In this document: piece by piece, positions 1 through 64,000 of the stretch
How positions within the stretch are numbered: position 1 is the stretch's first letter
Layout: every line of letters begins with the position of its first letter
Source: a virus
Taxonomy: Duplodnaviria > Heunggongvirae > Uroviricota > Caudoviricetes
Length of the DNA stretch: 64,000 nt
IMG/VR virus record: IMGVR_UViG_3300031134_000466
Reading direction: 5' to 3' (one strand)
Notes under the pieces: model-generated
Told to the model about the DNA's origin: nothing
Databases searched by the model: none
What the model saw: only the letters and a program-made list of their open reading frames with translations
Program-made: the position numbers and the translations under genes

Positions 1-8998: not shown

Positions 8999-9095
8999 AA
9001 CGGGTAAACCTTTCTAAAACTAATTGTTGTTACGTAAGTATTCGGTTCAAAACTGCAATAACTAAACCTTAGTCATCACAAAAGGGAAAGTCAAG

Positions 9096-9491
9096 TCAGT
9101 CCAGCAAAGACTCAATCTTTACTACCAACGGAGTCTTAGCAAGCCAGGTGTGAGCTGTCATGTCGATACATTTAGTTGCTTCTTCAATAAAATCTCGACG
9201 CTCCTGCTCAGAAGGCTTCAAATAATCATTCATGAACAGCATGATGTTAGTAGCATACCAGTCGATAATAGCAACCTGGTAATTTTCTGCTTCATTGAAG
9301 ATGAAACCCAGCACATTCACAAGGTAATCACGGTCCATTGATTCAAGCTTGAACACATCCCCTGTAATGTTCACCCAAAACTCATCCTGCATGAACACGC
9401 GTAAGTCAATACTACCATCAGTATGCTTTTCTTTAGGTTCAGGGAACTCTGGAAGCAAACCAGCTTCCACTAACCAAGTGTCATTCTGCAC
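9096..9491 (-). CDS. hypothetical protein
   Basis: The ORF is open to 9545. GTG 9491 has AAGGAGG 12 nt upstream and overlaps the upstream stop codon. ATG 9392 is an alternative start. The start is uncertain. Confidence 0.45.
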   Translation of the reverse strand: MQNDTWLVEAGLLPEFPEPKEKHTDGSIDLRVFMQDEFWVNITGDVFKLESMDRDYLVNVLGFIFNEAENYQVAIIDWYATNIMLFMNDYLKPSEQERRDFIEEATKCIDMTAHTWLAKTPLVVKIESLLD

Positions 9492-9993
9492 CTTCAAGGG
9501 CTGCCTCCTTCTCCTTGAATGCAATCCACTTCGGGCTAACCTCATCCACGTAGGTGTTCACGTGGTCAAGAAGCTCGGCAAGGGTTGCGTACTGAATCTT
9601 ACCGTCAAAGCTCGGGGCGAAAGGCTGACCCTGCCATGTCATGCGACGGTAAACCCAGCCATGCTCACGCTTAGCGAAAGTGATGGTGTTGACACCAGAG
9701 TCGATGTCAAGCGAGCGGGCTTCAACCTGCTTCAGGTACCAACCAGTAAGCTGGGTCTTACGGTAACGGATGTACTGGGCGACAAGCTTAGCGTCTTCCT
9801 CATCAGGAGCAAGGTAGTTCATGTAGTTGCTGTACTCACTGCTGTTATCAGGAACCACCAGAGCAGCGATGAAGAACGTGCCTACATGCATGTCCCTAAC
9901 GACAGGGACACGGTACTGGGCGACCCACGGGTGGTTGATGTCAACCTGGCTCAGGGTGGTCTCAGTGTAACCTTCGGCAATATCTGTACTCAT
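9481..9993 (-). CDS. hypothetical protein (high C-ending codon bias)
   Basis: ATG 9993 has GGAG 11 nt upstream. A TGGTAGAGT -10 lies at 10037-10045. Confidence 0.55.
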   Translation of the reverse strand: MSTDIAEGYTETTLSQVDINHPWVAQYRVPVVRDMHVGTFFIAALVVPDNSSEYSNYMNYLAPDEEDAKLVAQYIRYRKTQLTGWYLKQVEARSLDIDSGVNTITFAKREHGWVYRRMTWQGQPFAPSFDGKIQYATLAELLDHVNTYVDEVSPKWIAFKEKEAALEGAE

Positions 9994-10036
9994 TTGAAGA
10001 ACTCCAATATGATGGGGAACAGGACGTATTAGCTCT

Positions 10037-10045
10037 ACTCTACCA
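10037..10045 (-). promoter_or_regulatory. extended -10 (TGGTAGAGT)
   Basis: Member of the recurring G-n-TAGAnT family, upstream of 9481..9993. Confidence 0.5.
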
Positions 10046-10061
10046 GACGCAGGTTCTAAAA

Positions 10062-10685
10062 TCAACCCTTGTTCTGTTTAGCCCATTCTACACCAGCAAG
10101 GAAAGCATCACGAGGACGCTCGTCCTTCCAGGAATCAGCAATGGCAGCAGCTTCAGGGTCAACATCGTCCTTCGTCTTCACGAAAACATCGCTCACCAGC
10201 ATGAAAGTGATACGAAGTCTATCCTGCATGAACATCACATCTCGGGAAATGTACTCAAGCCCATCTTTGTACTTGACCTGCATAGGACTCTCATTGAGAA
10301 TTCCATCAGAAATAAAGTCGTCAATCTCCCAGCCTTTTGCCTGAAGTCGCTCAGTGATTGTCGATGCGTACTCAGTACGGTAAGCGTAACGCTCTTTCTT
10401 CTTTCGGTCGAAGTACTTGTCGCCGTAGCGATATGCAACGTAAAGACCTGCTGCAATGACTGCAAAACCGATGACGGTGCCAAAGAACTCGTTCACTGTC
10501 TTACCGAACATGGTGAAAAAGGGAACAAGGATGACAAGCGAGCCCAGGATGCCGGCAAGCATGAACAGGTTAGCTCGAAGCTTCTCGTCCCAGTCACTGA
10601 GACCGTAGAATCGCTTCATGTCAGGGTCAAAACTAATCCACTGCTCTTTGTAACGAGGAACAGGCTTGAAAGTCTCTACAGACAT
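10062..10685 (-). CDS. membrane protein (two TM segments)
   Basis: 207 aa. Hydrophobic segments 'LFMLAGILGSLVILVPFF' and 'GTVIGFAVIAAGLYVAY'. Confidence 0.6.
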   Translation of the reverse strand: MSVETFKPVPRYKEQWISFDPDMKRFYGLSDWDEKLRANLFMLAGILGSLVILVPFFTMFGKTVNEFFGTVIGFAVIAAGLYVAYRYGDKYFDRKKKERYAYRTEYASTITERLQAKGWEIDDFISDGILNESPMQVKYKDGLEYISRDVMFMQDRLRITFMLVSDVFVKTKDDVDPEAAAIADSWKDERPRDAFLAGVEWAKQNKG

Positions 10686-10727
10686 TATGAATCTCCCAAA
10701 ATAAGTCTGGCGAATAATATAGTCGTC

Positions 10728-10736
10728 AGTCTACCA
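10728..10736 (-). promoter_or_regulatory. extended -10 (TGGTAGACT)
   Basis: Exact copy of the motif also seen at 12295 and 46211, upstream of 10062..10685. Confidence 0.55.
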
Positions 10737-10758
10737 AGGAAAAGCAGGAAAAGCAACC

Positions 10759-11367
10759 TTAGTCGTCAGATACTTGCTGCCACGCAACTGCAGCATCATT
10801 CCACTCCAGAGCATTGTCGATGTCACCAACCCATTCTCTTACTGATGGCAGCCGGTCACCATTCAAGAAGTTCCGCTTGATTTTCAAGCGTGGGACATAG
10901 AAGCCACCGACTTTTTCTAAGGAACTATGCAAGTTCTCAGTGGGAAGGAACTTGTCAAGGATAGCTGCAAATTCGGGCACAGCTAACCATAGATTGTTCA
11001 CGGAAAGGAACGGAGCAGTGTCAACATGGATAGCACGGTAGAAGTTTACGTCTGAATCGTACATGTAACCGCTTGCTATCCCACCAAAGATTTGCGGTTC
11101 AAATTTGGGGCGGTAAGTGACTTTTCTTGTTTCACTCAACGGAGCATCAATTTTTATCAAGTCAGGAACATATCTTGATGCAGACTTCTCTGTTTTTAGG
11201 TGAAGCAGGTAACCTGTTTGGTCCCAAAAGATTAGACTGTTAGGTACGCTTTTCATCTGTTTCTTGCTCAATAAGTCAAGTTTCGCAAGTTCAGATTTTA
11301 GACTCAACCGACTGATGTCAGGATCGTTCGATAGCTCTTTTGTGTAAGAGTGTGAGGTAATGTTCAT
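10759..11367 (-). CDS. hypothetical protein
   Basis: 202-aa ORF, 2 nt downstream of the preceding gene's stop codon (operon). Confidence 0.6.
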   Translation of the reverse strand: MNITSHSYTKELSNDPDISRLSLKSELAKLDLLSKKQMKSVPNSLIFWDQTGYLLHLKTEKSASRYVPDLIKIDAPLSETRKVTYRPKFEPQIFGGIASGYMYDSDVNFYRAIHVDTAPFLSVNNLWLAVPEFAAILDKFLPTENLHSSLEKVGGFYVPRLKIKRNFLNGDRLPSVREWVGDIDNALEWNDAAVAWQQVSDD

Positions 11368-11369
11368 GA

Positions 11370-12107
11370 TTAGTTATTCACCGTTTCAAAGTAGTATCTA
11401 TTATCGTCATGTTCAACGAAGTGACGTTCAGAAATGTTCTCATTCCCATCTACATACACTTTCAGCTTCCCGCTTCGAACAGTTCCTTCTGTGATAACGG
11501 AAGACTCTCGTCTGGTGGTGCCGTATTCAGTAGAAGCAACATTGTAGTTAGTGAGAATCCATTTTTCGACATCAGTACTGCTGTTGTCAGTGAACCATCC
11601 ACCAGGTAGGAACACTGATACCACAGCCGCGACCGCAAAAATAGATGTCAGAAGAGCTACATGAGCTCCCAGCACATGACCAACAACCTCTTTCCTCTCA
11701 CCCTTAGAGAAGACAACAAAAACCATAGCTAACAAACCAGCAAAAATGACTATGGCCACAACTCGTGCCACCCAGGTGATGATAGACGTTGAACCATCAA
11801 CCCACTCTAAATATTGTGGGTTGGTATAGATCAGATGACCTTTTACCCGAGGTCCGAACAAACCAAGAGAAATAGAGGTGATGTAGAACACAACCCCCAG
11901 GATGGCTAACCAGATCAGTGCTTTTGATTTGGATTTAGAATAAGCAGTTCCAATGTCATTGGCAGTGTCTTTGAAAAATGCTTTACTGTCACCAATCATA
12001 TTTTCTGGACTCAGAGGATCAGTTGAAGTGTTGGAAACAGTTTTAGGCTCAGGCTTTTTCTCTTCAAAATCATTTTTGGAGAAGCCGGTAATAAGATCAT
12101 CAGACAT
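11370..12107 (-). CDS. membrane protein
   Basis: Four hydrophobic segments. The ORF is open to TTG 12155. I preferred ATG 12107 because TGATAGGAT lies 8 nt upstream (leaderless-type). The start is uncertain. Confidence 0.5.
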   Translation of the reverse strand: MSDDLITGFSKNDFEEKKPEPKTVSNTSTDPLSPENMIGDSKAFFKDTANDIGTAYSKSKSKALIWLAILGVVFYITSISLGLFGPRVKGHLIYTNPQYLEWVDGSTSIITWVARVVAIVIFAGLLAMVFVVFSKGERKEVVGHVLGAHVALLTSIFAVAAVVSVFLPGGWFTDNSSTDVEKWILTNYNVASTEYGTTRRESSVITEGTVRSGKLKVYVDGNENISERHFVEHDDNRYYFETVNN

Positions 12108-12294
12108 AGTATGTGATCCTATCATGAGTGCATTAGACGCATGAATAAAAGTCAAATCTTTAGCAAAAGAAAGTGTTTTAGGGGAATCAAAAATACTTTC
12201 TTAGCGTTATACAAAGACCACCAATACCCGATAGTTATTAACCCCATACCGCTCAATTTATCAAGTCTCAAAAACGTGCCTCAAAACAGGACGA

Positions 12295-12303
12295 TGGTAG
12301 ACT
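12295..12303 (+). promoter_or_regulatory. extended -10 (TGGTAGACT) upstream of nrdF
   Basis: 28-nt leader containing an AAGGAA RBS before ATG 12332. Confidence 0.55.
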
Positions 12304-12331
12304 TCCCGTACTGAACTACTAAGAAGGAAAC

Positions 12332-13324
12332 ATGTCAGAAGAAAACAACCTCGAACCTCGTGAGCAGCAGCACCCAGCTTATGAGGCAATCAACTGGAAC
12401 AACGTCGATGAGTTCGACAACGCTGTTTGGCAGAAACTTACCAGTAACTTCTGGTTGCCAGAAAAAGTCTCTGTTTCCAACGACCGTAAAACATGGGAAA
12501 CCTTGTCTGATGCAGAAAAGAAGCTGGTTCTCCATGTCTTTACTGGTCTGACAATGCTTGACACCATTCAGGGTCGTTTCGGTGCTTTGAGTATTATGAA
12601 AGATGCAACTTCGTTGTTCGAAGAAGCTGTGTACACAAACATTGCGTTTATGGAGAATGTTCACGCTAAGAGCTACTCTTCTATCTTCTCTACTCTGTCC
12701 ACCACAAAGGACATTAACCAGTCCTTCAACTGGTCACAGCATAATGAGTTCCTTCGTAAGAAGGAAGAAATCATCATGTCCTACTACCGCGACACCGAGC
12801 ACCCTTTAGCTCCTCAGCGTCGTAAGATTGCTTCAACCCTGCTTGAATCCTTCTTGTTCTACTCAGGTTTCTACCTTCCTCTGTACATGAACTCACAGGC
12901 TAAGCTCACAAACTCAGCTGACATCATCAAGCTGATTATTCGTGACGAAGCAGTTCACGGTTTCTACATTGGTAAAAAGTACCAGGACAGCATTGAAGAA
13001 CTGGATGAGGCTACTAAAGCTGAACTCAAAGACTTCACCTACGAATTGCTTCTCGACTTGTTCGATAACGAAATTCGTTACACTCAGGACTTGTATGATG
13101 AGTTCGGTCTTACCGAAGACGTAATTGCTTTCTTGAAGTACAACGCAAACAAGGCTCTTGCTAACTTGGGCTATGAGCCTTTGTTCCCTGACCCTGAAGT
13201 ATCTGCAGCTATCACTTCGCAGCTCAACGCAGGTTCTGACACGCACGACTTCTTCAGTGGAAGTGGAGCATCCTACGTGATGACCACTCGTGAAGAGTTG
13301 GCTGAAGAGGACTGGGACTTCTAA
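12332..13324 (+). CDS. nrdF: ribonucleotide reductase small (beta) subunit, class Ib-like
   Basis: 330 aa. 'AINWN', di-iron ExxH motifs 'ENVHAKSYS' and 'RDEAVHG', C-terminal acidic tail 'EEDWDF'. Confidence 0.9.
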   Translation: MSEENNLEPREQQHPAYEAINWNNVDEFDNAVWQKLTSNFWLPEKVSVSNDRKTWETLSDAEKKLVLHVFTGLTMLDTIQGRFGALSIMKDATSLFEEAVYTNIAFMENVHAKSYSSIFSTLSTTKDINQSFNWSQHNEFLRKKEEIIMSYYRDTEHPLAPQRRKIASTLLESFLFYSGFYLPLYMNSQAKLTNSADIIKLIIRDEAVHGFYIGKKYQDSIEELDEATKAELKDFTYELLLDLFDNEIRYTQDLYDEFGLTEDVIAFLKYNANKALANLGYEPLFPDPEVSAAITSQLNAGSDTHDFFSGSGASYVMTTREELAEEDWDF

Positions 13325-13347
13325 TCTACACTGACATGTAGCTTCTT

Positions 13348-13391
13348 AGGAGGGCTGACACTGAATACAAATTTTCAGTGTCAGCCCTCCT
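13348..13391 (+). terminator. hairpin terminator after nrdF
   Basis: 17-bp arms aggagggctgacactga / tcagtgtcagccctcct. Confidence 0.8.
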
Positions 13392-13615
13392 TGTGTTAAC
13401 AGACCAGAAACGTATCCCATTAGCCGCAGACGCCCATCTGCTGCCCTAATACCCTTCATTCACTCAAGTGGACGGCTTACACTACCCAACCTCTTAGACG
13501 CCGTTTTAGTAAGAAACTGCTTTATAGGGTTACCGAGTTGCATTCTTCGGACCTTCCTGCTAAGGTAAGGAACATACAGTCCTTATTCGTTCCACCAGGA
13601 AGAAACAAAGCTTTT

Positions 13616-14050
13616 ATGTTTGATGAGATTGGCTCGGCGCCTCAGACCCGGTACAAGCCCCGTGCGGGCGTTGTGCAGTTCCCTGAGAAGACTGCTCTTT
13701 CCAACCGTCAGCGTTCCTACCTGGATATTGCTGTTCGCCTCGCTGAGTCCTCGGATGCAAGCTTCAAGCACGGAGCAGTTATTGTTCGTGGCGGCAGCGT
13801 TCTTGCTGTCGGAGTGAACAAGTGGAAGAATCGTGACCTTCCTCCGACTCCCCCTGATGTGTACAACCCTGACATCACTGTCCACGCTGAGATTGATGCT
13901 CTTTCCCGAGTGAAGGACGCTCGCGGAACCACTGTCTACATTGCCCGAGTCACCCGTAGCGGCGACGAGCGTTTCTCTCGCCCCTGCAACCGTTGCGAGA
14001 AGGCTCTCATCGAGGCTGGAGTCAAGCGGGTCGTCTACACGGTAGGCTAA
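13616..14050 (+). CDS. CMP/dCMP-type zinc deaminase
   Basis: 'HAEIDAL' and 'PCNRCEKAL' zinc motifs. ATG 13616 has AGGAAG upstream. The track TTG at 13538 is possible but less likely. Confidence 0.75.
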   Translation: MFDEIGSAPQTRYKPRAGVVQFPEKTALSNRQRSYLDIAVRLAESSDASFKHGAVIVRGGSVLAVGVNKWKNRDLPPTPPDVYNPDITVHAEIDALSRVKDARGTTVYIARVTRSGDERFSRPCNRCEKALIEAGVKRVVYTVG

Positions 14051-14064
14051 GACAAATAATTCCT

Positions 14065-14104
14065 AAGGCTGAACGTTTTACTGATAAAGTAAACGTTCAG
14101 CCTT
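14065..14104 (+). terminator. hairpin terminator
   Basis: 14-bp arms aaggctgaacgttt / aaacgttcagcctt. Confidence 0.7.
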
Positions 14105-14127
14105 ATCTGTTTAACGAAAGAACCCTG

Positions 14128-14343
14128 ATGACTTGTCCACACTGTGCAATGGTAAACGAATGGCATCAATACAATTGCCCCACTGTACCCAAATTCGAAG
14201 ACATCTATGATGGACACCATTATTGGATTGCCTTCATGGATAGCCCTTATGCTTCATGTGCCTGGTGTGGAAAGATGAAAGGCAAACTTTCGTCAGCCCC
14301 AGATGCCCAATGTCGAGGAATCGTAAGAGTAGGATTACGTTAA
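14128..14343 (+). CDS. small Cys-rich (zinc-ribbon-like) protein
   Basis: 71 aa. 'CPHC..17..C' and 'CAWC'. It lies between two hairpin terminators. Confidence 0.45.
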   Translation: MTCPHCAMVNEWHQYNCPTVPKFEDIYDGHHYWIAFMDSPYASCAWCGKMKGKLSSAPDAQCRGIVRVGLR

Positions 14344-14386
14344 CTGAAAGAAGCCCTGACTTATAACCAGTCAGGGCTTCTTTCAG
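14344..14386. terminator. bidirectional hairpin
   Basis: 17-bp arms ctgaaagaagccctgac / gtcagggcttctttcag. Confidence 0.8.
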
Positions 14387-14394
14387 TTAATCAG

Positions 14395-16512
14395 TTACAG
14401 TTCACGACGACCTGTACGCAGTTCACGAAGCATACGCTCGTAAGCATATCCTGTCATTTCAGCGTCATTGTAAGCACGGTGAGCGCCAAGGTAAGGAACA
14501 TTGTAGCGGGCAGTGAATGAAGAGAGCTTATCGTTCGGAACATCAGTCAGAAGACGACGAGACAGTTTCAAAGTGTCAAGAATTTTGATTTTCTTGTGCT
14601 TCACAGCATCAGCAAAACCAGGAACATGTGTGGACATCCAACGCTGTTCAAAAGTCTTGTTGTGAGCCATCATGATACCAACATTTGTCAGCTGGTCAAG
14701 AACAGCAGTACCTTCAGCAGGGTTCAAGAACTGACGCTTCTTCGCAATCTGAGTTTCAGTAATACCATGCACTTCACTGTTGCCTGTGCTGCGAGTCAGG
14801 AGAGCTTTCTTCGAAAGACCGTAAAGCTTGCTTGTCTTAGCTTTCTCAGTGTCATTACGAGTCAGAGTAGAGTTACGGTAGTTGGTACGAACGGATGCAC
14901 CATACTCGATGATGCTACCTGAAGTAGGCTGAGAACCGGCAGTTTCCAAATCAACACTCACATAGTCAGGAAGCGTTTCCTGCTTAGCTGCCGTGACGTA
15001 GAGGCTACGAAGCTGAGCCGCAACATAGGTTCGGTCTTTGCGATTCTCATCATCGAAGTTGCCAGCAAACTCCTGCTCAACAACCTTAGAATCAACACCA
15101 CGCATTGTTGCAACTTCAGTGAAGATTTCCTGCTTCTCTTTGTTACTCAAGCTGGAGTTCAGAGCGTTCTGAGAGAAACCACGAGCGCGGTTACGTCCTT
15201 CCCAAGTACCAGCCTTACGGGAAGCAAGCTCGGTGTTGAACTTCTTCACAGCTTCAAGGTTGCCAGCAGCTTCCTGCTCAAGCTCAGGAGTCATAGTGAA
15301 ATGGTATTCACGGTATTCACGGTCGTCAATGACAACTGCAACCATACCACGCTTGAAACCAGCAGCCTGAGCATACCAAAGAGTCTGAGCTCGGTAAGTG
15401 TCAGGAACACCATCCAAACCATCTTCAGGGTTACCCCATTTGCCAGCAACAGAAGCAGTCTTGATTTCGACAATACCGTCAGGGTTACCATCCTTGTCAG
15501 CCATCAGACCGTCAAAGTTAGCAAACTGGAACTCGTTCTCGTTGTGCTTCCAAGAAGACTTGCAGAAAGTGATGTTGTCGTCAGGGTTGTTCTGCACAAC
15601 CTGGAGGAAGATTCGCTTCTCCCAAGCGTTACCACGACCAGCCGCGCCAGCATACTCTTCGTTGTTCAGTGCCTGCTCAGCAACCTGCTCATCAGTGATG
15701 GGTTCAAGCTTGGACTGCATGATTTCTTCATAGCTGTTGTAAGCACCCTTGACTCGCTTGATGGCTCCAACATCTGAACCACCAATACCTTTCTGACGCT
15801 GCTCAAGCCATTCACGAGTACCTGACTCGAACTCAGCAGTCTTAGTGAGTTCATTCAGCGTCTCTTTGTCATACTCACGCCATTCGCCAGCTTCACGAAG
15901 ACGGTTCTCTTCAAGGTCGGCAAGGTGAGCCACAACAGGTGCTGCAACGTCTTTGTACTCGTTAATCTGACGGCGGAGGAGACTGACTTCTTCGTTGATG
16001 TCAATCATCGCAAGTTCCTTCTGACGAACATCTTCGTAAAGGAACGCAGGGTCTTCTTCCCACTTCTTCTTCAGAAGGTCACGGTCAGCTTTAGTCTCCT
16101 CAAGAAGCTGCATGTTTGCATCACGCTTCTCAAGCAGGGCAGTAAAGTCTTCAGAGTTGATACGGTCCTGGATGAAGCTTTCCATGGCTTCCTCATCACC
16201 TGATTCAATCAGGCGGGCAGCTTCAGCTTTATCCTCTTCAACGGTCTTCAGAGCTTTCTGGTGACCGTAGGAACTAACAGGAGTGTAGGTACGCTCCATA
16301 GCTTCCTTCAAAATAGACATAGCAAGCAGGCTCTCAACATCGTTTGTGTTGTTCAGCTGCTTCTCAACCAGCTCAGCATTCTTGTGCTGATGATACTGGT
16401 ACTCAGTCATGTGTTCTCCGTTTATCAGTGTGCATTTCTTCTGTGCAGGGCAACGGACCCAATCGCCTTGCCTCTTGCCTGATTGCTGTTTATGGTAGTT
16501 CTTCATGGTCAA
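14395..16512 (-). CDS. exonuclease fusion: YqaJ-like (PD-(D/E)XK) domain + DnaQ-like DEDDh 3'-5' exonuclease
   Basis: 705 aa. 'EWLEQRQKGIGGSDVGAI' (YqaJ). C-terminal 'VSVDLETAG', 'AHNKTFEQRW', 'HRAYNDAEM' (DEDDh). The N-terminal ~230 aa look coiled-coil. Confidence 0.75.
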   Translation of the reverse strand: MTMKNYHKQQSGKRQGDWVRCPAQKKCTLINGEHMTEYQYHQHKNAELVEKQLNNTNDVESLLAMSILKEAMERTYTPVSSYGHQKALKTVEEDKAEAARLIESGDEEAMESFIQDRINSEDFTALLEKRDANMQLLEETKADRDLLKKKWEEDPAFLYEDVRQKELAMIDINEEVSLLRRQINEYKDVAAPVVAHLADLEENRLREAGEWREYDKETLNELTKTAEFESGTREWLEQRQKGIGGSDVGAIKRVKGAYNSYEEIMQSKLEPITDEQVAEQALNNEEYAGAAGRGNAWEKRIFLQVVQNNPDDNITFCKSSWKHNENEFQFANFDGLMADKDGNPDGIVEIKTASVAGKWGNPEDGLDGVPDTYRAQTLWYAQAAGFKRGMVAVVIDDREYREYHFTMTPELEQEAAGNLEAVKKFNTELASRKAGTWEGRNRARGFSQNALNSSLSNKEKQEIFTEVATMRGVDSKVVEQEFAGNFDDENRKDRTYVAAQLRSLYVTAAKQETLPDYVSVDLETAGSQPTSGSIIEYGASVRTNYRNSTLTRNDTEKAKTSKLYGLSKKALLTRSTGNSEVHGITETQIAKKRQFLNPAEGTAVLDQLTNVGIMMAHNKTFEQRWMSTHVPGFADAVKHKKIKILDTLKLSRRLLTDVPNDKLSSFTARYNVPYLGAHRAYNDAEMTGYAYERMLRELRTGRREL

Positions 16513-16555
16513 TCTCTAACCTACCGCATTAACGTTTGAACCGCAAATCGAGCTT

Positions 16556-17479
16556 TTAGTGAAGATGGGAGAAGTTTTTTACAGCATCAACAGAAACACC
16601 GTTGACTAACGGCTCTAACTCTTTAAGGAAAGAGTTCAGTTCACCTTCATCAGTAGCATGGAGTGTTTTTGAAGCGATTGTCAAAGCTCTACGACCAAGA
16701 AGAAGAGCTGCAAACTGATTCAAACCGTAATCACTCACTGATCTGCCCAGAAGAGTCTCATATTCTTGACGAGCAACTGTCCACAGTTCAGGACGACGCA
16801 TCCGGTGAACCAGGTGAAGATACAGATGAGCTAAATCATATTCGCGTGGAGCAGCTCTTGATTCTTCGAAGGAAGTCCAGACAACACTGTAGTCTTCTTT
16901 CATCACTAAGTTCTCTGGTGTGGCACGTCCATGACTGACAACATTGATTTCAGGTGTTGAAGAAATCATGTTGGTAACAGGCTGAATAATTACTTTGAAC
17001 AAATCCCGTAAACGGTTCTGATTCTCAGCAGTCAAATACTTGAACGAAGGAGAACCCAGCTTCTCTCCGTAGCGTAAGTAGTCATCATTGGAGCTTTCAT
17101 TCAACTGAGGATACTTCAAGCTGTTGTGGATGTAGAACAGTTCCCGTGCTGCGTGAGCTGCTTGCATGGGGTTCATGTTAGTCCCAATTGGATACAGACG
17201 TTCCCATTCCCAAGCGGACAGTACAAGAGGTAACCCTCGTGATGACCTATGGTGAACATTGTCGAATAGAGGGTTTGTACCGTAAGTGGTGTTTACTGCG
17301 AAATCAATTTCTGTTTGCAGAGGAGCTGGGTTAGTTTCTGGCCGGAGGAGCTTGACAAATACACGTTCGTTATCACTGAGAATGTGATGAGGGGAACGGT
17401 TCAAAGAGTCTAATCTCACGATACCGTAGGTGATGTAATTCTGGCTAAGAATTCGGCACACTTCGTGAACAAGATTCAT
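16556..17479 (-). CDS. APH/choline-kinase-fold phosphotransferase-like protein, catalytic motifs divergent
   Basis: 307 aa. 'VFVKL', 'VSHGRATPENLV' where HGDxxxxN is expected, and 'WTSFEES..EYDLAHLY' where iDxE..DLA is expected. Confidence 0.5.
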   Translation of the reverse strand: MNLVHEVCRILSQNYITYGIVRLDSLNRSPHHILSDNERVFVKLLRPETNPAPLQTEIDFAVNTTYGTNPLFDNVHHRSSRGLPLVLSAWEWERLYPIGTNMNPMQAAHAARELFYIHNSLKYPQLNESSNDDYLRYGEKLGSPSFKYLTAENQNRLRDLFKVIIQPVTNMISSTPEINVVSHGRATPENLVMKEDYSVVWTSFEESRAAPREYDLAHLYLHLVHRMRRPELWTVARQEYETLLGRSVSDYGLNQFAALLLGRRALTIASKTLHATDEGELNSFLKELEPLVNGVSVDAVKNFSHLH

Positions 17480-17579
17480 GGGGGTTGGCGACTTCTTTCT
17501 TCCAGGTGCAAAGGCGTAACCCTTCTATTATCGGGTAATGAAAGCCTTACTGCAGAAACTGTGGCAAAAAGAGTTGATC

Positions 17580-17588
17580 CGATAGACT
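17580..17588 (+). promoter_or_regulatory. -10 element (CGATAGACT), near-leaderless
   Basis: TAGACT lies 9 nt upstream of ATG 17598. No SD. Confidence 0.5.
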
Positions 17589-17597
17589 ATTTTTACT

Positions 17598-18269
17598 ATG
17601 ACTGATAAGAAAACCTACCCCTCCCCTTCACTCCTGGTCCTTGCTTTCCACGAAACCTACGGCCAGCCTGTTCGCACTGAACCTGTTTATGATGTTCCTG
17701 AGAAGCTTATGCGATCCGAACTGATCCTTGAAGAAGCAAGCGAGTTCTGGGACGCCAACAAAGCTAACGATTTAGTCGAAATGGCTGATGCTTTAGCTGA
17801 CCTTGTTTACGTAGCTTACGGTGCAGCAATCACCCATGGTGTCGACGTTGACGCTTCCTTCGGTGGACACAAAGAAACCCCTGCTGAGGTCTTGCGTGTT
17901 GTTCACCGCCGCCAGCGTCAGAAGATTCGTCCAATTCCAACATTGAACGTTCTTTCCCGCAACATGACTGCCTCAGGTTTGAACAAAACAGCTGTTGCTT
18001 ACGACAACTACGTTCGTCACACTCTTGAAGGTAACCCAGACCAGATTCGTGCGTTATTGACCACAATCATCTCCAGTGCTTACTTTGCAGCTTTTTCCTT
18101 AGGCATCGACTTGGATGACGTTCTGGAAGAAGTGCAGCGTTCCAACATGTCCAAGCTTGGTGAAGACGGCAAGCCAATCTACCGTGAAGATGGAAAGGTT
18201 CTCAAAGGACCAAACTTCTTCACACCTGACATTGCAGCTGTTTTGAAGCGTCAAGGTTGGAAAGGCTGA
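17598..18269 (+). CDS. MazG-like all-alpha NTP pyrophosphohydrolase
   Basis: 223 aa. 'EEASEFWDA' and 'EMADALADLVYV' metal-binding helices. C-terminal 'RSNMSKLGEDGKPIYREDGKVLKGPNF'. Confidence 0.75.
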   Translation: MTDKKTYPSPSLLVLAFHETYGQPVRTEPVYDVPEKLMRSELILEEASEFWDANKANDLVEMADALADLVYVAYGAAITHGVDVDASFGGHKETPAEVLRVVHRRQRQKIRPIPTLNVLSRNMTASGLNKTAVAYDNYVRHTLEGNPDQIRALLTTIISSAYFAAFSLGIDLDDVLEEVQRSNMSKLGEDGKPIYREDGKVLKGPNFFTPDIAAVLKRQGWKG

Positions 18270-18293
18270 AAAGCCCTGAACATTGAATTGTAA

Positions 18294-18329
18294 TTTTGTC
18301 CCCCACAAGAACCTTGTGGGGGACAAAAT
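18294..18329 (+). terminator. hairpin terminator
   Basis: 16-bp arms ttttgtcccccacaag / cttgtgggggacaaaa with a 4-nt loop. Confidence 0.8.
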
Positions 18330-18384
18330 ACTTTAATAAACTTTCACTCACCCTTGGTTCAAACTGGCTTTTGTCGGAGGTTTC

Positions 18385-18393
18385 CGATAGAAT
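18385..18393 (+). promoter_or_regulatory. -10 element (CGATAGAAT)
   Basis: 36-nt leader to ATG 18430. Confidence 0.5.
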
Positions 18394-18429
18394 AAAGTAA
18401 CCCAGTAAACAAGAAAGCAGGCACATTCG

Positions 18430-21147
18430 ATGGCCACCCTCATCGGCGTATCAGGAAAAATTGCGTCAGGTAAAGATTACTTGACTGACAAGCTTGTAAA
18501 CGAACTGAAACGTCTTGGTTTTACCATCGACTACACAGCCTTCGCTGCACCCCTGAAGCAGGAACTCAACGAAATCATCTCTCTGATTCGAGCTTTCCCT
18601 GAACAGGATGAACTGACTCTTTCTTTCTCCATCGCTCGTAATCTGGACATCAACTACGATGATGCTCTTCTGATTGCTACTAATCTGAGAACAGAAGTGC
18701 TTGCAGATGAAACTCTCAACGGTTACTCACGAACAGTCAAAATTCGTGAATCTCTTCAGTATCTTGGTACAGAGATTCGCAGGAAGCAGCGTCCTGAATA
18801 CTGGACTGACTTGTTCTTGAACTTCGTCAACAATTCAGAAACAGATTTCATTTTCGTTTCAGATGCACGTTTTCCTAATGAAATGGACACGGTTGTCGAC
18901 AATCAAGGTGTTGCTCTACGTCTTGACATTCCAGAAGAAGTTCTTGCAGAGCGTCGAAACAAGCGTGACGGCATCAAATACACTGATGAGCAGTTGAATC
19001 ATATCTCAGAAACTGCACTGGATGATTACACCAAATTTGACATGATGATTGGTGTGCAGTTCAACGAACGTGAAATCGTAGAGAATATCCTGAAAAAAGT
19101 TGAACGACTTCAGGAACTTCCTGCAAAAGCTTCTCGCGTCCTGAAAGCCAAAATCGCAGAGCATACACCTTCAGTGTCAGATAAGAAAGATGTTTACCCA
19201 GAGGTGAATTTACCTGAAGGCCAGTACAAAGTGTTGTCTTTGTTTGCAGGTGCAGGTGGATTAGATTTAGGTTTTGAGTTAGCTGGATTAGAAGCAGTTC
19301 ACGGTAAAGAAAAAGTGGACGCTGCTTACAAAGACAAAAAAGCATTTGACGAGCTCCGCAAAGAGAACCTCATTCACACGGTCTACGTAAATGACAACTT
19401 CAAAGATGCAATAGCTTCCTACCGTCAGAACTTTCCTGAAACGTTTATTGACGAACGAGATATCAAAAAAATCAGCAGCTTCCCTGATGCAGACCTTCTG
19501 TTAGGTGGATTCCCTTGCTTCCCTAAAGGAACAGGTGTAGCTACAGAGACAGGTTACAAAAACATTGAAGATGTCGAGAAAGGTGATTTTGTTCTCACTC
19601 ATGAAGGTCGTTACCGTGAAGTAACAGACACCATGACACGCAATGTGAACAAATCAGCCACTCTACATGCTTACGGTTCTCTTCCTTTGGTCTCAACGGT
19701 GAATCATCCTTACTGGGTGAAAGAAACTGTCGATTCTGAACCTAAATGGGTTCATGCTGAGAACATTCAGCCAGGTTGGTTTGTGTCTCATCCAATCAGC
19801 ACATTCAGTACAGATGAAGTAACCGAAAAAGAAGCCAAGTTTGCTTACTTAGCCGGCGTCTTCGCTCAGTGTGGTACAAAAACTTTGAACGACGAGCACA
19901 AGCCAAGCTATCTCACTCCTTACAATGATGAGGAGTTCCTGGCTTTGCTGGCTGAAATTGATGCTGTCTGTTCAAAAGAAGGCAAAAACGTCATCGTCCA
20001 CAGTGAACAGCTGAACAAGATGATGAAATTGTTCGGAACTACCAAATGGAACAAAGTCATTCCTGAAGAGGTCCACCAGAAACCACGAGCTTGGCAGAAA
20101 GCTTTCCTTGACGGCTTCCTGTTCCACAACTCTGACCAGGAAGTGCACAGCAAGAACTTGGCTGTTGGCGTGGCTCGAATTATTCGTAGTTTGAACCCTA
20201 CACAGGATGTTATCGTGTCCTCACCCAAATACAGTTCCTGGATTGTAACTGCAACTGACACTACCGTAGCTCATCATGATGACAACTATGTATGGGTTCC
20301 TGTGGAGCGTTTGCAAGTAAGAAACGAAATGGGAGTACTTCCTGTTTACGATATTACTGTAGCCGAAGACGAATCATTCGTAGCAGATGGATTTGTAGTT
20401 CACAACTGCCCTGGCTTCTCAGCAGCAGGTCTTCGCATGTTAGATGACCCTCGCAACTTCCTGTACCTGCATTTCGTACGAGCTGTTGTTGACGCTCAAC
20501 CAAAGATTTTCGTAGCAGAAAACGTAAAAGGTCTACTCACTCATGGTCAAGGTGAAGCTTTCAACCAGATAGTCGAAGACTTTGCAGCAGCAGGTTACAC
20601 CATCTACTACAAGCTGATGAAAGCAATTCAGCATGGTGTACCTCAGATGAGAGAGCGATTGATTATTGTTGGTGTGCGAAACGACATTGATTTTGAATAC
20701 CAGCATCCTGCTGCCACTCATGGTGAAGGTCTACTTCCATACAAAACTCAAAGAGACGCTTTCTACGATTTGAGGGACCTGAACGATGAACACTACGAAG
20801 GAGACTTCTCTTCTCGCTACCGTTCCAGAAGGTTCAAACTGGACTGGGATGTACCGTCAAAGACCATTTTGGCAACAGGGCGGCACCTGCCTTTGCACCC
20901 TGACGGAGTGCCTCAGGAGAAGCTGGAGCAGGACTTGTGGAGTTTAGACGCTGCAGACCGTAGATTCACTGTAAGAGAAGCTGCACGAATCCAGACATTC
21001 CCTGACTGGTATGATTTCGTGACAACCTCTCGCGGAACAACCAACACAGTCCTGGAGAAACAGTACCGTCAGATAGGTAACGCTGTTCCTGTCGAACTGG
21101 GACGAGTTGTTGCTGAACCTATTGTTCAGTTCCTGAAAAGTCTGTAA
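18430..21147 (+). CDS. dNMP-kinase-like P-loop domain fused to DNA (cytosine-5) methyltransferase, interrupted by an intein
   Basis: 905 aa. N-terminal 'GVSGKIASGKDY' and 'VSDARFPNE'. MTase motif I 'LFAGAGGLDLGF', IV 'GGFP|C..', VI 'ENVKGL', X 'GNAVPV'. Confidence 0.85.
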   Translation: MATLIGVSGKIASGKDYLTDKLVNELKRLGFTIDYTAFAAPLKQELNEIISLIRAFPEQDELTLSFSIARNLDINYDDALLIATNLRTEVLADETLNGYSRTVKIRESLQYLGTEIRRKQRPEYWTDLFLNFVNNSETDFIFVSDARFPNEMDTVVDNQGVALRLDIPEEVLAERRNKRDGIKYTDEQLNHISETALDDYTKFDMMIGVQFNEREIVENILKKVERLQELPAKASRVLKAKIAEHTPSVSDKKDVYPEVNLPEGQYKVLSLFAGAGGLDLGFELAGLEAVHGKEKVDAAYKDKKAFDELRKENLIHTVYVNDNFKDAIASYRQNFPETFIDERDIKKISSFPDADLLLGGFPCFPKGTGVATETGYKNIEDVEKGDFVLTHEGRYREVTDTMTRNVNKSATLHAYGSLPLVSTVNHPYWVKETVDSEPKWVHAENIQPGWFVSHPISTFSTDEVTEKEAKFAYLAGVFAQCGTKTLNDEHKPSYLTPYNDEEFLALLAEIDAVCSKEGKNVIVHSEQLNKMMKLFGTTKWNKVIPEEVHQKPRAWQKAFLDGFLFHNSDQEVHSKNLAVGVARIIRSLNPTQDVIVSSPKYSSWIVTATDTTVAHHDDNYVWVPVERLQVRNEMGVLPVYDITVAEDESFVADGFVVHNCPGFSAAGLRMLDDPRNFLYLHFVRAVVDAQPKIFVAENVKGLLTHGQGEAFNQIVEDFAAAGYTIYYKLMKAIQHGVPQMRERLIIVGVRNDIDFEYQHPAATHGEGLLPYKTQRDAFYDLRDLNDEHYEGDFSSRYRSRRFKLDWDVPSKTILATGRHLPLHPDGVPQEKLEQDLWSLDAADRRFTVREAARIQTFPDWYDFVTTSRGTTNTVLEKQYRQIGNAVPVELGRVVAEPIVQFLKSL
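19516..20406 (+). mobile_element. class 1 intein (297 aa) with degenerate LAGLIDADG-type homing-endonuclease insert
   Basis: Starts 'CFPKGTGVATETG' and has block B 'TVNHPYWV'. 'YLAGVFAQCG' and 'FLDGFLFHNSD' are LAGLIDADG-like. Ends 'VYDITVAEDESFVADGFVVHN' followed by the +1 Cys of 'CPGFSAAG'. Confidence 0.85.
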
Positions 21148-21762
21148 TCAGTTGATGGCGTGAATGCGGTTCAACGGCCACATCACGAACTTAGGCTGGC
21201 CCAGGATGCTATCCACTGGCACGAAAGGGTCATTAGGGTGGTACCTGGAGTCAGCTGAGTTCAACCGGTTGTCGCCCAGGACAAACACTTGCCCTGCTGG
21301 GACAGTGTAAGAGAATTCTTTGTTGACATCGTTCACACCATCTTTGATGTAATTCTCATTAAGTTCCTCGCCATTGAGAAGAAGCTTCCCATCATCAGAG
21401 CAGCAAGAGATGGTGTCACCACCAACAGCTATCACACGTTTCACAAACACTGTTCCAGCAGGTTCACCCCAAGATGCTGGAGGGTTGAAAACGACAACAG
21501 TGCCACGGTCAGGAGCCTGCCTGTTGTCCAAAGCAGGAACAGATACCATGTAATCCTTGACTTGCAAAGTATTCGTCATGGAGGAAGAAGGGACAACATA
21601 GCTGTCCACGAAGAATAGATTCAGAATGATTCCTACTACCAGACCAAAGATGATCGTGTCGAGGAAACCAATTTTGTGTTTTTTCTTAGAACGAGTTACA
21701 ACCTCAGAGGAGGGGGTAATGTCGTCGTCCATCAAAATTCTTCCTATCATTACAGTAACCAT
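21148..21762 (-). CDS. lepB: signal peptidase I
   Basis: 204 aa. TM segment, catalytic Ser box 'SSSMTNTL', Lys box 'VFVKRVIAVGGD', 'GDNRLNSADSR'. Confidence 0.85.
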   Translation of the reverse strand: MVTVMIGRILMDDDITPSSEVVTRSKKKHKIGFLDTIIFGLVVGIILNLFFVDSYVVPSSSMTNTLQVKDYMVSVPALDNRQAPDRGTVVVFNPPASWGEPAGTVFVKRVIAVGGDTISCCSDDGKLLLNGEELNENYIKDGVNDVNKEFSYTVPAGQVFVLGDNRLNSADSRYHPNDPFVPVDSILGQPKFVMWPLNRIHAIN

Positions 21763-21881
21763 TCTGGGTACTGGATCGTTCTATATGTCTGCCGTGCTGA
21801 TATTAGAAACAGCAGCAAAGTGGGCTAAATCAGAAAAACTGTAGAATAGCTACAGTGTAACACAACAAATTAGGGTTTTCA

Positions 21882-23186
21882 TTGATTTCAACACTACGAC
21901 ACTCCCAGAAATTTCAAGACAGCTTTGTTGTCTGGATTTTTGTACTTCTTTTCGCCGGTCAGGGTTTCAGGAACCTAATCGGCCTCATCTGTTACGGCAC
22001 TATCAGCCTGGTGACTGTAAGCGTAGCCGTTTGGCTCTTTTGGAATACCTGGAGTAAACGCCGAACCCCGTTTTTGCTGGGTGCTTTTGTAACTTTAGCA
22101 GCTCTGTCCACAATTTGGTCCACTTACCGTCTGGAAACATTCATAGCCAGTATCATTCTGGCGGCCACCAGCCTCATAGGACTTTTAGTTGCCTCAGCTT
22201 ACAAATGGAAAAAACTGATAGTCCTTTTAGGTTACGGACTGCAAATCTGCGTGGTCGGCAGTTTAGTCTTTGAAACAATCGTCGCCACTGTGTTTAGGAG
22301 ACCAGTTCTACCTGTCTTCATGGAATTTGTGGGCCTTACTGACATTGAGAAAAATTCTGGTGTGTTGAACTGGTCAGAGAACAATTTGTTTGCAGGTGGT
22401 CCAATTCAGGGTTTCATGGGTAACAGAAACTTGTTAGGTTTTGTTGCATTGCTTCTAATTGTTGTGTCAGTAGTGACTTTGTTGGAGAAACTCACAAACA
22501 AATGGGTGAGCCTTAGCTGGATAGCTGTAGGGTTAGGAACACATTTTCTGACAGTCTCAGCTACCATCTCTTTGGCTCTGCTGGCTGTTGTCATCATCGT
22601 TGCTGGTGCGATGTTTATACGATTTACGCCAGAAAAGTTCAGACGGATAACATCCTGGTCCTTCGTGGGACTCTGTATCGTTCTTGGTGTTGCTGCGTTG
22701 AAGAACTACGACAAACTGTTTGGTGTTTTTGACCGTGACCCGAACCTTACTAACCGCACTGAAATCTGGAAACGAGTGGCTGATCTGGCTTTGCAGAAAC
22801 CTGAAGGTTGGGGATGGGTTAGTTACTGGCCTGTATGGAAAGAGCCTTTCAACGGAATACTCACATTAGGTGGAGTGCCTGTAGCTCATGCCCATAATGC
22901 ATATTTGGATGTATGGTTCCAACTGGGTGTAGTTGGCGTCATTCTTCTAGCAGCTATGACTTTGTACATTTTAGGAAGCTCTTGGCGTTTAGTGGAACAT
23001 GCAGGAAGGAGTTCAAGCTTCTTACCTCTTGGTTTGTTCCTTCTTGGTGGTTGCTTGTTCATTCAAGCTCTTACAGAATCCCGTCTGCTACTTGAGGGTA
23101 ATTGGATGCTGTTGACTGTGTTGCTTGTGTATACGCCATCTGCTTTCCGAAAAACAAACCTGAAGGCGTTAGAGCCGATATCGTAA
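21882..23186 (+). CDS. O-antigen ligase/Wzy_C-domain-like polytopic membrane protein
   Basis: 434 aa, about 10-12 TM segments. Loop motif 'HAHNAYLDVWFQLGVVG'. TTG start per the track. Confidence 0.65.
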   Translation: MISTLRHSQKFQDSFVVWIFVLLFAGQGFRNLIGLICYGTISLVTVSVAVWLFWNTWSKRRTPFLLGAFVTLAALSTIWSTYRLETFIASIILAATSLIGLLVASAYKWKKLIVLLGYGLQICVVGSLVFETIVATVFRRPVLPVFMEFVGLTDIEKNSGVLNWSENNLFAGGPIQGFMGNRNLLGFVALLLIVVSVVTLLEKLTNKWVSLSWIAVGLGTHFLTVSATISLALLAVVIIVAGAMFIRFTPEKFRRITSWSFVGLCIVLGVAALKNYDKLFGVFDRDPNLTNRTEIWKRVADLALQKPEGWGWVSYWPVWKEPFNGILTLGGVPVAHAHNAYLDVWFQLGVVGVILLAAMTLYILGSSWRLVEHAGRSSSFLPLGLFLLGGCLFIQALTESRLLLEGNWMLLTVLLVYTPSAFRKTNLKALEPIS

Positions 23187-23188
23187 CC

Positions 23189-23380
23189 ATGACTACGAAT
23201 GACCTTGCTCCCATGCAACTACCTCCTTTTAAAGAGGGGGAAATGAAGAAAGTTGCTTTAGGGTTCCGTGAAGTTGACGGTAAAGTGGAAGTGACAGTGA
23301 CTTCACACAATATGAACGATGATATTAACGAAATTGCTGTGTTCTTGTCATTTGCGTTGGAAAAAATGCTCGAAGACTGA
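23189..23380 (+). CDS. small hypothetical protein
   Basis: 63 aa. The ATG lies 2 nt after the upstream stop codon. The track's longer form overlaps the preceding gene. Confidence 0.4.
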   Translation: MTTNDLAPMQLPPFKEGEMKKVALGFREVDGKVEVTVTSHNMNDDINEIAVFLSFALEKMLED

Positions 23381-23433
23381 TATGGTGTGCAGCAGATAAG
23401 ATTTTTCTTGCTATCTGTTAGGAATACAAAACT

Positions 23434-24246
23434 ATGTGCAAACGCAAACCATACCCTCGTTGCAGCTACCATGCTCGCATCAAACTTGAAGCTGCAGAAA
23501 AGTCTGGTGATCTTGAACGCATCAAGCTTGCAAGAAGGAACTATTTCACTTCATTAGCTGGTATTGCTGACCTCAAAGCTCAGGGTAAAGATGCATTAGC
23601 TGCAAAATATGAGACTCGTAGAGCAAATCTCATTGCTCAAGCTGAACGTGAGACTAACCTCCGCAAGACACCCCTGGTTTTGGCGTTGGATGTAGACAAC
23701 ACCAGTGGTGACTTCACAGAATCCATTCGTAACCATGTCATGAAGACACAAGGACTTACTCCTGAACAGGCTGAAACACTTCTTCCTAGCCCTCCAACTC
23801 ACTACTCTTTCGTAGACTCAGGCTGGTTCACTGACGTTAACTCATTCCTGGATGCTTTCCATTCAGCGGAAGAGAATGGTGTTTACTCCAAGATGAAAGC
23901 TTTTGACGGAGTAAGCAAGACTCTTCGCACTTTGGTCAGTAATCGTGACGTTGAAGTTCGTGTTGTGACGGCCCGTGGTAACAGATGGAATGAAGAGACC
24001 CGTCAGTGGTTGCGTCGTCATCGTATTCCTTTCACTTCCATCACTCACACTGAGGACAAAGAGAAAGTCCCAGGTATCGATGTGTACATTGATGACTCTG
24101 ACAAGCAGATTAACACTCTGCAGAAGAACGGTAAGACAGTTATTGCGTTCGAGAATGCATACAACGCAACTGTTCCTTCTAAGTATCGTGTAAAGAAGTG
24201 GAAAGAAGTGCCGGCAGTTCTGAAACTCATCGCACAAGCCAAATAA
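23434..24246 (+). CDS. N-terminal C-x7-C-x2-H module fused to HAD-type 5'(3')-deoxyribonucleotidase
   Basis: 270 aa. 'MCKRKPYPRCSYHA' then a helical region, then HAD motif I 'LALDVDNTSGDF' and 'VYIDDSDKQ'. Confidence 0.7.
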   Translation: MCKRKPYPRCSYHARIKLEAAEKSGDLERIKLARRNYFTSLAGIADLKAQGKDALAAKYETRRANLIAQAERETNLRKTPLVLALDVDNTSGDFTESIRNHVMKTQGLTPEQAETLLPSPPTHYSFVDSGWFTDVNSFLDAFHSAEENGVYSKMKAFDGVSKTLRTLVSNRDVEVRVVTARGNRWNEETRQWLRRHRIPFTSITHTEDKEKVPGIDVYIDDSDKQINTLQKNGKTVIAFENAYNATVPSKYRVKKWKEVPAVLKLIAQAK

Positions 24247-24260
24247 CAAACCATCAATAT

Positions 24261-24293
24261 GGCGGTCCAGGATGCTAATTGTCCTGGGCCGCC
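24261..24293 (+). terminator. hairpin terminator with T-rich tail
   Basis: ggcggtccagga / tcctgggccgcc (1 mismatch), followed by cttgttttctc. Confidence 0.7.
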
Positions 24294-24391
24294 CTTGTTT
24301 TCTCAATTAGGTGTTATGGGAACCTGTGAAAAGCTTGTTAATTACCGATACTTTTTTCAGCTACCTAACCCCCTTAGAGAGAAGAATCTGT

Positions 24392-26083
24392 ATGTCTGCT
24401 GGCAGCACGCACCCGACTATTCAAAACTACACAAAAATACGAGCAGCTTTTAGCTCCTCACAAGCCGCTATCGACTTAGCTTCCATCATGGTGGGTGTCA
24501 TCGTAATCGGACTTATTGGTGGAGTAATCTCTGCCACAGTATTCGCTATCATTCCTTGGGCACAGGACAAAGCAGCGAAAGCATCTCTCTCCTCAGTACA
24601 CACAGCAGAATCAGCATATGCTGGGTTCAGTGTTGGTGATGACGGAGAGAAGAAACAAACTTTTGGTAACTACGACGACTTGAAAGCTGAACATGGAGGT
24701 TTGCTTCAAGAATCTGAACGTCTAATAGTTTCCACCGGAACAAACAACAAAGACTGCTATGTTGCTGTCATTACCTCAGAGACAGGAAACCGTTTCTGGA
24801 TTGACAACAAGATCAGTGCACCTCGCATGTACCAAGAAGGTGACCAGTCAGAGTGTCTGAACCTTGAAGACATGTTCGGTGATGACAACGGTGGTATTGG
24901 ATACAACTCCTCCCTTGATGGTACTTACTTCGAAGGGCAAGGTTTTGCAGCTGTTGTTCACATTCGTAACAGTGCAATCAACTATGGTGTTGAACCAGAC
25001 CCAACTTGTGAGCCTACTGACCCAGCCACACAGGTAACACAGGTAAAAGCTTACTTAGACAGTGAAGAAATTGAAATTGCTGGTAGCTGGGAATACATGC
25101 AATCATCAGACGGAATTCAGACAGCAGTAGGCATCCAAACCACTAACGGATACATTGGTGCTACCACAGAGGAAGCTCAAACTTTCGCTGAAAGAGGACA
25201 AGTAATTTTCTTACCAGCTGGTTGTGCTGATTCAATCACCATCAACGTATCAGGAACATCCACTCCTCCAGGTGGTGACGACGGCGGTGGTGACCAACCT
25301 GTTGAACTATGCAGCAAGTACAATAACATGTTCACTGACGCCCAAACAACCAGTGAAACCACTGGAACTACTTTCTATGTTGACCCAAGCTGCAACACCA
25401 GCATGACTGCAATGTTCACATCCTTTGAGTCGATGTTCCAAACAATGGGACAGCCAACACTTACCGCTCGTACTGACGGTTGCTGGTCAGAACAGGGAAC
25501 TTATAAGAAAGTTGCCTGTGACCCAACAGGACAAGCTTACTACTACAGCCCAGGAAGCATGGAACAGTTCTGGACTTCAGCTAACGGAACAACAGTTGAA
25601 TTGTACCTCAACGGTTCAAGTACCCCATTCTTCTCCCAGGCATCAAACACTCCAAGTGAGTTCTACTACGAAGTTCCTCGTGAAGATAGGACAGATTCCT
25701 ACACTCAGAGCTCATACAACGCTGACGCTCCAACTGTCGGAATTGATGTCACAAGTAGCTACAGAATGACCAACTTCTACCGTGCAGCTAAACCAGCTGC
25801 AGGAACAACTTCAAACTCTTGCTTGGATGAACTTCAAGCGGGTAAGCTTCCAACCACTTACCAAGGCGAGTATGGTGTAGCTAACTGCCAAGGTGAAGAT
25901 GACTTCCGTATCTATGACTGGGACATCTCAGGTAACTTCGGTAATGCCGATGAAGCAACTTACGAAAACATCAAAACAGTCAGTGAACAAGGCGGTATGG
26001 TCAAGTTCACAACAACAGAAGGTAAAACTTCAACCATCCAGCTGAACCCAGGAGCTTTGAACCCAGAACCACAAGCTTCATAA
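24392..26083 (+). CDS. modular type IV pilin-like protein, paralog 3 (large Cys-containing C-terminal region)
   Basis: Start chosen at ATG 24392. 'MSAGS..FSSS|QAAIDLASIMVGVIVIGLIGG..IIPWAQDKAAKAS', Cys pair 'KDC..SEC', Gly/Pro linker 'PPGGDDGGGDQP'. Confidence 0.6.
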   Translation: MSAGSTHPTIQNYTKIRAAFSSSQAAIDLASIMVGVIVIGLIGGVISATVFAIIPWAQDKAAKASLSSVHTAESAYAGFSVGDDGEKKQTFGNYDDLKAEHGGLLQESERLIVSTGTNNKDCYVAVITSETGNRFWIDNKISAPRMYQEGDQSECLNLEDMFGDDNGGIGYNSSLDGTYFEGQGFAAVVHIRNSAINYGVEPDPTCEPTDPATQVTQVKAYLDSEEIEIAGSWEYMQSSDGIQTAVGIQTTNGYIGATTEEAQTFAERGQVIFLPAGCADSITINVSGTSTPPGGDDGGGDQPVELCSKYNNMFTDAQTTSETTGTTFYVDPSCNTSMTAMFTSFESMFQTMGQPTLTARTDGCWSEQGTYKKVACDPTGQAYYYSPGSMEQFWTSANGTTVELYLNGSSTPFFSQASNTPSEFYYEVPREDRTDSYTQSSYNADAPTVGIDVTSSYRMTNFYRAAKPAAGTTSNSCLDELQAGKLPTTYQGEYGVANCQGEDDFRIYDWDISGNFGNADEATYENIKTVSEQGGMVKFTTTEGKTSTIQLNPGALNPEPQAS

Positions 26084-26094
26084 ATAACCAAACT

Positions 26095-26137
26095 GTTGAA
26101 GCCTCCCACCTGTAGTAATAAGGTGGGAGGCTTCAAC
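26095..26137 (+). terminator. hairpin terminator
   Basis: 17-bp arms gttgaagcctcccacct / aggtgggaggcttcaac. Confidence 0.8.
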
Positions 26138-26180
26138 CATGCTAAGATGTATGAAACCCCATACCTAACGAAAGAAATCT

Positions 26181-26297
26181 ATGGACGAGTATTCAGCTTT
26201 TGAGAAACGAAACAAAGTAATTCGAGTCGTCGCAATTGTCACAGTAATAGCTGTTGCCGGCTCAGGAATCGCAGCAGCCTTCTTCGGAGCATTCTAA
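26181..26297 (+). CDS. possible 38-aa single-TM peptide
   Basis: Not in the ORF track (<60 aa). 'MDEYSAFEKRNKVIRVVAIVTVIAVAGSGIAAAFFGAF'. A GAAAG RBS-like sequence lies upstream. Sits between a terminator and the next promoter. Confidence 0.3.
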   Translation: MDEYSAFEKRNKVIRVVAIVTVIAVAGSGIAAAFFGAF

Positions 26298-26356
26298 AAA
26301 TACCTGATGAGAGCGTCTTTTTGATTCAAAATTAGAGTTGCAAACCTCCGAAAACG

Positions 26357-26365
26357 TGCTATAAT
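26357..26365 (+). promoter_or_regulatory. extended -10 (TGCTATAAT), leaderless PARP transcript
   Basis: TATAAT lies 6 nt upstream of ATG 26372. Confidence 0.6.
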
Positions 26366-26371
26366 AAGAGC

Positions 26372-34403: not shown

Positions 34404-35891
34404 TTAGCCTACGAAGGTTACTCCAGTAGTGGTTCTGTCATACTGTGTCCATGTTGTTCCGTTGGATGGTCCATAGAAATGGGTAGTCAAACTACCTGTC
34501 TTTGTATCAAACTCCAGAGTTCGTACAGGGTTGGTGGTGTTTGAATGGAATGTTCCCAGGTAAGAAACAATCTTGTTGCCGTTCACTCCCACATCTTCAC
34601 GGTAACCAGCTTCACCGACATGGCCAGATAAGACAACTTTGATGTTTGGGTACTGCTTGACAAGGTTGTCATACACATACTGAGCTGAGTTACTTCCATA
34701 ACTGGCTGACTGGTCAATACTTCCATCACCGTTCAAATACGAATGAGTGGAAACAATAACATTGTAGTCAGGATGTGCAGCTACGACAGTTTTTGCCCAG
34801 TCAACGACCTCAGTGCGTGGCCAGAGTTCCAGAGTCAAAACCAACCACTTTTTGTCAGCAGCGTTGAAAGTCTGGTAAGCATTGTCAACTTTTCCAGTTT
34901 CGAAGGTTGTGATACCTGGGTAACGTGAAGGACTGAAGTAGCTATTGAAAGTGGTGGTGTTTCGCACTAAAGTGCGAGTGTTCTTAGGGTCAGCAGCAGA
35001 ACCGCCAACACCTACAGCAGCTGTATCATGGTTTCCGATGGTAAGAGAATTCTGGATTTTGTTGTCATCTAACACCTTCATGGCTTTGGATGCAACAGCG
35101 TACTGTTCGTGATTTGGAGTATCCCAATTGACGACATCACCAGTATGGTTCACATATCGCAAATCTAAAGCGTTTTTGTTATCAACAAGCCATTGTGTAC
35201 GGTTCACAAATCGAGTGTCTGTTCCAACTTCTTGTTGGGTGTCTGGAATCACAGCCATTGTGAACTTGCCGTCAGCATCAGCAGGATTTACTGGCGGAGT
35301 TGTTGGTGGTGTAACAACAGGGGAAGGTTTAGCTCCGTAGAATGAGATTCCTTCGGCTGCCCAGCCGGCTGTTGTCAGGGCAGTTCTTTCGGCTTCAGTT
35401 GTCGCATAACGATGCTTACCACTTTTTTGGAAACGGTAGACTGGTTGGCTGCCAGAAAGGTTTTTGGTTGAAGCGTAGAAATTGATTCCTTGCTCTGTGT
35501 AACCATATTTACTTTGGGCAACGGCAAGTTCATTAGAGGAAGAAGATTTTGCTATCCAGATGAAATCGCCGTTCTTGTGAAGACGGTAGACTGGCACTAA
35601 CCCTGTTTTTTGGTCGTGGTTAGCTTTGAAAACAATCCCTTTGGTTTCTGTGAAGCCATAGCTGTTTTTAGCACTGTCAATTTCTTTTGAGTTGACAGTG
35701 AGTAGATTAGCTTGGCTTTTAGGGTTGATTGACTGATAAACATCTGTCGTCATTGAAGACAGAATAGATGCATCAGAGGGAGCGGTCGCAGCTGAAGCGG
35801 ATGTAGCTGTAGCGAAAGGTAGAACAAGTGTAGCTAATAGTACGACGCCTAAAGTCCTAAATCGGACAGGTTGCGTTTGATTGTGGTTCAC
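34404..35891 (-). CDS. secreted metallophosphoesterase with N-terminal repeat (DUF5648-like) modules
   Basis: 495 aa. Signal peptide 'VLLATLVLPFATATSASA'. Repeats 'YRLHKNGDFIW..GINFYAS' and 'YRFQKSGKHRY..GISFYG'. 'HTGDVV', 'GNHDTA', 'LSGHVGE'. GTG start with an AAAGGGG RBS. Confidence 0.75.
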   Translation of the reverse strand: MNHNQTQPVRFRTLGVVLLATLVLPFATATSASAATAPSDASILSSMTTDVYQSINPKSQANLLTVNSKEIDSAKNSYGFTETKGIVFKANHDQKTGLVPVYRLHKNGDFIWIAKSSSSNELAVAQSKYGYTEQGINFYASTKNLSGSQPVYRFQKSGKHRYATTEAERTALTTAGWAAEGISFYGAKPSPVVTPPTTPPVNPADADGKFTMAVIPDTQQEVGTDTRFVNRTQWLVDNKNALDLRYVNHTGDVVNWDTPNHEQYAVASKAMKVLDDNKIQNSLTIGNHDTAAVGVGGSAADPKNTRTLVRNTTTFNSYFSPSRYPGITTFETGKVDNAYQTFNAADKKWLVLTLELWPRTEVVDWAKTVVAAHPDYNVIVSTHSYLNGDGSIDQSASYGSNSAQYVYDNLVKQYPNIKVVLSGHVGEAGYREDVGVNGNKIVSYLGTFHSNTTNPVRTLEFDTKTGSLTTHFYGPSNGTTWTQYDRTTTGVTFVG

Positions 35892-35979
35892 GTATTACCC
35901 CTTTATTATCCCCTGTTTAGGTTGCAAAGGTAATCGGCTTCTATCCCTCGTTTGGGGGTCAAGAACGTGAATTTATTAT

Positions 35980-36441
35980 TTAATACTCTGTACGCAGCTG
36001 ATACTCGCCCCAAGTCGTGAAAGGCTGAACAGAATTGTCCAGGATAATTCGTTCAGCAACATCACCAGATGCAAGCTTCTCATAAAATGCTGCATCGTCA
36101 AAACCAGCATTCGCCGCATCATAACGGTCAGCAGAAAACACAATACGGTCAACACGAGACCATAAAGCAGCACCTAAACACATAGGGCAAGGTTCACAGG
36201 ATGAATAAAGAACACATCCTTCCAGGTTGAACACTTTAGCCTTGGCACAAGCAGCCCTAATAGCATTCACTTCCGCATGAGCGGTAGGGTCAATCGTGGT
36301 GGTGACAGAGTTTCCCGCAGCAACCGTGCTGCCGTTAGGGAAAAGGATTACAGCCCCAAAAGGTCCACCATTGCCGCTTTCCACGTTCTTTACAGCTGTA
36401 TCAATAGCAAGCTTAAGATAGTCAGCGTCGTTCATATTCAA
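35980..36441 (-). CDS. CDA-fold nucleobase/nucleoside deaminase, GuaD (guanine deaminase)-like
   Basis: 153 aa. 'GGPFGAVI', 'DPTAHAEVNAIR', 'CEPCPMCLGA', 'GFDD'. Confidence 0.7.
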   Translation of the reverse strand: MNMNDADYLKLAIDTAVKNVESGNGGPFGAVILFPNGSTVAAGNSVTTTIDPTAHAEVNAIRAACAKAKVFNLEGCVLYSSCEPCPMCLGAALWSRVDRIVFSADRYDAANAGFDDAAFYEKLASGDVAERIILDNSVQPFTTWGEYQLRTEY

Positions 36442-36509
36442 AACTCCTCAATAGTGACAACTTCATTTTATGGCACTTTTCAGGTAAAAGCAAATCGCAG
36501 CAACAAACC

Positions 36510-36518
36510 TGTTAGAAT
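36510..36518 (+). promoter_or_regulatory. extended -10 (TGTTAGAAT), near-leaderless
   Basis: TAGAAT lies 8 nt upstream of ATG 36527. Confidence 0.55.
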
Positions 36519-36526
36519 GAATCATC

Positions 36527-37519
36527 ATGCTTACAGTCTCCTCTTCCCTGAAAAGCTATAAAGCGTCAGGGTTATTCTTTGGGAGTCTACTACTCATACT
36601 GGCAGCGTTTGCTCTACTCCCTAAGAAGAGCTTCACTGGGTTGCTGAATGATTTCTTCATGCTTAGCTTCAGTGTGATTGTTGAATCTGTGCCGTTCTTG
36701 ATCCTGGGTAGCGTCCTTGCTGCACTGGTGCAAATTTTTGTCTCGTTTACCTGGCTGACAAGAATACTCCCTAACAACCCTCACCTGAAACGCTTCTTCC
36801 TGTCATTGTTCGGTGTTTTCTTACCGGTATGCGAATGCGGGAACATTCCTATGGCTCGGGGACTGATGCTAAAAGGATTCACTGTGTCAGAAGCAATGGT
36901 CTTTTTGCTCGCTGCACCCATTGTTAACCCTGTCACCATAATCACAACCCATCAAGCTTTTGGATGGGATTCAGGCATCCTCATTTGCCGTATTTTAGGT
37001 GGACTTGCCATAGCGAACTTCATTGGCTGGCTCTTCTCCCGCCAACAAGATGCAACCCAGTTTCTCACCCCTTCATTCGAACATTCATGTCGAGTTGAAG
37101 CAGGCGTTGTAGAAAAGAAAAGCATTTTCAACATAGCAAACAAAACAGCCTCGGAGCTGATCCTTCTATTCCCAGCTTTGATCGTGGGTGCAGGCATTGC
37201 TGCGTTCATTCAAGTGATTGTACCGAGGAGTACATTGTTAGCCATTGGTGAAGACCCAGTACTCTCAGTTCTTGTTATGCTCCTACTGGGAATCATCGTA
37301 GCAATATGTTCAAACGTGGATTCATTCTTTGCTCTATCATTCGCTAGCACTTTCACGAATGGAAGCCTCATCACATTCCTTCTGGCAGGTCCCTTAGTCG
37401 ATGTGAAGATGATCGCATTGATGAAATCCACTTTCACATCCAGAGCTGTCCTATATATTGTACTACTGGTGGTATGTGCCAGCGTTAGCATTGGGTTAGG
37501 AGTCAATCTTGTCTCTTGA
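36527..37519 (+). CDS. DUF318/YcgR-type permease
   Basis: 330 aa, polytopic. Signature 'CECGNIPMARGL'. Confidence 0.7.
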   Translation: MLTVSSSLKSYKASGLFFGSLLLILAAFALLPKKSFTGLLNDFFMLSFSVIVESVPFLILGSVLAALVQIFVSFTWLTRILPNNPHLKRFFLSLFGVFLPVCECGNIPMARGLMLKGFTVSEAMVFLLAAPIVNPVTIITTHQAFGWDSGILICRILGGLAIANFIGWLFSRQQDATQFLTPSFEHSCRVEAGVVEKKSIFNIANKTASELILLFPALIVGAGIAAFIQVIVPRSTLLAIGEDPVLSVLVMLLLGIIVAICSNVDSFFALSFASTFTNGSLITFLLAGPLVDVKMIALMKSTFTSRAVLYIVLLVVCASVSIGLGVNLVS

Positions 37520-38231
37520 TAAGATAACTAAAACCCTACAATGGGTGACACTTGCAGTAACTATGAGCTTCATCCTCTGGCTCATATTCACAGGTAAGCT
37601 GTCATTGTTCATTCATCCTCGATATAACCTCTTCACCGCCATCATGGTTATTCTGGGAGCAGCTTTAGTGACAATAAGCTTTACTAAGAAGCAACCTTCA
37701 GGACATGAACATCAGCATGATGAGAAAAAGAACCCAAAACAGAAGCTGGTGATTGCTGCAATCGTTTTGGTAGCCACTTCCAGCATGTTCGTTGTCGCCC
37801 CAGGAGCTTTATCTTCCACCTTTGCTTCAGATAAAGTTGTCAACGGAGGGGTAGTGTCCACAAATCAAGACCTTGCTAATCCTGAAGGAGACTACCAAGA
37901 TTTTACTGTCAAAGACTGGGCTTTACTTGCCGAATCTGACATCAAGTATGAGTTCACAGGAAAAGAAGTCGATTTAGTAGGATTTGTTGTTCCCATTGAT
38001 GAAAACAATTTCTACTTGTCTCGATTTGTTGTGTACTGCTGTGCTGTTGACGCCCAACCAGTTGGTGTGCCAGTACATCAAGAGAATTGGCAGCAAGATT
38101 TCCAAGAAAATGATTGGGTTGAAGTGAAAGGGGAGTTCAGTGATACTACAAGTAACAGCGGTTATCAAGCTGAGCTCATCCCTGTTCGTGTTACTAAAAC
38201 TGTAGAACCAGAGGCTCCTTATGAGTACTGA
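37509..38231 (+). CDS. TIGR03943/DUF1980 (YcgQ-like) membrane protein
   Basis: 240 aa. Two N-terminal TM segments, His-rich loop 'SGHEHQHDE', C-terminal 'VVYCCAVDAQPVGV'. Overlaps the permease gene by 11 nt. Confidence 0.65.
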   Translation: MSLDKITKTLQWVTLAVTMSFILWLIFTGKLSLFIHPRYNLFTAIMVILGAALVTISFTKKQPSGHEHQHDEKKNPKQKLVIAAIVLVATSSMFVVAPGALSSTFASDKVVNGGVVSTNQDLANPEGDYQDFTVKDWALLAESDIKYEFTGKEVDLVGFVVPIDENNFYLSRFVVYCCAVDAQPVGVPVHQENWQQDFQENDWVEVKGEFSDTTSNSGYQAELIPVRVTKTVEPEAPYEY

Positions 38232-39276
38232 ACAAACCAAATCTCAGCATAGTCTAAACCGCAGTATAGTGGTGTCATTGTTACTCGTCCTGGCGTTAGT
38301 TGCTGCTTTGTTCGTCAAAGATGGCATCGCTCAGCAAACAAAAGTAAACAATGTTGACGGCTACTATTTAGCTGATTCCTCTTTCTACCATCAAAAAGGA
38401 ACCAACCCAGGTGAGGAAGTCTACTCTGGTCCAGAGTCAATTCTTTCTTTTTCATTGACTCATTCACATGCGTTACTCGTTACCTCTGCCCAGAAGATAC
38501 TACTTGTAGATTTAGCTTCAGGTAAATCTGAGGACATCACTACTCCTGGTTGTTCTGTACTTCAGACCAGCTCTGCATTCGACAGGTATTTTGTGTACCT
38601 AAACTCTTGCGATACAGACACAACAGCCCAACGTTTTGTTTCATATGACACTCAAACGAATAAGGAAACAACAACAGAAGTACAAGCATCCTCACAATGG
38701 CAAGTGAACCCTAAAACAGGAAACGTTGTATACCAGGCTGGTTTGACCAGTACTGTTTATTCAGGAAACATGGATAAGTCTGGCCAATGGCAACCGTTTG
38801 TGCAGTTAGGTCAGATGGGTTATCTCGGAGGTTTCTACAACAAAGGGAACACTTTGTTCTTATGGGGAACCGAAGCTGATGCTTCAACCCCAATCTCGTA
38901 TAACCTAAACGACTTGAATACTGTGAAGCTAGTTTTACCTGAAGCTGCAGATTCTAAAACACAGATAGCGTCAGGAACAACTGCTATTGATAGAACCAGT
39001 ATTTTGTGGGCTGTGACCGCTTATTCTCCAGAAGAAGATGCATATTACGAGTACGTCATCAAAGACACAAATCTTGGAGCTACTTTACTGGTTGACTTAT
39101 CTACTCTCGGGTATACGTTAGGTAACCGATTATCGTATGATGCAAAGAATGATGTAGTTGCAATTCCGGTGACACAGTACAACGGCGGGGATGTGTCTAC
39201 ACTGTTTGCTGATGCAGAAACAGGAAAAATTCTTTACCAGTTGCAGTTCACTACAGCGTTTCAATTTGCACCTTAA
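38221..39276 (+). CDS. membrane-anchored/secreted protein of unknown function
   Basis: 351 aa. N-terminal TM segment 'IVVSLLLVLALVAALFV'. Overlaps the upstream gene by 11 nt (third gene of the operon). Confidence 0.55.
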   Translation: MSTEQTKSQHSLNRSIVVSLLLVLALVAALFVKDGIAQQTKVNNVDGYYLADSSFYHQKGTNPGEEVYSGPESILSFSLTHSHALLVTSAQKILLVDLASGKSEDITTPGCSVLQTSSAFDRYFVYLNSCDTDTTAQRFVSYDTQTNKETTTEVQASSQWQVNPKTGNVVYQAGLTSTVYSGNMDKSGQWQPFVQLGQMGYLGGFYNKGNTLFLWGTEADASTPISYNLNDLNTVKLVLPEAADSKTQIASGTTAIDRTSILWAVTAYSPEEDAYYEYVIKDTNLGATLLVDLSTLGYTLGNRLSYDAKNDVVAIPVTQYNGGDVSTLFADAETGKILYQLQFTTAFQFAP

Positions 39277-39328
39277 ATTATGAAAGCCGACCCGACAGAA
39301 ATTCTTTGTCAGGTCGGCTTTCATAATT
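39276..39328. terminator. bidirectional hairpin
   Basis: 22-nt arms aattatgaaagccgacccgaca / tgtcaggtcggctttcataatt (1 mismatch). Confidence 0.8.
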
Positions 39329-40449
39329 CAGTCAGCAGTTTTTCCGTTCAAGTTCCAGAATGGCTTCTCAAACTCAGGCTGAATCATTTTCCAGATGATG
39401 TCAGAGATTTTCTTCTCAGACCTGGTATCAAAATGACCTCCGCTGTGACGAGAGAATAACAAACCAGTAATGCGTTTGTCTTCTTTCTGTACAGCTGCAG
39501 CGTAGTCCTTCTGAGTGTATCCTTCAGGAAGTTCAGAAAGAATACGGTTGTAAGTTTCCTCAACTGTTGCACGCAATTCAGCATGCTCTGCAAGTAGTCG
39601 GTCACGAGTTGTTTCGACATACTCAACGAACTCATCAGGGAGACCAACAATCCATGAAGTGAAGTCACCGTCAGCTACAAGCAGCTCCCAGATGCGACGC
39701 GAAGAAGCACCTGTGATGACACGGTGAAGCTGAACGTAGTCATCCTGTTTCACTTTCACTCGAACATCACTATCCAGGAAGTGAACAACAACGCCTTCTT
39801 TGTTCTCACGACCAGGAGCGGCCAAAGCTTCAGTAAGGCTGTTGTATTCAAACTGCTCAACCTTCAACCAAGTCCATTCATCAACCTGTGATGCTGGTAC
39901 AGAGCGACCTGTTGCTGTGTTCACTCGGGCAATCAAGATGAGGTCATCCAAATCACCGTAGTTAACAACGATACGGTTTGTAGGGTAGATGATTTCCCAG
40001 ATGTAAGTTTCACCAGCAAGTGGCTCCCATTTTCCGTCGTACAGCTCCTGGTAACGTGCTGTGGCATGCAGAGCCTGCTCAGAGCTGAATGAACCTCGTG
40101 TGGAGATGTTCAGTCGACCAGTTTCAGGGTTTACATATGAAACACCCATAGAACCATCTGCTTTGTCTGTGACAACGATAGGTCCAGTCAGTGCATCCTG
40201 AGGAACATCTGGTTCGCCGTGGTTAAAGAACTTACCAAGAGGGCGGGAGACAATCTCCTGGGTGGAACCGTCAACGATAAGTCCTCGTGAAGCTAATGTT
40301 GCAGCGTTCCAGGCTCGGTCAAACTGGCATACCTGTGAGTAGTCAAAGATAGCCAGGTCAAGCGTAGGGTGAACCTGACGATTGATGTGCTTGTTCTGGA
40401 ATTCAGCTGCCCAAAGTTCAGCAGGAGCGATATCGTAAATGTGTACCAT
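39328..40449 (-). CDS. ATP-dependent RNA ligase, paralog A
   Basis: 373 aa. Motif I 'TDKADGSM', 'WEIIYPTNRIVVNY', IV 'NKEGVVVH', V 'VRVKVK'. Confidence 0.75.
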   Translation of the reverse strand: MVHIYDIAPAELWAAEFQNKHINRQVHPTLDLAIFDYSQVCQFDRAWNAATLASRGLIVDGSTQEIVSRPLGKFFNHGEPDVPQDALTGPIVVTDKADGSMGVSYVNPETGRLNISTRGSFSSEQALHATARYQELYDGKWEPLAGETYIWEIIYPTNRIVVNYGDLDDLILIARVNTATGRSVPASQVDEWTWLKVEQFEYNSLTEALAAPGRENKEGVVVHFLDSDVRVKVKQDDYVQLHRVITGASSRRIWELLVADGDFTSWIVGLPDEFVEYVETTRDRLLAEHAELRATVEETYNRILSELPEGYTQKDYAAAVQKEDKRITGLLFSRHSGGHFDTRSEKKISDIIWKMIQPEFEKPFWNLNGKTAD

Positions 40450-40536
40450 GATGGTTCTTTCGTTAGATCAGTATTTCATCAACGATAGCAGAAGACAGGT
40501 CTCCAAGTCAACTAATATGCATCCGATTGTTTAGAG

Positions 40537-40809
40537 ATGGATGTTAGAAGAATGAGCGTTACTGATTTAGTAGCGATTGTCGTGGCTGCGGGCAAAAAAC
40601 CTCGACATGCTCAAAATGTTTTGCTTCGTCATGTTGTTACTGAACAGGTTGCTGTTACTTCCGATCATTACATTGAAGACAGTGAAGGCTCAGTATCAAC
40701 AATGCTATTGTTCTTTTTTGCTAAGTATAAGATTGATTACGATAAGCTCATCGATCATCCGGAGTTGAGTTTCGAAATCAAACAAAGGCTTTATCAACTT
40801 ACGGTATAA
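40537..40809 (+). CDS. hypothetical protein
   Basis: 90-aa ORF. The start is uncertain (ATG 40552 is an alternative). Confidence 0.45.
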   Translation: MDVRRMSVTDLVAIVVAAGKKPRHAQNVLLRHVVTEQVAVTSDHYIEDSEGSVSTMLLFFFAKYKIDYDKLIDHPELSFEIKQRLYQLTV

Positions 40810-40819
40810 AAGATTGGTT

Positions 40820-41173
40820 ATGACGTTTATGAATACTACAACACTATGGCGCCCAGTAGGACCAAAAGAACTGGAACTAATAGCTCAGACTGGATTTACC
40901 CATTTCCCACCCAGATTACCAGAACAACCCATTTTTTATCCTGTGCTGAATCAGGAATACGCAGTAAAGATTGCTAAAGAATGGAACGTAAAACATGATG
41001 GTGCTGGTTATGTGAGCGAATTCCAAGTAGAAACCAGCTTTTTGTCTAATTACCCTATCCAGCAAGCTGGAGGTAGAACCATTCTCGAATATTGGATACC
41101 TGCAGAGGATTTAGATGCTTTCAACGATTCGATAGTGGGTATTATTAAAATCGTCAACACTTTTCTTTCTTGA
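40820..41173 (+). CDS. conserved hypothetical protein
   Basis: 'LWRPVGPKELELI..FPPRLPEQPIFYPVLN' looks like a widespread bacterial family that I cannot name with confidence. Confidence 0.5.
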   Translation: MTFMNTTTLWRPVGPKELELIAQTGFTHFPPRLPEQPIFYPVLNQEYAVKIAKEWNVKHDGAGYVSEFQVETSFLSNYPIQQAGGRTILEYWIPAEDLDAFNDSIVGIIKIVNTFLS

Positions 41174-41175
41174 AA

Positions 41176-41215
41176 CCTTTATGTTGTAGTTTTTTACAGA
41201 TACTACAACATAAGG
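41176..41215 (+). terminator. hairpin terminator
   Basis: cctttatgttgtagt / actacaacataagg (1-nt bulge). Confidence 0.7.
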
Positions 41216-41293
41216 AACCGCCTAATTTGCTTGTCATTGAAATATAATGTAAGCTGGTGCTAACGTTCAAAATACGGAAAGATTACTGTTATT

Positions 41294-42706
41294 ATGCCAA
41301 TTGGTCAAAAAATTGTAGGAGTAGCTGTAGCAGCTACAGTTTCATTAAGTGCGGTAGCTTTTGTGGCTTCTCCAGCACTTGCTGATGAGGCAGCTCCTAC
41401 GACAACACAAGACGTTCCTACGGAAGTAGAAACTGGGACTGAGGGAGTTGCTCCAGCAGCTGACCCTGTTGAGGAAGAAGTACCTGCTCCTGAGGTTGCA
41501 GTACCAGAAGAGACTGAACCTGAAGTAGTTGTTCCATCTGAAGAAGCACCAGTAGAAGAAGTACCTACTGAAGAAGCACCTGTTGAAGAAGTTCCTGTCG
41601 AAGAGGTCCCTGCAGAGGAAAATGCTTTGGTAGCAACAACATTTGCTTTGACTTTTGGTGGTGACACATCAACTGTTCCTGAAAACCTGACACTTGAAGT
41701 TCACTATACTTCTTTGGTGAATGATGAAGTGCAGGATAATGTTGTTTACCTAACCCGCGATGTCCCTCCTACTGCCATTGACATCCCTGAAGGTTCTACA
41801 GTTCAGGTTTCAGTAACTGGTTTACCTGACATCGAAAACACAACACTAAACCCAGTTGTTCTGCTCAATGGGAATCCTTTGCCTGCTGATGGTGTTACAT
41901 TAGTGTCTGGTGAAGTGTATGATTTTTCTGTAGCTATTGATGCAGTAACAGAAAACCCTGCACCTTCAGACGCTCCTGCTATTCAGCAGGATGAAGCTCT
42001 TCCTGTTGATGTAGAAAACCTTATTTCTGTAAATGCTGCAGTTGCTTTCCCTGGTGACACTATAACTGTTTCTGCTTCAAGCGTTGCTACTCCTGAATCT
42101 TGGGTTTCAGTATGGCTTCATTCCACTCCTGTGCTTCTCGCTGGTTGGGTTCAGACTGACGTGAATGGAAACATTGATGTCACAATTCCAGCAGGTACCG
42201 AAACTGGTGAACACCGTATTGTTGTGTCTGACGCAGACAACAACATTGTAGGTTGGACAAGCATTCTTGTTGTCAACCAGGATGATGAAGTTATCGTTCC
42301 TGGAGAAGACCCTGAAACCCCTGTAGACCCTGAAACGCCTACAGACCCTACCCTTCCTGTGGACCCTACAACTCCTACTGACCCAGAAGTGCCAGTTACT
42401 CCTACAAACCCAGATGCAGGAGTAACTCCTGAGACTGAACCAGAAACAACTCCTCGTGACCCTTCTTCTGGCGGAGTATCCATCATTCCTGAGGAAGAGT
42501 TCAACACTGGAGGTTACGACAATGATGAGTTGGGTAACGTAACAGACCGTGGTGACCGCTCAGACATTAACACCAGAGCTTTGGCTTACACTGGTTCTGA
42601 CTCCAACTCCACGGTGTTCCTCACCTTCATGGGTGGTCTCATGTTGATTGGTGGTTTCGTCCTCCGCAGACTTCCTCGTCTGCGTGCTGCACGTCGCAAT
42701 AGCTGA
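41294..42706 (+). CDS. cell-wall-anchored surface protein with LAxTG sorting signal
   Basis: 470 aa. Signal peptide ending 'SPALA|DE', acidic Pro/Glu/Val repeats, Pro/Thr repeats, and C-terminal 'LAYTG' + TM segment + 'RRLPRLRAARR'. Confidence 0.85.
   Translation: MPIGQKIVGVAVAATVSLSAVAFVASPALADEAAPTTTQDVPTEVETGTEGVAPAADPVEEEVPAPEVAVPEETEPEVVVPSEEAPVEEVPTEEAPVEEVPVEEVPAEENALVATTFALTFGGDTSTVPENLTLEVHYTSLVNDEVQDNVVYLTRDVPPTAIDIPEGSTVQVSVTGLPDIENTTLNPVVLLNGNPLPADGVTLVSGEVYDFSVAIDAVTENPAPSDAPAIQQDEALPVDVENLISVNAAVAFPGDTITVSASSVATPESWVSVWLHSTPVLLAGWVQTDVNGNIDVTIPAGTETGEHRIVVSDADNNIVGWTSILVVNQDDEVIVPGEDPETPVDPETPTDPTLPVDPTTPTDPEVPVTPTNPDAGVTPETEPETTPRDPSSGGVSIIPEEEFNTGGYDNDELGNVTDRGDRSDINTRALAYTGSDSNSTVFLTFMGGLMLIGGFVLRRLPRLRAARRNS
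41468..41624 (+). repeat. low-complexity (E/P/V) repeat region in the surface protein
   Basis: 'EEVPAPEVAVPEETEPEVVVPSEEAPVEEVPTEEAPVEEVPVEEVPAEE'. Confidence 0.7.
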
Positions 42707-42720
42707 GAATAGCAAATAAG

Positions 42721-42751
42721 AAAAACCTGAGTCACCACGACTCAGGTTTTT
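42721..42751 (+). terminator. intrinsic terminator
   Basis: aaaaacctgagtc / gactcaggttttt, with an A-run and a T-run flanking. Confidence 0.85.
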
Positions 42752-42761
42752 CTTATTTAAT

Positions 42762-42790
42762 TTGTCTTATCCCCCAAAATGGTGTACTAT
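42762..42790 (+). promoter_or_regulatory. dnaK promoter: -35 TTGTCT / 17 nt / -10 TACTAT
   Basis: The spacing is canonical. An inverted repeat tGTACTatgAGTACa (42783-42797) overlaps the -10. Confidence 0.55.
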
Positions 42791-42792
42791 GA

Positions 42793-44685
<1,893 letters not shown>

Positions 44686-44697
44686 TTTCTGAGATAC

Positions 44698-44741
44698 TCT
44701 GAAAGGGACGCTACTGTGATAATGGTAGCGTCCCTTTCAGA
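44698..44741 (+). terminator. hairpin terminator after dnaK
   Basis: 17-bp arms tctgaaagggacgctac / gtagcgtccctttcaga. Confidence 0.8.
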
Positions 44742-44757
44742 TTGCATTTAAACGATA

Positions 44758-44799
44758 AAGTAGAAAGGCCCTGACTAAAGAGTCAGGGCCTTTCTACTT
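44758..44799 (-). terminator. hairpin terminator after 44798..45349
   Basis: 19-bp arms aagtagaaaggccctgact / agtcagggcctttctactt. Confidence 0.8.
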
Positions 44800-45349
44800 A
44801 GTTCTTTTTAGCTATGTATTCCCAGGTGATGATACCTTTTTCACAAGTCAGAACATAATGGCTATTGTACCATTCTCCACCTGCGTTGTAGTTATATTCA
44901 TGATAACCAGTTGTGTATCCTTTTGCTACCCATGTGTCTGCAGATGGAGGAACATCTTGATGAGGTCGAGCGTCAGAAGGCTGGAAGCTTTGTACCTGAT
45001 TGATTCGTAACTTCAATTCCTTATGAAGTTCTTCGAACTTGATAGCGACAGACTTACGTCCCTGTTCATCTTCATTCACATACAGAGAAGTATCACTTTC
45101 GTTCCAACCATTGCTGTCACCTAACATGCTCAGGCGGTAAGAAATAACCACAGTAACCTGAAGTTCTGCTCCTGTGCGTTGAGCTTCAAAGATTTCATCT
45201 AAAGTCAATGCAGTGACTACTCGTGTAGCTTCAGGAACTGGGATAAGCTTAGCCCATTCGCCATGAGCGTAATGAGCAAGTTCTCTTTTAGGTAATGTGC
45301 CGAGGACATCAGCTATTTTAGCTGGTCGTTTGTTCGTTTCTTTAGCCAT
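44798..45349 (-). CDS. hypothetical protein
   Basis: 183 aa from ATG 45349 ('MAKETNKRP..'). The track's longer N-terminus is hydrophobic read-through of the promoter region. Confidence 0.55.
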   Translation of the reverse strand: MAKETNKRPAKIADVLGTLPKRELAHYAHGEWAKLIPVPEATRVVTALTLDEIFEAQRTGAELQVTVVISYRLSMLGDSNGWNESDTSLYVNEDEQGRKSVAIKFEELHKELKLRINQVQSFQPSDARPHQDVPPSADTWVAKGYTTGYHEYNYNAGGEWYNSHYVLTCEKGIITWEYIAKKN

Positions 45350-45511
45350 TAGGTGTTTCAACCATTCTGTCTTGGTATCCAAGTATATCAAACAAATTAG
45401 GTAAAAGGCATAAATAGTGTGGAACAAAGAAATGGCATAGTTCGGCCTGGGTCATCACCATTGTGTTACAATTGACCTGTACAACACCAATAAAGCGTAA
45501 CAGGAGTTACC

Positions 45512-46171
45512 ATGGACAACATTAAAGTAGAAGCTAACGGTAAATGGGTCAAGCTGGTAGAAAAAGCAGCATATGATGCACCTCCTACGTGGCATTTGGA
45601 AACCCCAGAGGGCGAGTTCCATATTTCTGTACCTATGCAGTCCACTCAGTTTGAATTGGTAAAACAATACCAGCGTGTATATGACAGTCAGAAAGATATA
45701 GGAATTCCTATTGCTGACGACTTAATGGTTGAGTTAGTTGAATCCGACTGGGGTTTTGTCGGTAACGAAGATGATGTATGGAAGTTCATCTTTACTTCTG
45801 TTGGTTATGACCAGAAGAATCTGATTGAGGACAAAGCAGAGCTGAAAGAACTGGTTCAGGATGCAGCTGAGCAGTTAGAAATCCTCAAACATGATGTTGA
45901 AGCCTCTGCTATCAGCTTCGACCCTGAAGTTGACACTAACACTGGCGATTTCTTTGAGTTTACATCTGCAACATTGAGTGATATGACAAAGCTACTTGCT
46001 GAAACTAAAAAGTCTTTGAAGCGTTACAAGGTACTTTTAGAAGCAGCTGAAAGATGGGTAGCTAAAGAATCGATGGGCCTGAACTGGACTAACGAGACAT
46101 TCCTTAGTAACTATGGTGAAACTCCTGAAGCTAAAAGGCTAATGGCTACGTACGAAGCACACCAAAAGTAG
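45512..46171 (+). CDS. hypothetical protein
   Basis: 219-aa acidic ORF with a CAGGAG RBS. Confidence 0.6.
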   Translation: MDNIKVEANGKWVKLVEKAAYDAPPTWHLETPEGEFHISVPMQSTQFELVKQYQRVYDSQKDIGIPIADDLMVELVESDWGFVGNEDDVWKFIFTSVGYDQKNLIEDKAELKELVQDAAEQLEILKHDVEASAISFDPEVDTNTGDFFEFTSATLSDMTKLLAETKKSLKRYKVLLEAAERWVAKESMGLNWTNETFLSNYGETPEAKRLMATYEAHQK

Positions 46172-46190
46172 CGAACAACATACCAAAAAG

Positions 46191-46219
46191 TTGTCAGAGT
46201 GGAGTAAAGATGGTAGACT
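46191..46219 (+). promoter_or_regulatory. -35 TTGTCA / 17 nt / -10 TAGACT (TGGTAGACT)
   Basis: Canonical spacing. About 145 nt upstream of ATG 46366. Confidence 0.5.
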
Positions 46220-46365
46220 TGTCTCAGTTGGCGATAACAGTCGCCCGTCTCAAGTGGTTACTCCTACGCGGTTTCGCTGTTGAGAGCAAGGTCCCGAGGA
46301 TTCTGTTATCTCACCATCATTCTATTTGACGGTTGAGCGTAGGTTGACTGTCAGAAAATAGGTAA

Positions 46366-47154
46366 ATGATGACTACAAACAGTTTCCAGAAAAAAGCCAT
46401 TCGTGAACGAATGAAGCACACTGGTGAACCGTACCTCGAAGCTTCCCGCCAGCTTTATGGAACCTCTGACAAGTTTCCTACTCCATGGTCTGAACTCAAT
46501 AAAGTTTTGGACGGTGGACTAAGAAAAGGTTCAGTTACTCTTCTTGGCTCTGGACCAGGAGGAGGTGCCACAAGCACAGCTATCAGCATCGCAGAAGGTG
46601 CTAAAAATAAGAGAGCTTTGTATGTTTCCTCGGAAATCTATGGACAAGAATTTCGCACTTTGGACAGTAAGCGGGATGATGATTCTTCTGACCTTATTTT
46701 CATCTACATCGGGCGAGAACAGTTTGGTAACTTAGTCGGCTCTTTGAAAGGGATGGTGTCATCAGTACATGACATCAAAGATGAACCTGATGTCGAGCTT
46801 ATTGTTATTGACTCTTTCGACTTTCTGACTCCTGAACTGCCTACGGTCCAAGAAGCAGCTGCTATGTCTGCTCAAATTAAGAAAATGGCTATCGAGCTTA
46901 ACCTTCCAGTAGTTCTTCTTACTCATTTGAGTACACAATCTGCACACGAAAAAAACCACTTCAGACATTCTTCTGATTTGGTCCAAGACTCTGATGTAAT
47001 ACTCACCTCTCATGTTGAAGGAGAGGGTGTCAACTTAGTTGTTCGCAAAAACAGATTCGGGGACTACGGTCAAAAGATTGCTTTAGATTGGGACAAAAAG
47101 AACTGCTTAATGACATCGAAAAAGTCTACTAATAACTCCTCAGAAACCAACTGA
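46366..47154 (+). CDS. RecA/KaiC/DnaB-C superfamily P-loop protein with non-canonical Walker A
   Basis: 262 aa. 'LLGSGPGGGATST' (Lys replaced by Ala), Walker B-like 'ELIVIDSFDFL', N-terminal 'IRERMKHTGEPYLEASRQL'. Confidence 0.5.
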   Translation: MMTTNSFQKKAIRERMKHTGEPYLEASRQLYGTSDKFPTPWSELNKVLDGGLRKGSVTLLGSGPGGGATSTAISIAEGAKNKRALYVSSEIYGQEFRTLDSKRDDDSSDLIFIYIGREQFGNLVGSLKGMVSSVHDIKDEPDVELIVIDSFDFLTPELPTVQEAAAMSAQIKKMAIELNLPVVLLTHLSTQSAHEKNHFRHSSDLVQDSDVILTSHVEGEGVNLVVRKNRFGDYGQKIALDWDKKNCLMTSKKSTNNSSETN

Positions 47155-47200
47155 CGTTAGATATAGTAGTGCAGGTAAAACTGTGTTATCTAACTCCTTT

Positions 47201-47232
47201 ATTGCGCCGCCTTCTCACTGAGGCGGCGCAAT
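47201..47232 (+). terminator. GC-rich hairpin
   Basis: attgcgccgcct / aggcggcgcaat. Weak T tail. Confidence 0.55.
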
Positions 47233-47248
47233 TGGTTAAATTGCCGAC

Positions 47249-47668
47249 ATGAAGAAAACAAGCTATAATCATTGCATGCTCCCTGAAGGTATAATCACCC
47301 ATCGTAAGATCATTCAACTGCAATTTACTGATATTGCAGGCGATAATTACAGTATTGCTCAAATGGATGACAGCAATGCAGCTGTTGGACATTGCGAAGA
47401 TGTTTCCAGAACCATTCTCAACTCAGGTCTTCTTGAAAATGCTGAGTTAGTAAGTGTCGAAGCTCTCACAGGGAGTGAAGTCTGGTGGCATGTAGCGGTA
47501 GGTATCACTGATCCTGTTTCAGAAGAGCTCACAGTGTACGACTACACTGCACGTCAATTCAGTGCTAATTTGCCTTTCCCTTTAATTCAGCATTATGACA
47601 CATGGGTAAACACCATTGAAACACACGCTAAGAAAGGAACGCTGGCTTTCAGCGAACTCGTATGGTAA
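47249..47668 (+). CDS. hypothetical protein
   Basis: 139-aa ORF. Confidence 0.5.
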   Translation: MKKTSYNHCMLPEGIITHRKIIQLQFTDIAGDNYSIAQMDDSNAAVGHCEDVSRTILNSGLLENAELVSVEALTGSEVWWHVAVGITDPVSEELTVYDYTARQFSANLPFPLIQHYDTWVNTIETHAKKGTLAFSELVW

Positions 47669-48114
47669 ACATGACCCCAACACTTGACTTGAAAGAAAGT
47701 TTCACAGTCCAACGCTTCTACTCTGAGCTGAAAAGGCTAATCAGTTCTTTGGAAGCTGGCACACCAGTTACTGATGACGAGCGTATTTGGCTTATCGTGT
47801 TGAATGCAGGACTTGATAACTTCCAAGGCAGTTTCTATGCAGCAGAAGAACCTCAGCCAGACACTGTAGAAAACTGGTTACTTTTTGCGAACAACATTCA
47901 GATTAGCTTGTACGCATTATCCGATGAACAAGGATGGTTCTTCTTTAGAACAGGAACTCCAGGTGCAACGGTAAAAGAACTGCTCAAGTCTGAAGTGTCA
48001 TCCAACCTTCTTTCATCTACTGATTGGGATGCTTTGGTGTCCCAGCTGGAGAATGATGAGAGTAACGAAATGTTTATCGATGGCGAAGTGTACGTTTGTA
48101 ACGTGCGGTTCTAA
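47662..48114 (+). CDS. hypothetical protein
   Basis: 150-aa ORF overlapping the upstream stop codon by 7 nt. Confidence 0.5.
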   Translation: MVNMTPTLDLKESFTVQRFYSELKRLISSLEAGTPVTDDERIWLIVLNAGLDNFQGSFYAAEEPQPDTVENWLLFANNIQISLYALSDEQGWFFFRTGTPGATVKELLKSEVSSNLLSSTDWDALVSQLENDESNEMFIDGEVYVCNVRF

Positions 48115-48133
48115 GAATCCGATATAGGTCGAC

Positions 48134-48655
48134 ATGAATAAACTTGTAGTTGCCTGTGATGGTTCATGCCTAAAAAATCCAGGCGGCGCAATTGGATGGT
48201 CCTGGGCGGACAGCAAAGGACGCTGGCAAGCAAACGGTTTACCCACCGGGACAAACCAGGTAGCTGAACTTATTGGGTTATTGTCTGTCCTTTACGCTTT
48301 TCCTAATACAGACCTTCACATCAAAATTGACTCACGTTACGCTATGGACATCTCAACCAAATGGATGTTTACCTGGAAGAAGAATGGTTGGTGGCGTGAC
48401 ACTCAGCAGACAAAAGCAGTTAGCAACCTCACCCACGTGAAAGCTCTTTATGAAGCTCTTCGAATTAGAAAAAAGAAGAACCTTGTAACAACATTCGAAT
48501 GGGTGAAAGGCCATGCTTCTGACACTTTGAACAACAAAGCCGACAAAGAAGCTCAAGCAGCTGCCAGGCGAGTCAAAGCCGGCAAACTAGCGTATGCTGA
48601 CTCAGCAAAGAACACAACTTCTGAACGACAAACAAGAATGTTAGAAACCCTGTGA
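48134..48655 (+). CDS. rnhA: ribonuclease H (type 1)
   Basis: 173 aa. DEDD residues in 'VACDGSC', 'TNQVAELIG', 'IKIDSRY', 'NNKADKEA'. Confidence 0.85.
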   Translation: MNKLVVACDGSCLKNPGGAIGWSWADSKGRWQANGLPTGTNQVAELIGLLSVLYAFPNTDLHIKIDSRYAMDISTKWMFTWKKNGWWRDTQQTKAVSNLTHVKALYEALRIRKKKNLVTTFEWVKGHASDTLNNKADKEAQAAARRVKAGKLAYADSAKNTTSERQTRMLETL

Positions 48656-49461
48656 CTCTCACTATTGCTTCATACAACATCCAAGTGCCTGCCGCTAAAG
48701 CTGAATTCCATGGCTGGGAGGGGAGGAAAGAAGAACTGTTGGCAACGTTGCCAACTTTAGGTGATCTGTTTGGTTTACAAGAAGTTTCATACGTAGATAC
48801 TCAAGGGTCAGAGGTTTCAACCCAGCTACGTAACAACGGATTTGATGGTTATGAACCTTCACATAACGACTTTAGCGAATATGATGACGAATTCCATCAG
48901 AGAAATCCTATCTTCTGGAAAGCTGACAAATTTGAACTCAAACAAAGCCATGTAAGGCTACTCACTACAGGAACTGTCGAAGAGCAGCAAGAGCTTCCCA
49001 ATATTGAAAACAGATACAGCACTCACGTATTGCTGGAGCATGTTTCAGGTGATTTGATCCATTTCTTCAACCTTCACCAGCAGCATGTTCCCATTGAACT
49101 AACAGATGAAGAACTCATTGCCAAATATGCAGCGGTGCAGGTAAAAGGTCTGATAGCTTTGCACGAATTTGCTCAGGAAGTCAACCCAGAAAATAATCCT
49201 GCAATCATTGTTGGAGATTTCAACTCTGTTTCCCCAACTGTCATGGGGTTCACCTGTGCCAAGAAAGCCGCTAACGAAAACGTGAATGGCCAGTACAACA
49301 GCTACCACGGCTATGTAGAAGAAACGGCTGCTAACGGTGACTACATAATTGACCATATACTGTCAAATTTCCCAGCTGGTGACATTCTTCGCACTGAGAC
49401 TTTGATAGAAGACAAAGGCAGCGACCATTACCCTCTGCAAGCATCATTCAAACACTGCTGA
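48652..49461 (+). CDS. endonuclease/exonuclease/phosphatase (EEP) family protein
   Basis: 269 aa. 'IASYNIQ', 'IIVGDFNS', 'DHILSN', 'GSDHYPL'. GTGA overlap with the rnhA stop codon. Confidence 0.75.
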   Translation: MTLTIASYNIQVPAAKAEFHGWEGRKEELLATLPTLGDLFGLQEVSYVDTQGSEVSTQLRNNGFDGYEPSHNDFSEYDDEFHQRNPIFWKADKFELKQSHVRLLTTGTVEEQQELPNIENRYSTHVLLEHVSGDLIHFFNLHQQHVPIELTDEELIAKYAAVQVKGLIALHEFAQEVNPENNPAIIVGDFNSVSPTVMGFTCAKKAANENVNGQYNSYHGYVEETAANGDYIIDHILSNFPAGDILRTETLIEDKGSDHYPLQASFKHC

Positions 49462-49519
49462 CGATAGTAAAAAATAGACTTCCGGTAGACTTGAACTCTG
49501 CCTAACCAGATTTGGAACC

Positions 49520-50176
49520 ATGAGAATAGTAGTAGCTGATTGTTCAGTCATTTACACAGGAAGAGGAGACACCCGTCTTCCCCGAGCAGTCCGAGCGATC
49601 ATTGTCAAAGATGATGGTTCAATCTCAGTGCATAACGACAAAAGTAACAAACCTTTGAACTATATGGGTAAAGGTAACGAGCTTTCAGAAGTTGAGCTGG
49701 AAGATTGTAAACTATGGTTCTTTGACACAAGGCAAGAAAGTCTCCGCATTACTTTACATGAAGTTATTTCTGACACTGATTTCCTCCTTGATCGAAACGA
49801 TGAAGGACTGATCCGTGACGGCACAGAGAAGCAGCTGCAGGCTTGGTTAGCAGAGAACCCAGAAGCATTAGGTGAAGGCTATACTTTCGTTCAAAGAGAA
49901 TATCAGACAGGTGCAGGAGCTGTTGATTTGTTAGTCACTGACCCTGAAGGTAACCCTGTGGCGGTAGAAGTGAAACGAGTGGCCATGATTAACAGTGTGA
50001 GCCAGACACAACGTTATGTTGAGTCGATGAAAGAGGACCCTGAGTTTGCCAATACCACTGGCATTATCGCCGCTTTAGACATTCGACCTAACACTGTGAA
50101 GTTAGCGGACAAAAAGAAAATCCGCTGTGTCACTTTACCAACATGGTGGCGTGACCCAGCGGATACTTCAATGTAA
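49520..50176 (+). CDS. nucS: endonuclease NucS (EndoMS)
   Basis: 218 aa. 'MRIVVADCSVIYTGRGDTRLP', 'GAGAVDLLVTDPEGNPVAVEVKR', 'QTQRYVESM'. Confidence 0.9.
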   Translation: MRIVVADCSVIYTGRGDTRLPRAVRAIIVKDDGSISVHNDKSNKPLNYMGKGNELSEVELEDCKLWFFDTRQESLRITLHEVISDTDFLLDRNDEGLIRDGTEKQLQAWLAENPEALGEGYTFVQREYQTGAGAVDLLVTDPEGNPVAVEVKRVAMINSVSQTQRYVESMKEDPEFANTTGIIAALDIRPNTVKLADKKKIRCVTLPTWWRDPADTSM

Positions 50177-50177
50177 T

Positions 50178-50666
50178 TCAGCCGTCAAACTTTTCGACAT
50201 CTTGAGGTGCTACACGGTAAGCGTATTCTGTTTTTGCTGACAGGTAGTACACGTACAGCTTGTCAGTTTTGTCAGTACTGGTTTCCAGAATGTAATTACG
50301 TTTTGCATCTTCATCCAAGAACCCGTTCTGATTGTGAAGCATCTCAAGCGATTCTTCTTTTGTAAGGCCAAGATAAGAGTAGTTCTTGTCAAACCATTTC
50401 AAATAGCTTTTTTCTGAAATAGCTACTTTCTGTTGGGGCTGGAAGAATGAAATGTGCCAGAAGCTGAAACCGGCAGCTCCTACAAGAAGGAGAGTGAATA
50501 GCCAGGTCAGGATAACAGGAAGTTGCCTGATGGCAGGGATAATCATGCCCAGGATGAGTAACCCTGCTGGGATGAGGAGGAACCAGAAGTTGAAGTTCTC
50601 ATACCCAGATAGATCATGAGGAGGCAACCAACCAGTGAGGTCTTCCAGTGTGATGTCGTTGGGCAT
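50178..50666 (-). CDS. membrane protein
   Basis: 162 aa with two TM segments. AAGGAA RBS. Confidence 0.55.
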   Translation of the reverse strand: MPNDITLEDLTGWLPPHDLSGYENFNFWFLLIPAGLLILGMIIPAIRQLPVILTWLFTLLLVGAAGFSFWHISFFQPQQKVAISEKSYLKWFDKNYSYLGLTKEESLEMLHNQNGFLDEDAKRNYILETSTDKTDKLYVYYLSAKTEYAYRVAPQDVEKFDG

Positions 50667-50744
50667 GATTCTAATGTTCCTTAATCGTTGTCAGCTTTAT
50701 GAGCGGTCAAAGAATTCTATCATCAACGGCTAAAGCACATAGTA

Positions 50745-50774
50745 TTTGACAGCTGGCTGGGTTTCATGGTAAGT
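50745..50774 (+). promoter_or_regulatory. -35 TTGACA / 18 nt / -10 TAAGTT (TGGTAAGTT)
   Basis: Upstream of the Pnkp gene. Argues against the track's TTG 50774 start. Confidence 0.55.
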
Positions 50775-50800
50775 TGGAGTATCTTAAGTTAGGAAACAAA

Positions 50801-51706
50801 ATGTCACAGATAATGCGGATTCACCGTGGAGTGCAAGGCTCTGGTAAATCCACAGAAGCCATCCGTTGGGTGAACCAGGACCCGTTAAACCGTGCCCGTG
50901 TGAACCGTGATGACATTCGTCTCAGCCAGTTCGGCTCCTACGAGCTTCCTCAGGAACTCGAAGTTGCTGTTACCAAAGTAGAGCATGCCATCATCACCGC
51001 ACTTCTTGCTGCACGCAAAAGTGTTGTTGTTGACAATGTGAACCTGAAAGCCAAGTACGTTAAAGAGTACCTGCTTATTGCGGAGAAAGCCAACGTACCT
51101 GTTGTGCATCAGGACTTCCCTGTGGAGTTGGAGACAGCTCTTGCTCGTAACGCTGCTCGTGACCGTAAAGTCCCTGCACATGTGATTGAGACAACATTCA
51201 AGCGTTACATTCAGAGTGGCAAGTTCCCTCCGTTCCCCGTACTTGACTACGAAGCCGCTGCAGCAGGAATCTATGTTCCTGATGAGACTCTGCCTAAAGC
51301 TATCCTTTTGGATGTTGACGGCACAGCCATGAAGATGGGTTCACATCGTGGACCGTTTGACTGGCACAAAGTCATTGATGACGAGCCTAACCCGCCTGTT
51401 GTTGAAACAGTAAAAGCTTTGCATGCTCAGGGCTACAAAGTTGTTGTCATGTCTGGTCGTGATGAAGTCTGCAAAACAGACACGTTACTTTCTCTGGAAG
51501 TAGCTGGTGTTCCTGTGGATGAAATCTACATGAGACCCCACAACGATTACCGTAAAGACAACATCATCAAGCGTGAACTTTTTGATGCTCACATTCGGGA
51601 GCGTTTCAACATCCTGTTAGCTTTGGATGACCGGAACCAGGTTGTGGACGCTTACCGTCGTGAGCTGGGTCTTCCTGTCTTTCAGGTTGACTACGGAGAC
51701 TTCTAA
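50801..51706 (+). CDS. polynucleotide kinase-phosphatase (Pnkp): P-loop 5'-kinase + HAD 3'-phosphatase
   Basis: 'HRGVQGSGKST' and 'LLDVDGT', 'VVMSGRDE', 'ALDDRNQVV'. AGGAAA RBS. Confidence 0.8.
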   Translation: MSQIMRIHRGVQGSGKSTEAIRWVNQDPLNRARVNRDDIRLSQFGSYELPQELEVAVTKVEHAIITALLAARKSVVVDNVNLKAKYVKEYLLIAEKANVPVVHQDFPVELETALARNAARDRKVPAHVIETTFKRYIQSGKFPPFPVLDYEAAAAGIYVPDETLPKAILLDVDGTAMKMGSHRGPFDWHKVIDDEPNPPVVETVKALHAQGYKVVVMSGRDEVCKTDTLLSLEVAGVPVDEIYMRPHNDYRKDNIIKRELFDAHIRERFNILLALDDRNQVVDAYRRELGLPVFQVDYGDF

Positions 51707-51716
51707 GTCAGCATGA

Positions 51717-51753
51717 GTAAAGCCCCGAATCGTAACTTGATTCGGGGCTTTAC
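51717..51753. terminator. bidirectional hairpin
   Basis: 15-bp arms gtaaagccccgaatc / gattcggggctttac. Confidence 0.8.
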
Positions 51754-51757
51754 CTGT

Positions 51758-52729
51758 TTAAATTTCTCGCAGCTGCACAATTGTCAGTTCAGTTGCTTCA
51801 CCTTTTTTATTGACCCTTTTGACTTTCACATCATTAGCAACAACTTCGAATTTTGCACCACGAGGAATGATGAACTCATACTCTCTTGGACCTTGCGATG
51901 AAATAGCTGTGATTGGGGCTCCACTTTTTGTAAGAATCTGTAAAGAAACATTGATGTTGTCTTTGGAAGGTAAATCTTGAGGATTCAAACTTGTCGATAA
52001 GAAGAATTTAGGTTCGTAAGTGCTACCAACAGGGAAATGTTTGTCGAGGTTTTGAGCGTCATCACTTGAATGATATCCTTTTTCATCATAAAGATGATGA
52101 CGGCGGTAAACCATCACGCCTTCTTCTGCTGGTTCGTGTTTAGCAAAAGCATCATCCAGGATAGTTACAGCTGCATCCAACGTTTCAGGTGCAACATTTT
52201 TTGCGTACGGATTTGTTGAAGCTGAAAGATGGCCGTTGATGTCAGCATAGCCATCTTCTGAATACCAGCGAAGAGTAGCTATTTCAGTATCATCCAGTTT
52301 GGCACTCCAGTTTTGGGAATCTGCCATGCTGTTCAACAGGTCAGCATGTTTGTAATGCATCTCTTCAAGAGTGTCACCAGTTTCGAAAAACGTCGGAGAA
52401 GTGTAAGCAGCTTTTTGTGCTTTTTTGTGGGTGATGACTTTACGATCCGCAACAGCAGCTAATCTTCTGGCTCGTTCTTGAGAAAGCGCTTCGTATTCTT
52501 CTGCATGCCATTCCTGCGTTGGATTCTTTTTGATCTGTCTTTCCAAAGACTTTAGATAAGCTGGTGTTAGTTTGTACTCTGCTTCAGCTTTTCTTCTTAC
52601 CGCTATTAGCTTCTCAAGCTCTGGGTCTTTGCGGTTGTCCATGAAAGCACTGAGAACCGCTTGATGAGCTTTAGCGTAGGTGGCTGCAGCATGAGCTGAA
52701 CAACGGGGACCAGGTTTTGGGTAACACAT
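51758..52729 (-). CDS. R-S-ExE ADP-ribosyltransferase 3 with N-terminal C-x7-C-x2-H module
   Basis: 323 aa. 'MCYPKPGPRCSAHAA' is identical to the ART 2 N-terminus. 'VMVYRRH', 'LSTSLN', 'REYEFIIPRG'. Confidence 0.7.
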   Translation of the reverse strand: MCYPKPGPRCSAHAAATYAKAHQAVLSAFMDNRKDPELEKLIAVRRKAEAEYKLTPAYLKSLERQIKKNPTQEWHAEEYEALSQERARRLAAVADRKVITHKKAQKAAYTSPTFFETGDTLEEMHYKHADLLNSMADSQNWSAKLDDTEIATLRWYSEDGYADINGHLSASTNPYAKNVAPETLDAAVTILDDAFAKHEPAEEGVMVYRRHHLYDEKGYHSSDDAQNLDKHFPVGSTYEPKFFLSTSLNPQDLPSKDNINVSLQILTKSGAPITAISSQGPREYEFIIPRGAKFEVVANDVKVKRVNKKGEATELTIVQLREI

Positions 52730-52811
52730 GCTCCATTTCTAACAGCTTGACATCCCATCATTTATCCGATACTGTTGTTACTATACGAACCGAATAGCAG
52801 ATTGAGGTTAT

Positions 52812-53015
52812 ATGCCTGGAATGATGGCTTCCAACAAGAACCGTGCCGTGAACAACGTTGACAGCACTATGTTCGATGATGGTTTCTGGCAGCACCGACA
52901 CTTCAAAGGTAAGCGTCGCACTGGAGCTGCAACTGGTGGTCGCGGTTGGCGTCGAGCTCTTCGCAAGAAGGAGAAGCAGAGCGTCAAAAAGGACATCCGT
53001 AACGACGAAATGTGA
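52812..53015 (+). CDS. small highly basic protein
   Basis: 67 aa. GAGG lies 4 nt upstream and a terminator follows directly. The antisense 107-aa ORF runs through that hairpin, so I rejected it. Confidence 0.45.
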   Translation: MPGMMASNKNRAVNNVDSTMFDDGFWQHRHFKGKRRTGAATGGRGWRRALRKKEKQSVKKDIRNDEM

Positions 53016-53021
53016 ACTGTA

Positions 53022-53065
53022 AATAGGGTCAAAATCCTGATAAACTCAAGGATTTTGACCCTATT
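53022..53065 (+). terminator. hairpin terminator
   Basis: 17-bp arms aatagggtcaaaatcct / aggattttgaccctatt. Confidence 0.8.
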
Positions 53066-53068
53066 TTG

Positions 53069-53097
53069 TTGCTGGATACCGTGTTCTGTGGTAGACT
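53069..53097 (+). promoter_or_regulatory. -35 TTGCTG / 17 nt / -10 TAGACT (TGGTAGACT)
   Basis: 49-nt leader with an AAAGGG RBS before ATG 53147. Confidence 0.55.
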
Positions 53098-53146
53098 TGA
53101 GTAACATACAACGCAGCATCACACAGTTCACTGAAAGGGTTCCATT

Positions 53147-54028
53147 ATGACTACAAATTTAGGTTTCAGAGCTGAGGTCTCATACGACGCAGTGAAAGAT
53201 TTGACTCTCATGAGTTCATCATCTTCAGACTTCTCTTCTCCTCTTAACTTTGCCCTCACACGAGGTTCTGACGAGGACAAAGCCGTCAGGGCTCTCCTCG
53301 AAGACCAGGGACGAGTAGAATTCGTCAAGTCAGCGGTTTCTTTGAACAACCTTTCCCAGGTAGGTTCTTTCGGTGTTAGAACAGACGGTAATCCTTCCCG
53401 AGCTGACCTGGGTGTTCACAAGAACCTCACTATCGCAGGTAAAGATGGTTCAGGTGTTCTGAACTTCGTCAGAAACTATCTTCTTTGGGCTTACGCTACA
53501 AACACTCGAATCTATGCTGTGAACGCTCCAGCTGACATGTACGGTGCTGTGAATTACTTGCGTACTGACAAACTGGTTCGTATCGACTCAGGAGATGAGC
53601 CGAACATTGATTCCATCTGGAGTCAGTACGATGCTGATGTTGCTGCTGGTCGTCCTGTGCTTGTGTTGGTGAACAGCATTGGTGATATCGAAGACCAGGA
53701 TGAGGTGGTTGCAAGTTTCCTTGCCCATGTTGACACACGCAAGTTCGAAGTTTACGCTCTTTCTTTCTCAACATTCCAGGAAGAGCTTCCAGAAGACACT
53801 CATTACGAGAACTTCTTCTGGCGAGTTGGTGTTGACGCTGAGCACACTACAGGTTTCATTGGTGACACTCTTCCTGAGATTGCATCTTACATGATGAAAG
53901 AACATGTAGGAATTCCTCATGAGAACCCTCGTGGCGTGCTGTGGTTAAACAGAAATGCTGAGCGTTACGAACGAGTTATCACCTATGTGGTGCCTCGTCG
54001 TTTCTGGGAAGACAGCCTGAACTTCTGA
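53147..54028 (+). CDS. hypothetical protein (possible degenerate P-loop fold)
   Basis: 293 aa. 'IAGKDGSGVLNF' and 'VLVLVNSIGDIED' loosely resemble Walker A/B but lack the canonical GK[ST]. Confidence 0.5.
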   Translation: MTTNLGFRAEVSYDAVKDLTLMSSSSSDFSSPLNFALTRGSDEDKAVRALLEDQGRVEFVKSAVSLNNLSQVGSFGVRTDGNPSRADLGVHKNLTIAGKDGSGVLNFVRNYLLWAYATNTRIYAVNAPADMYGAVNYLRTDKLVRIDSGDEPNIDSIWSQYDADVAAGRPVLVLVNSIGDIEDQDEVVASFLAHVDTRKFEVYALSFSTFQEELPEDTHYENFFWRVGVDAEHTTGFIGDTLPEIASYMMKEHVGIPHENPRGVLWLNRNAERYERVITYVVPRRFWEDSLNF

Positions 54029-54037
54029 TTTCAGACA

Positions 54038-54085
54038 ATTGAGGGACCTGTGCTTGTAATTAAAGTGCAGGTCCCTCAATTTTTT
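54038..54085 (+). terminator. intrinsic terminator
   Basis: attgagggacctg / caggtccctcaat followed by tttttgt. Confidence 0.85.
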
Positions 54086-54121
54086 GTATTCTGCTGTCTG
54101 TTTCTTTGTTAGTAATAGGGC

Positions 54122-55363
54122 ATGTCAACTACAAGAAAACCTCCTTATCATCACAGCGATGGTACAAACTGCTGGACTAAAGATTGTTCGATCAGAGGCC
54201 GTGAAGATACAGAAAAAGCTGCTTTCTTCAAGCAAGTAGAAACAGCTGCTGAGACTGTTGTTCCAACCAATGAATTGCCTCCTCTGTCAGCTTTTCAGAA
54301 AGCCTATGATGATGGTCGCATTGAGTGCAGCCGCCACCCTGAACATCCTTATGTGACTTACAAGTATTCCAGAACAACTCAGTTTGCTTCTGACTGGGAT
54401 GATGTGACCTTAGCGTCTCGTGGTGTCATCTTCAATGAGGAGACAGGCGAGATTGTTGCTCGTCCATTTGCTAAGTTCTTCAACCATAACGAACCGTCAG
54501 TTCCCAGAGACAAATTACATGGCCGTATTAGTGTAACTGACAAGCTGGACGGTTCTTTAGGAATTGGTTATGTTGATGAGAACGGTAAGTTCAACATTGC
54601 AACCTCTGGAAGCTTTATCTCTGAACAGGCAAAACGTTCTACAGAGCTCTATCATGAGCGTTATGAAGGCAACTGGAAGCCAAATCCTAAGTTGACCTAC
54701 ATGTGGGAAATCATCTACCCAGAAAATCGTGTCGTGGTCAACTATGGCGATGAAGATGACTTGCATCTCATCGGTGCTGTCAACAAACGAACTGGTAAAT
54801 CAGTTCCGTTGCGTGACATCAAAGAATGGAAGTGGAAAAGAGCTGAAGAGTACAAAGACTTCTCCTCCTTGGATGCTGTTCTTCACTCTCCTGAAAGAGA
54901 AAACCGTGAAGGTTTCATTGTTCATTACATCGATACTGATACCCGCGTGAAATACAAGCATGCAGATTATCTTGAGCTCCATCGTAACCGTACTGGCGTG
55001 ACTTCCAAAACTATCTGGCGTAAAATGCGTATGGGTGAAGATATGGCAGGTTGGAAAGAGAACATGCCTGAAGAGTTCAGTGAGTTCGTATCCACTCGTC
55101 AAGCTAAAATCACTGCCGGATATAACAAAGAAATTGCCCAAATTACTGATGAGCATGGCACTTTCAAAGCAACTCTTCCTGCTGGTTATGACCGTAAGAC
55201 TTTTGCTACCACTTTGAAAAACTCACCTCTTGTACCAGCCGAAAACAAAGCTTTCGTCATGAACCTTGAGTTCAACGGCAGTGCTGTTGGAAGTGTTGTT
55301 CAATCTCATAAGATTTGGGACCGTGTGAAACCTGAGGACGAGAACACCTTGTGGAACATGTAA
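54122..55363 (+). CDS. ATP-dependent RNA ligase, paralog B (with Cys-containing N-terminal extension)
   Basis: 413 aa. 'TDKLDGSL', 'WEIIYPENRVVVNY', 'NREGFIVH', 'TRVKYK'. Collinear with paralog A. Confidence 0.75.
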   Translation: MSTTRKPPYHHSDGTNCWTKDCSIRGREDTEKAAFFKQVETAAETVVPTNELPPLSAFQKAYDDGRIECSRHPEHPYVTYKYSRTTQFASDWDDVTLASRGVIFNEETGEIVARPFAKFFNHNEPSVPRDKLHGRISVTDKLDGSLGIGYVDENGKFNIATSGSFISEQAKRSTELYHERYEGNWKPNPKLTYMWEIIYPENRVVVNYGDEDDLHLIGAVNKRTGKSVPLRDIKEWKWKRAEEYKDFSSLDAVLHSPERENREGFIVHYIDTDTRVKYKHADYLELHRNRTGVTSKTIWRKMRMGEDMAGWKENMPEEFSEFVSTRQAKITAGYNKEIAQITDEHGTFKATLPAGYDRKTFATTLKNSPLVPAENKAFVMNLEFNGSAVGSVVQSHKIWDRVKPEDENTLWNM

Positions 55364-55364
55364 T

Positions 55365-55652
55365 TCAAGTAAAGAGGTTCCACAAAAAGTCTCCGACCCC
55401 GAAGATAATAAAGAACAAGTTTATCATTAGAGCAGAAAAGAAAATTTTTTGCGAAACATTGGAGGCTTGACTTTGATTATCAATAAGATTACCAGCTCCA
55501 GCAAATAAGAGGACCAAACCCCACCAAGCCGCTCCCTTAAAAACAAAAATATAAATTACAGCCAGAACAACCAAGATAACATAATAAAACGCGGCAAAAT
55601 AAAGAAGTGCTTGAGTATCTTGTTGTTCTTCATTGGTAGAATTAGTTTTCAC
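55365..55652 (-). CDS. small membrane protein
   Basis: 95 aa, three hydrophobic segments, AT-rich. Confidence 0.5.
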   Translation of the reverse strand: MKTNSTNEEQQDTQALLYFAAFYYVILVVLAVIYIFVFKGAAWWGLVLLFAGAGNLIDNQSQASNVSQKIFFSALMINLFFIIFGVGDFLWNLFT

Positions 55653-55728
55653 CTTGGACCTCCTAATTTTAAATCGGCTGATTATTTTACGAATTGTACT
55701 GTAATTATAGTCATTCTGACGATAAAGA

Positions 55729-55737
55729 TGGTATGAT
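55729..55737 (+). promoter_or_regulatory. extended -10 (TGGTATGAT), near-leaderless operon promoter
   Basis: TATGAT lies 9 nt upstream of ATG 55747. Confidence 0.5.
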
Positions 55738-55746
55738 TAGGATGTT

Positions 55747-56412
55747 ATGAAGAACACATACGGAATTCTCGGCGGATATGGGGCGGTAGCCACCCTACAT
55801 CTCCAGCAGCTGCTCGTGAAGCGAGTCCTCAGCACTGGACAGTACGCTGATATTGCCTTCCCTCGTATGGTAATTTCCAATCTGCCTGAAGACATCATCA
55901 ATGCTGAAGGACATATCAGCAGCCTTGGTAGCCTGCGGACTGAACTTGGTAAAACAGCTCCTCTATTCCAAGGAGCCACAGATGTTTATGTCATTTGTAA
56001 CACCTTCCATGTCGAAGAAGAGTTCATGCAGCGAGTCTTCGCTAACAAACTACATTCTGTTCCGGCTTTAACCAGTCAAGCTGTCGTAGATGCTGGATAC
56101 TCCAAACCTCTTATCGTAGGTTCCAAGCTGACTTCTCAGGATAACCTGTACAGTCATACAGCTTACACCTCAACTAACATGTTTGCGGATGAGCTAATCA
56201 CTGCTGGAATGAAGTACCAGACATCTCACTCTCAGCTGGCAGATGTCATAGCTGCTGCCAAACAGGCTAGCTCAGACTGCATTGTTTTAGGTTGCACAGA
56301 TTTGTCCGTGATGGCTGACACTCTCCGAACCATGACTGCACTTCCCGTAATCGACTCCGTTGAAGCAGTCGCCAACCATATTTACAACTCCCATACGAAA
56401 GATGAATCGTGA
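55747..56412 (+). CDS. Asp/Glu/hydantoin racemase-superfamily enzyme (two-Cys type)
   Basis: 221 aa. 'YGILGGYGAVAT', 'VYVICNTFH', 'IVLGCTDLS', 'PVIDSV'. Confidence 0.75.
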   Translation: MKNTYGILGGYGAVATLHLQQLLVKRVLSTGQYADIAFPRMVISNLPEDIINAEGHISSLGSLRTELGKTAPLFQGATDVYVICNTFHVEEEFMQRVFANKLHSVPALTSQAVVDAGYSKPLIVGSKLTSQDNLYSHTAYTSTNMFADELITAGMKYQTSHSQLADVIAAAKQASSDCIVLGCTDLSVMADTLRTMTALPVIDSVEAVANHIYNSHTKDES

Positions 56413-57374
56413 AAGTCTACAACGACACAGTAACCATGACTGCAGAGCTGGCTCAGACCTTAGAGCAATTGAGAGCTGTGCGGGCTTTTGACGCTACAGA
56501 ATGGATTGAGCGTAAGGTTGTCCTAATCAACCAGTACTTCGCTCAGAACAAGCTCTCAGGGGCTGTAGTAGGTGTTTCTGGTGGCATCGACTCAGCTGTA
56601 GCCCTTTCACTTCTTGTCAAAGCATCCCAGCAAGACAACAGCCCAATTCAGAAGATTGTCCCTCTTCTACTTCCTGCTCTTTCTTACGAAGGTGCAACTA
56701 ACCAAGACGGGGCAGTTCAGCAGGCTACTGACCTATGCCAGAACCTTGGACTGAAGCCAGCTGTTTTCACTAAGCTCACATCTCTTTCCCAAGTGATTAC
56801 TTCTGAACTGGAAGACATTCTGGACATCAAATCAACAGACTGGGCTAAAGGACAGCTAGTGGCTTACACCAGAACCCCAGTCCTGTACAACACCTGCTCA
56901 ATCCTTACTGACGCCGGCTACCCTGCACTGGTTGTAGGAACCACAAACCTTTCCGAAGGTGGATACCTCGGTTATGTCGGAAAAGCTTCAGATGGTATGG
57001 TTGACCTGCAAGTAATTTCTGATTTGTACAAGTCAGAAGTGTACAAAGTCGCAGCTTTACTTGAAGTTCCTGAAAGCGTTATGAAAGCTACTCCTACAGG
57101 GGACATGTACGACGGTCGTGAAGATGAAACAGTTTTCGGAGCTTCTTACGACTTCGTAGAGCTGTTTCATCTATGGCTACAGGCACGCAGCGTCCCATTG
57201 AAACTTCTTCGAGATGCCCACTTTGTCACAGGAGCTAAAAACCTGCAAAAACTGCACGACTACAACGCACATAAGTACACCTACGGAACTCCATCCATTC
57301 ACCTGGACATTATGAACGCAGCAATCCCAAACGGATGGAACAATCAGCCTTGGAGGCCCCAGAATGGCAACTAA
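56409..57374 (+). CDS. divergent NadE-family PP-loop amidotransferase (NAD or NMN synthetase-like)
   Basis: 321 aa. 'GVSGGIDSAV', 'VVGTTNLSEGGYLGYVGKASDGMVD', 'ATPTGDMY..EDETVFGASYDFVE'. GTGA overlap with the upstream stop codon. Confidence 0.7.
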   Translation: MKVYNDTVTMTAELAQTLEQLRAVRAFDATEWIERKVVLINQYFAQNKLSGAVVGVSGGIDSAVALSLLVKASQQDNSPIQKIVPLLLPALSYEGATNQDGAVQQATDLCQNLGLKPAVFTKLTSLSQVITSELEDILDIKSTDWAKGQLVAYTRTPVLYNTCSILTDAGYPALVVGTTNLSEGGYLGYVGKASDGMVDLQVISDLYKSEVYKVAALLEVPESVMKATPTGDMYDGREDETVFGASYDFVELFHLWLQARSVPLKLLRDAHFVTGAKNLQKLHDYNAHKYTYGTPSIHLDIMNAAIPNGWNNQPWRPQNGN

Positions 57375-58104
57375 ATTCGTAAACCAAGTCAACTTCGAAA
57401 TCCCTACTGTTGCTCACACAGTTCAAGTGAGACCGTTCCCTGAACTTGACCGTACAGCGGTAGTGATTCCTGAACTCGTCCCTGCCGAGGAAAAAGTCAG
57501 TATCATGGCAGCGTTGGAAGACTCCAACTGGCAGCCAGTGTCAGTGACAGGAATGTCAGGAAACTGGAAAGAAGGTGACCCTATTGGTTCTTACCGTGCT
57601 TCCAACTACACTCCTGAGTATGCTGAAGTTCTGTGGAACAGAATCAAACACGGTTTCCCTACTGTACGCACATTCACAGATGCTGATAACACCGACTTCG
57701 ATGGTCATGAGCTGTGGGAACCCATTGGCGTGTCACCTCTTCTTCGATTCATCAAATATGAAGAAGGCGGCTGGCTTGTAGTTCATTACGATGCTCCGTA
57801 TGTCGAATCAGAAGATGTTCGCACACTCCAAAGCCTTGTCGTATATCTGGAACACCCAGGTGAACTTCACGGAGGAGCAACCCGCTACCTTCATGACCCT
57901 CAGGCTCATCTTCCTGTTACTCAGCGTGAACTCAACGACGAATACCGTGCTGCTGAAGAAGATGAAGTGAGACTCCGCTTCGCTCCTGAAGATGGAACAG
58001 CTGTAGTCTTCGACCACCGCCTTCTGCATGACGCTGAAAAGGTCACAGGAACTGGCACAAAAACAATCATTCGAACAGACATTATGTACAGGAAAGTACG
58101 ATGA
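57364..58104 (+). CDS. 2OG-Fe(II) oxygenase (P4H-like)
   Basis: 246 aa. 'VVHYDAP' (HxD), 'VVFDHRLLHDAE' (distal His), 'KTIIRTDIMY'. 11-nt overlap with the upstream gene. Confidence 0.65.
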   Translation: MATKFVNQVNFEIPTVAHTVQVRPFPELDRTAVVIPELVPAEEKVSIMAALEDSNWQPVSVTGMSGNWKEGDPIGSYRASNYTPEYAEVLWNRIKHGFPTVRTFTDADNTDFDGHELWEPIGVSPLLRFIKYEEGGWLVVHYDAPYVESEDVRTLQSLVVYLEHPGELHGGATRYLHDPQAHLPVTQRELNDEYRAAEEDEVRLRFAPEDGTAVVFDHRLLHDAEKVTGTGTKTIIRTDIMYRKVR

Positions 58105-59624
58105 ATTTAGACAGATACTTCCAGGCTCTTTACGAAAGAACCAATAGTAAGCAGGACTTAGTAACAGCAGGTTGGATTGAAAACAAGCCGCTACGCATCA
58201 ACCCGCATGTGCGATTCTACACAACCCCTCTGCAAGCTATTCGTGACGCGGGCAAAAAGGACGTATCTGTCTTGTTCTACCCTGGTTGTTTCGCTCCAGT
58301 CCATGAAGGTCACCTTGGGGCTATGAGGCTGGCCAAAGAAGCAATTGAAACCCAGACAGGCGAGACTGTAGCTGCAGGCTATTTCACCCCTGACCATGAT
58401 AACTACATCATGCGTAAAACTCATGACGAACGTTTCATCGCACCTAACCGCATCGCTCTTCTCCATGAAGCAGTAGAAAATGAACCCTGGATGCAGGTGG
58501 ACGACTGGGCTTCACTGTACGCTCCCACTGATTTGAACTTCACAACACTATATGACAGGTTCAACCTTTACCTGAAGCGTTGGTTACCTGACTTGAACAT
58601 CAAGCTGTACATGGTTTTTGGTGGAGACAACTACATGTTTGCGAACAGTTTCACTGAATACGGACACGGTGTTTGTGTGCCAAGAGAAGGAGCTCAGATG
58701 GACTTGAGCTTAGTTCACCCTGATGCCAAAAAGCGGGTTATTTTCAGCGAAAAAGTCTGTACAGACCATTCTTCTACAGCTGCACGAGCAGCAAACCCTG
58801 GAGCTATCGATATCCACGGCAGAAGTGCATTAGGTTCCACCTATGTACTTCGTGAAGACTTGGACTTAGCTTTCCGAGAGAACCCTACTACTTACTCGAA
58901 CAAAATTATTGCTGACTCTGTAGCTATTCTTTTGCAGGCGCATGTGCCGTACGAGAAAGTCAAAGTGAAAAGAGTTCCCATTATCAGGCAGATGGCTAAC
59001 CATACTGAGACAGAGAATGTGATTTCCTTAGACTGTTTCTGGAAAGCAGAGCAGAACCTTGAAATTTCTCGCCTGTTTTCAACTGGAGGCAGTCAGCACC
59101 ATGCCATCAAATACGTCAACCGTCCTGGCTCGCCGGCTCTTCAAGAGCAGGTAGAAGCAATTCCTGCTGGAGTGTACACTCTCGTAGATGATGACATTGC
59201 TACTGGGGAGACAATGAGTTTTGTTTCCAACATGCTGGAAACGCACGATGTTGTTGTTGATAAGCAGGACAGCCTGATTTCCGAGCTGGGTTCTGACTTG
59301 TACGATGTAGTTGATTTGCGAGACTTTGTTCTTGGAACCGAACACGGCGGACTGACGGTTGCAACTCCTACAGGAGAAACGACAAGAATGCCTTACATCG
59401 CTCCTTATGTGAATCTTGTAAGCCGTGCTCGCATTAACCCTGACCGGGTGTTCAGTTTCTCCACCGAACTGTGGAAATTGAACTATGCACTTTACCGTAA
59501 TACGAAAACTACAGTAGGTGACATCAAAGAACATCAGGACTTCACCATGTTCGGTTTTGCCGAAGACATGACAGTGGCTGACTTGTGCCAAAAGCATCTT
59601 CAATTGATGACTGAATTGCAGTAA
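58101..59624 (+). CDS. NadD/NMNAT-type adenylyltransferase fused to a type I phosphoribosyltransferase domain
   Basis: 507 aa. 'GCFAPVHEGHL' ((H/T)xGH), 'HSSTAAR' (SxTxxR), C-terminal PRPP-binding loop 'YTLVDDDIATGETM'. ATGA overlap with the upstream gene. Confidence 0.75.
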   Translation: MNLDRYFQALYERTNSKQDLVTAGWIENKPLRINPHVRFYTTPLQAIRDAGKKDVSVLFYPGCFAPVHEGHLGAMRLAKEAIETQTGETVAAGYFTPDHDNYIMRKTHDERFIAPNRIALLHEAVENEPWMQVDDWASLYAPTDLNFTTLYDRFNLYLKRWLPDLNIKLYMVFGGDNYMFANSFTEYGHGVCVPREGAQMDLSLVHPDAKKRVIFSEKVCTDHSSTAARAANPGAIDIHGRSALGSTYVLREDLDLAFRENPTTYSNKIIADSVAILLQAHVPYEKVKVKRVPIIRQMANHTETENVISLDCFWKAEQNLEISRLFSTGGSQHHAIKYVNRPGSPALQEQVEAIPAGVYTLVDDDIATGETMSFVSNMLETHDVVVDKQDSLISELGSDLYDVVDLRDFVLGTEHGGLTVATPTGETTRMPYIAPYVNLVSRARINPDRVFSFSTELWKLNYALYRNTKTTVGDIKEHQDFTMFGFAEDMTVADLCQKHLQLMTELQ

Positions 59625-59641
59625 GATGATAGACATGATGC

Positions 59642-60238
59642 ATGCTTGAAATACTTACAGCGGTAGGTCTTGCTTTAGCGGCAGGGTTGAACGCTTACAT
59701 TCCTCTGATTGCTGTCAGTTTGTTATCAAAGTTCACTGATTTTTTCACTCTTCCAGGAAACTGGTCATGGATGGAAGACAACTGGACATTAGCGATCTTG
59801 ATTGCTTTAGCTTTAGTAGAGTTCTTTGCTGACAAAATAGCTGCAGTTGACTCGTTGAATGATGTCATCCAAACAGCAGTCCGTCCAACATCAGGCGGAT
59901 TGCTGTTTGCTGCAGGTACCCATGTAACAGATGTTCCTGTGACTCAGATTAGTAATTTTGTGAGTTCTCCAGGCTTTCCTATGTTCATCATTGGTTTGAC
60001 TGTTGCTTTGCTTCCTCATTTGATGAAGATGTTCATCAGGCCGCTTATTAACGCAACGATGAGTGGAATGGTGACACCCATTGTCAGTTTTGGTGAAAAC
60101 ATTCTTACAGTAGGTTTGGTTGCTATGGCTATATTCATTCCAGTGCTGGTACCAGTAGCAGTAATACTGGTCATTGTTATAGGAGTACGGATTTTCCGAA
60201 ACCTCACCGCGAAAAAGAGTAAAACAGCAACAGCCTGA
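59642..60238 (+). CDS. DUF4126-like membrane protein
   Basis: 198 aa. 'EFFADKIAAVDSLNDVIQTAVRPTSGG' and about 5 TM segments. 17 nt after the upstream stop codon. Confidence 0.6.
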   Translation: MLEILTAVGLALAAGLNAYIPLIAVSLLSKFTDFFTLPGNWSWMEDNWTLAILIALALVEFFADKIAAVDSLNDVIQTAVRPTSGGLLFAAGTHVTDVPVTQISNFVSSPGFPMFIIGLTVALLPHLMKMFIRPLINATMSGMVTPIVSFGENILTVGLVAMAIFIPVLVPVAVILVIVIGVRIFRNLTAKKSKTATA

Positions 60239-60246
60239 AGTTGTTC

Positions 60247-60255
60247 CGATAGACT
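60247..60255 (+). promoter_or_regulatory. -10 element (CGATAGACT)
   Basis: 75-nt leader with an AAAGGAG RBS before ATG 60331. Confidence 0.5.
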
Positions 60256-60330
60256 GAGTTAGCATGCTTAGCATGTCTGCCCTGGCAGTAAACCAGTTTA
60301 TTCGATTTAGACAACAAAGGAGTACCTATC

Positions 60331-61548
60331 ATGGTGCAAAAACCAGAACGCGGGCGTTACTTAGAGCTTGAAGGTGTACGTGTTTCGTATAAACACAAAG
60401 ATGATTCCATCCACCTCACAGCAACAGACCCAGATGTTCCTCAGATAAACATCACCCTAAACAAAGGGACAGCGACAGAAGATTCGCTTAGAGATTTGCT
60501 CGTAGAGTACGGTTTAATTAGAGAATCAGAGTCTAATGCTGTTACCGAAATGGAACCTATCCCATATTACGCGGGTAACCCATTCTCAGCATTGCTGGCA
60601 GAATCACATATCCCGTCAGACAGAGCCAAGAACATTCTTCTTACAGGACAGCCAGGTTCAGGTAAAACCGTGGCCGCATCCTATGCAGCATTTCTTGCAC
60701 AAGGAATGAACATGCCTACTTTCGTCATGGGGCTTGCAGTTGACTATCTGAAAACGCTCAATGAAGACACCCAGGTTCTGATGCTGACAAAAATGGAATC
60801 AGGCTACCTGAATCCATTCAAAACAAAAATGTCAACAGAGCAGATTCTTCACTTTATCAACACTTTGACACTTCCAAGAGATGCTTACTATCAAGCACGA
60901 GCAAACCAGACGATAACAACACTCATCAAACAACAGTATGAAACTAAGCAGCCTTCATTGACTGGACTGCTACAAGTAATCAGCAAGTATGAAGAACTCC
61001 AATATGAAACAGCTGCTCTTTCCCATTTGGGTCTTAGCCCTGTAGGAGCTCCATTCTTTGGATACTCAGAGAACGTATTAGTGATTGATCCTGACAAGGA
61101 TTATGTCTTTGATGCCGCTGAAGTTCCGCTTGTAGCACCAGTAGAAGCATTGGACACTACTCAGGCAAGACAGAACACTGCAATCATTCAAGCAGTGTTC
61201 CATTTTGTTAGACAGCATTCACGACCAAGTAGTCAACCAAAAATGCTGATTGTCGACGGGAGGAATTACCAGTATGTTACTGAACTGAACCAGCTCAGTA
61301 GGTTAGCCCGAAGCCTAAATTTGGTTATGCTCACAGTAGGTGAACTTGAAGAAAATAACAGTCAATACTCTGACTTCATGGCTTACCGCTCTTCAACCGC
61401 AGAGACATCTGAACTTTTTGGTAAAAGGCTTGACACGCTTTCTTCAGGTCAATCTTATTGGAGAAACGAAGACGGAGAGGTCTTCTTTGTCCCTCGACCT
61501 ACCCTTCCAGCATCGTTTGCAAGAATTTTTGACACAATACCCAGATAA
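60331..61548 (+). CDS. P-loop NTPase (HerA/FtsK/VirB4-like?)
   Basis: 405 aa. Walker A 'GQPGSGKT', Walker B-like 'KMLIVDG'. The family assignment is tentative. Confidence 0.5.
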   Translation: MVQKPERGRYLELEGVRVSYKHKDDSIHLTATDPDVPQINITLNKGTATEDSLRDLLVEYGLIRESESNAVTEMEPIPYYAGNPFSALLAESHIPSDRAKNILLTGQPGSGKTVAASYAAFLAQGMNMPTFVMGLAVDYLKTLNEDTQVLMLTKMESGYLNPFKTKMSTEQILHFINTLTLPRDAYYQARANQTITTLIKQQYETKQPSLTGLLQVISKYEELQYETAALSHLGLSPVGAPFFGYSENVLVIDPDKDYVFDAAEVPLVAPVEALDTTQARQNTAIIQAVFHFVRQHSRPSSQPKMLIVDGRNYQYVTELNQLSRLARSLNLVMLTVGELEENNSQYSDFMAYRSSTAETSELFGKRLDTLSSGQSYWRNEDGEVFFVPRPTLPASFARIFDTIPR

Positions 61549-61575
61549 TACCTGCCAAACACACAGGTTATCTCA

Positions 61576-61584
61576 TGGTAGAAT
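61576..61584 (+). promoter_or_regulatory. extended -10 (TGGTAGAAT), leaderless
   Basis: TAGAAT lies 6 nt upstream of ATG 61591. Confidence 0.6.
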
Positions 61585-61590
61585 AGTTAA

Positions 61591-62238
61591 ATGAACACCA
61601 TCCAGTTCCACGCCCAACACGGTGAAGACCCAAACACTGTAACTATTCAGCCCAGTGAAAGTAGCAAGTTTGCTGACATTATCAACAATATAGGTAAAGC
61701 TTTTCTTCAGCCTGCCTGGAATCAAGACATCCTTCGTAAAGCAATAGCAGCAGAGAACTCTCTTTCGCAAGAGACAAGAGATATAGTGCGCTGGGCTGAA
61801 CAGTTCACCACTAAGTTCAATAACAAGGAATTCAACCTTGTTGTAGAAGAGCAGGTATTGGATAGTTACAGTATCAACTTGAACACAGTGCAAAGCGTTG
61901 GCAACAACAGTATGAAACTCCTTGCCAGGCTTCACCATGCGACCCGAATGTGGATTGCTGTAGAAGATACAGACTGGGTAGCAGATATCATCCAAGATGC
62001 CCACCCCGACATCTTTCAGAAGGACAAAGGCTGGCTGGATGTCATCAATCTTCTCAGACAGAATCATGCTGTCCCTGTCATTGTCACCAGTAATAACAAC
62101 AGTTGGAATTGGAACACAGATAAGGCTGAAGAGTTGACGTTTGAACAGCAGCTCACTCCGCACACATGGGAAAGTTACATGTATGGGCACGGATATGATG
62201 CATTGGCAGTCGTTCGAAAACTTTCTCAAAGGAAATAG
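61591..62238 (+). CDS. hypothetical protein
   Basis: 215 aa. Preferred over the antisense 218-aa ORF, which is Cys-rich and has no promoter. Confidence 0.6.
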
Positions 62239-62268
62239 TCACAAAAACGTGCTTTTTCGTCAATATGA

Positions 62269-62277
62269 CGATATACT
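62269..62277 (+). promoter_or_regulatory. -10 element (CGATATACT)
   Basis: 35-nt leader with an AAGGAAGG RBS before ATG 62313. Confidence 0.5.
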
Positions 62278-62312
62278 GTAATAAGAATGGTCTAAGGAAG
62301 GAAACCCGTATC

Positions 62313-63158
62313 ATGACCAAGCTCCAGAAACAGATTATTAACACTCTTGGGGTAAAACCCGTCATCAATGCCGAACAGGAGCTACGCACTCGTGTAGATT
62401 TCCTCAAAGACTTCACCCGTAATGCTGGCACCAGAGGATTTGTACTTGGAATCAGTGGTGGACAGGACTCTGCTCTTGCCGGCTACATTGCACAGACAGC
62501 TGTCCGTGAACTCCGCGACGAGACGGGTGAGAACTACCAGTTCTTAGCTCTTCTTCTTCCTTACGGGACTCAGAAAGACGCTGATGATGCAATCACCATC
62601 GCCCGTGACTTCATCAAGGCTGACCAGGTAATTGAGTACAACATCAAGCCTGCAGTGGATGCTTTCACTGACCAGTACAATGACATCGCTGGCTGGTCAG
62701 GCGATGAAGCTGATAACCTCAGCGATTACCATAAAGGTAACGTCAAAGCCCGCACCCGTGCCGTAACACAGTACGCTTACGCTGGTACCCATCAGCTGCT
62801 TGTTGTAGGTACAGACCATGCTGCTGAGGCAGTATCAGGCTTCTTCACCAAGTTCGGTGACGGTGCAGCTGACGTTCTCCCTTTGAGCGGTTTGAACAAA
62901 CGTCAGGGCAAAGAGCTTCTTCGCTTGGCAGGTGCTCCCGAGTTCGTCATCACCAAAGCTCCCACAGCGGACCTTCTGGACAACAAAGCAGGTCAGGCTG
63001 ATGAGACTGAGCTGGGTATTACATACGATGTTCTTGACGACTACCTTGAAGGTAAAGATGTCAATGTAGTTGCAGCTCAGAAAATTGAACTGCGTTACCT
63101 GATGACAGAACACAAGCGTCAACTCCCAGTTGACCCTGCAGCAACATGGTGGAAGTGA
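62313..63158 (+). CDS. nadE: NH3-dependent NAD+ synthetase (canonical NadE)
   Basis: '[10 protein letters not shown]', 'NVKARTR', '[24 protein letters not shown]', '[27 protein letters not shown]'. Confidence 0.9.
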
Positions 63159-63174
63159 CCCTCTACTGAACAAT

Positions 63175-63223
63175 AGCGTTAGTGCTACAACTCCGTGTGA
63201 TATGGATTTGTAGCACTAACGCT
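63175..63223 (+). terminator. hairpin terminator
   Basis: 16-bp arms agcgttagtgctacaa / ttgtagcactaacgct. Confidence 0.75.
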
Positions 63224-63269
63224 ACTTAATGGGTGTGTCAACTAAGTGTGGGCTACTCTTGAATAGAGA

Positions 63270-63632
63270 ATGCTGTTACCTACAATTCGAGGTAGCAAAG
63301 TTGACAAGTTGAGCAAAGGTAAAAACGTGGACAGTTACATCTTTTGGAGAGTGTCCAACTCAGAAGACAATATCTCATGGATAGCCGCTCAAGAAGATTT
63401 TGGTGAACACCGAATTTTCGTGTGGGTAGGCAATACAAGACTTTGGCATCATCACGACGATTTGGAAAATGATTTCTATAACCGTGACAGAATAATGACC
63501 TACCTAAGGATCACTGCTGAAGAAGTAAATAGTCAGCTACCGTTCCAAGCATTGTTTGGTGAACGAACTGAGTGGATTTTGGACATTCTAAAGCAAGCTC
63601 CTGTTCGAACACATCAAGAAATAGGGTTATAA
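63270..63632 (+). CDS. hypothetical protein
   Basis: 120-aa ORF. The start is uncertain. Confidence 0.45.
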   Translation: MLLPTIRGSKVDKLSKGKNVDSYIFWRVSNSEDNISWIAAQEDFGEHRIFVWVGNTRLWHHHDDLENDFYNRDRIMTYLRITAEEVNSQLPFQALFGERTEWILDILKQAPVRTHQEIGL

Positions 63633-63636
63633 CAAT

Positions 63637-63665
63637 TTGACTTACTTTCAACTGAATGGTAGAAT
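63637..63665 (+). promoter_or_regulatory. -35 TTGACT / 17 nt / -10 TAGAAT (TGGTAGAAT), leaderless
   Basis: TAGAAT lies 5 nt upstream of ATG 63671. This best-formed promoter argues against the track start at 63656. Confidence 0.65.
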
Positions 63666-63670
63666 CAGAT

Positions 63671-63973
63671 ATGACTATCAATATTGCTATTAACAGTCCC
63701 CTTACCGAGAACTATTCTTTGGATCAGAAGAACGCTTTAGCTAAACAAATTCTTGCTTTGATTGAAGCCAACAAAATCGATTTTGTCACCACTGTTGGAG
63801 AAGCTCGTCCTTACATTGGTCGGAATATCAGCATGTGGAGTTTTTCTGGGAACGATATTGAAGGTGTCCTGGAGCAGGTTGGATTCTCCGCTCAGGATAA
63901 TCGAGACTACGTTGTCGTAGACGGTAAAACTCATTACACTATCAAATCTTTCCCTATTACTGTAAAGCCTTAG
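63671..63973 (+). CDS. hypothetical protein
   Basis: 100 aa from ATG 63671. Confidence 0.5.
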   Translation: MTINIAINSPLTENYSLDQKNALAKQILALIEANKIDFVTTVGEARPYIGRNISMWSFSGNDIEGVLEQVGFSAQDNRDYVVVDGKTHYTIKSFPITVKP

Positions 63974-64000
63974 CCTGGAGTCCCCTACCCTCATCATGAT

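What the first reader, a model, noticed from the sequence alone, without database searches (positions are those of the whole stretch)
48134..50176. RNase H - EEP nuclease translational coupling next to a NucS/EndoMS gene
The rnhA stop codon and the EEP start overlap (GTGA at 48652-48655), which implies a stoichiometric pair. NucS follows after a 58-nt spacer that holds three tandem -10-like boxes: CGATAGTAA, AATAGACT and CGGTAGACT (49462-49491). NucS/EndoMS is the mismatch-specific endonuclease that replaces MutS/L in many Actinobacteria and Archaea. A copy on a mobile element could serve replication fidelity, recombination control or attack on mismatched or modified host DNA.
Basis: partly seen in the sequence, partly recalled or inferred. 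Interest (0 to 1): 0.5.

Follow-up and report, generated by a model that had tools for sequence, protein, structure and literature searches.

The report
NucS mismatch nuclease in giant phage
A very large phage-like genome carries its own version of NucS, the mismatch-cutting DNA repair enzyme previously reported as absent from viruses, beside an RNase H and a second phosphodiesterase; the overlap between those two neighbours is an ordinary feature of this genome.

Summary
These are RNase HI (48134-48655), an EEP-superfamily enzyme (48652-49461) whose GTG start overlaps the RNase H stop (GTGA), a 58-nt spacer, and a two-domain NucS/EndoMS homolog (49520-50176). All three proteins keep their catalytic residues.

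The window is a strain variant of a 788,683-bp metagenome contig with huge-phage-like gene content. No capsid or terminase gene lies in the 64 kb.

The NucS belongs to a large clade found on contigs of 0.2-0.9 Mb and almost absent from 185,579 cellular species genomes. The clade has Tyr where the base-stacking Trp77 of EndoMS sits. The query and most close relatives lack the C-terminal clamp-binding tail, and the query scores below NCBI's NucS equivalog cut-offs.

The 4-bp overlap is ordinary here (4 of 37 same-strand gene pairs). RNase H-EEP-NucS synteny is limited to 4-5 of 37 NucS lineages, so a "stoichiometric pair" is not shown. The EEP resembles CCR4/TDP2/Nocturnin-type enzymes more than AP endonucleases.

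One of the three spacer "boxes" (GGTAGACTT) is a significantly recurrent intergenic, promoter-like motif.

Most likely function: a clamp-independent, phage-encoded mismatch endonuclease serving genome fidelity. This is inferred, not shown.

The parts
47249..47668 (+). Unknown 139-aa protein, first gene of the conserved block
   Evidence: No Pfam hit above cut-off. Homologs (34-46% identity) occupy the same position in L011/L012/L036/L037, L013/L014/L041 and L016.
47662..48114 (+). Unknown 150-aa protein, second gene of the block
   Evidence: No Pfam or PHROG hit. Weakly conserved (25-32% identity) at the same position in 3 lineages.
48119..48124 (+). CCGATA motif 15 nt before the RNase H ATG; candidate promoter or regulatory element of the operon
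   Evidence: CCGATA has 14 copies in the window, about 11 of them intergenic, all co-oriented with the downstream gene, and about 20-fold enriched in the 60 nt upstream of genes. The same CCGATAG lies 13-20 nt before the RNase H ATG in L011, L013 and L016. In 20 related loci, 43 of 83 copies are intergenic.
48134..48655 (+). RNase HI (type 1, with basic protrusion) plus a 28-aa C-terminal extension ending ERQTRMLETL
   Evidence: PF00075 E 8e-24. phrog_531 'Rnase H' E 3e-30. Alignment to E. coli RNase HI conserves D10/E48/D70/H124/D134 as D9/E45/D66/H127/D137. 74-80% identical in the related lineages.
48652..48655 (+). GTGA: EEP start codon overlapping the RNase H stop codon
   Evidence: Read directly. 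The same GTGA junction occurs in L011/L012, L013/L014 and L016. Four-base overlaps are common in this window (4 of 37 pairs).
48652..49461 (+). EEP-superfamily (endonuclease/exonuclease/phosphatase) metal-dependent phosphoesterase of a small, phage-restricted family
49462..49519 (+). 58-nt EEP-NucS spacer with CGATAGTAA (49462-49470), AATAGACT (49473-49480) and CGGTAGACTT (49483-49492); probable internal promoter for NucS
   Evidence: GGTAGACTT: 4 copies against 0.52 expected, 0 of 100 shuffles reach 4, all upstream of co-oriented genes. The copy at 49484 and the one at 12296 both lie 36 nt before an ATG. Three of the four copies read TGGTAGACT, the extended -10 form TGnTAnnnT; this one reads CGG. 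L011/L012 have tGGTAGGCTT before NucS, while L013 and L016 have spacers of only 21 and 5 nt. The sigma-70 scan is negative here.
49520..50176 (+). NucS/EndoMS homolog of the 'NYM' clade, with two domains, an intact nuclease site and no clamp-binding tail
   Evidence: NucS_N plus NucS_C. PDB 2vld E 5e-24 and 5gke E 1e-21, with Y12/R15/N47 = Y41/R44/N76, Y48 in place of W77, and D136/E150/K152 = D165/E179/K181. These residues are invariant in 121 close homologs. AF2 pLDDT 91.5, and the only significant fold matches are EndoMS/NucS (E 4e-20). NCBIfam NucS equivalogs score 200.6 bits (cut-off 252) and 133.1 bits (cut-off 216).
50178..50666 (-). Convergent 162-aa hydrophobic (probably membrane) protein of unknown function, conserved partner of the block
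   Evidence: No Pfam, PHROG, NCBIfam or PADLOC hit. Homologs (37-47% identity) end within a few bases of, or overlap, the NucS stop in all trio-bearing lineages.
50774..51706 (+). Polynucleotide kinase-phosphatase (T4 PNKP type), downstream member of the block in some lineages
   Evidence: HAD_PNKP E 6e-48 plus AAA_33. phrog_505 E 1e-87. 74-75% identical and at the same position in L011/L012/L036/L037 and L016.

Best explanation
This locus is part of a replication and repair gene block of a very large phage-like element (contig at least 789 kb).

Genes and expression. RNase HI and an EEP-superfamily phosphodiesterase are co-transcribed, probably from a CCGATA-type element 15 nt upstream of rnhA. 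They are probably translationally linked through the GTGA overlap. NucS follows as the third gene. In this genome it also has its own GGTAGACTT (extended -10-like) promoter candidate.

The NucS protein. It is a complete two-domain EndoMS/NucS enzyme of a distinct, virus-associated clade. I infer that it works like EndoMS. A dimer scans duplex phage DNA and flips the two mismatched bases into N-terminal pockets, here Tyr12/Asn47/Tyr48 in place of Tyr/Asn/Trp. The PD-(D/E)xK sites (D136/E150/K152) then cut both strands.

Clamp independence. The protein lacks the C-terminal clamp-binding tail that bacterial NucS needs in vivo. It presumably acts without a clamp or through another partner.

Repair of the break. 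The resulting break would be repaired from sister genome copies, or by short resection and ligation. The same element encodes candidate enzymes for this: a YqaJ/RNase T exonuclease, PNKP and ligases.

The neighbours. RNase HI would remove primers and RNA:DNA hybrids. The EEP would clean blocked nucleic-acid ends.

Benefit. The inferred benefit is a lower mutation load for a near-megabase viral genome.

Shown: gene identities, catalytic residues, fold, clade structure, synteny and motif statistics. Inferred: substrate, clamp independence, the physiological role, and any cooperation among the three proteins.
For: Identity and integrity:
- Pfam domains, PDB alignments, invariant residues, a confident NucS model whose only significant fold matches are EndoMS/NucS.
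- In published simulations of the EndoMS-DNA complex, the contacts from Trp77 to the flipped base come from its backbone N, plus stacking (PMC6829318). A Tyr can keep both.

Clade and distribution:
- 310 hits at E <= 1e-5. The best 120 are all 54-99% identical, and many lie on contigs of 0.5-0.9 Mb.
- In an NJ tree the NYM type is a nearly pure clade (66 Tyr, 2 Trp), sister to actinobacterial NucS.
- Only 2 MAG contigs were found in 185,579 GTDB species genomes.
- Relatives occur on IMG/VR viral contigs of 310-440 kb.
- 54 metagenome loci were found, 15 of them on contigs over 200 kb and none over 1 Mb.

Repair context:
- The block lies with PNKP, two Rnl1 ligases, a DnaB_C-like ATPase and a YqaJ+RNase T exonuclease.
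- In an independent lineage (L017), NucS lies between a RecG helicase and a weak NurA-like nuclease hit, with an RNase T-type exonuclease nearby.
- EEP-NucS adjacency survives a rearrangement in L053.

Literature:
- C. glutamicum NucS without its clamp tail still cuts mismatches in vitro (PMC6159521).
- M. smegmatis NucS recognises mismatches in vivo without a partner, and repair uses limited 5'-3' resection (PMC11551767).
Against: - No biochemical data exist for any member of this clade.
- In C. glutamicum, deleting the clamp tail abolishes the in vivo anti-mutator function. This protein has no such tail.
- The Trp77 position is changed.
- The protein falls below both NCBIfam NucS equivalog cut-offs.
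- RNase H and EEP accompany NucS in only 4-5 of 37 lineages. Those lineages are related to each other (DnaK 82%, PNKP 75% identical), so most of the synteny may be inherited and not selected.
- The EEP's substrate is unknown. In L015 its homolog sits with PARP and ART genes, not with NucS.
- No capsid, portal or terminase gene lies in the 64-kb window.
- No close relative of this lineage was found in IMG/VR or in INPHARED.
Confidence: 0.55

Rival explanations
1. NucS here acts as a structure-specific or recombination-control nuclease and not as a replication-error corrector. It would trim flaps, ssDNA or branched intermediates of recombination-dependent replication. Alternatively it would cut heteroduplexes to block homeologous recombination between co-infecting relatives.
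For: - NucS was first described as an ssDNA/flap endonuclease, and it suppresses homeologous recombination (established knowledge of the family; PMC5290159).
- Loss of the clamp tail uncouples the enzyme from the replisome.
- L017 places NucS next to RecG and a NurA-like nuclease.
- The element carries a YqaJ-type recombination exonuclease.
- Many related genomes co-occur in the same samples, so homeologous exchange is a realistic hazard.
Against: - The mismatch pocket residues Y12, R15 and N47 and an aromatic residue at position 48 are invariant across 121 homologs. This argues that base flipping is the selected activity.
- Later work reassigned archaeal NucS activity to mismatches (Ishino 2016, cited).
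Confidence: 0.2
2. The block is a conflict module. NucS, perhaps with the EEP and RNase H, would attack host or competitor DNA carrying mismatches, deaminated or modified bases. Alternatively it would repair damage inflicted on phage nucleic acids by host defences such as deaminases, ADP-ribosylation or anticodon nucleases.
For: - The neighbourhood is rich in host-takeover and counter-defence genes. These include three or four ADP-ribosyltransferases, WGR-PARP, PNKP plus two Rnl1 (the T4 tRNA-repair set), and NAD synthesis genes.
- An EEP homolog sits with ART and PARP in L015.
- L018 has a NucS-like gene beside GmrSD and a methylase.
- NucS-like nuclease domains are used in defence fusions (PMC12191111).
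Against: - PADLOC gives only weak hits of the generic nuclease core, and nothing for the other nine proteins.
- A mismatch-dependent nuclease has no obvious way to target intact host DNA.
- NucS contexts across 37 lineages are heterogeneous, with no recurrent defence or anti-defence partner.
Confidence: 0.12
3. The sequence is not viral. It would be a chromosome or megaplasmid of a small-genome bacterium, and NucS would be its ordinary cellular mismatch repair enzyme.
For: - No virion or terminase gene lies in the 64 kb.
- Contig sizes of 0.5-0.9 Mb overlap those of small cellular genomes.
- Cellular-type genes are present: DnaK, signal peptidase, an O-antigen ligase domain, ABC ATPase and a permease.
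- NucS does occur on megaplasmids and secondary replicons of Deinococcus, haloarchaea and actinobacteria.
Against: - There is no tRNA, and no ribosomal protein or rRNA gene turned up in any of the ORF family scans. I did not run an Rfam search on the window.
- About half the ORFs have no Pfam hit.
- T4-type PNKP, Rnl1 and Alt-like ART genes are present, with PHROG matches.
- The NKPLNYM-type NucS appears in only 2 MAG contigs among 185,579 GTDB species genomes. One of those (L017) shares the element-specific CCGATA intergenic motif.
- Relatives are classified as viral in IMG/VR.
- The DnaK resembles those of Lak and other megaphages.
Confidence: 0.08

Closest known systems
Actinobacterial NucS/EndoMS (e.g. 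Corynebacterium glutamicum, Mycobacterium smegmatis, Micrococcus luteus)
   Same: - Same short bacterial-type architecture, NucS_N plus NucS_C without the archaeal N-terminal extension.
- 42-44% identity to the Micrococcus and Microbacteriaceae clusters.
- Best NCBIfam hit is the actinobacterial-type model NF002876.
- Same D-E-K site and the same Tyr and Asn pocket residues.
- Sister clades in the NJ tree.
   Different: - Tyr in place of the pocket Trp (NYM, not NWM).
- No C-terminal ...RLF beta-clamp tail. That tail is essential in vivo in C. glutamicum (PMC6159521).
- Scores below the equivalog cut-off (200.6 against 252 bits).
- Encoded on huge phage-like contigs, not on actinobacterial chromosomes.
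Archaeal EndoMS/NucS (Thermococcus kodakarensis 5GKE, Pyrococcus abyssi 2VLD)
   Same: - The only significant structural neighbours of the model (E 4e-20 and 6e-20).
- 29-30% identity.
- All catalytic residues and two of three pocket residues align.
   Different: - Lacks the roughly 30-aa N-terminal extension and the C-terminal PCNA-binding motif.
- Trp77 is replaced by Tyr.
- Global TM-score is only about 0.47. I attribute this to a different relative placement of the two domains in the monomer model; I did not test that.
Halogranum tailed virus 1 ORF43 'RecB-like nuclease' and three unannotated human-gut 'Bacteriophage sp.' contigs
   Same: These are the only NucS-like genes in 50,697 deposited phage records (31-44% identity, over 90% coverage). 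They show that viral NucS homologs exist.
   Different: - They are distant: 31.5% identity for the archaeal virus.
- None is annotated or discussed as NucS.
- None has the RNase H-EEP neighbours, as far as I examined.
EEP enzymes of the CCR4/Nocturnin/TDP2/ANGEL2/PDE12 branch and uncharacterised Bacteroides EEPs (3MPR, 3G6S)
   Same: - Full set of EEP catalytic motifs.
   Different: - Sequence identity is only 16-26%.
- No substrate-defining insertions were examined.
- The family has only 9 members, all on phage-like contigs.
E. coli-type RNase HI and phage RNase H (phrog_531)
   Same: DEDD(H) active site and basic protrusion are conserved. PHROG match E 3e-30.
   Different: - A 28-residue C-terminal extension ends in the conserved ERQxRML[ED][ST]L.
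- Scores below the NCBIfam RNase HI equivalog cut-off (67.7 against 160 bits).

Membership tests
NucS/EndoMS endonuclease family | Two-domain architecture: N-terminal PH-like DNA-binding/dimerisation domain plus C-terminal PD-(D/E)xK nuclease domain | tested here: met
   PF21003 NucS_N 72.7 bits (cut-off 23.9), residues 2-92. PF01939 NucS_C 90.2 bits (cut-off 24), residues 103-206. The AF2 model's only significant fold matches are 5gke and 2vld.
NucS/EndoMS endonuclease family | Catalytic Asp-Glu-Lys (T. kodakarensis D165, E179, K181) | tested here: met
   D136, E150 and K152 align. They are invariant in 121 close homologs and in nearly all of 150 family representatives.
NucS/EndoMS endonuclease family | Mismatched-base pocket Tyr41 / Asn76 / Trp77 (plus Arg44 phosphate contact) | tested here: inconclusive
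   Y12, R15 and N47 are conserved. Position 77 is Tyr48 (NYM), invariant in the clade. Among 150 representatives, 75 have Tyr and 63 have Trp. The change is aromatic and plausibly functional, since the base contacts of Trp77 are backbone N plus stacking (PMC6829318). It is untested.
NucS/EndoMS endonuclease family | C-terminal sliding-clamp (beta-clamp/PCNA) binding motif | tested here: not met
   The query ends ...LPTWWRDPADTSM. Most close relatives end at, or shortly after, the conserved P-x-x-W-[RKN]. Actinobacterial representatives end ...RLF or ...TLF.
NucS/EndoMS endonuclease family | Score above NCBIfam curated equivalog cut-off for 'endonuclease NucS' | tested here: not met
   NF002876 scores 200.6 bits (cut-off 252). 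NF003270 scores 133.1 bits (cut-off 216).
NucS/EndoMS endonuclease family | Mismatch-specific double-strand cleavage leaving 5-nt 5' overhangs; anti-mutator role in vivo | not testable with these tools
   Requires enzyme assays and genetics.
RNase HI (type 1 RNase H) | Asp-Glu-Asp-(His)-Asp active site and RNase H fold | tested here: met
   PF00075 84.8 bits (cut-off 25.8). D9/E45/D66/H127/D137 align with E. coli D10/E48/D70/H124/D134. NCBIfam equivalog cut-offs are not reached (67.7 against 160).
EEP (endonuclease/exonuclease/phosphatase) superfamily | Conserved catalytic motifs (N, E, N/H, D-x-N, D, S-D-H) on the four-layer alpha/beta sandwich | tested here: met
   [not shown]
ExoIII/APE1-type AP endonucleases (the DNA-repair EEP branch) | Closest structural and sequence similarity to ExoIII/APE1/ExoA | tested here: not met
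   [not shown]
Translationally coupled gene pair | Stop codon of the upstream gene overlapping or abutting the start of the downstream gene on one mRNA | tested here: met
   GTGA at 48652-48655, conserved in four lineages. The feature is common here (4 of 37 pairs). SD cores are rare genome-wide (15 of 68 genes).
Translationally coupled gene pair | Downstream translation depends on upstream translation; fixed protein stoichiometry or a complex | not testable with these tools
   Needs reporter fusions, ribosome profiling or pull-downs.
Huge (jumbo/mega) tailed phages | Virion and packaging hallmark genes (major capsid, portal, large terminase) | tested here: inconclusive
   None among about 60 ORFs scanned in the 64-kb window. 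Only window-flanking DNA could be fetched. Indirect support comes from PHROG hits, T4-type PNKP/Rnl1/Alt-like ART genes, a megaphage-like DnaK and relatives in IMG/VR.

The most novel reading that the evidence does not exclude
The Tyr-pocket ('NYM'), clamp-tail-less NucS clade is a virus-borne, replisome-independent mismatch repair system. It would be characteristic of a lineage of 0.2-0.9 Mb phage-like genomes and would help make such genome sizes sustainable.

In the window's sub-lineage it may work as a physical RNase HI-EEP-NucS unit. The RNase H C-terminal ERQxRML..L peptide (Q-x-x-M-L, like a beta-clamp pentapeptide) would supply the clamp tether that NucS has lost. RNA primers or ribonucleotides would mark the nascent strand. 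That would bear on the unsolved strand-discrimination problem of NucS repair.
Probability: 0.1. Interest if true: 0.8.

Novelty: new variant of a known kind. Interest (0 to 1): 0.5.

Why it matters
NucS/EndoMS is the non-canonical mismatch repair nuclease of Actinobacteria and many Archaea. [quoted passage not shown] I found no paper in the searchable library linking NucS or EndoMS to jumbo or huge phages, and the 2026 jumbo-phage review never mentions mismatch repair.

If confirmed, this large, sequence-distinct clade on near-megabase phage-like genomes would matter in three ways:
- It would be the first viral mismatch-repair nuclease of this type.
- It would offer a natural test of whether NucS can work without a sliding clamp.
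- It would give a handle on how the largest phages keep their mutation load tolerable.

It also supplies a natural Trp-to-Tyr variant of the mismatch pocket for enzymology.

The part of the finding that prompted the flag, the RNase H/EEP overlap, is ordinary.

Tried and rejected
- Megablast of 6 kb around the locus against 50,697 phage records gave no match.
- The generic sigma-70 scan found no promoter in the spacer, and overall counts were no higher than in shuffles.
- A unified motif CGRTAGACT with up to 1 mismatch is not enriched by count (17 against 17.0). I therefore keep CCGATA and GGTAGACTT as separate motifs.
- The EEP has no PDB sequence match, no PHROG and no NCBIfam hit.
- A metagenome scan with EEP patterns gave 600 pattern hits, none confirmed.
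- IMG/VR scans with RNase H found only distant relatives (29-39% identity), unrelated to this lineage. Scans with PNKP and with DnaK found nothing.
- Extending beyond both window ends added no hallmark genes.
- The 172-aa protein upstream of NucS in L005 is not an RNase H.
- PADLOC finds no defence-system membership.
- The idea that the C-terminal P-x-x-W-[RKN] is a new clamp motif is rejected. By eye, from the C-termini listed, it lines up with the ...DAMRG segment that precedes the clamp tail in actinobacterial NucS. I did not test this separately.
- A first MAFFT L-INS-i run timed out and was repeated with --auto.
Full report
OBSERVATION

The three ORFs are at the stated coordinates: 48134-48655 (173 aa), 48652-49461 (269 aa, GTG start) and 49520-50176 (218 aa), all on the + strand. 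The sequence shows GTGA at 48652-48655, so the EEP start GTG overlaps the RNase H stop TGA. The spacer 49462-49519 is 58 nt and holds CGATAGTAA, AATAGACT and CGGTAGACT at 49462-49491.

Pfam confirms the families:
- RNase_H: E 8e-24.
- Exo_endo_phos: E 5.6e-7, 30.0 bits against a cut-off of 24.5.
- NucS_N plus NucS_C: E 2e-20 and 1e-25.

GTG is the only canonical start upstream of the invariant N-terminal S-Y-N-I catalytic motif. Homologs begin at the same aligned residue, some with ATG.

WHAT THE ELEMENT IS

The window is a strain variant of JGI metagenome contig Ga0308164_10000007, which is 788,683 bp. Protein identities to it are 92-99%.

The 64 kb is 92% coding and has no tRNA gene. It encodes:
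- a helicase, RNR small subunit, a YqaJ+RNase T exonuclease fusion, MazG, a dNMP-kinase/DNA-methyltransferase fusion and NT5C;
- WGR-PARP and three or four ADP-ribosyltransferases;
- two T4-type Rnl1 RNA ligases and PNKP;
- DnaK, a DnaB_C-only ATPase, two NAD synthases and an NMNAT-like protein;
- many ORFs with no family match.

The DnaK resembles those of Lak and other megaphages at 44-53% identity. No capsid, portal or terminase gene lies in the window. No near relative exists in INPHARED or in the IMG/VR set. I therefore call it a huge phage-like element with about 0.8 probability, not a proven phage.

THE NucS

Alignment to the solved structures 2VLD and 5GKE maps the key residues as follows:

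| T. kodakarensis EndoMS | This protein |
|---|---|
| Y41 | Y12 |
| R44 | R15 |
| N76 | N47 |
| D165 / E179 / K181 | D136 / E150 / K152 |
| W77 (base-stacking) | Y48 |

All 121 close homologs keep this 'NYM' signature and the D-E-K triad. An AF2 model (pLDDT 91.5) has EndoMS and NucS as its only significant fold matches.

An exhaustive search of 1.84 billion representative proteins gave 1,437 hits. Of the best 150, 75 have Tyr and 63 have Trp at this position. The Trp type includes authentic Micrococcus and Microbacteriaceae NucS (42-44% identical to the query) and frequently ends in ...RLF or ...TLF. That tail is the beta-clamp motif. It is essential in vivo in C. glutamicum, although dispensable for mismatch cutting in vitro (PMC6159521).

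The query ends ...LPTWWRDPADTSM. Most of its close clade stops at, or just after, a conserved P-x-x-W-[RKN]. By eye, this segment lines up with the part that precedes the clamp tail in actinobacterial proteins, so I do not read it as a new clamp motif.

In an NJ tree rooted on the archaeal proteins, the Tyr type forms a nearly pure clade (66 Tyr, 2 Trp), sister to the actinobacterial clade. The protein passes the Pfam thresholds but not NCBI's NucS equivalog cut-offs: 200.6 against 252 bits, and 133 against 216 bits.

DISTRIBUTION

- Close homologs lie on contigs of up to 908 kb.
- A metagenome scan returned 54 loci. Fifteen are on contigs over 200 kb, with several at 673-885 kb, and none is over 1 Mb.
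- IMG/VR holds relatives on viral contigs of 310-440 kb.
- The NKPLNYM-type signature appears in only two MAG contigs among 185,579 GTDB species genomes. That scan detects only sequences matching specific peptide patterns.
- One of the two, L017 (binned as Polynucleobacter), carries RecG - NucS - a weak NurA-like hit - SLT - an RNase T exonuclease. It shares the element-specific CCGATA intergenic motif, so it is probably the same kind of element.
- The other, L018, has a truncated NucS beside an EcoRI-type methylase and GmrSD.
- Deposited phage genomes contain only five distant hits: three unannotated gut contigs and haloarchaeal virus HGTV-1, which appears as two records.
- PLSDB has 19 canonical NucS genes, at most 43.5% identical, on Deinococcus, haloarchaeal and actinobacterial replicons.

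The reference survey of NucS reported it absent from viruses (PMC5290159). I found no paper linking NucS or EndoMS with huge or jumbo phages. Only the isolated C-terminal nuclease domain has been noted, in RNA-virus polyproteins and in a defence fusion.

THE NEIGHBOURS

The RNase H has the full E. coli-type active site and the basic protrusion.

It is therefore an end-processing or phosphodiester-hydrolysing enzyme of unknown substrate, not a recognisable AP endonuclease.

SYNTENY

The order unk139 - unk150 - RNase H - EEP - NucS - reverse-strand TM162 - PNKP recurs in the L011/12/36/37, L013/14/41, L016 and L080 lineages. The GTGA overlap is the same in the three I checked, L011/12, L013/14 and L016.

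These genomes are related to each other (DnaK 82%, PNKP 75%, RNase H 74-80% identical), so much of this synteny may simply be inherited. Among 37 NucS lineages defined at 90% identity, EEP is a neighbour in 5 and RNase H in 4.

One point of independent support comes from L053 (NucS 53% identical). There a 29%-identical EEP sits next to NucS in divergent orientation, with RNase H 4.7 kb away. Against this, in L015 the EEP homolog lies with ART and WGR-PARP and no NucS. Another NucS subclade has a NUDIX protein upstream.

So NucS is an autonomous gene. The link to RNase H and EEP is lineage-specific and only weakly supported as functional.

COUPLING AND PROMOTERS

Four-base overlaps are ordinary here: 4 of 37 same-strand pairs. 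Shine-Dalgarno cores precede only 15 of 68 genes. The overlap is therefore compatible with termination-reinitiation but says nothing about stoichiometry.

Two motifs are enriched upstream of genes:
- CCGATA has 14 copies, about 11 of them intergenic, and is about 20-fold enriched. It lies 15 nt before the rnhA ATG, and at the same place in three other lineages. Across 20 related loci, 43 of 83 copies are intergenic.
- GGTAGACTT has 4 copies against 0.52 expected, with 0 of 100 shuffles reaching 4. One copy lies 36 nt before the NucS ATG. This motif is specific to this genome and has the form of an extended -10 element (TGnTAnnnT in three of the four copies).

In relatives the EEP-NucS spacer is 45, 21 or 5 nt, so NucS is basically the third gene of the operon. 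In this genome it has an extra promoter candidate.

MECHANISM AND VERDICT

The best-supported reading (confidence 0.55) is a phage-encoded mismatch endonuclease that works like EndoMS but without a clamp tether. RNase HI and the EEP would be co-expressed replication and end-processing enzymes.

Rivals:
- A recombination or structure-specific role (0.2).
- A conflict or counter-defence role (0.12).
- A cellular origin for the sequence (0.08).

By domains, fold and active site this is a NucS family member. It fails the clamp-motif and equivalog criteria and differs at one pocket residue, so I class it as a new variant of a known kind.

The overlap that prompted the flag is ordinary. The viral NucS clade is the interesting part. 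Interest 0.5.

Noticed in passing
window 1588, 12228, 17579, 18384, 32907, 34267, 48119, 52766, 60246 (+); 5855, 17534, 29987 (-); also L005, L017, L078 and others: CCGATA[A/G/T] is a strongly intergenic motif, always co-oriented with the downstream gene. The window has 14 copies, about 11 intergenic, in 92% coding DNA. In 20 related loci, 43 of 83 copies are intergenic. It is probably the characteristic promoter or regulatory element of this family of elements, and I have not seen it described.
   Followed up: partly
window 12296-12304, 46212-46220, 49484-49492, 53090-53098 (+); related copies at 10735 (-) and 32914-32931 (+): The exact 9-mer GGTAGACTT occurs 4 times against 0.52 expected, always upstream of + strand genes. 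It has the extended -10 form (TGGTAGACT) in three copies. At 32907-32931, CCGATAA, GGTAGACAT and GGTAGACGT stand in tandem. The motif is specific to this genome and not shared with relatives.
   Followed up: partly
contigs behind L033, L036, L037, L038, L044 (Ga0308164_10000007, Ga0308164_10000004, Ga0308161_1000006, Ga0265797_10000002, Ga0308158_10000009): NucS-bearing contigs of 789-885 kb exceed the 735 kb that a 2026 review (PMC13282480) gives as the largest known phage genomes. If they are complete, non-chimeric phage genomes they would be record-sized. Their completeness and viral status were not verifiable here.
   Followed up: no
window 26372-27676 (+), 28539-29579 (+), 30500-31465 (+), 51758-52729 (-), 56409-57374 (+), 58101-59624 (+), 62265-63158 (+): A WGR-PARP protein, three or four ADP-ribosyltransferases, two NAD synthases and an NMNAT-like enzyme form an NAD make-and-use set of the kind reported for gut jumbo phages (PMC11662467). 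A eukaryote-like WGR+PARP catalytic architecture in a phage-like element is notable.
   Followed up: no
L015:2897-6807: In a different lineage the EEP homolog (47% identical) lies directly after WGR-PARP and an ART, and before RNR small subunit, with no RNase H or NucS nearby. This hints that the EEP's substrate could relate to ADP-ribosylation or NAD and not to DNA mismatch repair.
   Followed up: no
window 48569-48652 (RNase H residues 146-173): The RNase H has a C-terminal extension ending ERQxRML[ED][ST]L, invariant in four lineages. Q-x-x-M-L resembles a beta-clamp-binding pentapeptide, while the neighbouring NucS has lost its clamp tail. This is an untested idea.
   Followed up: no
L017:1195-8089: On a 91-kb contig binned as a Polynucleobacter MAG, the NYM-type NucS lies 20 nt after a RecG-family helicase. 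It is followed by a weak NurA-like hit, an SLT domain protein and an RNase T-type exonuclease. All four CCGATA copies there are intergenic, so the contig is probably a mis-binned element of the same family.
   Followed up: partly
L058:3282-5852 and homologs in L060, L061, L063, L066, L067, L070, L071, L073, L074: In the NucS subclade at 46-49% identity, an ~856-aa protein with a NUDIX domain and a weak NrtR-like winged helix lies directly upstream of NucS in 6 lineages. It is the most recurrent NucS neighbour found.
   Followed up: partly
window 14395-16512 (-): A 705-aa fusion of a YqaJ-type (lambda Exo-like) recombination exonuclease with an RNase T/DnaQ-type 3'-5' exonuclease. It is a candidate for processing NucS-made breaks.
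   Followed up: no
window 39328-40449 (-), 54122-55363 (+), 50774-51706 (+): Two T4 Rnl1-type RNA ligases plus a PNKP, the T4 tRNA-repair toolkit, flank the locus. PNKP is syntenic with NucS in two related lineages.
   Followed up: partly
window 46366-47154 (+): A 262-aa protein carries only the C-terminal RecA-like ATPase domain of DnaB (also RadA/Sms-like and RadB-like) and lacks the helicase N-terminal domain. Its role is unclear.
   Followed up: no
window 50178-50666 (-): A 162-aa hydrophobic protein with no family match ends 1 nt from the NucS stop. It is conserved (37-47% identity) in the same convergent position, sometimes overlapping the NucS 3' end, in every trio-bearing lineage.
   Followed up: partly
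whole window: Shine-Dalgarno cores precede only 15 of 68 genes (background 10%). This suggests SD-independent initiation and may hint at the host group.
   Followed up: no
L018:1554-5695: In a rumen actinobacterial MAG contig, an NYM-type NucS with a shortened nuclease-domain match lies next to an EcoRI-type adenine methylase and a GmrSD/HNH type IV restriction enzyme. This is a defence-island-like context unlike all the others.
   Followed up: no

What the first reader, a model, noticed from the sequence alone, without database searches (positions are those of the whole stretch)
55747..60238. Translationally coupled five-gene operon that could build or tailor a pyridine dinucleotide: racemase-like / divergent NadE / 2OG oxygenase / NadD::type-I-PRT / DUF4126
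Seen in sequence:
- Five ORFs follow one near-leaderless promoter (TGGTATGAT, 55729-55737).
- They are joined by a GTGA overlap at 56409-56412, an 11-nt overlap at 57364-57374, an ATGA overlap at 58101-58104 and a 17-nt gap.
- Motifs are a two-Cys Asp/Glu-racemase fold (CNT.., GCTD), a PP-loop NadE (SGGIDS), an HxD..H oxygenase, an adenylyltransferase (HEGH, SSTAAR) and a type I PRT loop (VDDDIATGET).

Established knowledge:
- PRT + NaMN/NMN adenylyltransferase + NadE is formally a Preiss-Handler-like route from base + PRPP + ATP to NAD+.
- The known nicotinate and nicotinamide PRTs (PncB, NadV/Nampt) are type II enzymes, not type I.
- The published phage NAD+ reconstitution pathways use other enzyme sets: NARP1 uses Adps+Namat and NARP2 uses Nampt+Nmnat.

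Inference: this may be a third, undescribed phage route to NAD+. Because of the oxygenase and the racemase/isomerase-like enzyme, it could instead make a modified NAD-like dinucleotide. Either product could feed the four NAD+-consuming transferases in this window or counter host NAD+-depleting immunity. The DUF4126 membrane protein could import the base; this is pure speculation.
Basis: partly seen in the sequence, partly recalled or inferred. Interest (0 to 1): 0.85.

Follow-up and report, generated by a model that had tools for sequence, protein, structure and literature searches.

The report
Undescribed NAD-type dinucleotide synthesis module
This operon carries a widespread but unstudied enzyme set that probably builds NAD or a close relative from a base, PRPP and ATP, using an unusual phosphoribosyltransferase and an oxygenase partner that no known NAD pathway has.

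Summary
The five co-directional, overlapping ORFs and their motifs are real.

Only part of the operon is conserved. Across about 61 unique loci that carry the NadE-like gene, the invariant unit has three parts:
- a divergent NadE-like amidoligase;
- an NMNAT fused to a divergent type I PRT-like domain;
- exactly one oxidative or radical enzyme: a P4H-type 2OG oxygenase, or one of two radical-SAM(-like) families in Clostridia and CPR loci. Never both.

Fusions tie the parts together: NadE-like+oxygenase in one protein in an alphaproteobacterial MAG, and all four domains in one ORF in Legionella shakespearei (1,118 aa) and Paraliomyxa.

NrtR, the NAD-regulon regulator, flanks the module in CPR bacteria, a gammaproteobacterial MAG and Leptospira.

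The racemase is a recurrent accessory. DUF4126 occurs only in the window's closest relatives.

The window also encodes a canonical NadE, two or three ADP-ribosyltransferases and a PARP.

The PRT-like domain family has about 1,150 clusters. RefSeq calls the fusion "hypothetical", and I found no paper describing the module. NARP1, NARP2 and NARP3 use other enzymes.

Best reading: an NAD-type dinucleotide pathway with an obligatory, unexplained oxidative step. The base and the product are unresolved.

The parts
55708..55737 (+). Promoter-like site: TAGTCA, 18-nt spacer, TG-extended TATGAT
   Evidence: the only + strand sigma-70-like match in 55300-60450, 9 of 12 positions with TG. Consensus match only; function not shown. 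A divergent promoter-like site on the - strand overlaps it (55722-55693).
55747..56412 (+). Asp/Glu-type two-cysteine racemase-like enzyme (221 aa); a recurrent accessory gene of the module
   Evidence: PF01177 38.8 bits (cutoff 31); NCBIfam CuyB and asp_race about 50 bits, below their cutoffs. CNT(84) and GCTD(182) catalytic motifs present. The same position is occupied by a racemase in L004, L006, L043, L052, L064, L065, L068 (86 bits; asp_race 116 bits) and the Variovorax plasmid. It is absent from the closest relative, L002.
56409..57374 (+). Divergent NH3-type NadE-like PP-loop amidoligase (321 aa); core component
   Evidence: PF02540 110 bits and TIGR00552 107.6 bits. SGGIDS PP-loop present. 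Best PDB matches are short NadEs: 2e18 at 67 bits and 3fiu (Francisella) at 65 bits. Only 27% identical to the canonical NadE of the same window. Lies directly upstream of the fusion gene in 58 of about 64 unique loci.
57364..58104 (+). P4H/PKHD-type Fe(II)/2-oxoglutarate oxygenase (246 aa); core component, replaced by radical SAM(-like) enzymes elsewhere
58101..58826 (+). N-terminal NMNAT/NaMNAT-type adenylyltransferase domain of the 507-aa fusion (residues 1-242)
   Evidence: PF01467 35.7 bits. TIGR00482 37.9 bits, below its cutoff of 112. Matches eukaryote-type NMNATs 9iw1 and 1kqn over residues 39-140, including the W-x-x-VD-x-W segment. GxFxPxHxGH and SSTxxR are invariant in the family.
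58827..59624 (+). C-terminal divergent type I phosphoribosyltransferase-like domain (residues 243-507) with a family-specific helical extension
59642..60238 (+). DUF4126 multi-pass membrane protein (198 aa); lineage-specific passenger or accessory
   Evidence: PF13548 153 bits. Several hydrophobic 19-mer windows. Found next to the module only in L001-L003.
62265..63158 (+). Context: canonical NH3-dependent NAD synthetase (NadE), 2 kb downstream
   Evidence: PF02540 221.6 bits. 335 bits to B. anthracis NadE 2pz8. Also present near the module in L002 and L004.

Best explanation
The core of the finding is a conserved three-gene, four-domain module. It most likely builds a pyridine (NAD-type) dinucleotide from a base, PRPP and ATP.

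Proposed steps:
1. The C-terminal type I PRT-like domain of the 507-aa protein joins a pyridine-carboxylate-type base to PRPP. This is inferred from the fold and the intact PRPP loop.
2. The fused N-terminal NMNAT-type domain adenylylates the resulting mononucleotide with ATP. This is inferred from homology and intact motifs.
3. The NadE-like PP-loop enzyme adenylates and amidates the carboxylate with ammonia. This is inferred from homology.
4. The P4H-type 2OG oxygenase works as an obligate partner of the NadE-like enzyme on the same substrate or its precursor. The obligate co-occurrence and the fusions are shown here. The chemistry is unknown. My preferred guess is that it generates or unmasks the pyridine carboxylate from a precursor other than free nicotinate.

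Radical SAM(-like) enzymes appear to take over the oxidative role in Clostridia and CPR loci. The Asp-type racemase is a recurrent accessory. DUF4126 is a local add-on.

In this huge-phage-like genome the output, NAD+ or a very close analogue, would supply its ADP-ribosyltransferases and PARP and offset NAD+ depletion. A canonical NadE nearby shows that the divergent NadE-like enzyme is not a simple duplicate.
For: Domain identities.

Functional coupling:
- The NadE-like gene lies directly upstream of the fusion gene in 58 of about 64 unique loci.
- Each of those 58, plus 3 annotated plasmid loci, carries exactly one oxidative partner: 2OG oxygenase (27+3), radical SAM type A (23) or radical-SAM-like type B (8). 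None carries two.
- Six loci without the NadE-like gene also lack any oxidative enzyme.
- Fusions: NadE-like+oxygenase as one 590-aa protein in L007; NadE-like+oxygenase+NMNAT+PRT as one uninterrupted 1,118-aa ORF in Legionella shakespearei, followed by a CN-hydrolase gene (the glutaminase fold of Gln-dependent NadE); and a 1,483-aa ORF in Paraliomyxa. Further 1,048-1,198-aa family members exist.

Link to NAD:
- NrtR (Nudix + NrtR_WHD) regulators lie next to the module in Collierbacteria, Shapirobacteria, a gammaproteobacterial MAG and Leptospira interrogans. NrtR controls NAD synthesis genes and responds to ADP-ribose (PMC2330246).
- A perfect 21-bp palindrome precedes the Leptospira operon.

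Demand for NAD in this genome: two clear ADP-ribosyltransferases, one weak one, and a WGR+PARP protein in the window.

The same racemase-nadE-2OG-fusion gene order occurs on a Variovorax megaplasmid.
Against: - All known nicotinate, nicotinamide and quinolinate PRTs are type II (established knowledge).
- The NMNAT domain scores below the NCBIfam equivalog cutoff (37.9 against 112).
- No known NAD route needs a 2OG oxygenase or a radical SAM enzyme, so step 4 has no precedent.
- Genomes that carry the module often also encode a canonical NadE (window, L002, L004) or PncB (L006). That argues against plain NAD+ synthesis from nicotinate.
- NrtR-family regulators also control some non-NAD loci (PMC2330246), and the Leptospira palindrome lacks the common GT-N7-AC core.
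- Type B radical-SAM assignment is weak for the CPR members (Pfam E 0.004-0.03). It rests on a Cx4Cx2C motif and on homology to the L015 member, which scores 44.6 bits.
- The aerobe/anaerobe interpretation rests on taxonomy alone.
Confidence: 0.5

Rival explanations
1. The module makes a tailored NAD analogue, not NAD+. The PRT and NMNAT domains and the NadE-like enzyme assemble a dinucleotide. The oxygenase (or a radical SAM enzyme in anaerobes) hydroxylates or otherwise oxidises the base or a ribose. The product could be a cofactor or substrate that resists or inhibits host NADases, a private ADP-ribosyl donor, or a signal.
For: - An oxidative or radical enzyme is an obligatory, often fused, part of the module. 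No route to authentic NAD+ needs one.
- A canonical NadE (and PncB in L006) coexists with the module, suggesting a non-redundant product.
- Radical SAM type A has weak MoaA and viperin similarity, and both of those act on NTP riboses.
- The Legionella locus adds a SAM methyltransferase, a PhyH dioxygenase and an ATP-grasp ligase, which look like tailoring enzymes.
- The Leptospira copy sits beside a TIR-domain protein and an Abi gene.
Against: - NrtR linkage and presence in minimal CPR genomes fit housekeeping NAD supply better.
- The radical SAM similarities are generic and far below family cutoffs.
- No natural NAD analogue of this kind is known to me.
Confidence: 0.22
2. It is an ordinary, redundant Preiss-Handler-type salvage route: nicotinate to NaMN to NaAD to NAD+. 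A type I PRT stands in for PncB. The oxygenase has no catalytic role in the pathway; it could be a regulatory protein hydroxylase or an O2/2OG sensor, or unrelated.
For: - PRT + NaMN adenylyltransferase + NadE is formally complete.
- Jumbo phages are already known to carry pncB-nadD-nadE clusters and multiple backup NAD routes (PMC11662467, PMC7824862).
- The oxygenase's closest folds are protein prolyl/lysyl hydroxylases.
- NrtR adjacency.
Against: - A dispensable or regulatory partner would not show 61 of 61 co-occurrence with the NadE-like gene, strict mutual exclusivity with two radical SAM(-like) families, or fusion into the same polypeptide.
- Six loci keep the fusion without any NadE-like gene, so the fusion's product does not always need amidation.
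- A canonical NadE lies next door.
Confidence: 0.13
3. The module is not about pyridine nucleotides. The PRT-like domain is a purine, pyrimidine or other-base salvage enzyme or a ComF-like protein. The set makes a different carboxamide-bearing nucleotide or dinucleotide, or modifies a protein or peptide.
For: - The best fold and profile matches are adenine, orotate and hypoxanthine PRTs and ComF.
- Small ORFs of 84-135 aa are interleaved in some loci.
- ATP-grasp ligases recur in six loci.
- The oxygenase fold is typical of protein hydroxylases.
Against: - The fused domain matches NMNAT/NaMNAT specifically, both in PDB hits and in TIGR00482 (61 bits in the CPR member).
- The partner is NadE-like rather than QueC-, GuaA- or asparagine-synthetase-like.
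- NrtR adjacency in four lineages.
- The small ORFs are not conserved across the loci.
Confidence: 0.1

Closest known systems
Preiss-Handler pathway (PncB, NadD, NadE), including pncB-nadD-nadE clusters of jumbo phages (PMC11662467)
   Same: It has the same formal logic: a base is phosphoribosylated with PRPP, adenylylated by an NMNAT-family enzyme, and amidated by a NadE-family PP-loop enzyme. NrtR-type regulation is plausible.
   Different: The PRT is a divergent type I fold, not the type II PncB, and is fused to the adenylyltransferase. The NadE is a separate clade, 27% identical to the canonical NadE in the same window. An oxidative or radical enzyme is an obligatory fourth activity. A racemase often accompanies the module.
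NARP2 (Nampt + Nmnat) phage NAD+ reconstitution
   Same: A PRT step followed by an NMNAT step, carried by phages, plausibly to counter NAD+ depletion. The fusion-only jumbo-phage loci (L013, L014, L016-L019) would resemble a one-protein NARP2 if the base were nicotinamide.
   Different: There is no Nampt (type II) homologue. A NadE-like enzyme and an oxygenase are present. The module is also widespread in cellular genomes.
NARP1 (Adps + Namat)
   Same: It uses a type I PRT/PRPP-synthetase-fold protein in NAD+ rebuilding. NrtR responds to ADP-ribose, which is NARP1's substrate.
NARP3 (PnuC + NadR; PMC13464706)
   Same: A bifunctional NMNAT-containing fusion enzyme next to a membrane protein.
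   Different: The partner domain is PRT-like, not a ribosylnicotinamide kinase. The membrane protein is DUF4126, not PnuC, and is not conserved with the module.
Francisella route (NaMN to NMN by the NadE-family NMN synthetase, then NadM)
   Same: The operon's NadE-like enzyme groups with short NadEs, including the Francisella enzyme 3fiu (65 bits). The adenylyltransferase resembles NMN-accepting eukaryote-type NMNATs.
   Different: The similarity is low. No specificity determinants were tested here, and the Francisella route has no oxygenase or type I PRT.
Glutamine-dependent NAD synthetase (CN-hydrolase::NadE fusion)
   Same: A NadE domain is fused or adjacent to a helper enzyme. In Legionella a CN-hydrolase gene directly follows the mega-fusion.
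   Different: The helper fused here is a 2OG oxygenase placed C-terminal to the NadE-like domain, which has no precedent.

Membership tests
NadE / NAD synthetase (PF02540, TIGR00552) | PP-loop SGGxDS and a NadE-family profile match above the curated cutoff | tested here: met
   SGGIDS at residue 57. PF02540 110 bits (cutoff 21). TIGR00552 107.6 bits (cutoff 63.65).
NadE / NAD synthetase (PF02540, TIGR00552) | Full-length equivalog-level match and NaAD as substrate | tested here: not met
   The equivalog models score below their cutoffs: NF010587 122 against 255, NF001979 74 against 250. Identity to the canonical NadE of the same window is 27%. The substrate cannot be tested with these tools.
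NMNAT / NadD (TIGR00482, HIGH nucleotidyltransferases) | GxFxPxHxGH and ISSTxxR motifs | tested here: met
   GCFAPVHEGH (62) and SSTAAR (224). G62, F64, P66, H68, G70, H71, S225 and R229 are invariant in 31 sequences.
NMNAT / NadD (TIGR00482, HIGH nucleotidyltransferases) | Score above the equivalog cutoff | tested here: not met
   TIGR00482 37.9 bits against a cutoff of 112; the CPR member scores 61.4. PDB NMNAT1 and NMNAT3 hits have E around 1e-3.
Type I phosphoribosyltransferases (PF00156) | PRPP-binding loop: hydrophobic strand, two acidic residues, then xxTGxT | tested here: met
   YTLVDDDIATGET. D363-D365 and G369 are invariant. The loop aligns to the APRT PRPP loop.
Type I phosphoribosyltransferases (PF00156) | Profile match at the family threshold, and the core fold | tested here: inconclusive
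Type II pyridine PRTs (PncB, Nampt/NadV, NadC) | NAPRTase/QRPTase TIM-barrel-like catalytic domain | tested here: not met
   None of the five products has a Pfam or NCBIfam match to these families, and the fold search gives type I only.
Fe(II)/2OG oxygenases, P4H/PKHD type (PF13640) | HxD...H facial triad, a basic residue for 2OG, and the double-stranded beta-helix fold | tested here: met
Asp/Glu racemase superfamily (PF01177) | Two catalytic cysteines in CxT and GCT[DE] motifs, and a profile match | tested here: met
   C84 (CNT) and C183 (GCTD). PF01177 38.8 bits (cutoff 31). Substrate not testable.
NARP1 | PRPS-like Adps plus Nampt-like Namat | tested here: not met
NARP2 | Nampt (type II PRT) plus Nmnat | tested here: not met
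   An Nmnat-like domain is present, but Nampt is absent.
NARP3 | PnuC transporter plus NadR (NMNAT + RNK) | tested here: not met
   No PnuC or RNK domain. The membrane protein is DUF4126. The definition is taken from PMC13464706.
NrtR regulon (NAD metabolism) | An NrtR gene adjacent and an NrtR operator upstream | tested here: inconclusive
   NrtR is adjacent in L045, L064, L065, L068 and L070, but no NrtR gene was found next to the module in the window. A 21-bp perfect palindrome lies upstream of the Leptospira operon but lacks the GT-N7-AC core.

The most novel reading that the evidence does not exclude
The module is a previously unrecognised branch of pyridine-nucleotide biochemistry in which an O2-dependent oxygenase, or a radical SAM enzyme in anaerobes, is an integral catalytic step. 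There are two versions. Either it makes a chemically modified NAD, for example a hydroxylated or oxidised base or ribose, that phages and bacteria use as an NADase-resistant or NADase-inhibiting cofactor or ADP-ribosyl donor. Or it is a new route that makes the pyridine carboxylate from a non-niacin precursor through a type I PRT.
Probability: 0.45. Interest if true: 0.92.

Novelty: new variant of a known kind. Interest (0 to 1): 0.8.

Why it matters
NAD biosynthesis is considered one of the most completely mapped cofactor pathways, and NAD+ supply is now a central battleground between phages and bacterial immunity.

This is a module of about 1,150 sequence clusters found in huge phages, CPR bacteria, Clostridia, Myxococcota, Legionella, Leptospira, Streptomyces and Variovorax. 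It combines a type I PRT-like enzyme with NMNAT and a private NadE, and always with an oxygenase or a radical SAM(-like) enzyme.

If it makes NAD+, the result is a new salvage or de novo branch, the first type I pyridine PRT, and an explanation for NAD supply in some reduced genomes. If it makes an analogue, the result is a new natural dinucleotide with obvious relevance to NADase-based immunity (TIR, SIR2, Thoeris) and its evasion.

It also turns several RefSeq 'hypothetical proteins' in culturable organisms into directly testable enzymes.

Tried and rejected
- **Phage collection searches.** Megablast and tblastn of the operon, the fusion, its C-terminal domain and a divergent jumbo-phage version against INPHARED phages found nothing meaningful. 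No cultured-phage copy could be examined. The one BFVD structural match, a 212-aa protein of Acinetobacter phage vB_AbaM_ME3, could not be located by sequence.
- **AFDB Foldseek** was unavailable.
- **NARP1, NARP2 and NARP3 membership** was rejected on enzyme content.
- **DUF4126 as an integral importer** was rejected as a module feature, because it occurs only in L001-L003.
- **Five-gene synteny as the conserved unit** was rejected.
- **LarE, QueC and other PP-loop families** for the NadE-like enzyme give only PP-loop-level hits of 14-21 bits.
- **Relatedness of the two radical SAM types** was not shown. tblastn found no cross-hits, and my hhalign run gave no significant match and may have been set up poorly.
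- **Radical SAM type A and 'x386' against PDB** by sequence gave nothing.
- **NrtR operator test.** Only the Leptospira and L064 upstream regions show clear palindromes; the CPR intergenic regions gave none at my settings.
- **Unavailable records.** The Sorci 2009 Francisella paper and the GenBank CP106993.1 record were not held.
- **PHROGs on ten window ORFs** gave no structural-protein evidence, so the viral nature of the window is not demonstrated here.
- **Canonical NAD genes in CPR genomes.** I could not test whether the CPR genomes lack canonical pncB, nadD and nadE, because only +/-8 kb is held for each locus.

Full report
**1. The observation**

| ORF | Length | Junction with the previous ORF |
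|---|---|---|
| 55747-56412 | 221 aa | first gene |
| 56409-57374 | 321 aa, GTG start | GTGA overlap |
| 57364-58104 | 246 aa | 11-nt overlap |
| 58101-59624 | 507 aa | ATGA overlap |
| 59642-60238 | 198 aa | 17-nt gap |

All quoted motifs are present, and profile searches agree:
- Asp_Glu_race, 38.8 bits
- NAD_synthase, 110 bits
- 2OG-FeII_Oxy_3, 34 bits
- CTP_transf_like with weak NMNAT hits
- DUF4126, 153 bits

A TG-extended -10 promoter-like site at 55708-55737 is the only + strand hit in the region. An AGGA motif 4-5 nt before the first ATG leaves 'leaderless' unsettled. No convincing terminator follows DUF4126.

**2. The unassigned half of the 507-aa protein**

- Residues 39-140 align with eukaryote-type NMNATs (9iw1, 1kqn).
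- Residues 243-507 have no Pfam hit.
- I collected 44 homologues, aligned them (A1) and cut out the C-terminal domain (A2).
- Its profile hits APRT, ComF, HPRT, PRPP synthetase and OPRT only on the PRPP loop, with E from 0.02 to 1.
- 14 of 26 members weakly hit PF00156.
- An AlphaFold model is confident (pLDDT 93.2, pTM 0.90).

So this is a divergent type I PRT-like domain with a family-specific helical extension. It belongs to no known purine, pyrimidine or ComF family.

An exhaustive profile search finds 1,151 50%-identity clusters (525 at E<=1e-30). Nearly all carry the domain at the C-terminus of 500-640-aa proteins, and a few are 1,048-1,198 aa long.

**3. The other enzymes**

- **NadE-like enzyme.** It is a real NadE-family member. 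It is only 27% identical to a canonical, Bacillus-like NadE encoded 2 kb downstream at 62265-63158, which scores 221.6 bits in Pfam and 335 bits to 2pz8. Its best solved relatives are short NadEs, including the Francisella enzyme 3fiu.
- **Racemase-like protein.** It keeps both catalytic cysteines.

**4. Synteny**

Context look-ups and scans of IMG/VR and GTDB genomes gave 69 loci, and PLSDB gave three more. I called components by tblastn and then by iterative HMMs on all ORFs.

- After removing duplicates, the NadE-like gene lies directly upstream of the fusion in 58 of about 64 unique loci.
- Every one of those 58, plus the three plasmid loci, has exactly one oxidative partner:
  - the 2OG oxygenase in 27+3;
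  - a 291-aa radical SAM enzyme that overlaps the NadE-like start in 23 (CxxxCxxC in 23 of 23; Clostridia MAGs and human-gut viral contigs);
  - a second, 337-386-aa radical-SAM-like family in 8 (PF04055 44.6 bits in L015; invariant Cx4Cx2C plus four more cysteines; CPR and a few others).
- No locus has two kinds of oxidative partner.
- The six jumbo-phage loci that lack the NadE-like gene also lack any oxidative enzyme. They carry instead a conserved 202-aa gene of unknown function.

The taxa fit an aerobic/anaerobic split, but that is an inference from taxonomy.

**5. Fusions**

- In an alphaproteobacterial MAG, the NadE-like enzyme and the oxygenase are one 590-aa protein.
- In cultured Legionella shakespearei DSM 23087, one uninterrupted 1,118-aa ORF contains NadE-like, oxygenase, NMNAT-like (GGFCPIHEEH) and PRT-like (LVDDDSFTGET) domains. 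It is followed by a CN-hydrolase gene, the fold that supplies ammonia in Gln-dependent NadE.
- Paraliomyxa miuraensis has a 1,483-aa version.

These fusions, together with the co-occurrence rule, show that the four activities belong to one process.

**6. Accessory genes**

- The Asp-type racemase recurs in about 11 of 61 loci. These include huge-phage relatives, Collierbacteria (86 bits; asp_race above its cutoff) and a Variovorax megaplasmid whose racemase-nadE-2OG-fusion order is the same as in the window. It is missing from the closest relative, L002.
- DUF4126 accompanies the module only in L001-L003.
- ATP-grasp ligases recur in six loci.
- Legionella adds a methyltransferase and a PhyH dioxygenase.

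**7. The link to NAD**

- NrtR regulators (Nudix + NrtR winged helix) lie next to the module in Collierbacteria, Shapirobacteria, a gammaproteobacterial MAG and Leptospira interrogans. The Leptospira protein is 42% identical to the CPR NrtR, and its gene heads the operon.
- NrtR represses NAD synthesis and salvage genes and is released by ADP-ribose (PMC2330246).
- A perfect 21-bp palindrome precedes the Leptospira operon, but it lacks the usual GT-N7-AC core. It is therefore only suggestive.
- The window itself encodes two clear ADP-ribosyltransferases, a weak third one and a WGR+PARP protein, so demand for NAD is plausible.
- The Leptospira copy sits beside a TIR-domain protein, an Abi gene and an integrase.

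**8. Interpretation**

The shared logic of base + PRPP, then adenylylation, then amidation makes an NAD-type dinucleotide the most economical product. I commit to that reading with confidence 0.5. It is the fused PRT and NMNAT domains, the NadE homology and the NrtR adjacency that make it the most economical.

A plain Preiss-Handler reading fails on three observations:
- the obligatory oxidative partner;
- the coexistence of a canonical NadE (and PncB in L006);
- the fusion-only loci.

Two readings remain that I cannot separate:
- The oxidative enzyme makes or unmasks the pyridine carboxylate from a non-niacin precursor.
- It tailors the nucleotide, giving an NAD analogue.

The base specificity of the PRT-like domain cannot be read from these data.

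**9. Comparison with the literature**

- NARP1 (Adps+Namat) and NARP2 (Nampt+Nmnat) use different enzymes, as does the recently named NARP3 (PnuC+NadR, PMC13464706).
- Jumbo-phage NAD clusters described so far are nadV/nadM/nadR or pncB-nadD-nadE (PMC7824862, PMC9503650, PMC11662467).
- Full-text searches for the combination found nothing.
- RefSeq annotates the fusion as 'hypothetical protein' in Leptospira, Variovorax, Streptomyces and Paenibacillus.

I therefore rate it a new variant of a known kind, an NAD-type nucleotide pathway, with a substantial chance of new chemistry.

**10. Caveats**

- Nothing here is biochemical.
- The viral nature of the window is inferred from gene content and from huge relatives' contigs. 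No structural genes were seen, and 8 of 10 ORFans have no PHROG.
- The type B radical-SAM assignment is weak for the CPR members.
- Many 'genome' loci are MAG contigs that could be mis-binned mobile elements. The Legionella, Paraliomyxa, Leptospira, Variovorax, Streptomyces and Paenibacillus copies come from isolates.

Noticed in passing
window 26372-27676 (+): A 434-aa protein with a WGR domain and a PARP catalytic domain (PF00644, 102.7 bits), which is a eukaryote-style poly(ADP-ribose) polymerase architecture in a phage-like genome.
   Followed up: no
window 30500-31465 (+), 51758-52729 (-), 28539-29579 (+): Two clear ADP-ribosyltransferase exoenzyme-type proteins (57 and 74.6 bits) and a weak third (19.9 bits, below cutoff).
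   Followed up: partly
window 62265-63158 (+): A canonical Bacillus-like NH3-dependent NadE (335 bits to 2pz8) lies 2 kb downstream of the divergent NadE-like gene. The pair is conserved in L002 and L004.
   Followed up: yes
window 18430-21147 (+): A 905-aa ORF combines a dNMP-kinase-like N-terminus, a Hint/intein segment and a C5 cytosine DNA methylase. It is probably an intein-interrupted methylase fusion.
   Followed up: no
window 39328-40449 (-), 48134-55363: An RNA-repair-type cluster: two Rnl1-type RNA ligases (54122-55363 and 39328-40449), PNKP (50774-51706), NucS (49520-50176), an Exo_endo_phos nuclease and RNase H. It sits immediately upstream of the module and is conserved in relatives.
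   Followed up: partly
window 42826-44685, 41294-42706, 2847-4235: A full-length DnaK/Hsp70 (772 bits), a protein with an LPXTG-like anchor motif and a DUF285 repeat protein. Together with the Bacillus-like NadE these suggest a Gram-positive host.
   Followed up: no
L002 (ENA ERZ27247405 k141_830180) and hit tables: The window's closest relatives sit on contigs of 780-880 kb (878,479 bp for L002; 782-883 kb for the oxygenase homologues). That is larger than the 735-kb phage cited as the largest in PMC11662467. Whether these are phages, plasmids or tiny cells was not examined.
   Followed up: no
L059 6234-9590 (Legionella shakespearei NZ_KB892416.1); L058 5235-9686 (Paraliomyxa miuraensis): Single ORFs of 1,118 aa and 1,483 aa contain all four catalytic domains. 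The Paraliomyxa protein has an extra N-terminal region of about 320 aa with no family match. The Legionella locus adds CN-hydrolase, SAM methyltransferase, PhyH dioxygenase and ATP-grasp genes.
   Followed up: partly
L070 8709-12252 (Leptospira interrogans p1 NZ_CP043881.1): The NrtR-nadE-2OG-fusion operon is immediately followed by an HNH endonuclease, a TIR-domain protein, a 'phage abortive infection' protein and an integrase, which is a defence-island or mobile-element setting.
   Followed up: no
L008 10058-10678, L009 10445-11050, L013-L019: A conserved gene of about 202 aa ('y202') with no family match accompanies the fusion gene in ten loci. These include all six jumbo-phage loci that lack both the NadE-like gene and the oxidative enzyme.
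   Followed up: partly
L008 8758-10050 (Paenibacillus thiaminolyticus plasmid NZ_CP106993.1): In this 431-aa family member the NMNAT HxGH motif is degenerate (ATVHYGF), while the PRT-like loop (LLIEDDMPTGQNT) is kept. The adenylyltransferase half may therefore be inactive there.
   Followed up: no
BFVD A0A172Q0R7 (Acinetobacter phage vB_AbaM_ME3): This is the only significant viral structural match to the PRT-like domain: a stand-alone 212-aa uncharacterised protein (Foldseek E 2e-8, TM 0.65). I could not find it by tblastn, so its context was not examined.
   Followed up: partly
window 36527-37519, 31548-32480, 12332-13324, 21882-23186: Other cargo in the window: an ArsP-type permease, an SPFH/Band 7 protein, a ribonucleotide reductase small subunit and an O-antigen-ligase-like membrane protein.
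   Followed up: no

What the first reader, a model, noticed from the sequence alone, without database searches (positions are those of the whole stretch)
56409..57374. Two NadE paralogs: one canonical, one strongly divergent and operon-linked to the adenylyltransferase
The product of 62313..63158 has textbook NH3-dependent NadE motifs. The product of 56409..57374 keeps the PP-loop and the 'GT.N.SE..GY..K..DG..D' core but diverges elsewhere and is longer. In Francisella, a NadE-family enzyme amidates NaMN, acting as an NMN synthetase, and so reverses the order of the last two NAD steps. The divergent copy, sitting next to the NadD/NMNAT fusion, could play that role or amidate a different carboxylate.
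Basis: partly seen in the sequence, partly recalled or inferred. Interest (0 to 1): 0.5.

Follow-up and report, generated by a model that had tools for sequence, protein, structure and literature searches.

The report
Divergent NadE in a three-enzyme NAD module
The odd second NAD synthetase gene of this giant phage belongs to an undescribed enzyme clade that always travels with an oxidising enzyme and a fused adenylyltransferase/phosphoribosyltransferase, which points to an unknown self-contained way of making NAD or a close relative of it.

Summary
62313..63158 encodes a textbook NH3-dependent NadE. 56409..57374 encodes a 321-aa NadE-superfamily protein with intact catalytic residues, only 27% identical to it.

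The divergent copy is not a stray paralog and not a Francisella-type NMN synthetase. It belongs to a separate clade (NJ bootstrap 95; never grouped with FtNadE*).

In all 71 loci examined (megaphage contigs and 63 bacterial species) the gene lies beside a fused NMNAT-like/type-I-PRTase-like gene. Each locus also has exactly one of three unrelated hydrogen-abstracting enzymes:
- a 2OG-Fe(II) oxygenase (27 loci, including this window);
- a 291-aa radical SAM enzyme (35 loci, anaerobes);
- a RaSEA-family radical SAM enzyme (8 loci).

Many relatives fuse two, three or four of these domains into one protein. Seventy-six ordinary phage NadE loci lack these partners. Several bacterial loci also carry NrtR, PncB, NadV, NadD, PnuC/NadR or a canonical NadE.

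Best reading, inferred and not shown: a self-contained cassette runs nicotinate to NaMN to NaAD. The NadE-like enzyme then couples the carboxylate to an amine donor, and the oxidase removes the alkyl group to leave the amide, as ArcS/RaSEA do. Rivals are an NMN synthetase, an NAD analogue pathway, and an ordinary NadE.

I found no description of this module. Xanthomonas phage X1, which is cultured, carries a compact version.

The parts
55708..55737 (+). Sigma-70-like promoter match (TAGTCA, 18 nt spacer, TG-TATGAT) 10 bp upstream of the first gene of the operon.
   Evidence: This is a weak consensus match: 3 sites were found in the region against 10.7 expected in shuffles. It is positional support only.
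55747..56412 (+). Asp/Glu-racemase-superfamily protein (221 aa), an accessory gene of the module.
   Evidence: PF01177 E 1.2e-9. The nearest solved structure is aspartate racemase 1jfl, E 1.2e-7, and both catalytic Cys motifs are kept (ICNTFH, LGCTDLS). A homolog lies directly upstream of the NadE-like gene in 16 of 71 loci, with either 2OG-type or RaSEA-type partners. Its stop codon overlaps the GTG start of the next gene.
56409..57374 (+). Divergent NadE-superfamily PP-loop amidotransferase (321 aa, GTG start). This is the finding itself.
   Evidence: Family and fold:
- PF02540 E 1.4e-31; below all full-length NadE equivalog cut-offs.
- AlphaFold model pLDDT 90.4; all top Foldseek hits are NadE structures.

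Residues:
- Conserved catalytic and binding residues: S57GGxDS62, E183, R155, T178, K192, D195, D199, K208, P229-T230, H288-K289.
- Family-specific invariant residues at substrate-site positions: W145, Q149, G191.

Clade and context:
- Separate clade, bootstrap 95.
- About 250 cluster representatives at E<1e-30, many of them fusions.
57364..58104 (+). 2OG-Fe(II) oxygenase (246 aa, prolyl-4-hydroxylase-like), the obligatory oxidising partner in this version of the module.
   Evidence: PF13640 E 5.9e-8 and PhyH E 7e-5. The HxD...H triad (H141, D143, H218/H222) and R237 are invariant in 19 homologs. No close solved relative was found. It is fused to the C-terminus of the NadE-like domain in many relatives. 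It is present in 27 of 71 loci and never together with the two radical SAM alternatives. Its start has a GGAGG ribosome-binding site and lies 11 bp inside the NadE-like gene.
58101..59624 (+). Fusion protein (507 aa): an N-terminal NMN/NaMN-adenylyltransferase-like domain and a C-terminal type-I phosphoribosyltransferase-like domain.
   Evidence: Whole protein:
- PF01467 E 1.2e-8.
- AlphaFold model pLDDT 91.
- A homolog lies adjacent to the NadE-like gene in every locus.

N-terminal domain:
- G62xFxPxHxGH71 and S225..R229 are invariant.

C-terminal domain:
- A profile of the domain hits the PRPP loop of adenine PRTases, E 0.03.
- L361VDDDIATG369 is invariant.
59642..60238 (+). DUF4126 membrane protein (198 aa), 17 bp downstream of the fusion gene. 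It may be associated with the module (a transporter?).
   Evidence: PF13548 E 7e-45. It sits in the same position in the related 482-kb contig L004. It was not found beside the module in other lineages, so membership is uncertain.
62313..63158 (+). Canonical NH3-dependent NAD+ synthetase NadE (281 aa). It is the comparator copy and not part of the operon.
   Evidence: PRK00768 347 bits (cut-off 250). 2pz8 E 2.5e-99. It groups with B. anthracis NadE, bootstrap 100. It also co-occurs with the divergent copy in L004 and L005.

Best explanation
The gene encodes the amidating enzyme of a conserved, horizontally mobile, self-contained pyridine-nucleotide module. It is not a spare NadE.

Shown:
- It is a catalytically intact member of the NadE superfamily, in a clade of its own.
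- That clade is always linked, by adjacency or by fusion, to an NMNAT-like/type-I-PRTase-like protein.
- It is also always linked to exactly one hydrogen-abstracting enzyme: a 2OG-Fe(II) oxygenase, a 291-aa radical SAM enzyme, or a RaSEA-family radical SAM enzyme.
- In several bacteria the module sits among NAD genes.

Inferred mechanism:
1. The PRTase-like domain joins a pyridine carboxylate (most simply nicotinate) to PRPP, giving NaMN.
2. The NMNAT-like domain adenylylates NaMN to NaAD.
3. The NadE-like enzyme adenylates the nicotinate carboxylate. It then couples it not to free ammonia but to an amine or amino-acid donor. Such a donor could be supplied by the accessory aspartate-racemase-like enzyme here, or by the Lys/Orn-decarboxylase-like enzyme in anaerobes.
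4. The 2OG oxygenase attacks the carbon next to the new amide nitrogen. The resulting hemiaminal collapses, leaving the primary amide (NAD+) plus an aldehyde or keto acid.

The net result would be NAD+ synthesis that needs neither ammonia nor glutamine. The precedent is ArcS/RaSEA in archaeosine synthesis: lysine is transferred and a radical SAM partner then converts the adduct, with lysine serving as the nitrogen source.

In the phage, the cassette would supply NAD+ during infection independently of host enzymes. It lies near a phage ADP-ribosyltransferase gene, which would consume NAD+.
For: Clade:
- The divergent family is separate from all characterised NadEs. In-family scores exceed 210 bits, against at most 67 bits for any solved NadE.
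- NJ bootstrap for the clade is 95.

Linkage:
- All 71 loci have the NMNAT/PRTase gene beside the NadE-like gene.
- The three partner enzymes are mutually exclusive: 27, 35 and 8 loci, plus one truncated contig.
- Fusions exist of NadE-like+2OG (about 590 aa), NadE-like+2OG+NMNAT+PRTase (about 1,170-1,400 aa) and NadE-like+NMNAT/PRTase (855 aa).
- In the window the four genes overlap stop to start.

Negative control:
- 76 ordinary phage NadE loci have no such neighbours within 5 kb.

NAD context:
- NrtR-like regulator in 10 loci.
- PncB plus glutamine-dependent NadE (L014), NadV plus NadE (L038), NadD plus NadE (L018), PnuC plus NadR (L040/41).
- Xanthomonas phage X1 has a compact module beside NadM-Nudix and NadV.

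Folds and residues:
- The catalytic residues of NadE are intact, while the substrate-site positions W145, Q149 and G191 are family-specific invariants.

Support for the amine-donor step:
- The partner in 8 loci scores 194 bits (E 3e-57) on TIGR01210, the RaSEA family.
- RaSEA forms a complex with ArcS, the enzyme that transfers lysine to preQ0, and converts the lysine adduct to archaeosine. Most ArcS enzymes studied (T. kodakarensis and two others) use lysine rather than NH4+, Asn or Gln (PMC11298593).
- 2OG oxygenases classically dealkylate by hydroxylating next to a heteroatom (established knowledge).
- The oxidase gene is always the immediate neighbour or fusion partner of the NadE-like gene.
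- The accessory genes are amino-acid or amine enzymes: Asp racemase-like and Lys/Orn decarboxylase-like.
Against: - No step of the chemistry was tested. The substrates of all four proteins are inferred.
- The accessory amine-supplying genes are absent from many loci (racemase-like in 16 of 71, PLP enzyme in 29 of 71). The donor would then have to come from the host.
- Spending 2OG and O2, or SAM, to obtain an amide nitrogen looks wasteful next to a glutaminase.
- The 291-aa radical SAM enzyme resembles MoaA and viperin only weakly and is not RaSEA-like. A role on the nucleotide itself is equally possible.
- A methyltransferase-like gene (23 loci) and a GNAT (type B loci) are not explained by this model.
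- Residue comparisons do not show a larger nucleophile pocket. The model coordinates could not be inspected.
Confidence: 0.35

Rival explanations
1. NMN synthetase route. The PRTase domain makes NaMN, the NadE-like enzyme amidates NaMN to NMN, and the NMNAT-like domain then makes NAD+, bypassing NaAD. This could be combined with the amine-donor idea, since only the acceptor would differ.
For: - The top Foldseek hit is the Francisella NMN synthetase 3fiu (E 2e-14, TM 0.86 on the target). It is the second-best sequence hit in the PDB.
- The divergent copy coexists with a canonical NaAD-type NadE.
Against: - The clade never groups with FtNadE* (0 of 100 bootstraps).
- Positions aligned to Ft Y27 and Q133 carry small residues, as in NaAD-using enzymes.
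- Other NadE structures score almost as well as 3fiu.
- The idea does not explain the obligatory oxidase or the NadE-like-oxygenase fusions.
Confidence: 0.2
2. The module makes a modified NAD analogue. The oxidase hydroxylates or desaturates the pyridine ring or the ribose of the nucleotide intermediate, or builds an unusual carboxylated base. The NadE-like enzyme amidates that non-standard substrate. The product would be a signal, an inhibitor of NAD-consuming enzymes, or an NADase-resistant cofactor.
For: - The NadE-like gene coexists with canonical NadE, which suggests a substrate canonical NadE cannot use.
- Substrate-site residues are family-specific.
- The 291-aa radical SAM enzyme is nearest to MoaA and viperin, which attack nucleotide riboses, although weakly (39 and 26 bits).
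- Accessory methyltransferase-like and GNAT genes occur in many loci.
- The distribution is very patchy: 63 of about 185,000 species, one locus on a Streptomyces plasmid, and gut loci beside a recombinase and Lamassu/Hachiman genes.
Against: - NrtR, salvage genes and PnuC/NadR beside the module suggest ordinary NAD supply.
- The module is present in small-genome CPR bacteria.
- A RaSEA-family partner points to processing of a nitrogen donor rather than to ring or ribose chemistry.
- There is no match to any PADLOC defence model.
Confidence: 0.2
3. Ordinary NH3-dependent, NaAD-specific NadE that has simply diverged inside a mobile Preiss-Handler-like cassette. The oxidase works upstream, for example by releasing nicotinate from an N-alkylated or otherwise blocked pyridine such as trigonelline, or has an unrelated role.
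For: - All NadE catalytic residues and the H-K pair that binds the nucleotide phosphates are kept.
- Residues are small at the positions that are bulky in FtNadE*.
- A mobile cassette must carry every step to work in any host.
- C-N bond cleavage is also what a precursor dealkylase would need, so the RaSEA and 2OG partners fit this reading too.
Against: - Two functionally identical NadEs are kept side by side in several phage and bacterial lineages.
- The oxidase is fused to, or overlaps, the NadE-like gene rather than the PRTase end.
- The protein scores far below the NadE equivalog cut-offs.
Confidence: 0.17
4. Not NAD-related. The PP-loop enzyme amidates, or forms a lactam from, a carboxylate on a different base, nucleotide or peptide. 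The NMNAT-like and PRTase-like domains handle a non-pyridine heterocycle.
For: - The PRTase-like domain is closest, weakly, to adenine, orotate and hypoxanthine PRTases, not to the type II nicotinate enzymes.
- Type B loci continue into a SPASM-type radical SAM gene, a 617-aa unknown and a small protein, which resembles a peptide-maturation set.
Against: - The NadE-specific motifs and the H-K pair are retained.
- NAD genes and NrtR recur as neighbours.
Confidence: 0.08

Closest known systems
NH3-dependent NAD+ synthetase NadE (B. subtilis / B. anthracis type; PF02540, TIGR00552)
   Same: Same fold: all top Foldseek hits, E down to 2e-14. The PP-loop SGGxDS is kept, as are the Mg/ATP and adenylate-stabilising residues and the H-K pair. 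It very probably shares the two-step chemistry of carboxylate adenylation followed by attack of a nitrogen nucleophile.
   Different: - Only 27% identical to the phage's own canonical NadE.
- Far below the equivalog cut-offs.
- Forms a separate clade.
- Invariant W145, Q149 and G191 replace F129, N133 and T169 (B. subtilis numbering, from memory).
- About 40 aa longer.
- Always coupled or fused to an oxidase and to an NMNAT/PRTase protein, which ordinary NadE genes are not.
Francisella tularensis NadE* (NMN synthetase, PDB 3fiu)
   Same: A single-domain NadE homolog proposed to work with an NMN-accepting adenylyltransferase. It is the best structural match by a small margin.
   Different: The two are not sister groups (0 of 100 bootstraps). 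The family lacks the bulky residues aligned to Y27 and Q133. FtNadE* has no oxidase partner and no PRTase fusion.
ArcS-RaSEA (archaeosine synthesis)
   Same: A nitrogen is installed by transferring an amino acid (lysine), and a tightly bound radical SAM partner then converts the adduct to archaeosine (PMC11298593). In 8 loci the NadE-like partner is a RaSEA-family protein (194 bits). In the other loci an oxygenase or another radical SAM enzyme takes the same place.
   Different: The acceptor there is a nitrile on a tRNA base and the transferase is ArcS, which is not a PP-loop enzyme. Here the acceptor would be an adenylated carboxylate of a free nucleotide. This window has the 2OG oxygenase, not RaSEA. 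The analogy is a mechanistic lead only. Membership was not tested for the window's proteins.
Phage NAD+ reconstitution pathways NARP1 (Adps+Namat), NARP2 (NadV+NMNAT), NARP3 (PnuC+NadR)
   Same: Phage-encoded multi-enzyme sets that rebuild NAD+ (10.1101/2024.02.11.579819; PMC13464706). Xanthomonas phage X1 carries the compact module right beside a NARP2-like NadV plus NadM-Nudix pair.
   Different: The components are different: a NadE-like enzyme, a 2OG oxygenase and a type-I PRTase-like domain. No NadV, NadR or PnuC homolog was found in the window. The route would pass through deamido intermediates rather than nicotinamide, ADP-ribose or nicotinamide riboside. No anti-defence role has been shown.
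Preiss-Handler pathway (PncB, NadD, NadE)
   Same: The three inferred activities are phosphoribosyl transfer to a pyridine carboxylate, adenylylation and amidation. These match the three Preiss-Handler steps.
   Different: The PRTase-like domain is type I, whereas PncB is type II. The adenylyltransferase is NMNAT-like and fused to the PRTase-like domain. A fourth, oxidising enzyme is obligatory.

Membership tests
NadE superfamily (NAD synthase, PF02540 / TIGR00552) | Match to the family profile above the curated threshold. | tested here: met
   PF02540 109.9 bits (cut-off 21). TIGR00552 107.6 bits (cut-off 63.65).
NadE superfamily (NAD synthase, PF02540 / TIGR00552) | PP-loop SGGxDS and the Mg/ATP/adenylate residues (B. 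subtilis D50, E162, R139, T157, K170, D173, K186, P207-T208; numbering from memory). | tested here: met
   S57GGIDS62, D61, E183, R155, T178, K192, D195, K208 and P229-T230 are invariant in 22 family members.
NadE superfamily (NAD synthase, PF02540 / TIGR00552) | NadE fold. | tested here: met
   Model pLDDT 90.4. The top 48 Foldseek hits are all single-domain NadE structures and ranks 49-50 are two-domain NAD+ synthetases; E from 2e-14, TM up to 0.86 on the target.
Canonical NaAD-specific NH3-dependent NadE (NCBIfam equivalogs PRK00768, PRK13980) | Score above the equivalog cut-off. | tested here: not met
   74 bits against 250, and 122.3 bits against 255. The window's other copy scores 347.
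Canonical NaAD-specific NH3-dependent NadE (NCBIfam equivalogs PRK00768, PRK13980) | Uses NaAD as acceptor and free NH3 as donor. | not testable with these tools
   This needs enzyme assays. The H288-K289 pair is kept, but several substrate-site positions differ: W145, Q149, Y153, G191, V242.
Francisella-type NMN synthetase (NadE*) | Common ancestry with FtNadE*. | tested here: not met
   NJ tree: family plus Ft grouped in 0 of 100 bootstraps. Ft falls with the canonical NadEs. Caveats: the method is NJ only, and the Ft sequence was partial (residues 2-228).
Francisella-type NMN synthetase (NadE*) | Bulky residues Y27, Q133 and R236 that close the adenylate pocket (recalled from Sorci et al. 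2009; the paper was not readable here). | tested here: not met
   The aligned positions are N47 (family S/N/C/H) and S164 (family S/T), against T and G in B. anthracis. The third position could not be aligned to Ft; the family has S/T where B. anthracis has V.
Francisella-type NMN synthetase (NadE*) | Preference for NaMN over NaAD. | not testable with these tools
   A kinetic assay is required.
Glutamine-dependent NAD synthetase | Nitrilase-type glutaminase domain fused to the synthetase domain. | tested here: not met
   The protein has a single domain of 321 aa with no CN-hydrolase match. Where relatives are fused, the added domain is a 2OG oxygenase.
Other PP-loop enzymes (QueC, TilS, MnmA, GMP synthase, LarE) | Best profile match to one of these families. 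| tested here: not met
   Only marginal N-terminal PP-loop matches, 15-19 bits, well below their cut-offs.
Phage NAD reconstitution pathways NARP1-3 | The signature gene pairs: Adps+Namat, NadV+NMNAT, or PnuC+NadR. | tested here: not met
   tblastn with NadV, NadR, PnuC, PncB and NadD found nothing in the window. The operon proteins have no NAMPT or PRPP-synthetase profile match. Adps and Namat sequences themselves were not used as queries.
New module: NadE-like + H-abstracting oxidase + NMNAT/PRTase | NadE-like gene adjacent or fused to an NMNAT/type-I-PRTase gene and to exactly one of 2OG oxygenase, 291-aa rSAM or RaSEA-like rSAM. | tested here: met
   The window carries NadE-like, 2OG and NMNAT/PRTase genes with overlapping junctions. 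The same rule holds in 70 of 71 loci; the exception is a truncated contig.

The most novel reading that the evidence does not exclude
[quoted passage not shown] A NadE-like ligase would attach an amino acid or amine to the nicotinate carboxylate. A dedicated oxidase would then cut the N-C bond to leave the amide. The oxidase would be a 2OG oxygenase in aerobes and phages, and a radical SAM enzyme, including RaSEA-like ones, in anaerobes and CPR bacteria. Together with a new type-I nicotinate PRTase fused to an NMNAT, this would be a complete, portable fourth kind of phage and bacterial NAD+ supply pathway.
Probability: 0.3. Interest if true: 0.85.

Novelty: new variant of a known kind. Interest (0 to 1): 0.68.

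Why it matters
NAD+ supply is now seen as a central battlefield between phages and bacterial immunity: NAD-depleting defences on one side, and the phage pathways NARP1-3 on the other.

This module has several features that make it worth study:
- It is a conserved set of enzymes that I found described in none of the papers searchable here.
- It occurs in megaphages and in cultured jumbo phages (Xanthomonas phage X1, Variovorax phage V45v66).
- It also occurs in CPR bacteria with minimal metabolism, in gut Clostridia and in Streptomyces.

Two outcomes are possible.
- If it makes NAD+, it adds a new route with a new type of nicotinate PRTase. It may also add a new way of installing the amide nitrogen.
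- If it makes an NAD analogue, it is a new small-molecule player in phage-host conflict.

Either way, the obligatory pairing of a NadE-like enzyme with interchangeable O2-dependent and O2-independent oxidases is a clear biochemical puzzle. It can be tested directly with recombinant proteins and with a cultured phage.

Tried and rejected
- **DNA similarity to deposited phages.** A blastn search of 55700-63200 gave only two short hits in the canonical nadE. The window has no close sequenced relative.
- **PHROGs.** It gave only 'NAD synthetase' for the two NadEs and nothing for the partners.
- **PADLOC.** No defence-system model matched the NadE-like, fusion or racemase-like proteins. The oxygenase and radical SAM proteins gave only generic hits. 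I therefore dropped the idea that the gut-bacterial cluster is a known defence system.
- **The oxygenase against the PDB.** The sequence search found nothing, and a profile search found only weak prolyl-hydroxylase matches. Its substrate cannot be inferred this way.
- **The 380-aa X1 protein as a separate PRTase domain.** hhalign found no similarity. Instead, the 371-aa X1 protein itself carries degenerate DIFTGTT and LLDISDF motifs.
- **Sorci et al. 2009 (PMC2651253).** The paper is not held. The specificity residues are therefore from memory. They are cross-checked only by the fact that B. anthracis has T and G at the aligned positions.
- **Residue-level prediction of NaMN versus NaAD.** This was inconclusive.
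- **Other NAD genes in the window.** tblastn with NadV, PncB, NadD, NadR, PnuC, NrtR, RaSEA and the methyltransferase-like protein found none.
- **tRNAs.** None were found in the window.
- **Oxidase as a source of ammonia for NadE, by analogy with the glutaminase domain.** I judged this less likely than donor dealkylation.
- **De novo quinolinate synthesis from aspartate.** I rejected this because no NadA-like enzyme accompanies the module.
Full report
**1. The observation**

The product of 62313..63158 (281 aa) is a canonical NH3-dependent NAD+ synthetase:
- NCBIfam PRK00768 347 bits (cut-off 250) and PF02540 E 9e-66.
- E 2.5e-99 against B. anthracis NadE.
- A good ribosome-binding site lies before the ATG at 62313.

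The product of 56409..57374 (GTG start, 321 aa) is much more distant:
- It matches PF02540 (E 1.4e-31) and the domain model TIGR00552. It falls far below all full-length NadE equivalog cut-offs.
- The two proteins are 27% identical.
- Its best solved relatives are P. horikoshii NadE (E 1.6e-17) and the Francisella NMN synthetase 3fiu (E 7e-17).

The window looks like part of a very large phage:
- It has no close DNA relative among deposited phages.
- The same gene order recurs on metagenomic contigs of 482 and 695 kb.
- Neighbouring genes include an ADP-ribosyltransferase and a T4-type RNA ligase.

**2. The operon**

The divergent gene is the second of four genes whose stop and start codons overlap:
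- 55747..56412, an Asp/Glu-racemase-family protein. It is nearest to aspartate racemase and keeps both catalytic cysteines.
- 56409..57374, the NadE-like protein.
- 57364..58104, a prolyl-hydroxylase-like 2OG-Fe(II) oxygenase with an intact HxD...H triad.
- 58101..59624, a 507-aa fusion protein.

- The C-terminal half has an invariant LVDDDIATG loop. A profile of the domain aligns this loop to the PRPP loop of adenine PRTases (E 0.03).

**3. The family and its context**

A full HMMER scan of 1.84 billion cluster representatives found about 250 representatives at E<1e-30. Many of them are longer proteins. Pfam shows these to be fusions:
- NadE-like + 2OG oxygenase, about 590 aa.
- NadE-like + 2OG oxygenase + NMNAT-like + PRTase-like, about 1,170-1,400 aa.
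- NadE-like + NMNAT/PRTase, 855 aa.

A scan of one genome per species found the family in only 63 of about 185,000 species, and very patchily. The carriers are gut Clostridia and Bacilli, several CPR phyla, Melainabacteria, Elusimicrobia, Armatimonadota, Streptomyces (once on a plasmid), Variovorax and Bdellovibrionales.

I ran tblastn and clustered the neighbouring ORFs over 71 loci.
- In every locus the NadE-like gene lies beside an NMNAT/PRTase homolog.
- Every locus has exactly one of three unrelated hydrogen-abstracting enzymes: the 2OG oxygenase (27 loci: phages and mostly aerobic lineages), a 291-aa radical SAM enzyme whose gene abuts the start of the NadE-like gene (35 loci: anaerobes), or a 385-aa radical SAM enzyme (8 loci: CPR and Pseudomonadales MAGs).
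- The single exception is a contig that starts at the NadE-like gene.
- The 385-aa enzyme scores 194 bits, E 3e-57, on TIGR01210, the RaSEA family.

Accessory genes vary between loci:
- The racemase-like gene (16 loci).
- A Lys/Orn-decarboxylase-like PLP enzyme (29 loci, always with the 291-aa radical SAM enzyme).
- A methyltransferase-like protein (23 loci).
- A GNAT.

As a negative control I examined 80 NadE loci from IMG/VR. Only the two true family members have the oxygenase and the fusion beside NadE. Seventy-six ordinary phage NadE loci have neither.

Two cultured phages carry a compact sister version: Xanthomonas phage X1 and Variovorax phage V45v66.
- The gene order is a 371-aa NMNAT-like protein with degenerate PRTase motifs, a homologous oxygenase (27% identity, E 5e-17), and a 276-aa NadE.
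- In X1 this lies next to NadM-Nudix and NadV.

**4. The link to NAD**

Several bacterial loci place the module among recognisable NAD genes:
- An NrtR-like Nudix regulator in 10 loci.
- PncB plus a glutamine-dependent NadE.
- NadV plus a small NadE.
- NadD plus NadE.
- PnuC plus NadR.

I identified these neighbours by BLAST clustering and by reading their sequences, not by profile searches. The names are therefore provisional.

Taken with the NMNAT fold and the retained NadE motifs, this makes a pyridine-nucleotide role much more likely than an unrelated one. A canonical NadE repeatedly sits close by, in this window, in L004/L005 and in four bacterial lineages. This argues that the divergent enzyme is not simply redundant.

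**5. Phylogeny and residues**

An NJ tree was built from 33 sequences with 100 bootstraps.
- The family forms a clade (bootstrap 95), with the X1 NadE as its sister (99).
- The window's canonical copy groups with B. anthracis NadE (100).
- FtNadE* falls with the canonical enzymes. It never grouped with the family.

The alignment to B. anthracis NadE shows the following:
- The PP-loop, the metal and ATP ligands, the aspartate next to the adenylate and the C-terminal H-K pair are invariant. The enzyme should therefore be active.
- Positions that line the acceptor site in B. subtilis NadE carry family-specific invariant residues: F129 to W145, N133 to Q149, T169 to G191. The B. subtilis roles are from my memory of the literature.
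- At the positions aligned to FtNadE* Y27 and Q133, the family has small residues, as NaAD-using enzymes do.

The model of the NadE-like protein (pLDDT 90) finds only NadE structures. 3fiu is first, but four other NadEs score within about tenfold.

The divergent one also does not cluster with FtNadE*.

**6. Mechanism**

Shown:
- An intact NadE-type amidotransferase in a distinct clade.
- Obligatory genetic coupling, including fusion, to an NMNAT-like/PRTase-like protein and to an interchangeable O2-dependent or O2-independent hydrogen-abstracting enzyme.

Inferred:
- The PRTase-like and NMNAT-like domains build NaMN and then NaAD from a pyridine carboxylate, PRPP and ATP.
- The NadE-like enzyme amidates the product.

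The role of the oxidase is the open point. The most economical reading of three unrelated enzymes taking the same place next to the amidotransferase is a reaction all three can perform.
- The one partner family with known chemistry is RaSEA. It forms a complex with ArcS, which transfers lysine to preQ0, and converts the lysine adduct to archaeosine. Most ArcS enzymes studied use lysine, not NH4+, Asn or Gln, as nitrogen source (PMC11298593).
- Hydroxylation next to a heteroatom followed by collapse is also classic 2OG-oxygenase chemistry.

I therefore propose that the NadE-like enzyme couples the adenylated carboxylate to an amine or amino-acid donor, and that the oxidase dealkylates the product to the primary amide. 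The aspartate-racemase-like and Lys/Orn-decarboxylase-like accessory enzymes would supply donors.

This is a hypothesis, and I put it at about one in three. The rivals are:
- an NMN synthetase, which is compatible with the same donor idea;
- synthesis of a modified NAD analogue;
- an ordinary NadE with the oxidase acting on a precursor;
- a role unrelated to NAD.

**7. Novelty**

None of the searchable papers mentions this combination. That includes the survey of viral NAD/ADP-ribose systems (PMC9503650) and the NARP papers. A targeted search returned nothing, and 'NadE-like' searches gave only unrelated uses. The library is incomplete, so prior description cannot be excluded.

I rate this a new variant of a known kind. 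It is a new NadE clade and a new architecture for pyridine-nucleotide synthesis, with a realistic chance of new chemistry in the amidation step.

Noticed in passing
window 51758..52729 (-): This 323-aa protein has an ADP-ribosyltransferase exoenzyme domain (PF03496, E 8.7e-21). It is an NAD+-consuming enzyme encoded 3 kb upstream of the NAD module, and could be one reason the phage carries its own NAD supply.
   Followed up: no
window 54122..55363 (+): T4 Rnl1-type RNA ligase (PF09511, E 1.6e-14), just upstream of the operon. The same neighbour is found in the 482-kb contig L004, and other RNA-repair genes (2',5' RNA ligase, PNKP-like) lie near the module in L004 and L005.
   Followed up: no
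window 59642..60238 (+) and 60331..61548 (+): A DUF4126 membrane protein and a 405-aa P-loop NTPase-like protein (weak AAA/STAND hits) follow the operon. Both are conserved in the same order in L004. DUF4126 might be a transporter for the precursor.
   Followed up: partly
L001-L003 (human-gut metagenome contigs), 1..5900 and 10746..15500: In gut Clostridia the anaerobic version of the module follows a large serine recombinase. It is preceded by variable defence genes (Lamassu LmuB-like, or Hachiman HamA plus helicase). It is followed by a GNAT, a SPASM-type radical SAM enzyme (YydG-like), a 617-aa protein with no family match and a 111-aa protein. This looks like a mobile island. The downstream genes may form a peptide-maturation set.
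   Followed up: partly
L024, L045, L049, L064 (CPR and Pseudomonadales MAGs), within 9 kb of the module: A conserved set lies beside RaSEA-type modules: an approximately 840-aa protein with a vWA-like DLSGSM motif, an approximately 540-aa AAA-like protein, and two proline/serine-rich proteins of about 315 and 360 aa. None had Pfam or NCBIfam matches where tested.
   Followed up: partly
L071 (Xanthomonas phage X1, OQ427096) 3086..10676; L072 (Variovorax phage V45v66): Cultured jumbo phages carry a compact NMNAT-like/2OG oxygenase/NadE trio. In X1 it is next to NadM-Nudix and NadV. The X1 record annotates the first gene only as hypothetical protein.
   Followed up: yes
L038/L039/L042 (Elusimicrobia MAGs), about 5 kb upstream of the module: Three further radical SAM-like genes (591, 337 and 224 aa) and a 192-aa unknown lie between an NrtR-like gene and the 291-aa radical SAM/NadE-like pair. 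NadV and a small NadE lie upstream of them.
   Followed up: no
window 62265..62312: The canonical nadE ORF can be extended 16 codons upstream to an ATG at 62265. That start has no ribosome-binding site. The ATG at 62313 has AAGGAAGG and matches the N-termini of solved NadEs.
   Followed up: yes

What the first reader, a model, noticed from the sequence alone, without database searches (positions are those of the whole stretch)
58101..59624. Single polypeptide fusing NadD/NMNAT to a type I phosphoribosyltransferase
The N-terminal ~235 aa carry both nucleotidyltransferase signatures: 'FAPVHEGHL' and 'SSTAAR'. The C-terminal ~250 aa carry a classical type I PRPP-binding loop, 'VYTLVDDDIATGETMSFV'. 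A fusion implies channelling of a freshly made mononucleotide into adenylylation. I do not recall a characterised NAD enzyme with this architecture. Known bifunctional forms are NadR (NMNAT+RNK), NadM-Nudix and KVP40 NatV. Novelty is my recollection, not a search result.
Basis: partly seen in the sequence, partly recalled or inferred. Interest (0 to 1): 0.7.

Follow-up and report, generated by a model that had tools for sequence, protein, structure and literature searches.

The report
NMNAT–phosphoribosyltransferase fusion in uncharacterised NAD cassette
The gene really does fuse an NAD-making adenylyltransferase to a very divergent phosphoribosyltransferase-like domain, and it is the hallmark of a widespread, undescribed gene cassette (with an unusual NAD-synthetase-like enzyme and an obligatory oxidising enzyme) that probably builds NAD, or a close relative of it, by a route nobody has characterised.

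Summary

The protein is not an isolated oddity. An exhaustive search finds 1143 cluster representatives, mostly with the same architecture. In 19 of 19 independent loci it sits beside, or is fused to, a diverged NadE-like synthetase. An oxidising enzyme is always present: a 2OG-Fe(II) oxygenase in 14 loci and a radical-SAM enzyme in 5 (RaSEA-like in 3), never both and never neither. Some proteins fuse all four domains (~1150 aa). NAMPT, PnuC+NadR, canonical NadE and an Asp-racemase-like gene recur nearby. Cultured jumbo phages (Xanthomonas X1, Variovorax V45v66, Acinetobacter ME3) carry reduced versions.

No paper, PDB entry or family model found describes it. Best reading: a four-activity pyridine-dinucleotide pathway. 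I propose, without proof, that the NadE-like/oxidase pair amidates using an amino-acid nitrogen donor followed by oxidative C-N cleavage.

The parts
55708..55737 (+). Promoter-like site (TAGTCA-18-TATGAT with TG) just upstream of the first cassette gene
   Evidence: It is the only + strand sigma-70-like match in 55200-61800. This is a consensus match only, so the evidence is weak.
55747..56412 (+). Asp/Glu-racemase-family gene (221 aa), a recurrent but not universal cassette partner
   Evidence: PF01177, E 1e-9. The best PDB match is P. horikoshii aspartate racemase 1jfl (E 1e-7), with both Cys motifs (CNTxH and GCT) aligned. Homologues lie beside the cassette in L003, L005, L008, L012, L013 and L029.
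56409..57374 (+). Diverged NadE-like PP-loop synthetase (321 aa, GTG start); overlaps the racemase gene by 4 nt
   Evidence: PF02540, E 1e-31. Best PDB matches are NH3-dependent NadE 2e18 and Francisella 3fiu. Orthologues (39-70% identity, but only ~25% to the canonical NadE) are adjacent or fused to the NMNAT-PRT gene in 19 of 19 loci.
57364..58104 (+). 2OG-Fe(II) oxygenase (246 aa); overlaps NadE-like by 11 nt and the fusion gene by 4 nt
   Evidence: PF13640 and PhyH. H141-x-D143, H218/H222 and R237 are invariant in 10 orthologues. There is no close solved structure. It is fused to NadE-like in L006, L008, L012 and L015, and to all other domains in L009, L014, P0137, P0165 and P0170.
58101..59624 (+). 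The finding: the NMNAT-PRT-like fusion ORF (507 aa)
58101..58262 (+). Family-specific N-terminal extension (aa 1-54; conserved D4, A23-G24, T42)
   Evidence: Alignment A1. It is also recognisable in the phage X1 and V45v66 homologues ('AGWFD').
58263..58805 (+). NMNAT (HIGH-type nucleotidyltransferase) domain, aa 55-235
58290..58316 (+). 'FAPVHEGHL', the HxGH ATP-binding motif (H68, H71)
   Evidence: Invariant F64, P66, H68, G70, H71. It aligns with the GSFNPITNMH motif of human NMNAT1.
58770..58787 (+). 'SSTAAR', the SxxxxR motif (S225, R229)
   Evidence: S225 and R229 are invariant.
58839..59621 (+). Diverged type I PRT-like domain, aa 247-507
59172..59225 (+). PRPP-loop motif 'VYTLVDDDIATGETMSFV'
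   Evidence: L361, D363, D364, D365 and G369 are invariant in A1. It aligns in register with APRT 'VVVDDLLATGGT'. D364 is not kept in the phage members (DSD or DHD).
59642..60238 (+). DUF4126 membrane protein, a lineage-specific downstream neighbour
   Evidence: PF13548, E 7e-45. It is conserved only in the closest relatives, L001 and L020-L023.
62265..63158 (+). Second, canonical NadE (297 aa), 2.6 kb downstream
   Evidence: PF02540, E 1e-65. It is 58-100% identical in L001, L003 and L020-L023, but only ~25% identical to the cassette NadE-like protein.

Best explanation
The ORF is the bifunctional core of a conserved four-activity pathway that makes a pyridine dinucleotide, most likely NAD+.

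Proposed route (every chemical step is inferred):
1. The C-terminal PRT-like domain joins a carboxylated pyridine base (most simply nicotinate) to PRPP, giving a mononucleotide.
2. The fused NMNAT domain adenylylates it to the deamido-dinucleotide.
3. The cassette's diverged NadE-like enzyme activates the carboxylate with ATP.
4. The obligatory oxidising partner completes the amidation. This partner is a 2OG-Fe(II) oxygenase in aerobic lineages and a radical-SAM enzyme, often RaSEA-like, elsewhere.

My specific proposal for steps 3-4 is that the nitrogen comes from an amino acid rather than from ammonia or glutamine. The racemase-like or PLP-decarboxylase partners would supply that amino acid. 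The oxidase would then abstract hydrogen from the carbon next to the new amide nitrogen, so that the carbon skeleton leaves and a primary amide remains. This is the logic of ArcS/RaSEA in archaeosine synthesis and of peptidylglycine alpha-amidation.

Shown here: the domain identities, the conserved motifs, the gene and domain coupling, the oxygenase/radical-SAM exclusivity, and the links to NAD genes. In this window the module sits in a very large phage-like genome with several NAD-consuming ADP-ribosyltransferases, which suggests it supplies NAD during infection.
For: - PRT-like identity: an intact APRT-type PRPP loop, conserved arginines (R324, R341) in the hairpin that I place, from the secondary-structure layout of the model, at the position of the PRT flexible loop (my assignment), and all best fold and profile hits being type I PRTs.
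- The fusion is the dominant architecture among 1143 representatives, and 7 of 7 long members tested carry PF01467.
- Rosetta-stone fusions: NadE-like+2OG (~590 aa); 2OG+NMNAT+PRT (P0141); and all four domains (P0137, P0165, P0170, L009, L014).
- NadE-like is adjacent or fused in 19 of 19 independent loci. 2OG oxygenase occurs in 14 and radical SAM in the other 5, never both or neither (Fisher p ~9e-5).
- The radical SAM in L013, L018 and L029 is RaSEA-like (TIGR01210, E 2e-59). RaSEA removes a lysine nitrogen carrier (PMC11298593).
- An amino-acid racemase is present in 7 of 19 loci, and a DAP-decarboxylase-like PLP enzyme in the GNAT/radical-SAM type.
- Links to NAD genes: NAMPT (L012, phage X1), PnuC+NadR (L018, L029), and canonical NadE (window, L001, L003).
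- The oxygenase keeps its catalytic triad.
- The same cassette is present in cultured jumbo phages.
- The genes overlap in the window, as in an operon.
Against: - No activity has been measured for any component.
- All known nicotinate, nicotinamide and quinolinate PRTs are type II.
- A plain Preiss-Handler route needs no oxidase, so the oxidase's role rests on analogy only.
- The radical SAMs of L010/L016 are not RaSEA-like.
- The racemase is absent from most loci.
- The NadE-like protein's best PDB matches are ordinary NH3-dependent enzymes.
- Co-occurrence with a canonical NadE, NAMPT or NadR could equally mean that the product is not NAD itself.
Confidence: 0.5

Rival explanations
1. The cassette makes a modified NAD analogue rather than NAD itself. 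Examples would be a dinucleotide whose nicotinoyl carboxylate stays conjugated to a (hydroxylated) amino acid or amine, or one built on a different carboxylated heterocycle. Such a product could serve as a dedicated substrate for the virus's own ADP-ribosyltransferases, as a cofactor that host NADases cannot cleave, or as a signal or antimetabolite.
For: - The same genomes also carry a canonical NadE, NAMPT, NMNAT or NadR, so a second complete route to ordinary NAD looks redundant.
- The variable partners are typical of tailoring chemistry: GNAT fused to the protein, a PLP decarboxylase, two radical SAMs, and a racemase.
- The window encodes at least three ADP-ribosyltransferase-type enzymes.
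- One version rides on a mobile element.
Against: - The cassette occurs in small-genome CPR bacteria, where a basic cofactor supply is the more economical explanation.
- The NMNAT domain is closest to bona fide NMN/NaMN adenylyltransferases.
- The RaSEA analogy favours removal of the appended group, not its retention.
- The cassette is clustered with ordinary NAD salvage genes, as NAD regulons typically are.
Confidence: 0.22
2. The C-terminal domain is not a base phosphoribosyltransferase. It binds a ribose-5-phosphate ligand (PRPP, ADPR or a nucleotide) in one of two ways. Either it is a Prs/Adps-like pyrophosphokinase that feeds a separate NAMPT/Namat-type enzyme, or it is an allosteric sensor that regulates the fused NMNAT, as the PRT-fold regulators PurR and PyrR do.
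For: - A NAMPT-family gene lies directly upstream in L012 and nearby in phage X1, as in the NARP1/NARP2 modules.
- The acidic pair of the PRPP loop is degenerate in the phage members.
Against: - PRTs (APRT, OPRT, HGPRT) consistently outrank PRPP synthases in both fold and profile searches, and no Adps structure is hit.
- The domain has a single PRT-type core, whereas (from my own knowledge) PRPP synthase needs two.
- About 20 invariant residues, including five arginines, suggest catalysis rather than sensing.
- Most loci have no NAMPT-type partner.
Confidence: 0.15
3. The oxidase acts upstream rather than in amidation. It would liberate or create the pyridine base that the PRT-like domain uses, for example by oxidative N-demethylation of trigonelline or N-methylnicotinamide, or by desaturation or decarboxylation of a reduced or dicarboxylated pyridine. 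The NadE-like enzyme would then be an ordinary ammonia-dependent synthetase specialised for this module.
For: - From general knowledge, 2OG oxygenases commonly catalyse N-demethylations, desaturations and oxidative decarboxylations.
- The NadE-like protein's closest solved relatives are NH3-dependent enzymes.
- This would explain why the module coexists with routes that start from nicotinamide or NR.
Against: - The oxidase is fused to the NadE-like domain far more often than to anything else, which suggests consecutive steps.
- The anaerobic replacement is RaSEA-like, an enzyme whose known job is C-N cleavage after amino-acid transfer.
- It does not explain the racemase and decarboxylase partners.
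Confidence: 0.12

Closest known systems
Eukaryote-type NMN/NaMN adenylyltransferases (human NMNAT1/NMNAT3, fungal NMNAT; PDB 1kqn, 5z9r, 9iw1) and bacterial NadD
   Different: Identity is only 21-24%, and the protein scores far below the TIGR00482 equivalog cutoff (37.9 bits against 112). It has a conserved 54 aa N-terminal extension and a fused 260 aa PRT-like domain. From my recollection of the human NMNAT1 sequence, it also lacks the segment carrying Trp169.
Known bifunctional NAD enzymes: NadR (NMNAT+RNK), NadM/NatV (NMNAT+Nudix), and the phage NARP2 and NARP3 modules
   Same: An NMNAT domain is fused or clustered with the enzyme of a neighbouring step. These modules are used by large phages, probably to secure NAD (PMC7824862, PMC13464706).
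   Different: The partner domain here is a type I PRT-like fold, not a P-loop kinase or a Nudix domain. The module also always includes a NadE-like synthetase and an oxidase. NadR and PnuC, or NAMPT, occur in addition to it in L018, L029, L012 and phage X1.
Type I phosphoribosyltransferases (APRT, OPRT, HGPRT; Pfam PF00156)
   Same: The PRPP loop 'LVDDDIATGET' aligns in register with APRT's 'VVDDLLATGGT'. The core alpha/beta fold matches, and a hairpin lies where, by my reading of the model, the PRT flexible loop sits.
NAD synthetase NadE, NH3-dependent and glutamine-dependent forms (survey in PMC3376133)
   Same: The cassette partner at 56409-57374 has the PP-loop synthetase fold and matches PF02540 and TIGR00552.
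   Different: It is only ~25% identical to the canonical NadE encoded 5 kb away. It is never paired with a nitrilase-type glutaminase. Instead it is paired or fused with a 2OG oxygenase or radical-SAM enzyme, an arrangement absent from the four described in that survey.
ArcS-RaSEA (archaeosine synthesis)
   Same: This is a two-step nitrogen installation. An amino acid (lysine) is attached first, and a radical-SAM enzyme then removes its carbon skeleton. The radical SAM of L013, L018 and L029 nearly reaches the RaSEA equivalog cutoff (201.7 bits against 212).
   Different: The substrate there is a nitrile on tRNA, and the transferase (ArcS) is TGT-like rather than a PP-loop synthetase. The analogy is mechanistic and is not evidence of membership. 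In most loci, including this window, a 2OG oxygenase stands in place of the radical SAM.
Hypothetical proteins of cultured jumbo phages: Xanthomonas phage X1 WEM34357.1, the Variovorax phage V45v66 ORF (PV558790, L037 3966-5111), and Acinetobacter phage ME3 gp299 (AND75460.1)
   Same: They belong to the same family (profile E 5e-11, 2e-11 and 6e-13; Foldseek E 3e-8 for ME3), and each lies beside a homologous 2OG oxygenase and NadE-like gene.
   Different: They are shorter (371, 381 and 212 aa) with a degenerate PRPP loop (DSD or DHD). In ME3 the PRT-like part stands alone and the NMNAT gene is elsewhere. All are annotated as hypothetical.

Membership tests
NMNAT / NadD (HIGH-motif nucleotidyltransferases acting on NMN or NaMN) | (H/T)xGH ATP-binding motif at the end of strand 1 | tested here: met
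   The motif is H68-E-G-H71. G62, F64, P66, H68, G70 and H71 are invariant in 30 sequences.
NMNAT / NadD (HIGH-motif nucleotidyltransferases acting on NMN or NaMN) | ISxxxxR (SxxxxR) motif | tested here: met
   The sequence is S224-S225-T-A-A-R229, with S225 and R229 invariant.
NMNAT / NadD (HIGH-motif nucleotidyltransferases acting on NMN or NaMN) | Rossmann-like NMNAT fold, closer to NMNATs than to other cytidylyl- or adenylyltransferases | tested here: met
NMNAT / NadD (HIGH-motif nucleotidyltransferases acting on NMN or NaMN) | Curated family thresholds | tested here: inconclusive
   The superfamily model PF01467 is passed (35.7 bits against 21). The equivalog TIGR00482 is not (37.9 bits against 112.45). 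The protein is therefore in the superfamily but is not a recognised orthologue.
NMNAT / NadD (HIGH-motif nucleotidyltransferases acting on NMN or NaMN) | Adenylylation of NMN or NaMN | not testable with these tools
   This needs an enzyme assay.
Type I phosphoribosyltransferase (PF00156) | PRPP-binding loop: hydrophobic strand, two acidic residues, then xxx(T/S)GxT | tested here: met
   The motif is L361-V-D363-D364-D365-I-A-T368-G369-E-T371, invariant at L361, D363-D365 and G369 in alignment A1 and in register with APRT. One caveat: D364 is replaced in the phage homologues.
Type I phosphoribosyltransferase (PF00156) | Type I PRT core fold | tested here: inconclusive
Type I phosphoribosyltransferase (PF00156) | Match to the curated family model | tested here: not met
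   The window protein has no PF00156 hit even at E 0.1. The stand-alone member P0045 scores 22.1 bits against a cutoff of 26.3.
Type I phosphoribosyltransferase (PF00156) | Base + PRPP -> nucleoside 5'-monophosphate + PPi | not testable with these tools
   This needs an enzyme assay or a ligand-bound structure.
Phage NAD reconstitution pathways NARP1, NARP2 and NARP3 | NARP1: Adps (PRPS-like) + Namat. NARP2: NAMPT + NMNAT. NARP3: PnuC + NadR-like. | tested here: not met
   The C-domain does not match Prs or Adps sequences beyond the PRPP loop (E 0.64). No NAMPT, Namat, PnuC or NadR was detected in the parts of the window surveyed: cassette blastp over 45-64 kb and Pfam on ORFs of 150 aa or more. 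The published component lists differ. It may work towards the same end, which is NAD supply.
NAD synthetase NadE (for the cassette partner at 56409-57374) | PP-loop SGGxDS motif and NadE-family fold | tested here: met
   PF02540, E 1e-31. TIGR00552 scores 107.6 bits against a cutoff of 63.65. The motif 'VSGGIDS' is present.
NAD synthetase NadE (for the cassette partner at 56409-57374) | Equivalog-level match to characterised NH3-dependent NadE | tested here: not met
   NF010587 scores 122 bits against 255, and NF001979 scores 74 against 250. Identity to the canonical NadE in the same window is ~25%.
Anti-phage defence systems (PADLOC) | Match to any defence-system protein model | tested here: not met
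   There are no hits for the racemase-like, NadE-like or fusion proteins. The oxygenase hits only a generic 2OG model.

The most novel reading that the evidence does not exclude
The cassette encodes a third, previously unknown way of installing the amide nitrogen of NAD, alongside free ammonia and glutamine channelled from a glutaminase. The NadE-like enzyme would ligate an amino acid to the nicotinate carboxylate. An Fe(II)/2OG oxygenase, or anaerobically a RaSEA-like radical-SAM enzyme, would then oxidatively cleave the C-N bond to leave the primary amide. In the same module, a type I PRT-fold enzyme would replace the universal type II nicotinate/nicotinamide PRTs. Together these would form a self-contained NAD pathway used by giant phages, CPR bacteria and mobile elements.
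Probability: 0.25. Interest if true: 0.9.

Novelty: new variant of a known kind. Interest (0 to 1): 0.78.

Why it matters
NAD biosynthesis is regarded as one of the most completely mapped areas of metabolism, with a closed list of enzymes: type II PRTs, NadD/NadM/NadR/NMNAT, and NadE with or without a glutaminase. This finding points to a family of more than a thousand sequence clusters in which an NMNAT is fused to an unrecognised PRT-like domain. It is locked to a diverged NadE and an obligatory oxidase, and none of these parts has an assigned function.

If the module makes NAD, it adds a new PRT class for pyridine bases and possibly a new amidation chemistry. It would also be a fourth NAD-supply strategy for large phages facing NAD-depleting immunity, relevant to phage therapy and defence biology. 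And it would explain how some small-genome CPR bacteria obtain NAD. If it makes an NAD analogue instead, that is a new cofactor or signal. Either way it can be tested directly, because cultured phages (Xanthomonas X1, Acinetobacter ME3) carry it.

Tried and rejected
- **DNA similarity.** Nucleotide and protein similarity of the region to 50,697 phage records and 72,556 plasmids gave nothing for the fusion gene.
- **IMG/VR scan.** Zero relatives, so the large source contigs are not catalogued as viral.
- **Library and pattern failures.** The afdb50 fold library was unavailable. The first genome scan failed because alignment A2 was too diverse. The retry with A3 needs exact 8-residue patterns and so undercounts (7 loci).
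- **Identity with NARP1, NARP2 or NARP3: rejected.** Their components differ.
- **Anti-phage defence system: rejected.** There are no PADLOC hits.
- **7-deazapurine (QueC/ToyH-like) nucleoside pathway: rejected.** I considered it because of the PP-loop, PRT and RaSEA-like combination. None of the neighbourhood annotations I obtained shows a QueD, QueE or FolE gene, whereas NAMPT, PnuC, NadR and NadE do.
- **Ter-type PRTases.** ME3_286 and ME3_288 are different proteins from the family member ME3_299.
- **Literature.** Searches for the architecture or the cassette found no description.
- **RNA and tRNA.** Rfam and tRNA scans of the window found nothing.
- **Chance fusion, misassembly or pseudogene: rejected.** The architecture recurs in hundreds of clusters, and the AF2 model gives confident inter-domain packing (pTM 0.90).
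Full report
**1. The observation**

The window contains the ORF as described: 58101..59624 on the + strand, ATG start, 507 aa. The three quoted motifs are at aa 64-72 (FAPVHEGHL), 224-229 (SSTAAR) and 358-375 (VYTLVDDDIATGETMSFV).

Pfam recognises only the N-terminal half (PF01467 CTP_transf_like, aa 59-230, 35.7 bits against a cutoff of 21). NCBIfam gives weak, sub-threshold NMNAT hits. No Pfam, NCBIfam or PHROG model covers the C-terminal half, apart from a short, sub-threshold plastocyanin-type match at aa 363-393 that I treat as noise. A sequence search of the PDB finds eukaryote-type NMNATs (9iw1, 1kqn) over aa 39-140. That alignment includes the GxFxPxHxxH motif and a 'VDxW' stretch matching the 'VDTW' stretch of human NMNAT1.

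**2. The family and its conserved residues**

The word-indexed search found 44 clusters. Nearly all are ~500 aa, almost all come from metagenomes, and they are either unnamed or called 'nicotinic acid mononucleotide adenylyltransferase' by JGI. In a 30-sequence alignment reaching ~30% identity, both halves carry invariant residues:

- N-terminal half: G62, F64, P66, H68, G70, H71, S225 and R229.
- C-terminal half: D311, R324, F326, Q332, R341, L361, D363-D365, G369, D405, R407, D408, G417, L418, R429 and R442.

So neither half is a decayed relic.

**3. Structure**

A profile of the C-domain hits APRT, ComF, HPRT, OPRT and PRPP synthase in the PDB. All hits are at the PRPP loop and all are marginal (E 0.02-1). 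The loop 'LVDDDIATGET' is in register with APRT's 'VVDDLLATGGT'.

Conclusion: a genuine NMNAT domain is fused to a strongly diverged, structurally elaborated type I PRT-like domain that no curated model recognises.

**4. Size and architectures of the family**

An exhaustive HMMER search with the C-domain profile found 1143 representatives of 50%-identity clusters (843 at E<=1e-10, 530 at E<=1e-30). About 85% of the best 150 are longer than 400 aa and carry the domain at the C-terminus. All seven long members that I scanned contain PF01467.

- P0137, P0165 and P0170 (1143-1198 aa) are four-domain proteins: NAD_synthase + 2OG-FeII_Oxy_3/PhyH + CTP_transf_like + PRT-like.
- P0141 is 2OG + NMNAT + PRT-like.
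- P0048 adds a C-terminal GNAT.
- A few stand-alone C-domains exist. One of them, P0045, hits PF00156 just below threshold.

**5. Genomic context**

In the window the gene is the fourth of a tightly packed, overlapping series:

| Coordinates | Gene |
|---|---|
| 55747-56412 | Asp/Glu-racemase-like |
| 56409-57374 | diverged NadE-like |
| 57364-58104 | 2OG-Fe(II) oxygenase |
| 58101-59624 | NMNAT-PRT-like fusion |
| 59642-60238 | DUF4126 |

The only promoter-like site on the + strand in 55200-61800 lies just upstream of the first gene. A second, canonical NadE lies at 62265-63158.

I collected 30 related loci by exact-protein look-ups and by pattern scans of genomes and metagenomes, then compared all their ORFs with the cassette parts. 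Counting independent loci with enough flanking sequence (19):

- The NadE-like orthologue (39-70% identical, but only ~25% to the canonical NadE) is adjacent or fused in 19 of 19.
- The 2OG oxygenase is present in 14. It is often fused to NadE-like as a ~590 aa protein.
- The five loci without it (L010, L013, L016/17, L018/19, L029) each carry a radical-SAM gene next to the cassette.
- No locus has both, and none has neither (Fisher exact p = 1/C(19,5), about 9e-5).

I made this prediction before computing the table (note written).

In L013, L018 and L029 the radical-SAM enzyme is RaSEA-like (TIGR01210, E 2e-59, 201.7 bits against a cutoff of 212). In L010 and L016 there are two other radical-SAM enzymes, a DAP-decarboxylase-like PLP enzyme, and a GNAT fused to the NMNAT-PRT protein. 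That version sits on a mobile element. L010 is binned as Christensenella, which from my own knowledge I take to be an anaerobe. That would fit an oxygen-dependent enzyme being swapped for an oxygen-independent one.

The oxygenase keeps its HxD...H triad and its 2OG-binding arginine and has no close solved relative. The racemase-like gene recurs in 7 of 19 loci across both oxidase types. It resembles aspartate racemase, with both catalytic-cysteine motifs aligned.

**6. Links to pyridine-nucleotide metabolism**

Besides the NMNAT and NadE homology, several NAD genes sit beside the cassette:

- A NAMPT gene lies directly upstream in L012.
- PnuC and a full NadR follow the cassette in L018/19 and occur in L029.
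- A canonical NadE lies within ~6 kb in the window, L001 and L003.

The window also encodes at least three NAD-consuming ADP-ribosyltransferase-type proteins (two exoenzyme-type ARTs and a PARP+WGR protein) and RNA-repair enzymes.

**7. Cultured relatives**

A Foldseek search of viral structure predictions gave one significant hit, an uncharacterised 212 aa protein of the jumbo Acinetobacter phage ME3 (E 3e-8). I identify it as ME3_299 from the matching length and the profile hit.

- ME3_299 matches the C-domain profile (E 6e-13).
- It overlaps the start of ME3_298, a 'NAD synthetase' that is closer to the cassette NadE-like protein than to canonical NadE.
- It lies 1.3 kb from ME3_305, a homologue of the cassette oxygenase.

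Across 50,697 phage records, the cassette-type oxygenase occurs in only four phages: ME3, Xanthomonas X1, Xanthomonas BUDD and Variovorax V45v66. In each it is next to a NadE-like gene. In X1 and V45v66 the gene immediately upstream is a compact (371 and 381 aa) member of the NMNAT-PRT-like family (full-length profile E 5e-11 and 2e-11). X1 also has a separate NMNAT and NAMPT. In these phage members the PRPP loop reads DSD or DHD, so only D363 and D365 are kept family-wide.

**8. What it most likely is**

The shown facts are these:

- a bifunctional NMNAT + PRT-like protein;
- obligatory coupling, up to full fusion, with a NadE-like synthetase and an oxidase;
- replacement of the O2-dependent oxidase by radical-SAM enzymes;
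- recurrent amino-acid-handling partners;
- recurrent NAD-salvage neighbours.

The simplest pathway that uses all four activities is as follows. A base with a carboxylate (nicotinate) plus PRPP gives a mononucleotide (PRT-like domain). That is adenylylated to the deamido-dinucleotide (NMNAT domain). The carboxylate is then activated and amidated (NadE-like), with an oxidative step that ordinary NAD synthesis does not need.

The RaSEA-likeness suggests what that step is. In archaeosine synthesis ArcS attaches lysine, not NH4+, Asn or Gln, and RaSEA then removes the lysine skeleton to leave the nitrogen (PMC11298593). By analogy I propose that the NadE-like enzyme couples an amino acid to the nicotinate carboxylate. 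The oxygenase or radical-SAM enzyme would then cleave the C-N bond oxidatively to give the primary amide. This accounts for several observations:

- the NadE-like/oxidase fusion;
- the aerobic/anaerobic swap;
- the racemase and decarboxylase partners;
- the coexistence with a canonical ammonia-dependent NadE.

It is inference. No step has been assayed, and the 2012 NadE-family survey knows only glutaminase-type nitrogen supply (PMC3376133).

**9. Rivals**

- The product is a modified NAD analogue (0.22).
- The C-domain is a pyrophosphokinase or a sensor rather than a base PRT (0.15).
- The oxidase acts upstream to generate the base (0.12).

The evidence for and against each is given in the structured fields. 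Chance fusion or misassembly is excluded by the hundreds of independent occurrences.

**10. Comparison with what is known, and novelty**

The N-domain belongs to the NMNAT superfamily but is not a recognised equivalog. The C-domain works like, and descends from, type I PRTs but fails the curated family threshold. The architecture differs from NadR, NadM/NatV and NARP1-3. I found no description of the fusion or the cassette in the literature, the PDB, Pfam, NCBIfam, PHROGs or PADLOC.

I rate it a new variant of a known kind (NAD-biosynthetic modules). There is a substantial chance (~0.25) that it hides categorically new chemistry. Interest is 0.78, because a specialist would not expect a thousand-cluster, four-enzyme NAD-linked pathway to be unassigned, and because cultured phages make it directly testable.

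**11. The host replicon**

The window has no tRNA or Rfam hits and no phage or plasmid DNA match. Its gene repertoire is like a jumbo phage's: PNKP, two Rnl1-type ligases, ARTs, PARP, RNR, dCMP deaminases, NT5C, MazG, vWA-TerF, Hsp70, an intein-split dNMP kinase/methylase and YqaJ-RNase T. A 98%-identical copy lies on a 789 kb metagenomic contig, and 63%-identical relatives lie on contigs of 879 and 883 kb, none of them in IMG/VR. Whether this is an exceptionally large virus or a small cellular genome remains open.

Noticed in passing
L020 (contig Ga0308164_10000007, 788,683 bp), L022 and L023 (878,612 and 883,042 bp); the whole window: The window's near-identical source contig is 789 kb, and contigs of related organisms are 879-883 kb. 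The gene content looks like a jumbo phage or giant virus (no tRNA or Rfam hits in 64 kb; PNKP, Rnl1, ARTs, PARP, RNR, MazG, vWA-TerF, Hsp70). IMG/VR holds no relative. If viral, these genomes would be larger than the biggest phage genomes I am aware of (about 735 kb, from memory).
   Followed up: partly
window 18430-21147 (+): A 905 aa ORF combines a dNMP-kinase-like N-terminus and a C5 cytosine DNA methyltransferase, interrupted by a Hint/intein splicing domain (aa ~360-660). It is an intein-containing fusion of two nucleotide/DNA-modification enzymes.
   Followed up: no
window 51758-52729 (-), plus one or two further ORFs among those listed (not pinpointed): The 64 kb window holds at least three NAD-consuming ADP-ribosyltransferase-type proteins: two exoenzyme-type ARTs (PF03496) and a PARP catalytic domain with a WGR domain. 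That is a heavy demand on NAD, next to two NadE genes.
   Followed up: partly
window 50774-51706 (+), 54122-55363 (+), and a second PF09511 ORF (not pinpointed): An RNA-repair set is present: a PNKP-type kinase/phosphatase and two T4 Rnl1-type RNA ligases. Relatives also carry Thg1 and 2H/HAD 'SAK' enzymes (L003, L005), which suggests a counter-measure to tRNA-cleaving defences.
   Followed up: no
window 62265-63158 (+) versus 56409-57374 (+): Two NadE-family genes lie 5 kb apart and are only ~25% identical. One is canonical (PF02540, E 1e-65) and one is the cassette type (E 1e-31). The same duplication is seen in L001, L003 and L020-L023.
   Followed up: yes
L012 5806-7703: In the Gammaproteobacteria MAG the NMNAT and PRT-like parts lie in two overlapping ORFs (5806-6879 and 6702-7703). 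This is either a natural split, a frameshift or an assembly error. An amino-acid racemase gene sits between them and the NadE-2OG fusion.
   Followed up: no
L016 (ENA contig k141_218451) 239-18118: The GNAT/radical-SAM version of the cassette is flanked by an IS110 transposase, a Mob_Pre relaxase, HTH regulators and a serine resolvase. So this version travels on a mobile element.
   Followed up: no
L006/L011 9747-10586 (-) and L027 ~10660 (-): The alphaproteobacterial-type loci carry a second, paralogous 2OG-Fe(II) oxygenase on the opposite strand just after the fusion gene (30% identical to the cassette oxygenase, 35% to phage ME3_305). Its role is unknown.
   Followed up: no
window 60331-61548 (+): A 405 aa P-loop NTPase downstream of the cassette has weak hits to nSTAND3, AAA_10 and a PADLOC 'mad8' model. 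It is conserved (30% identity) in L001 at the same position. Its function is unknown.
   Followed up: no
window 42826-44685 (+) and L001 16224-17512: A full-length Hsp70/DnaK (E 5e-232) lies in the window, and a ClpB-type chaperone lies in the related contig. Chaperones are encoded by this putative giant virus-like genome.
   Followed up: no
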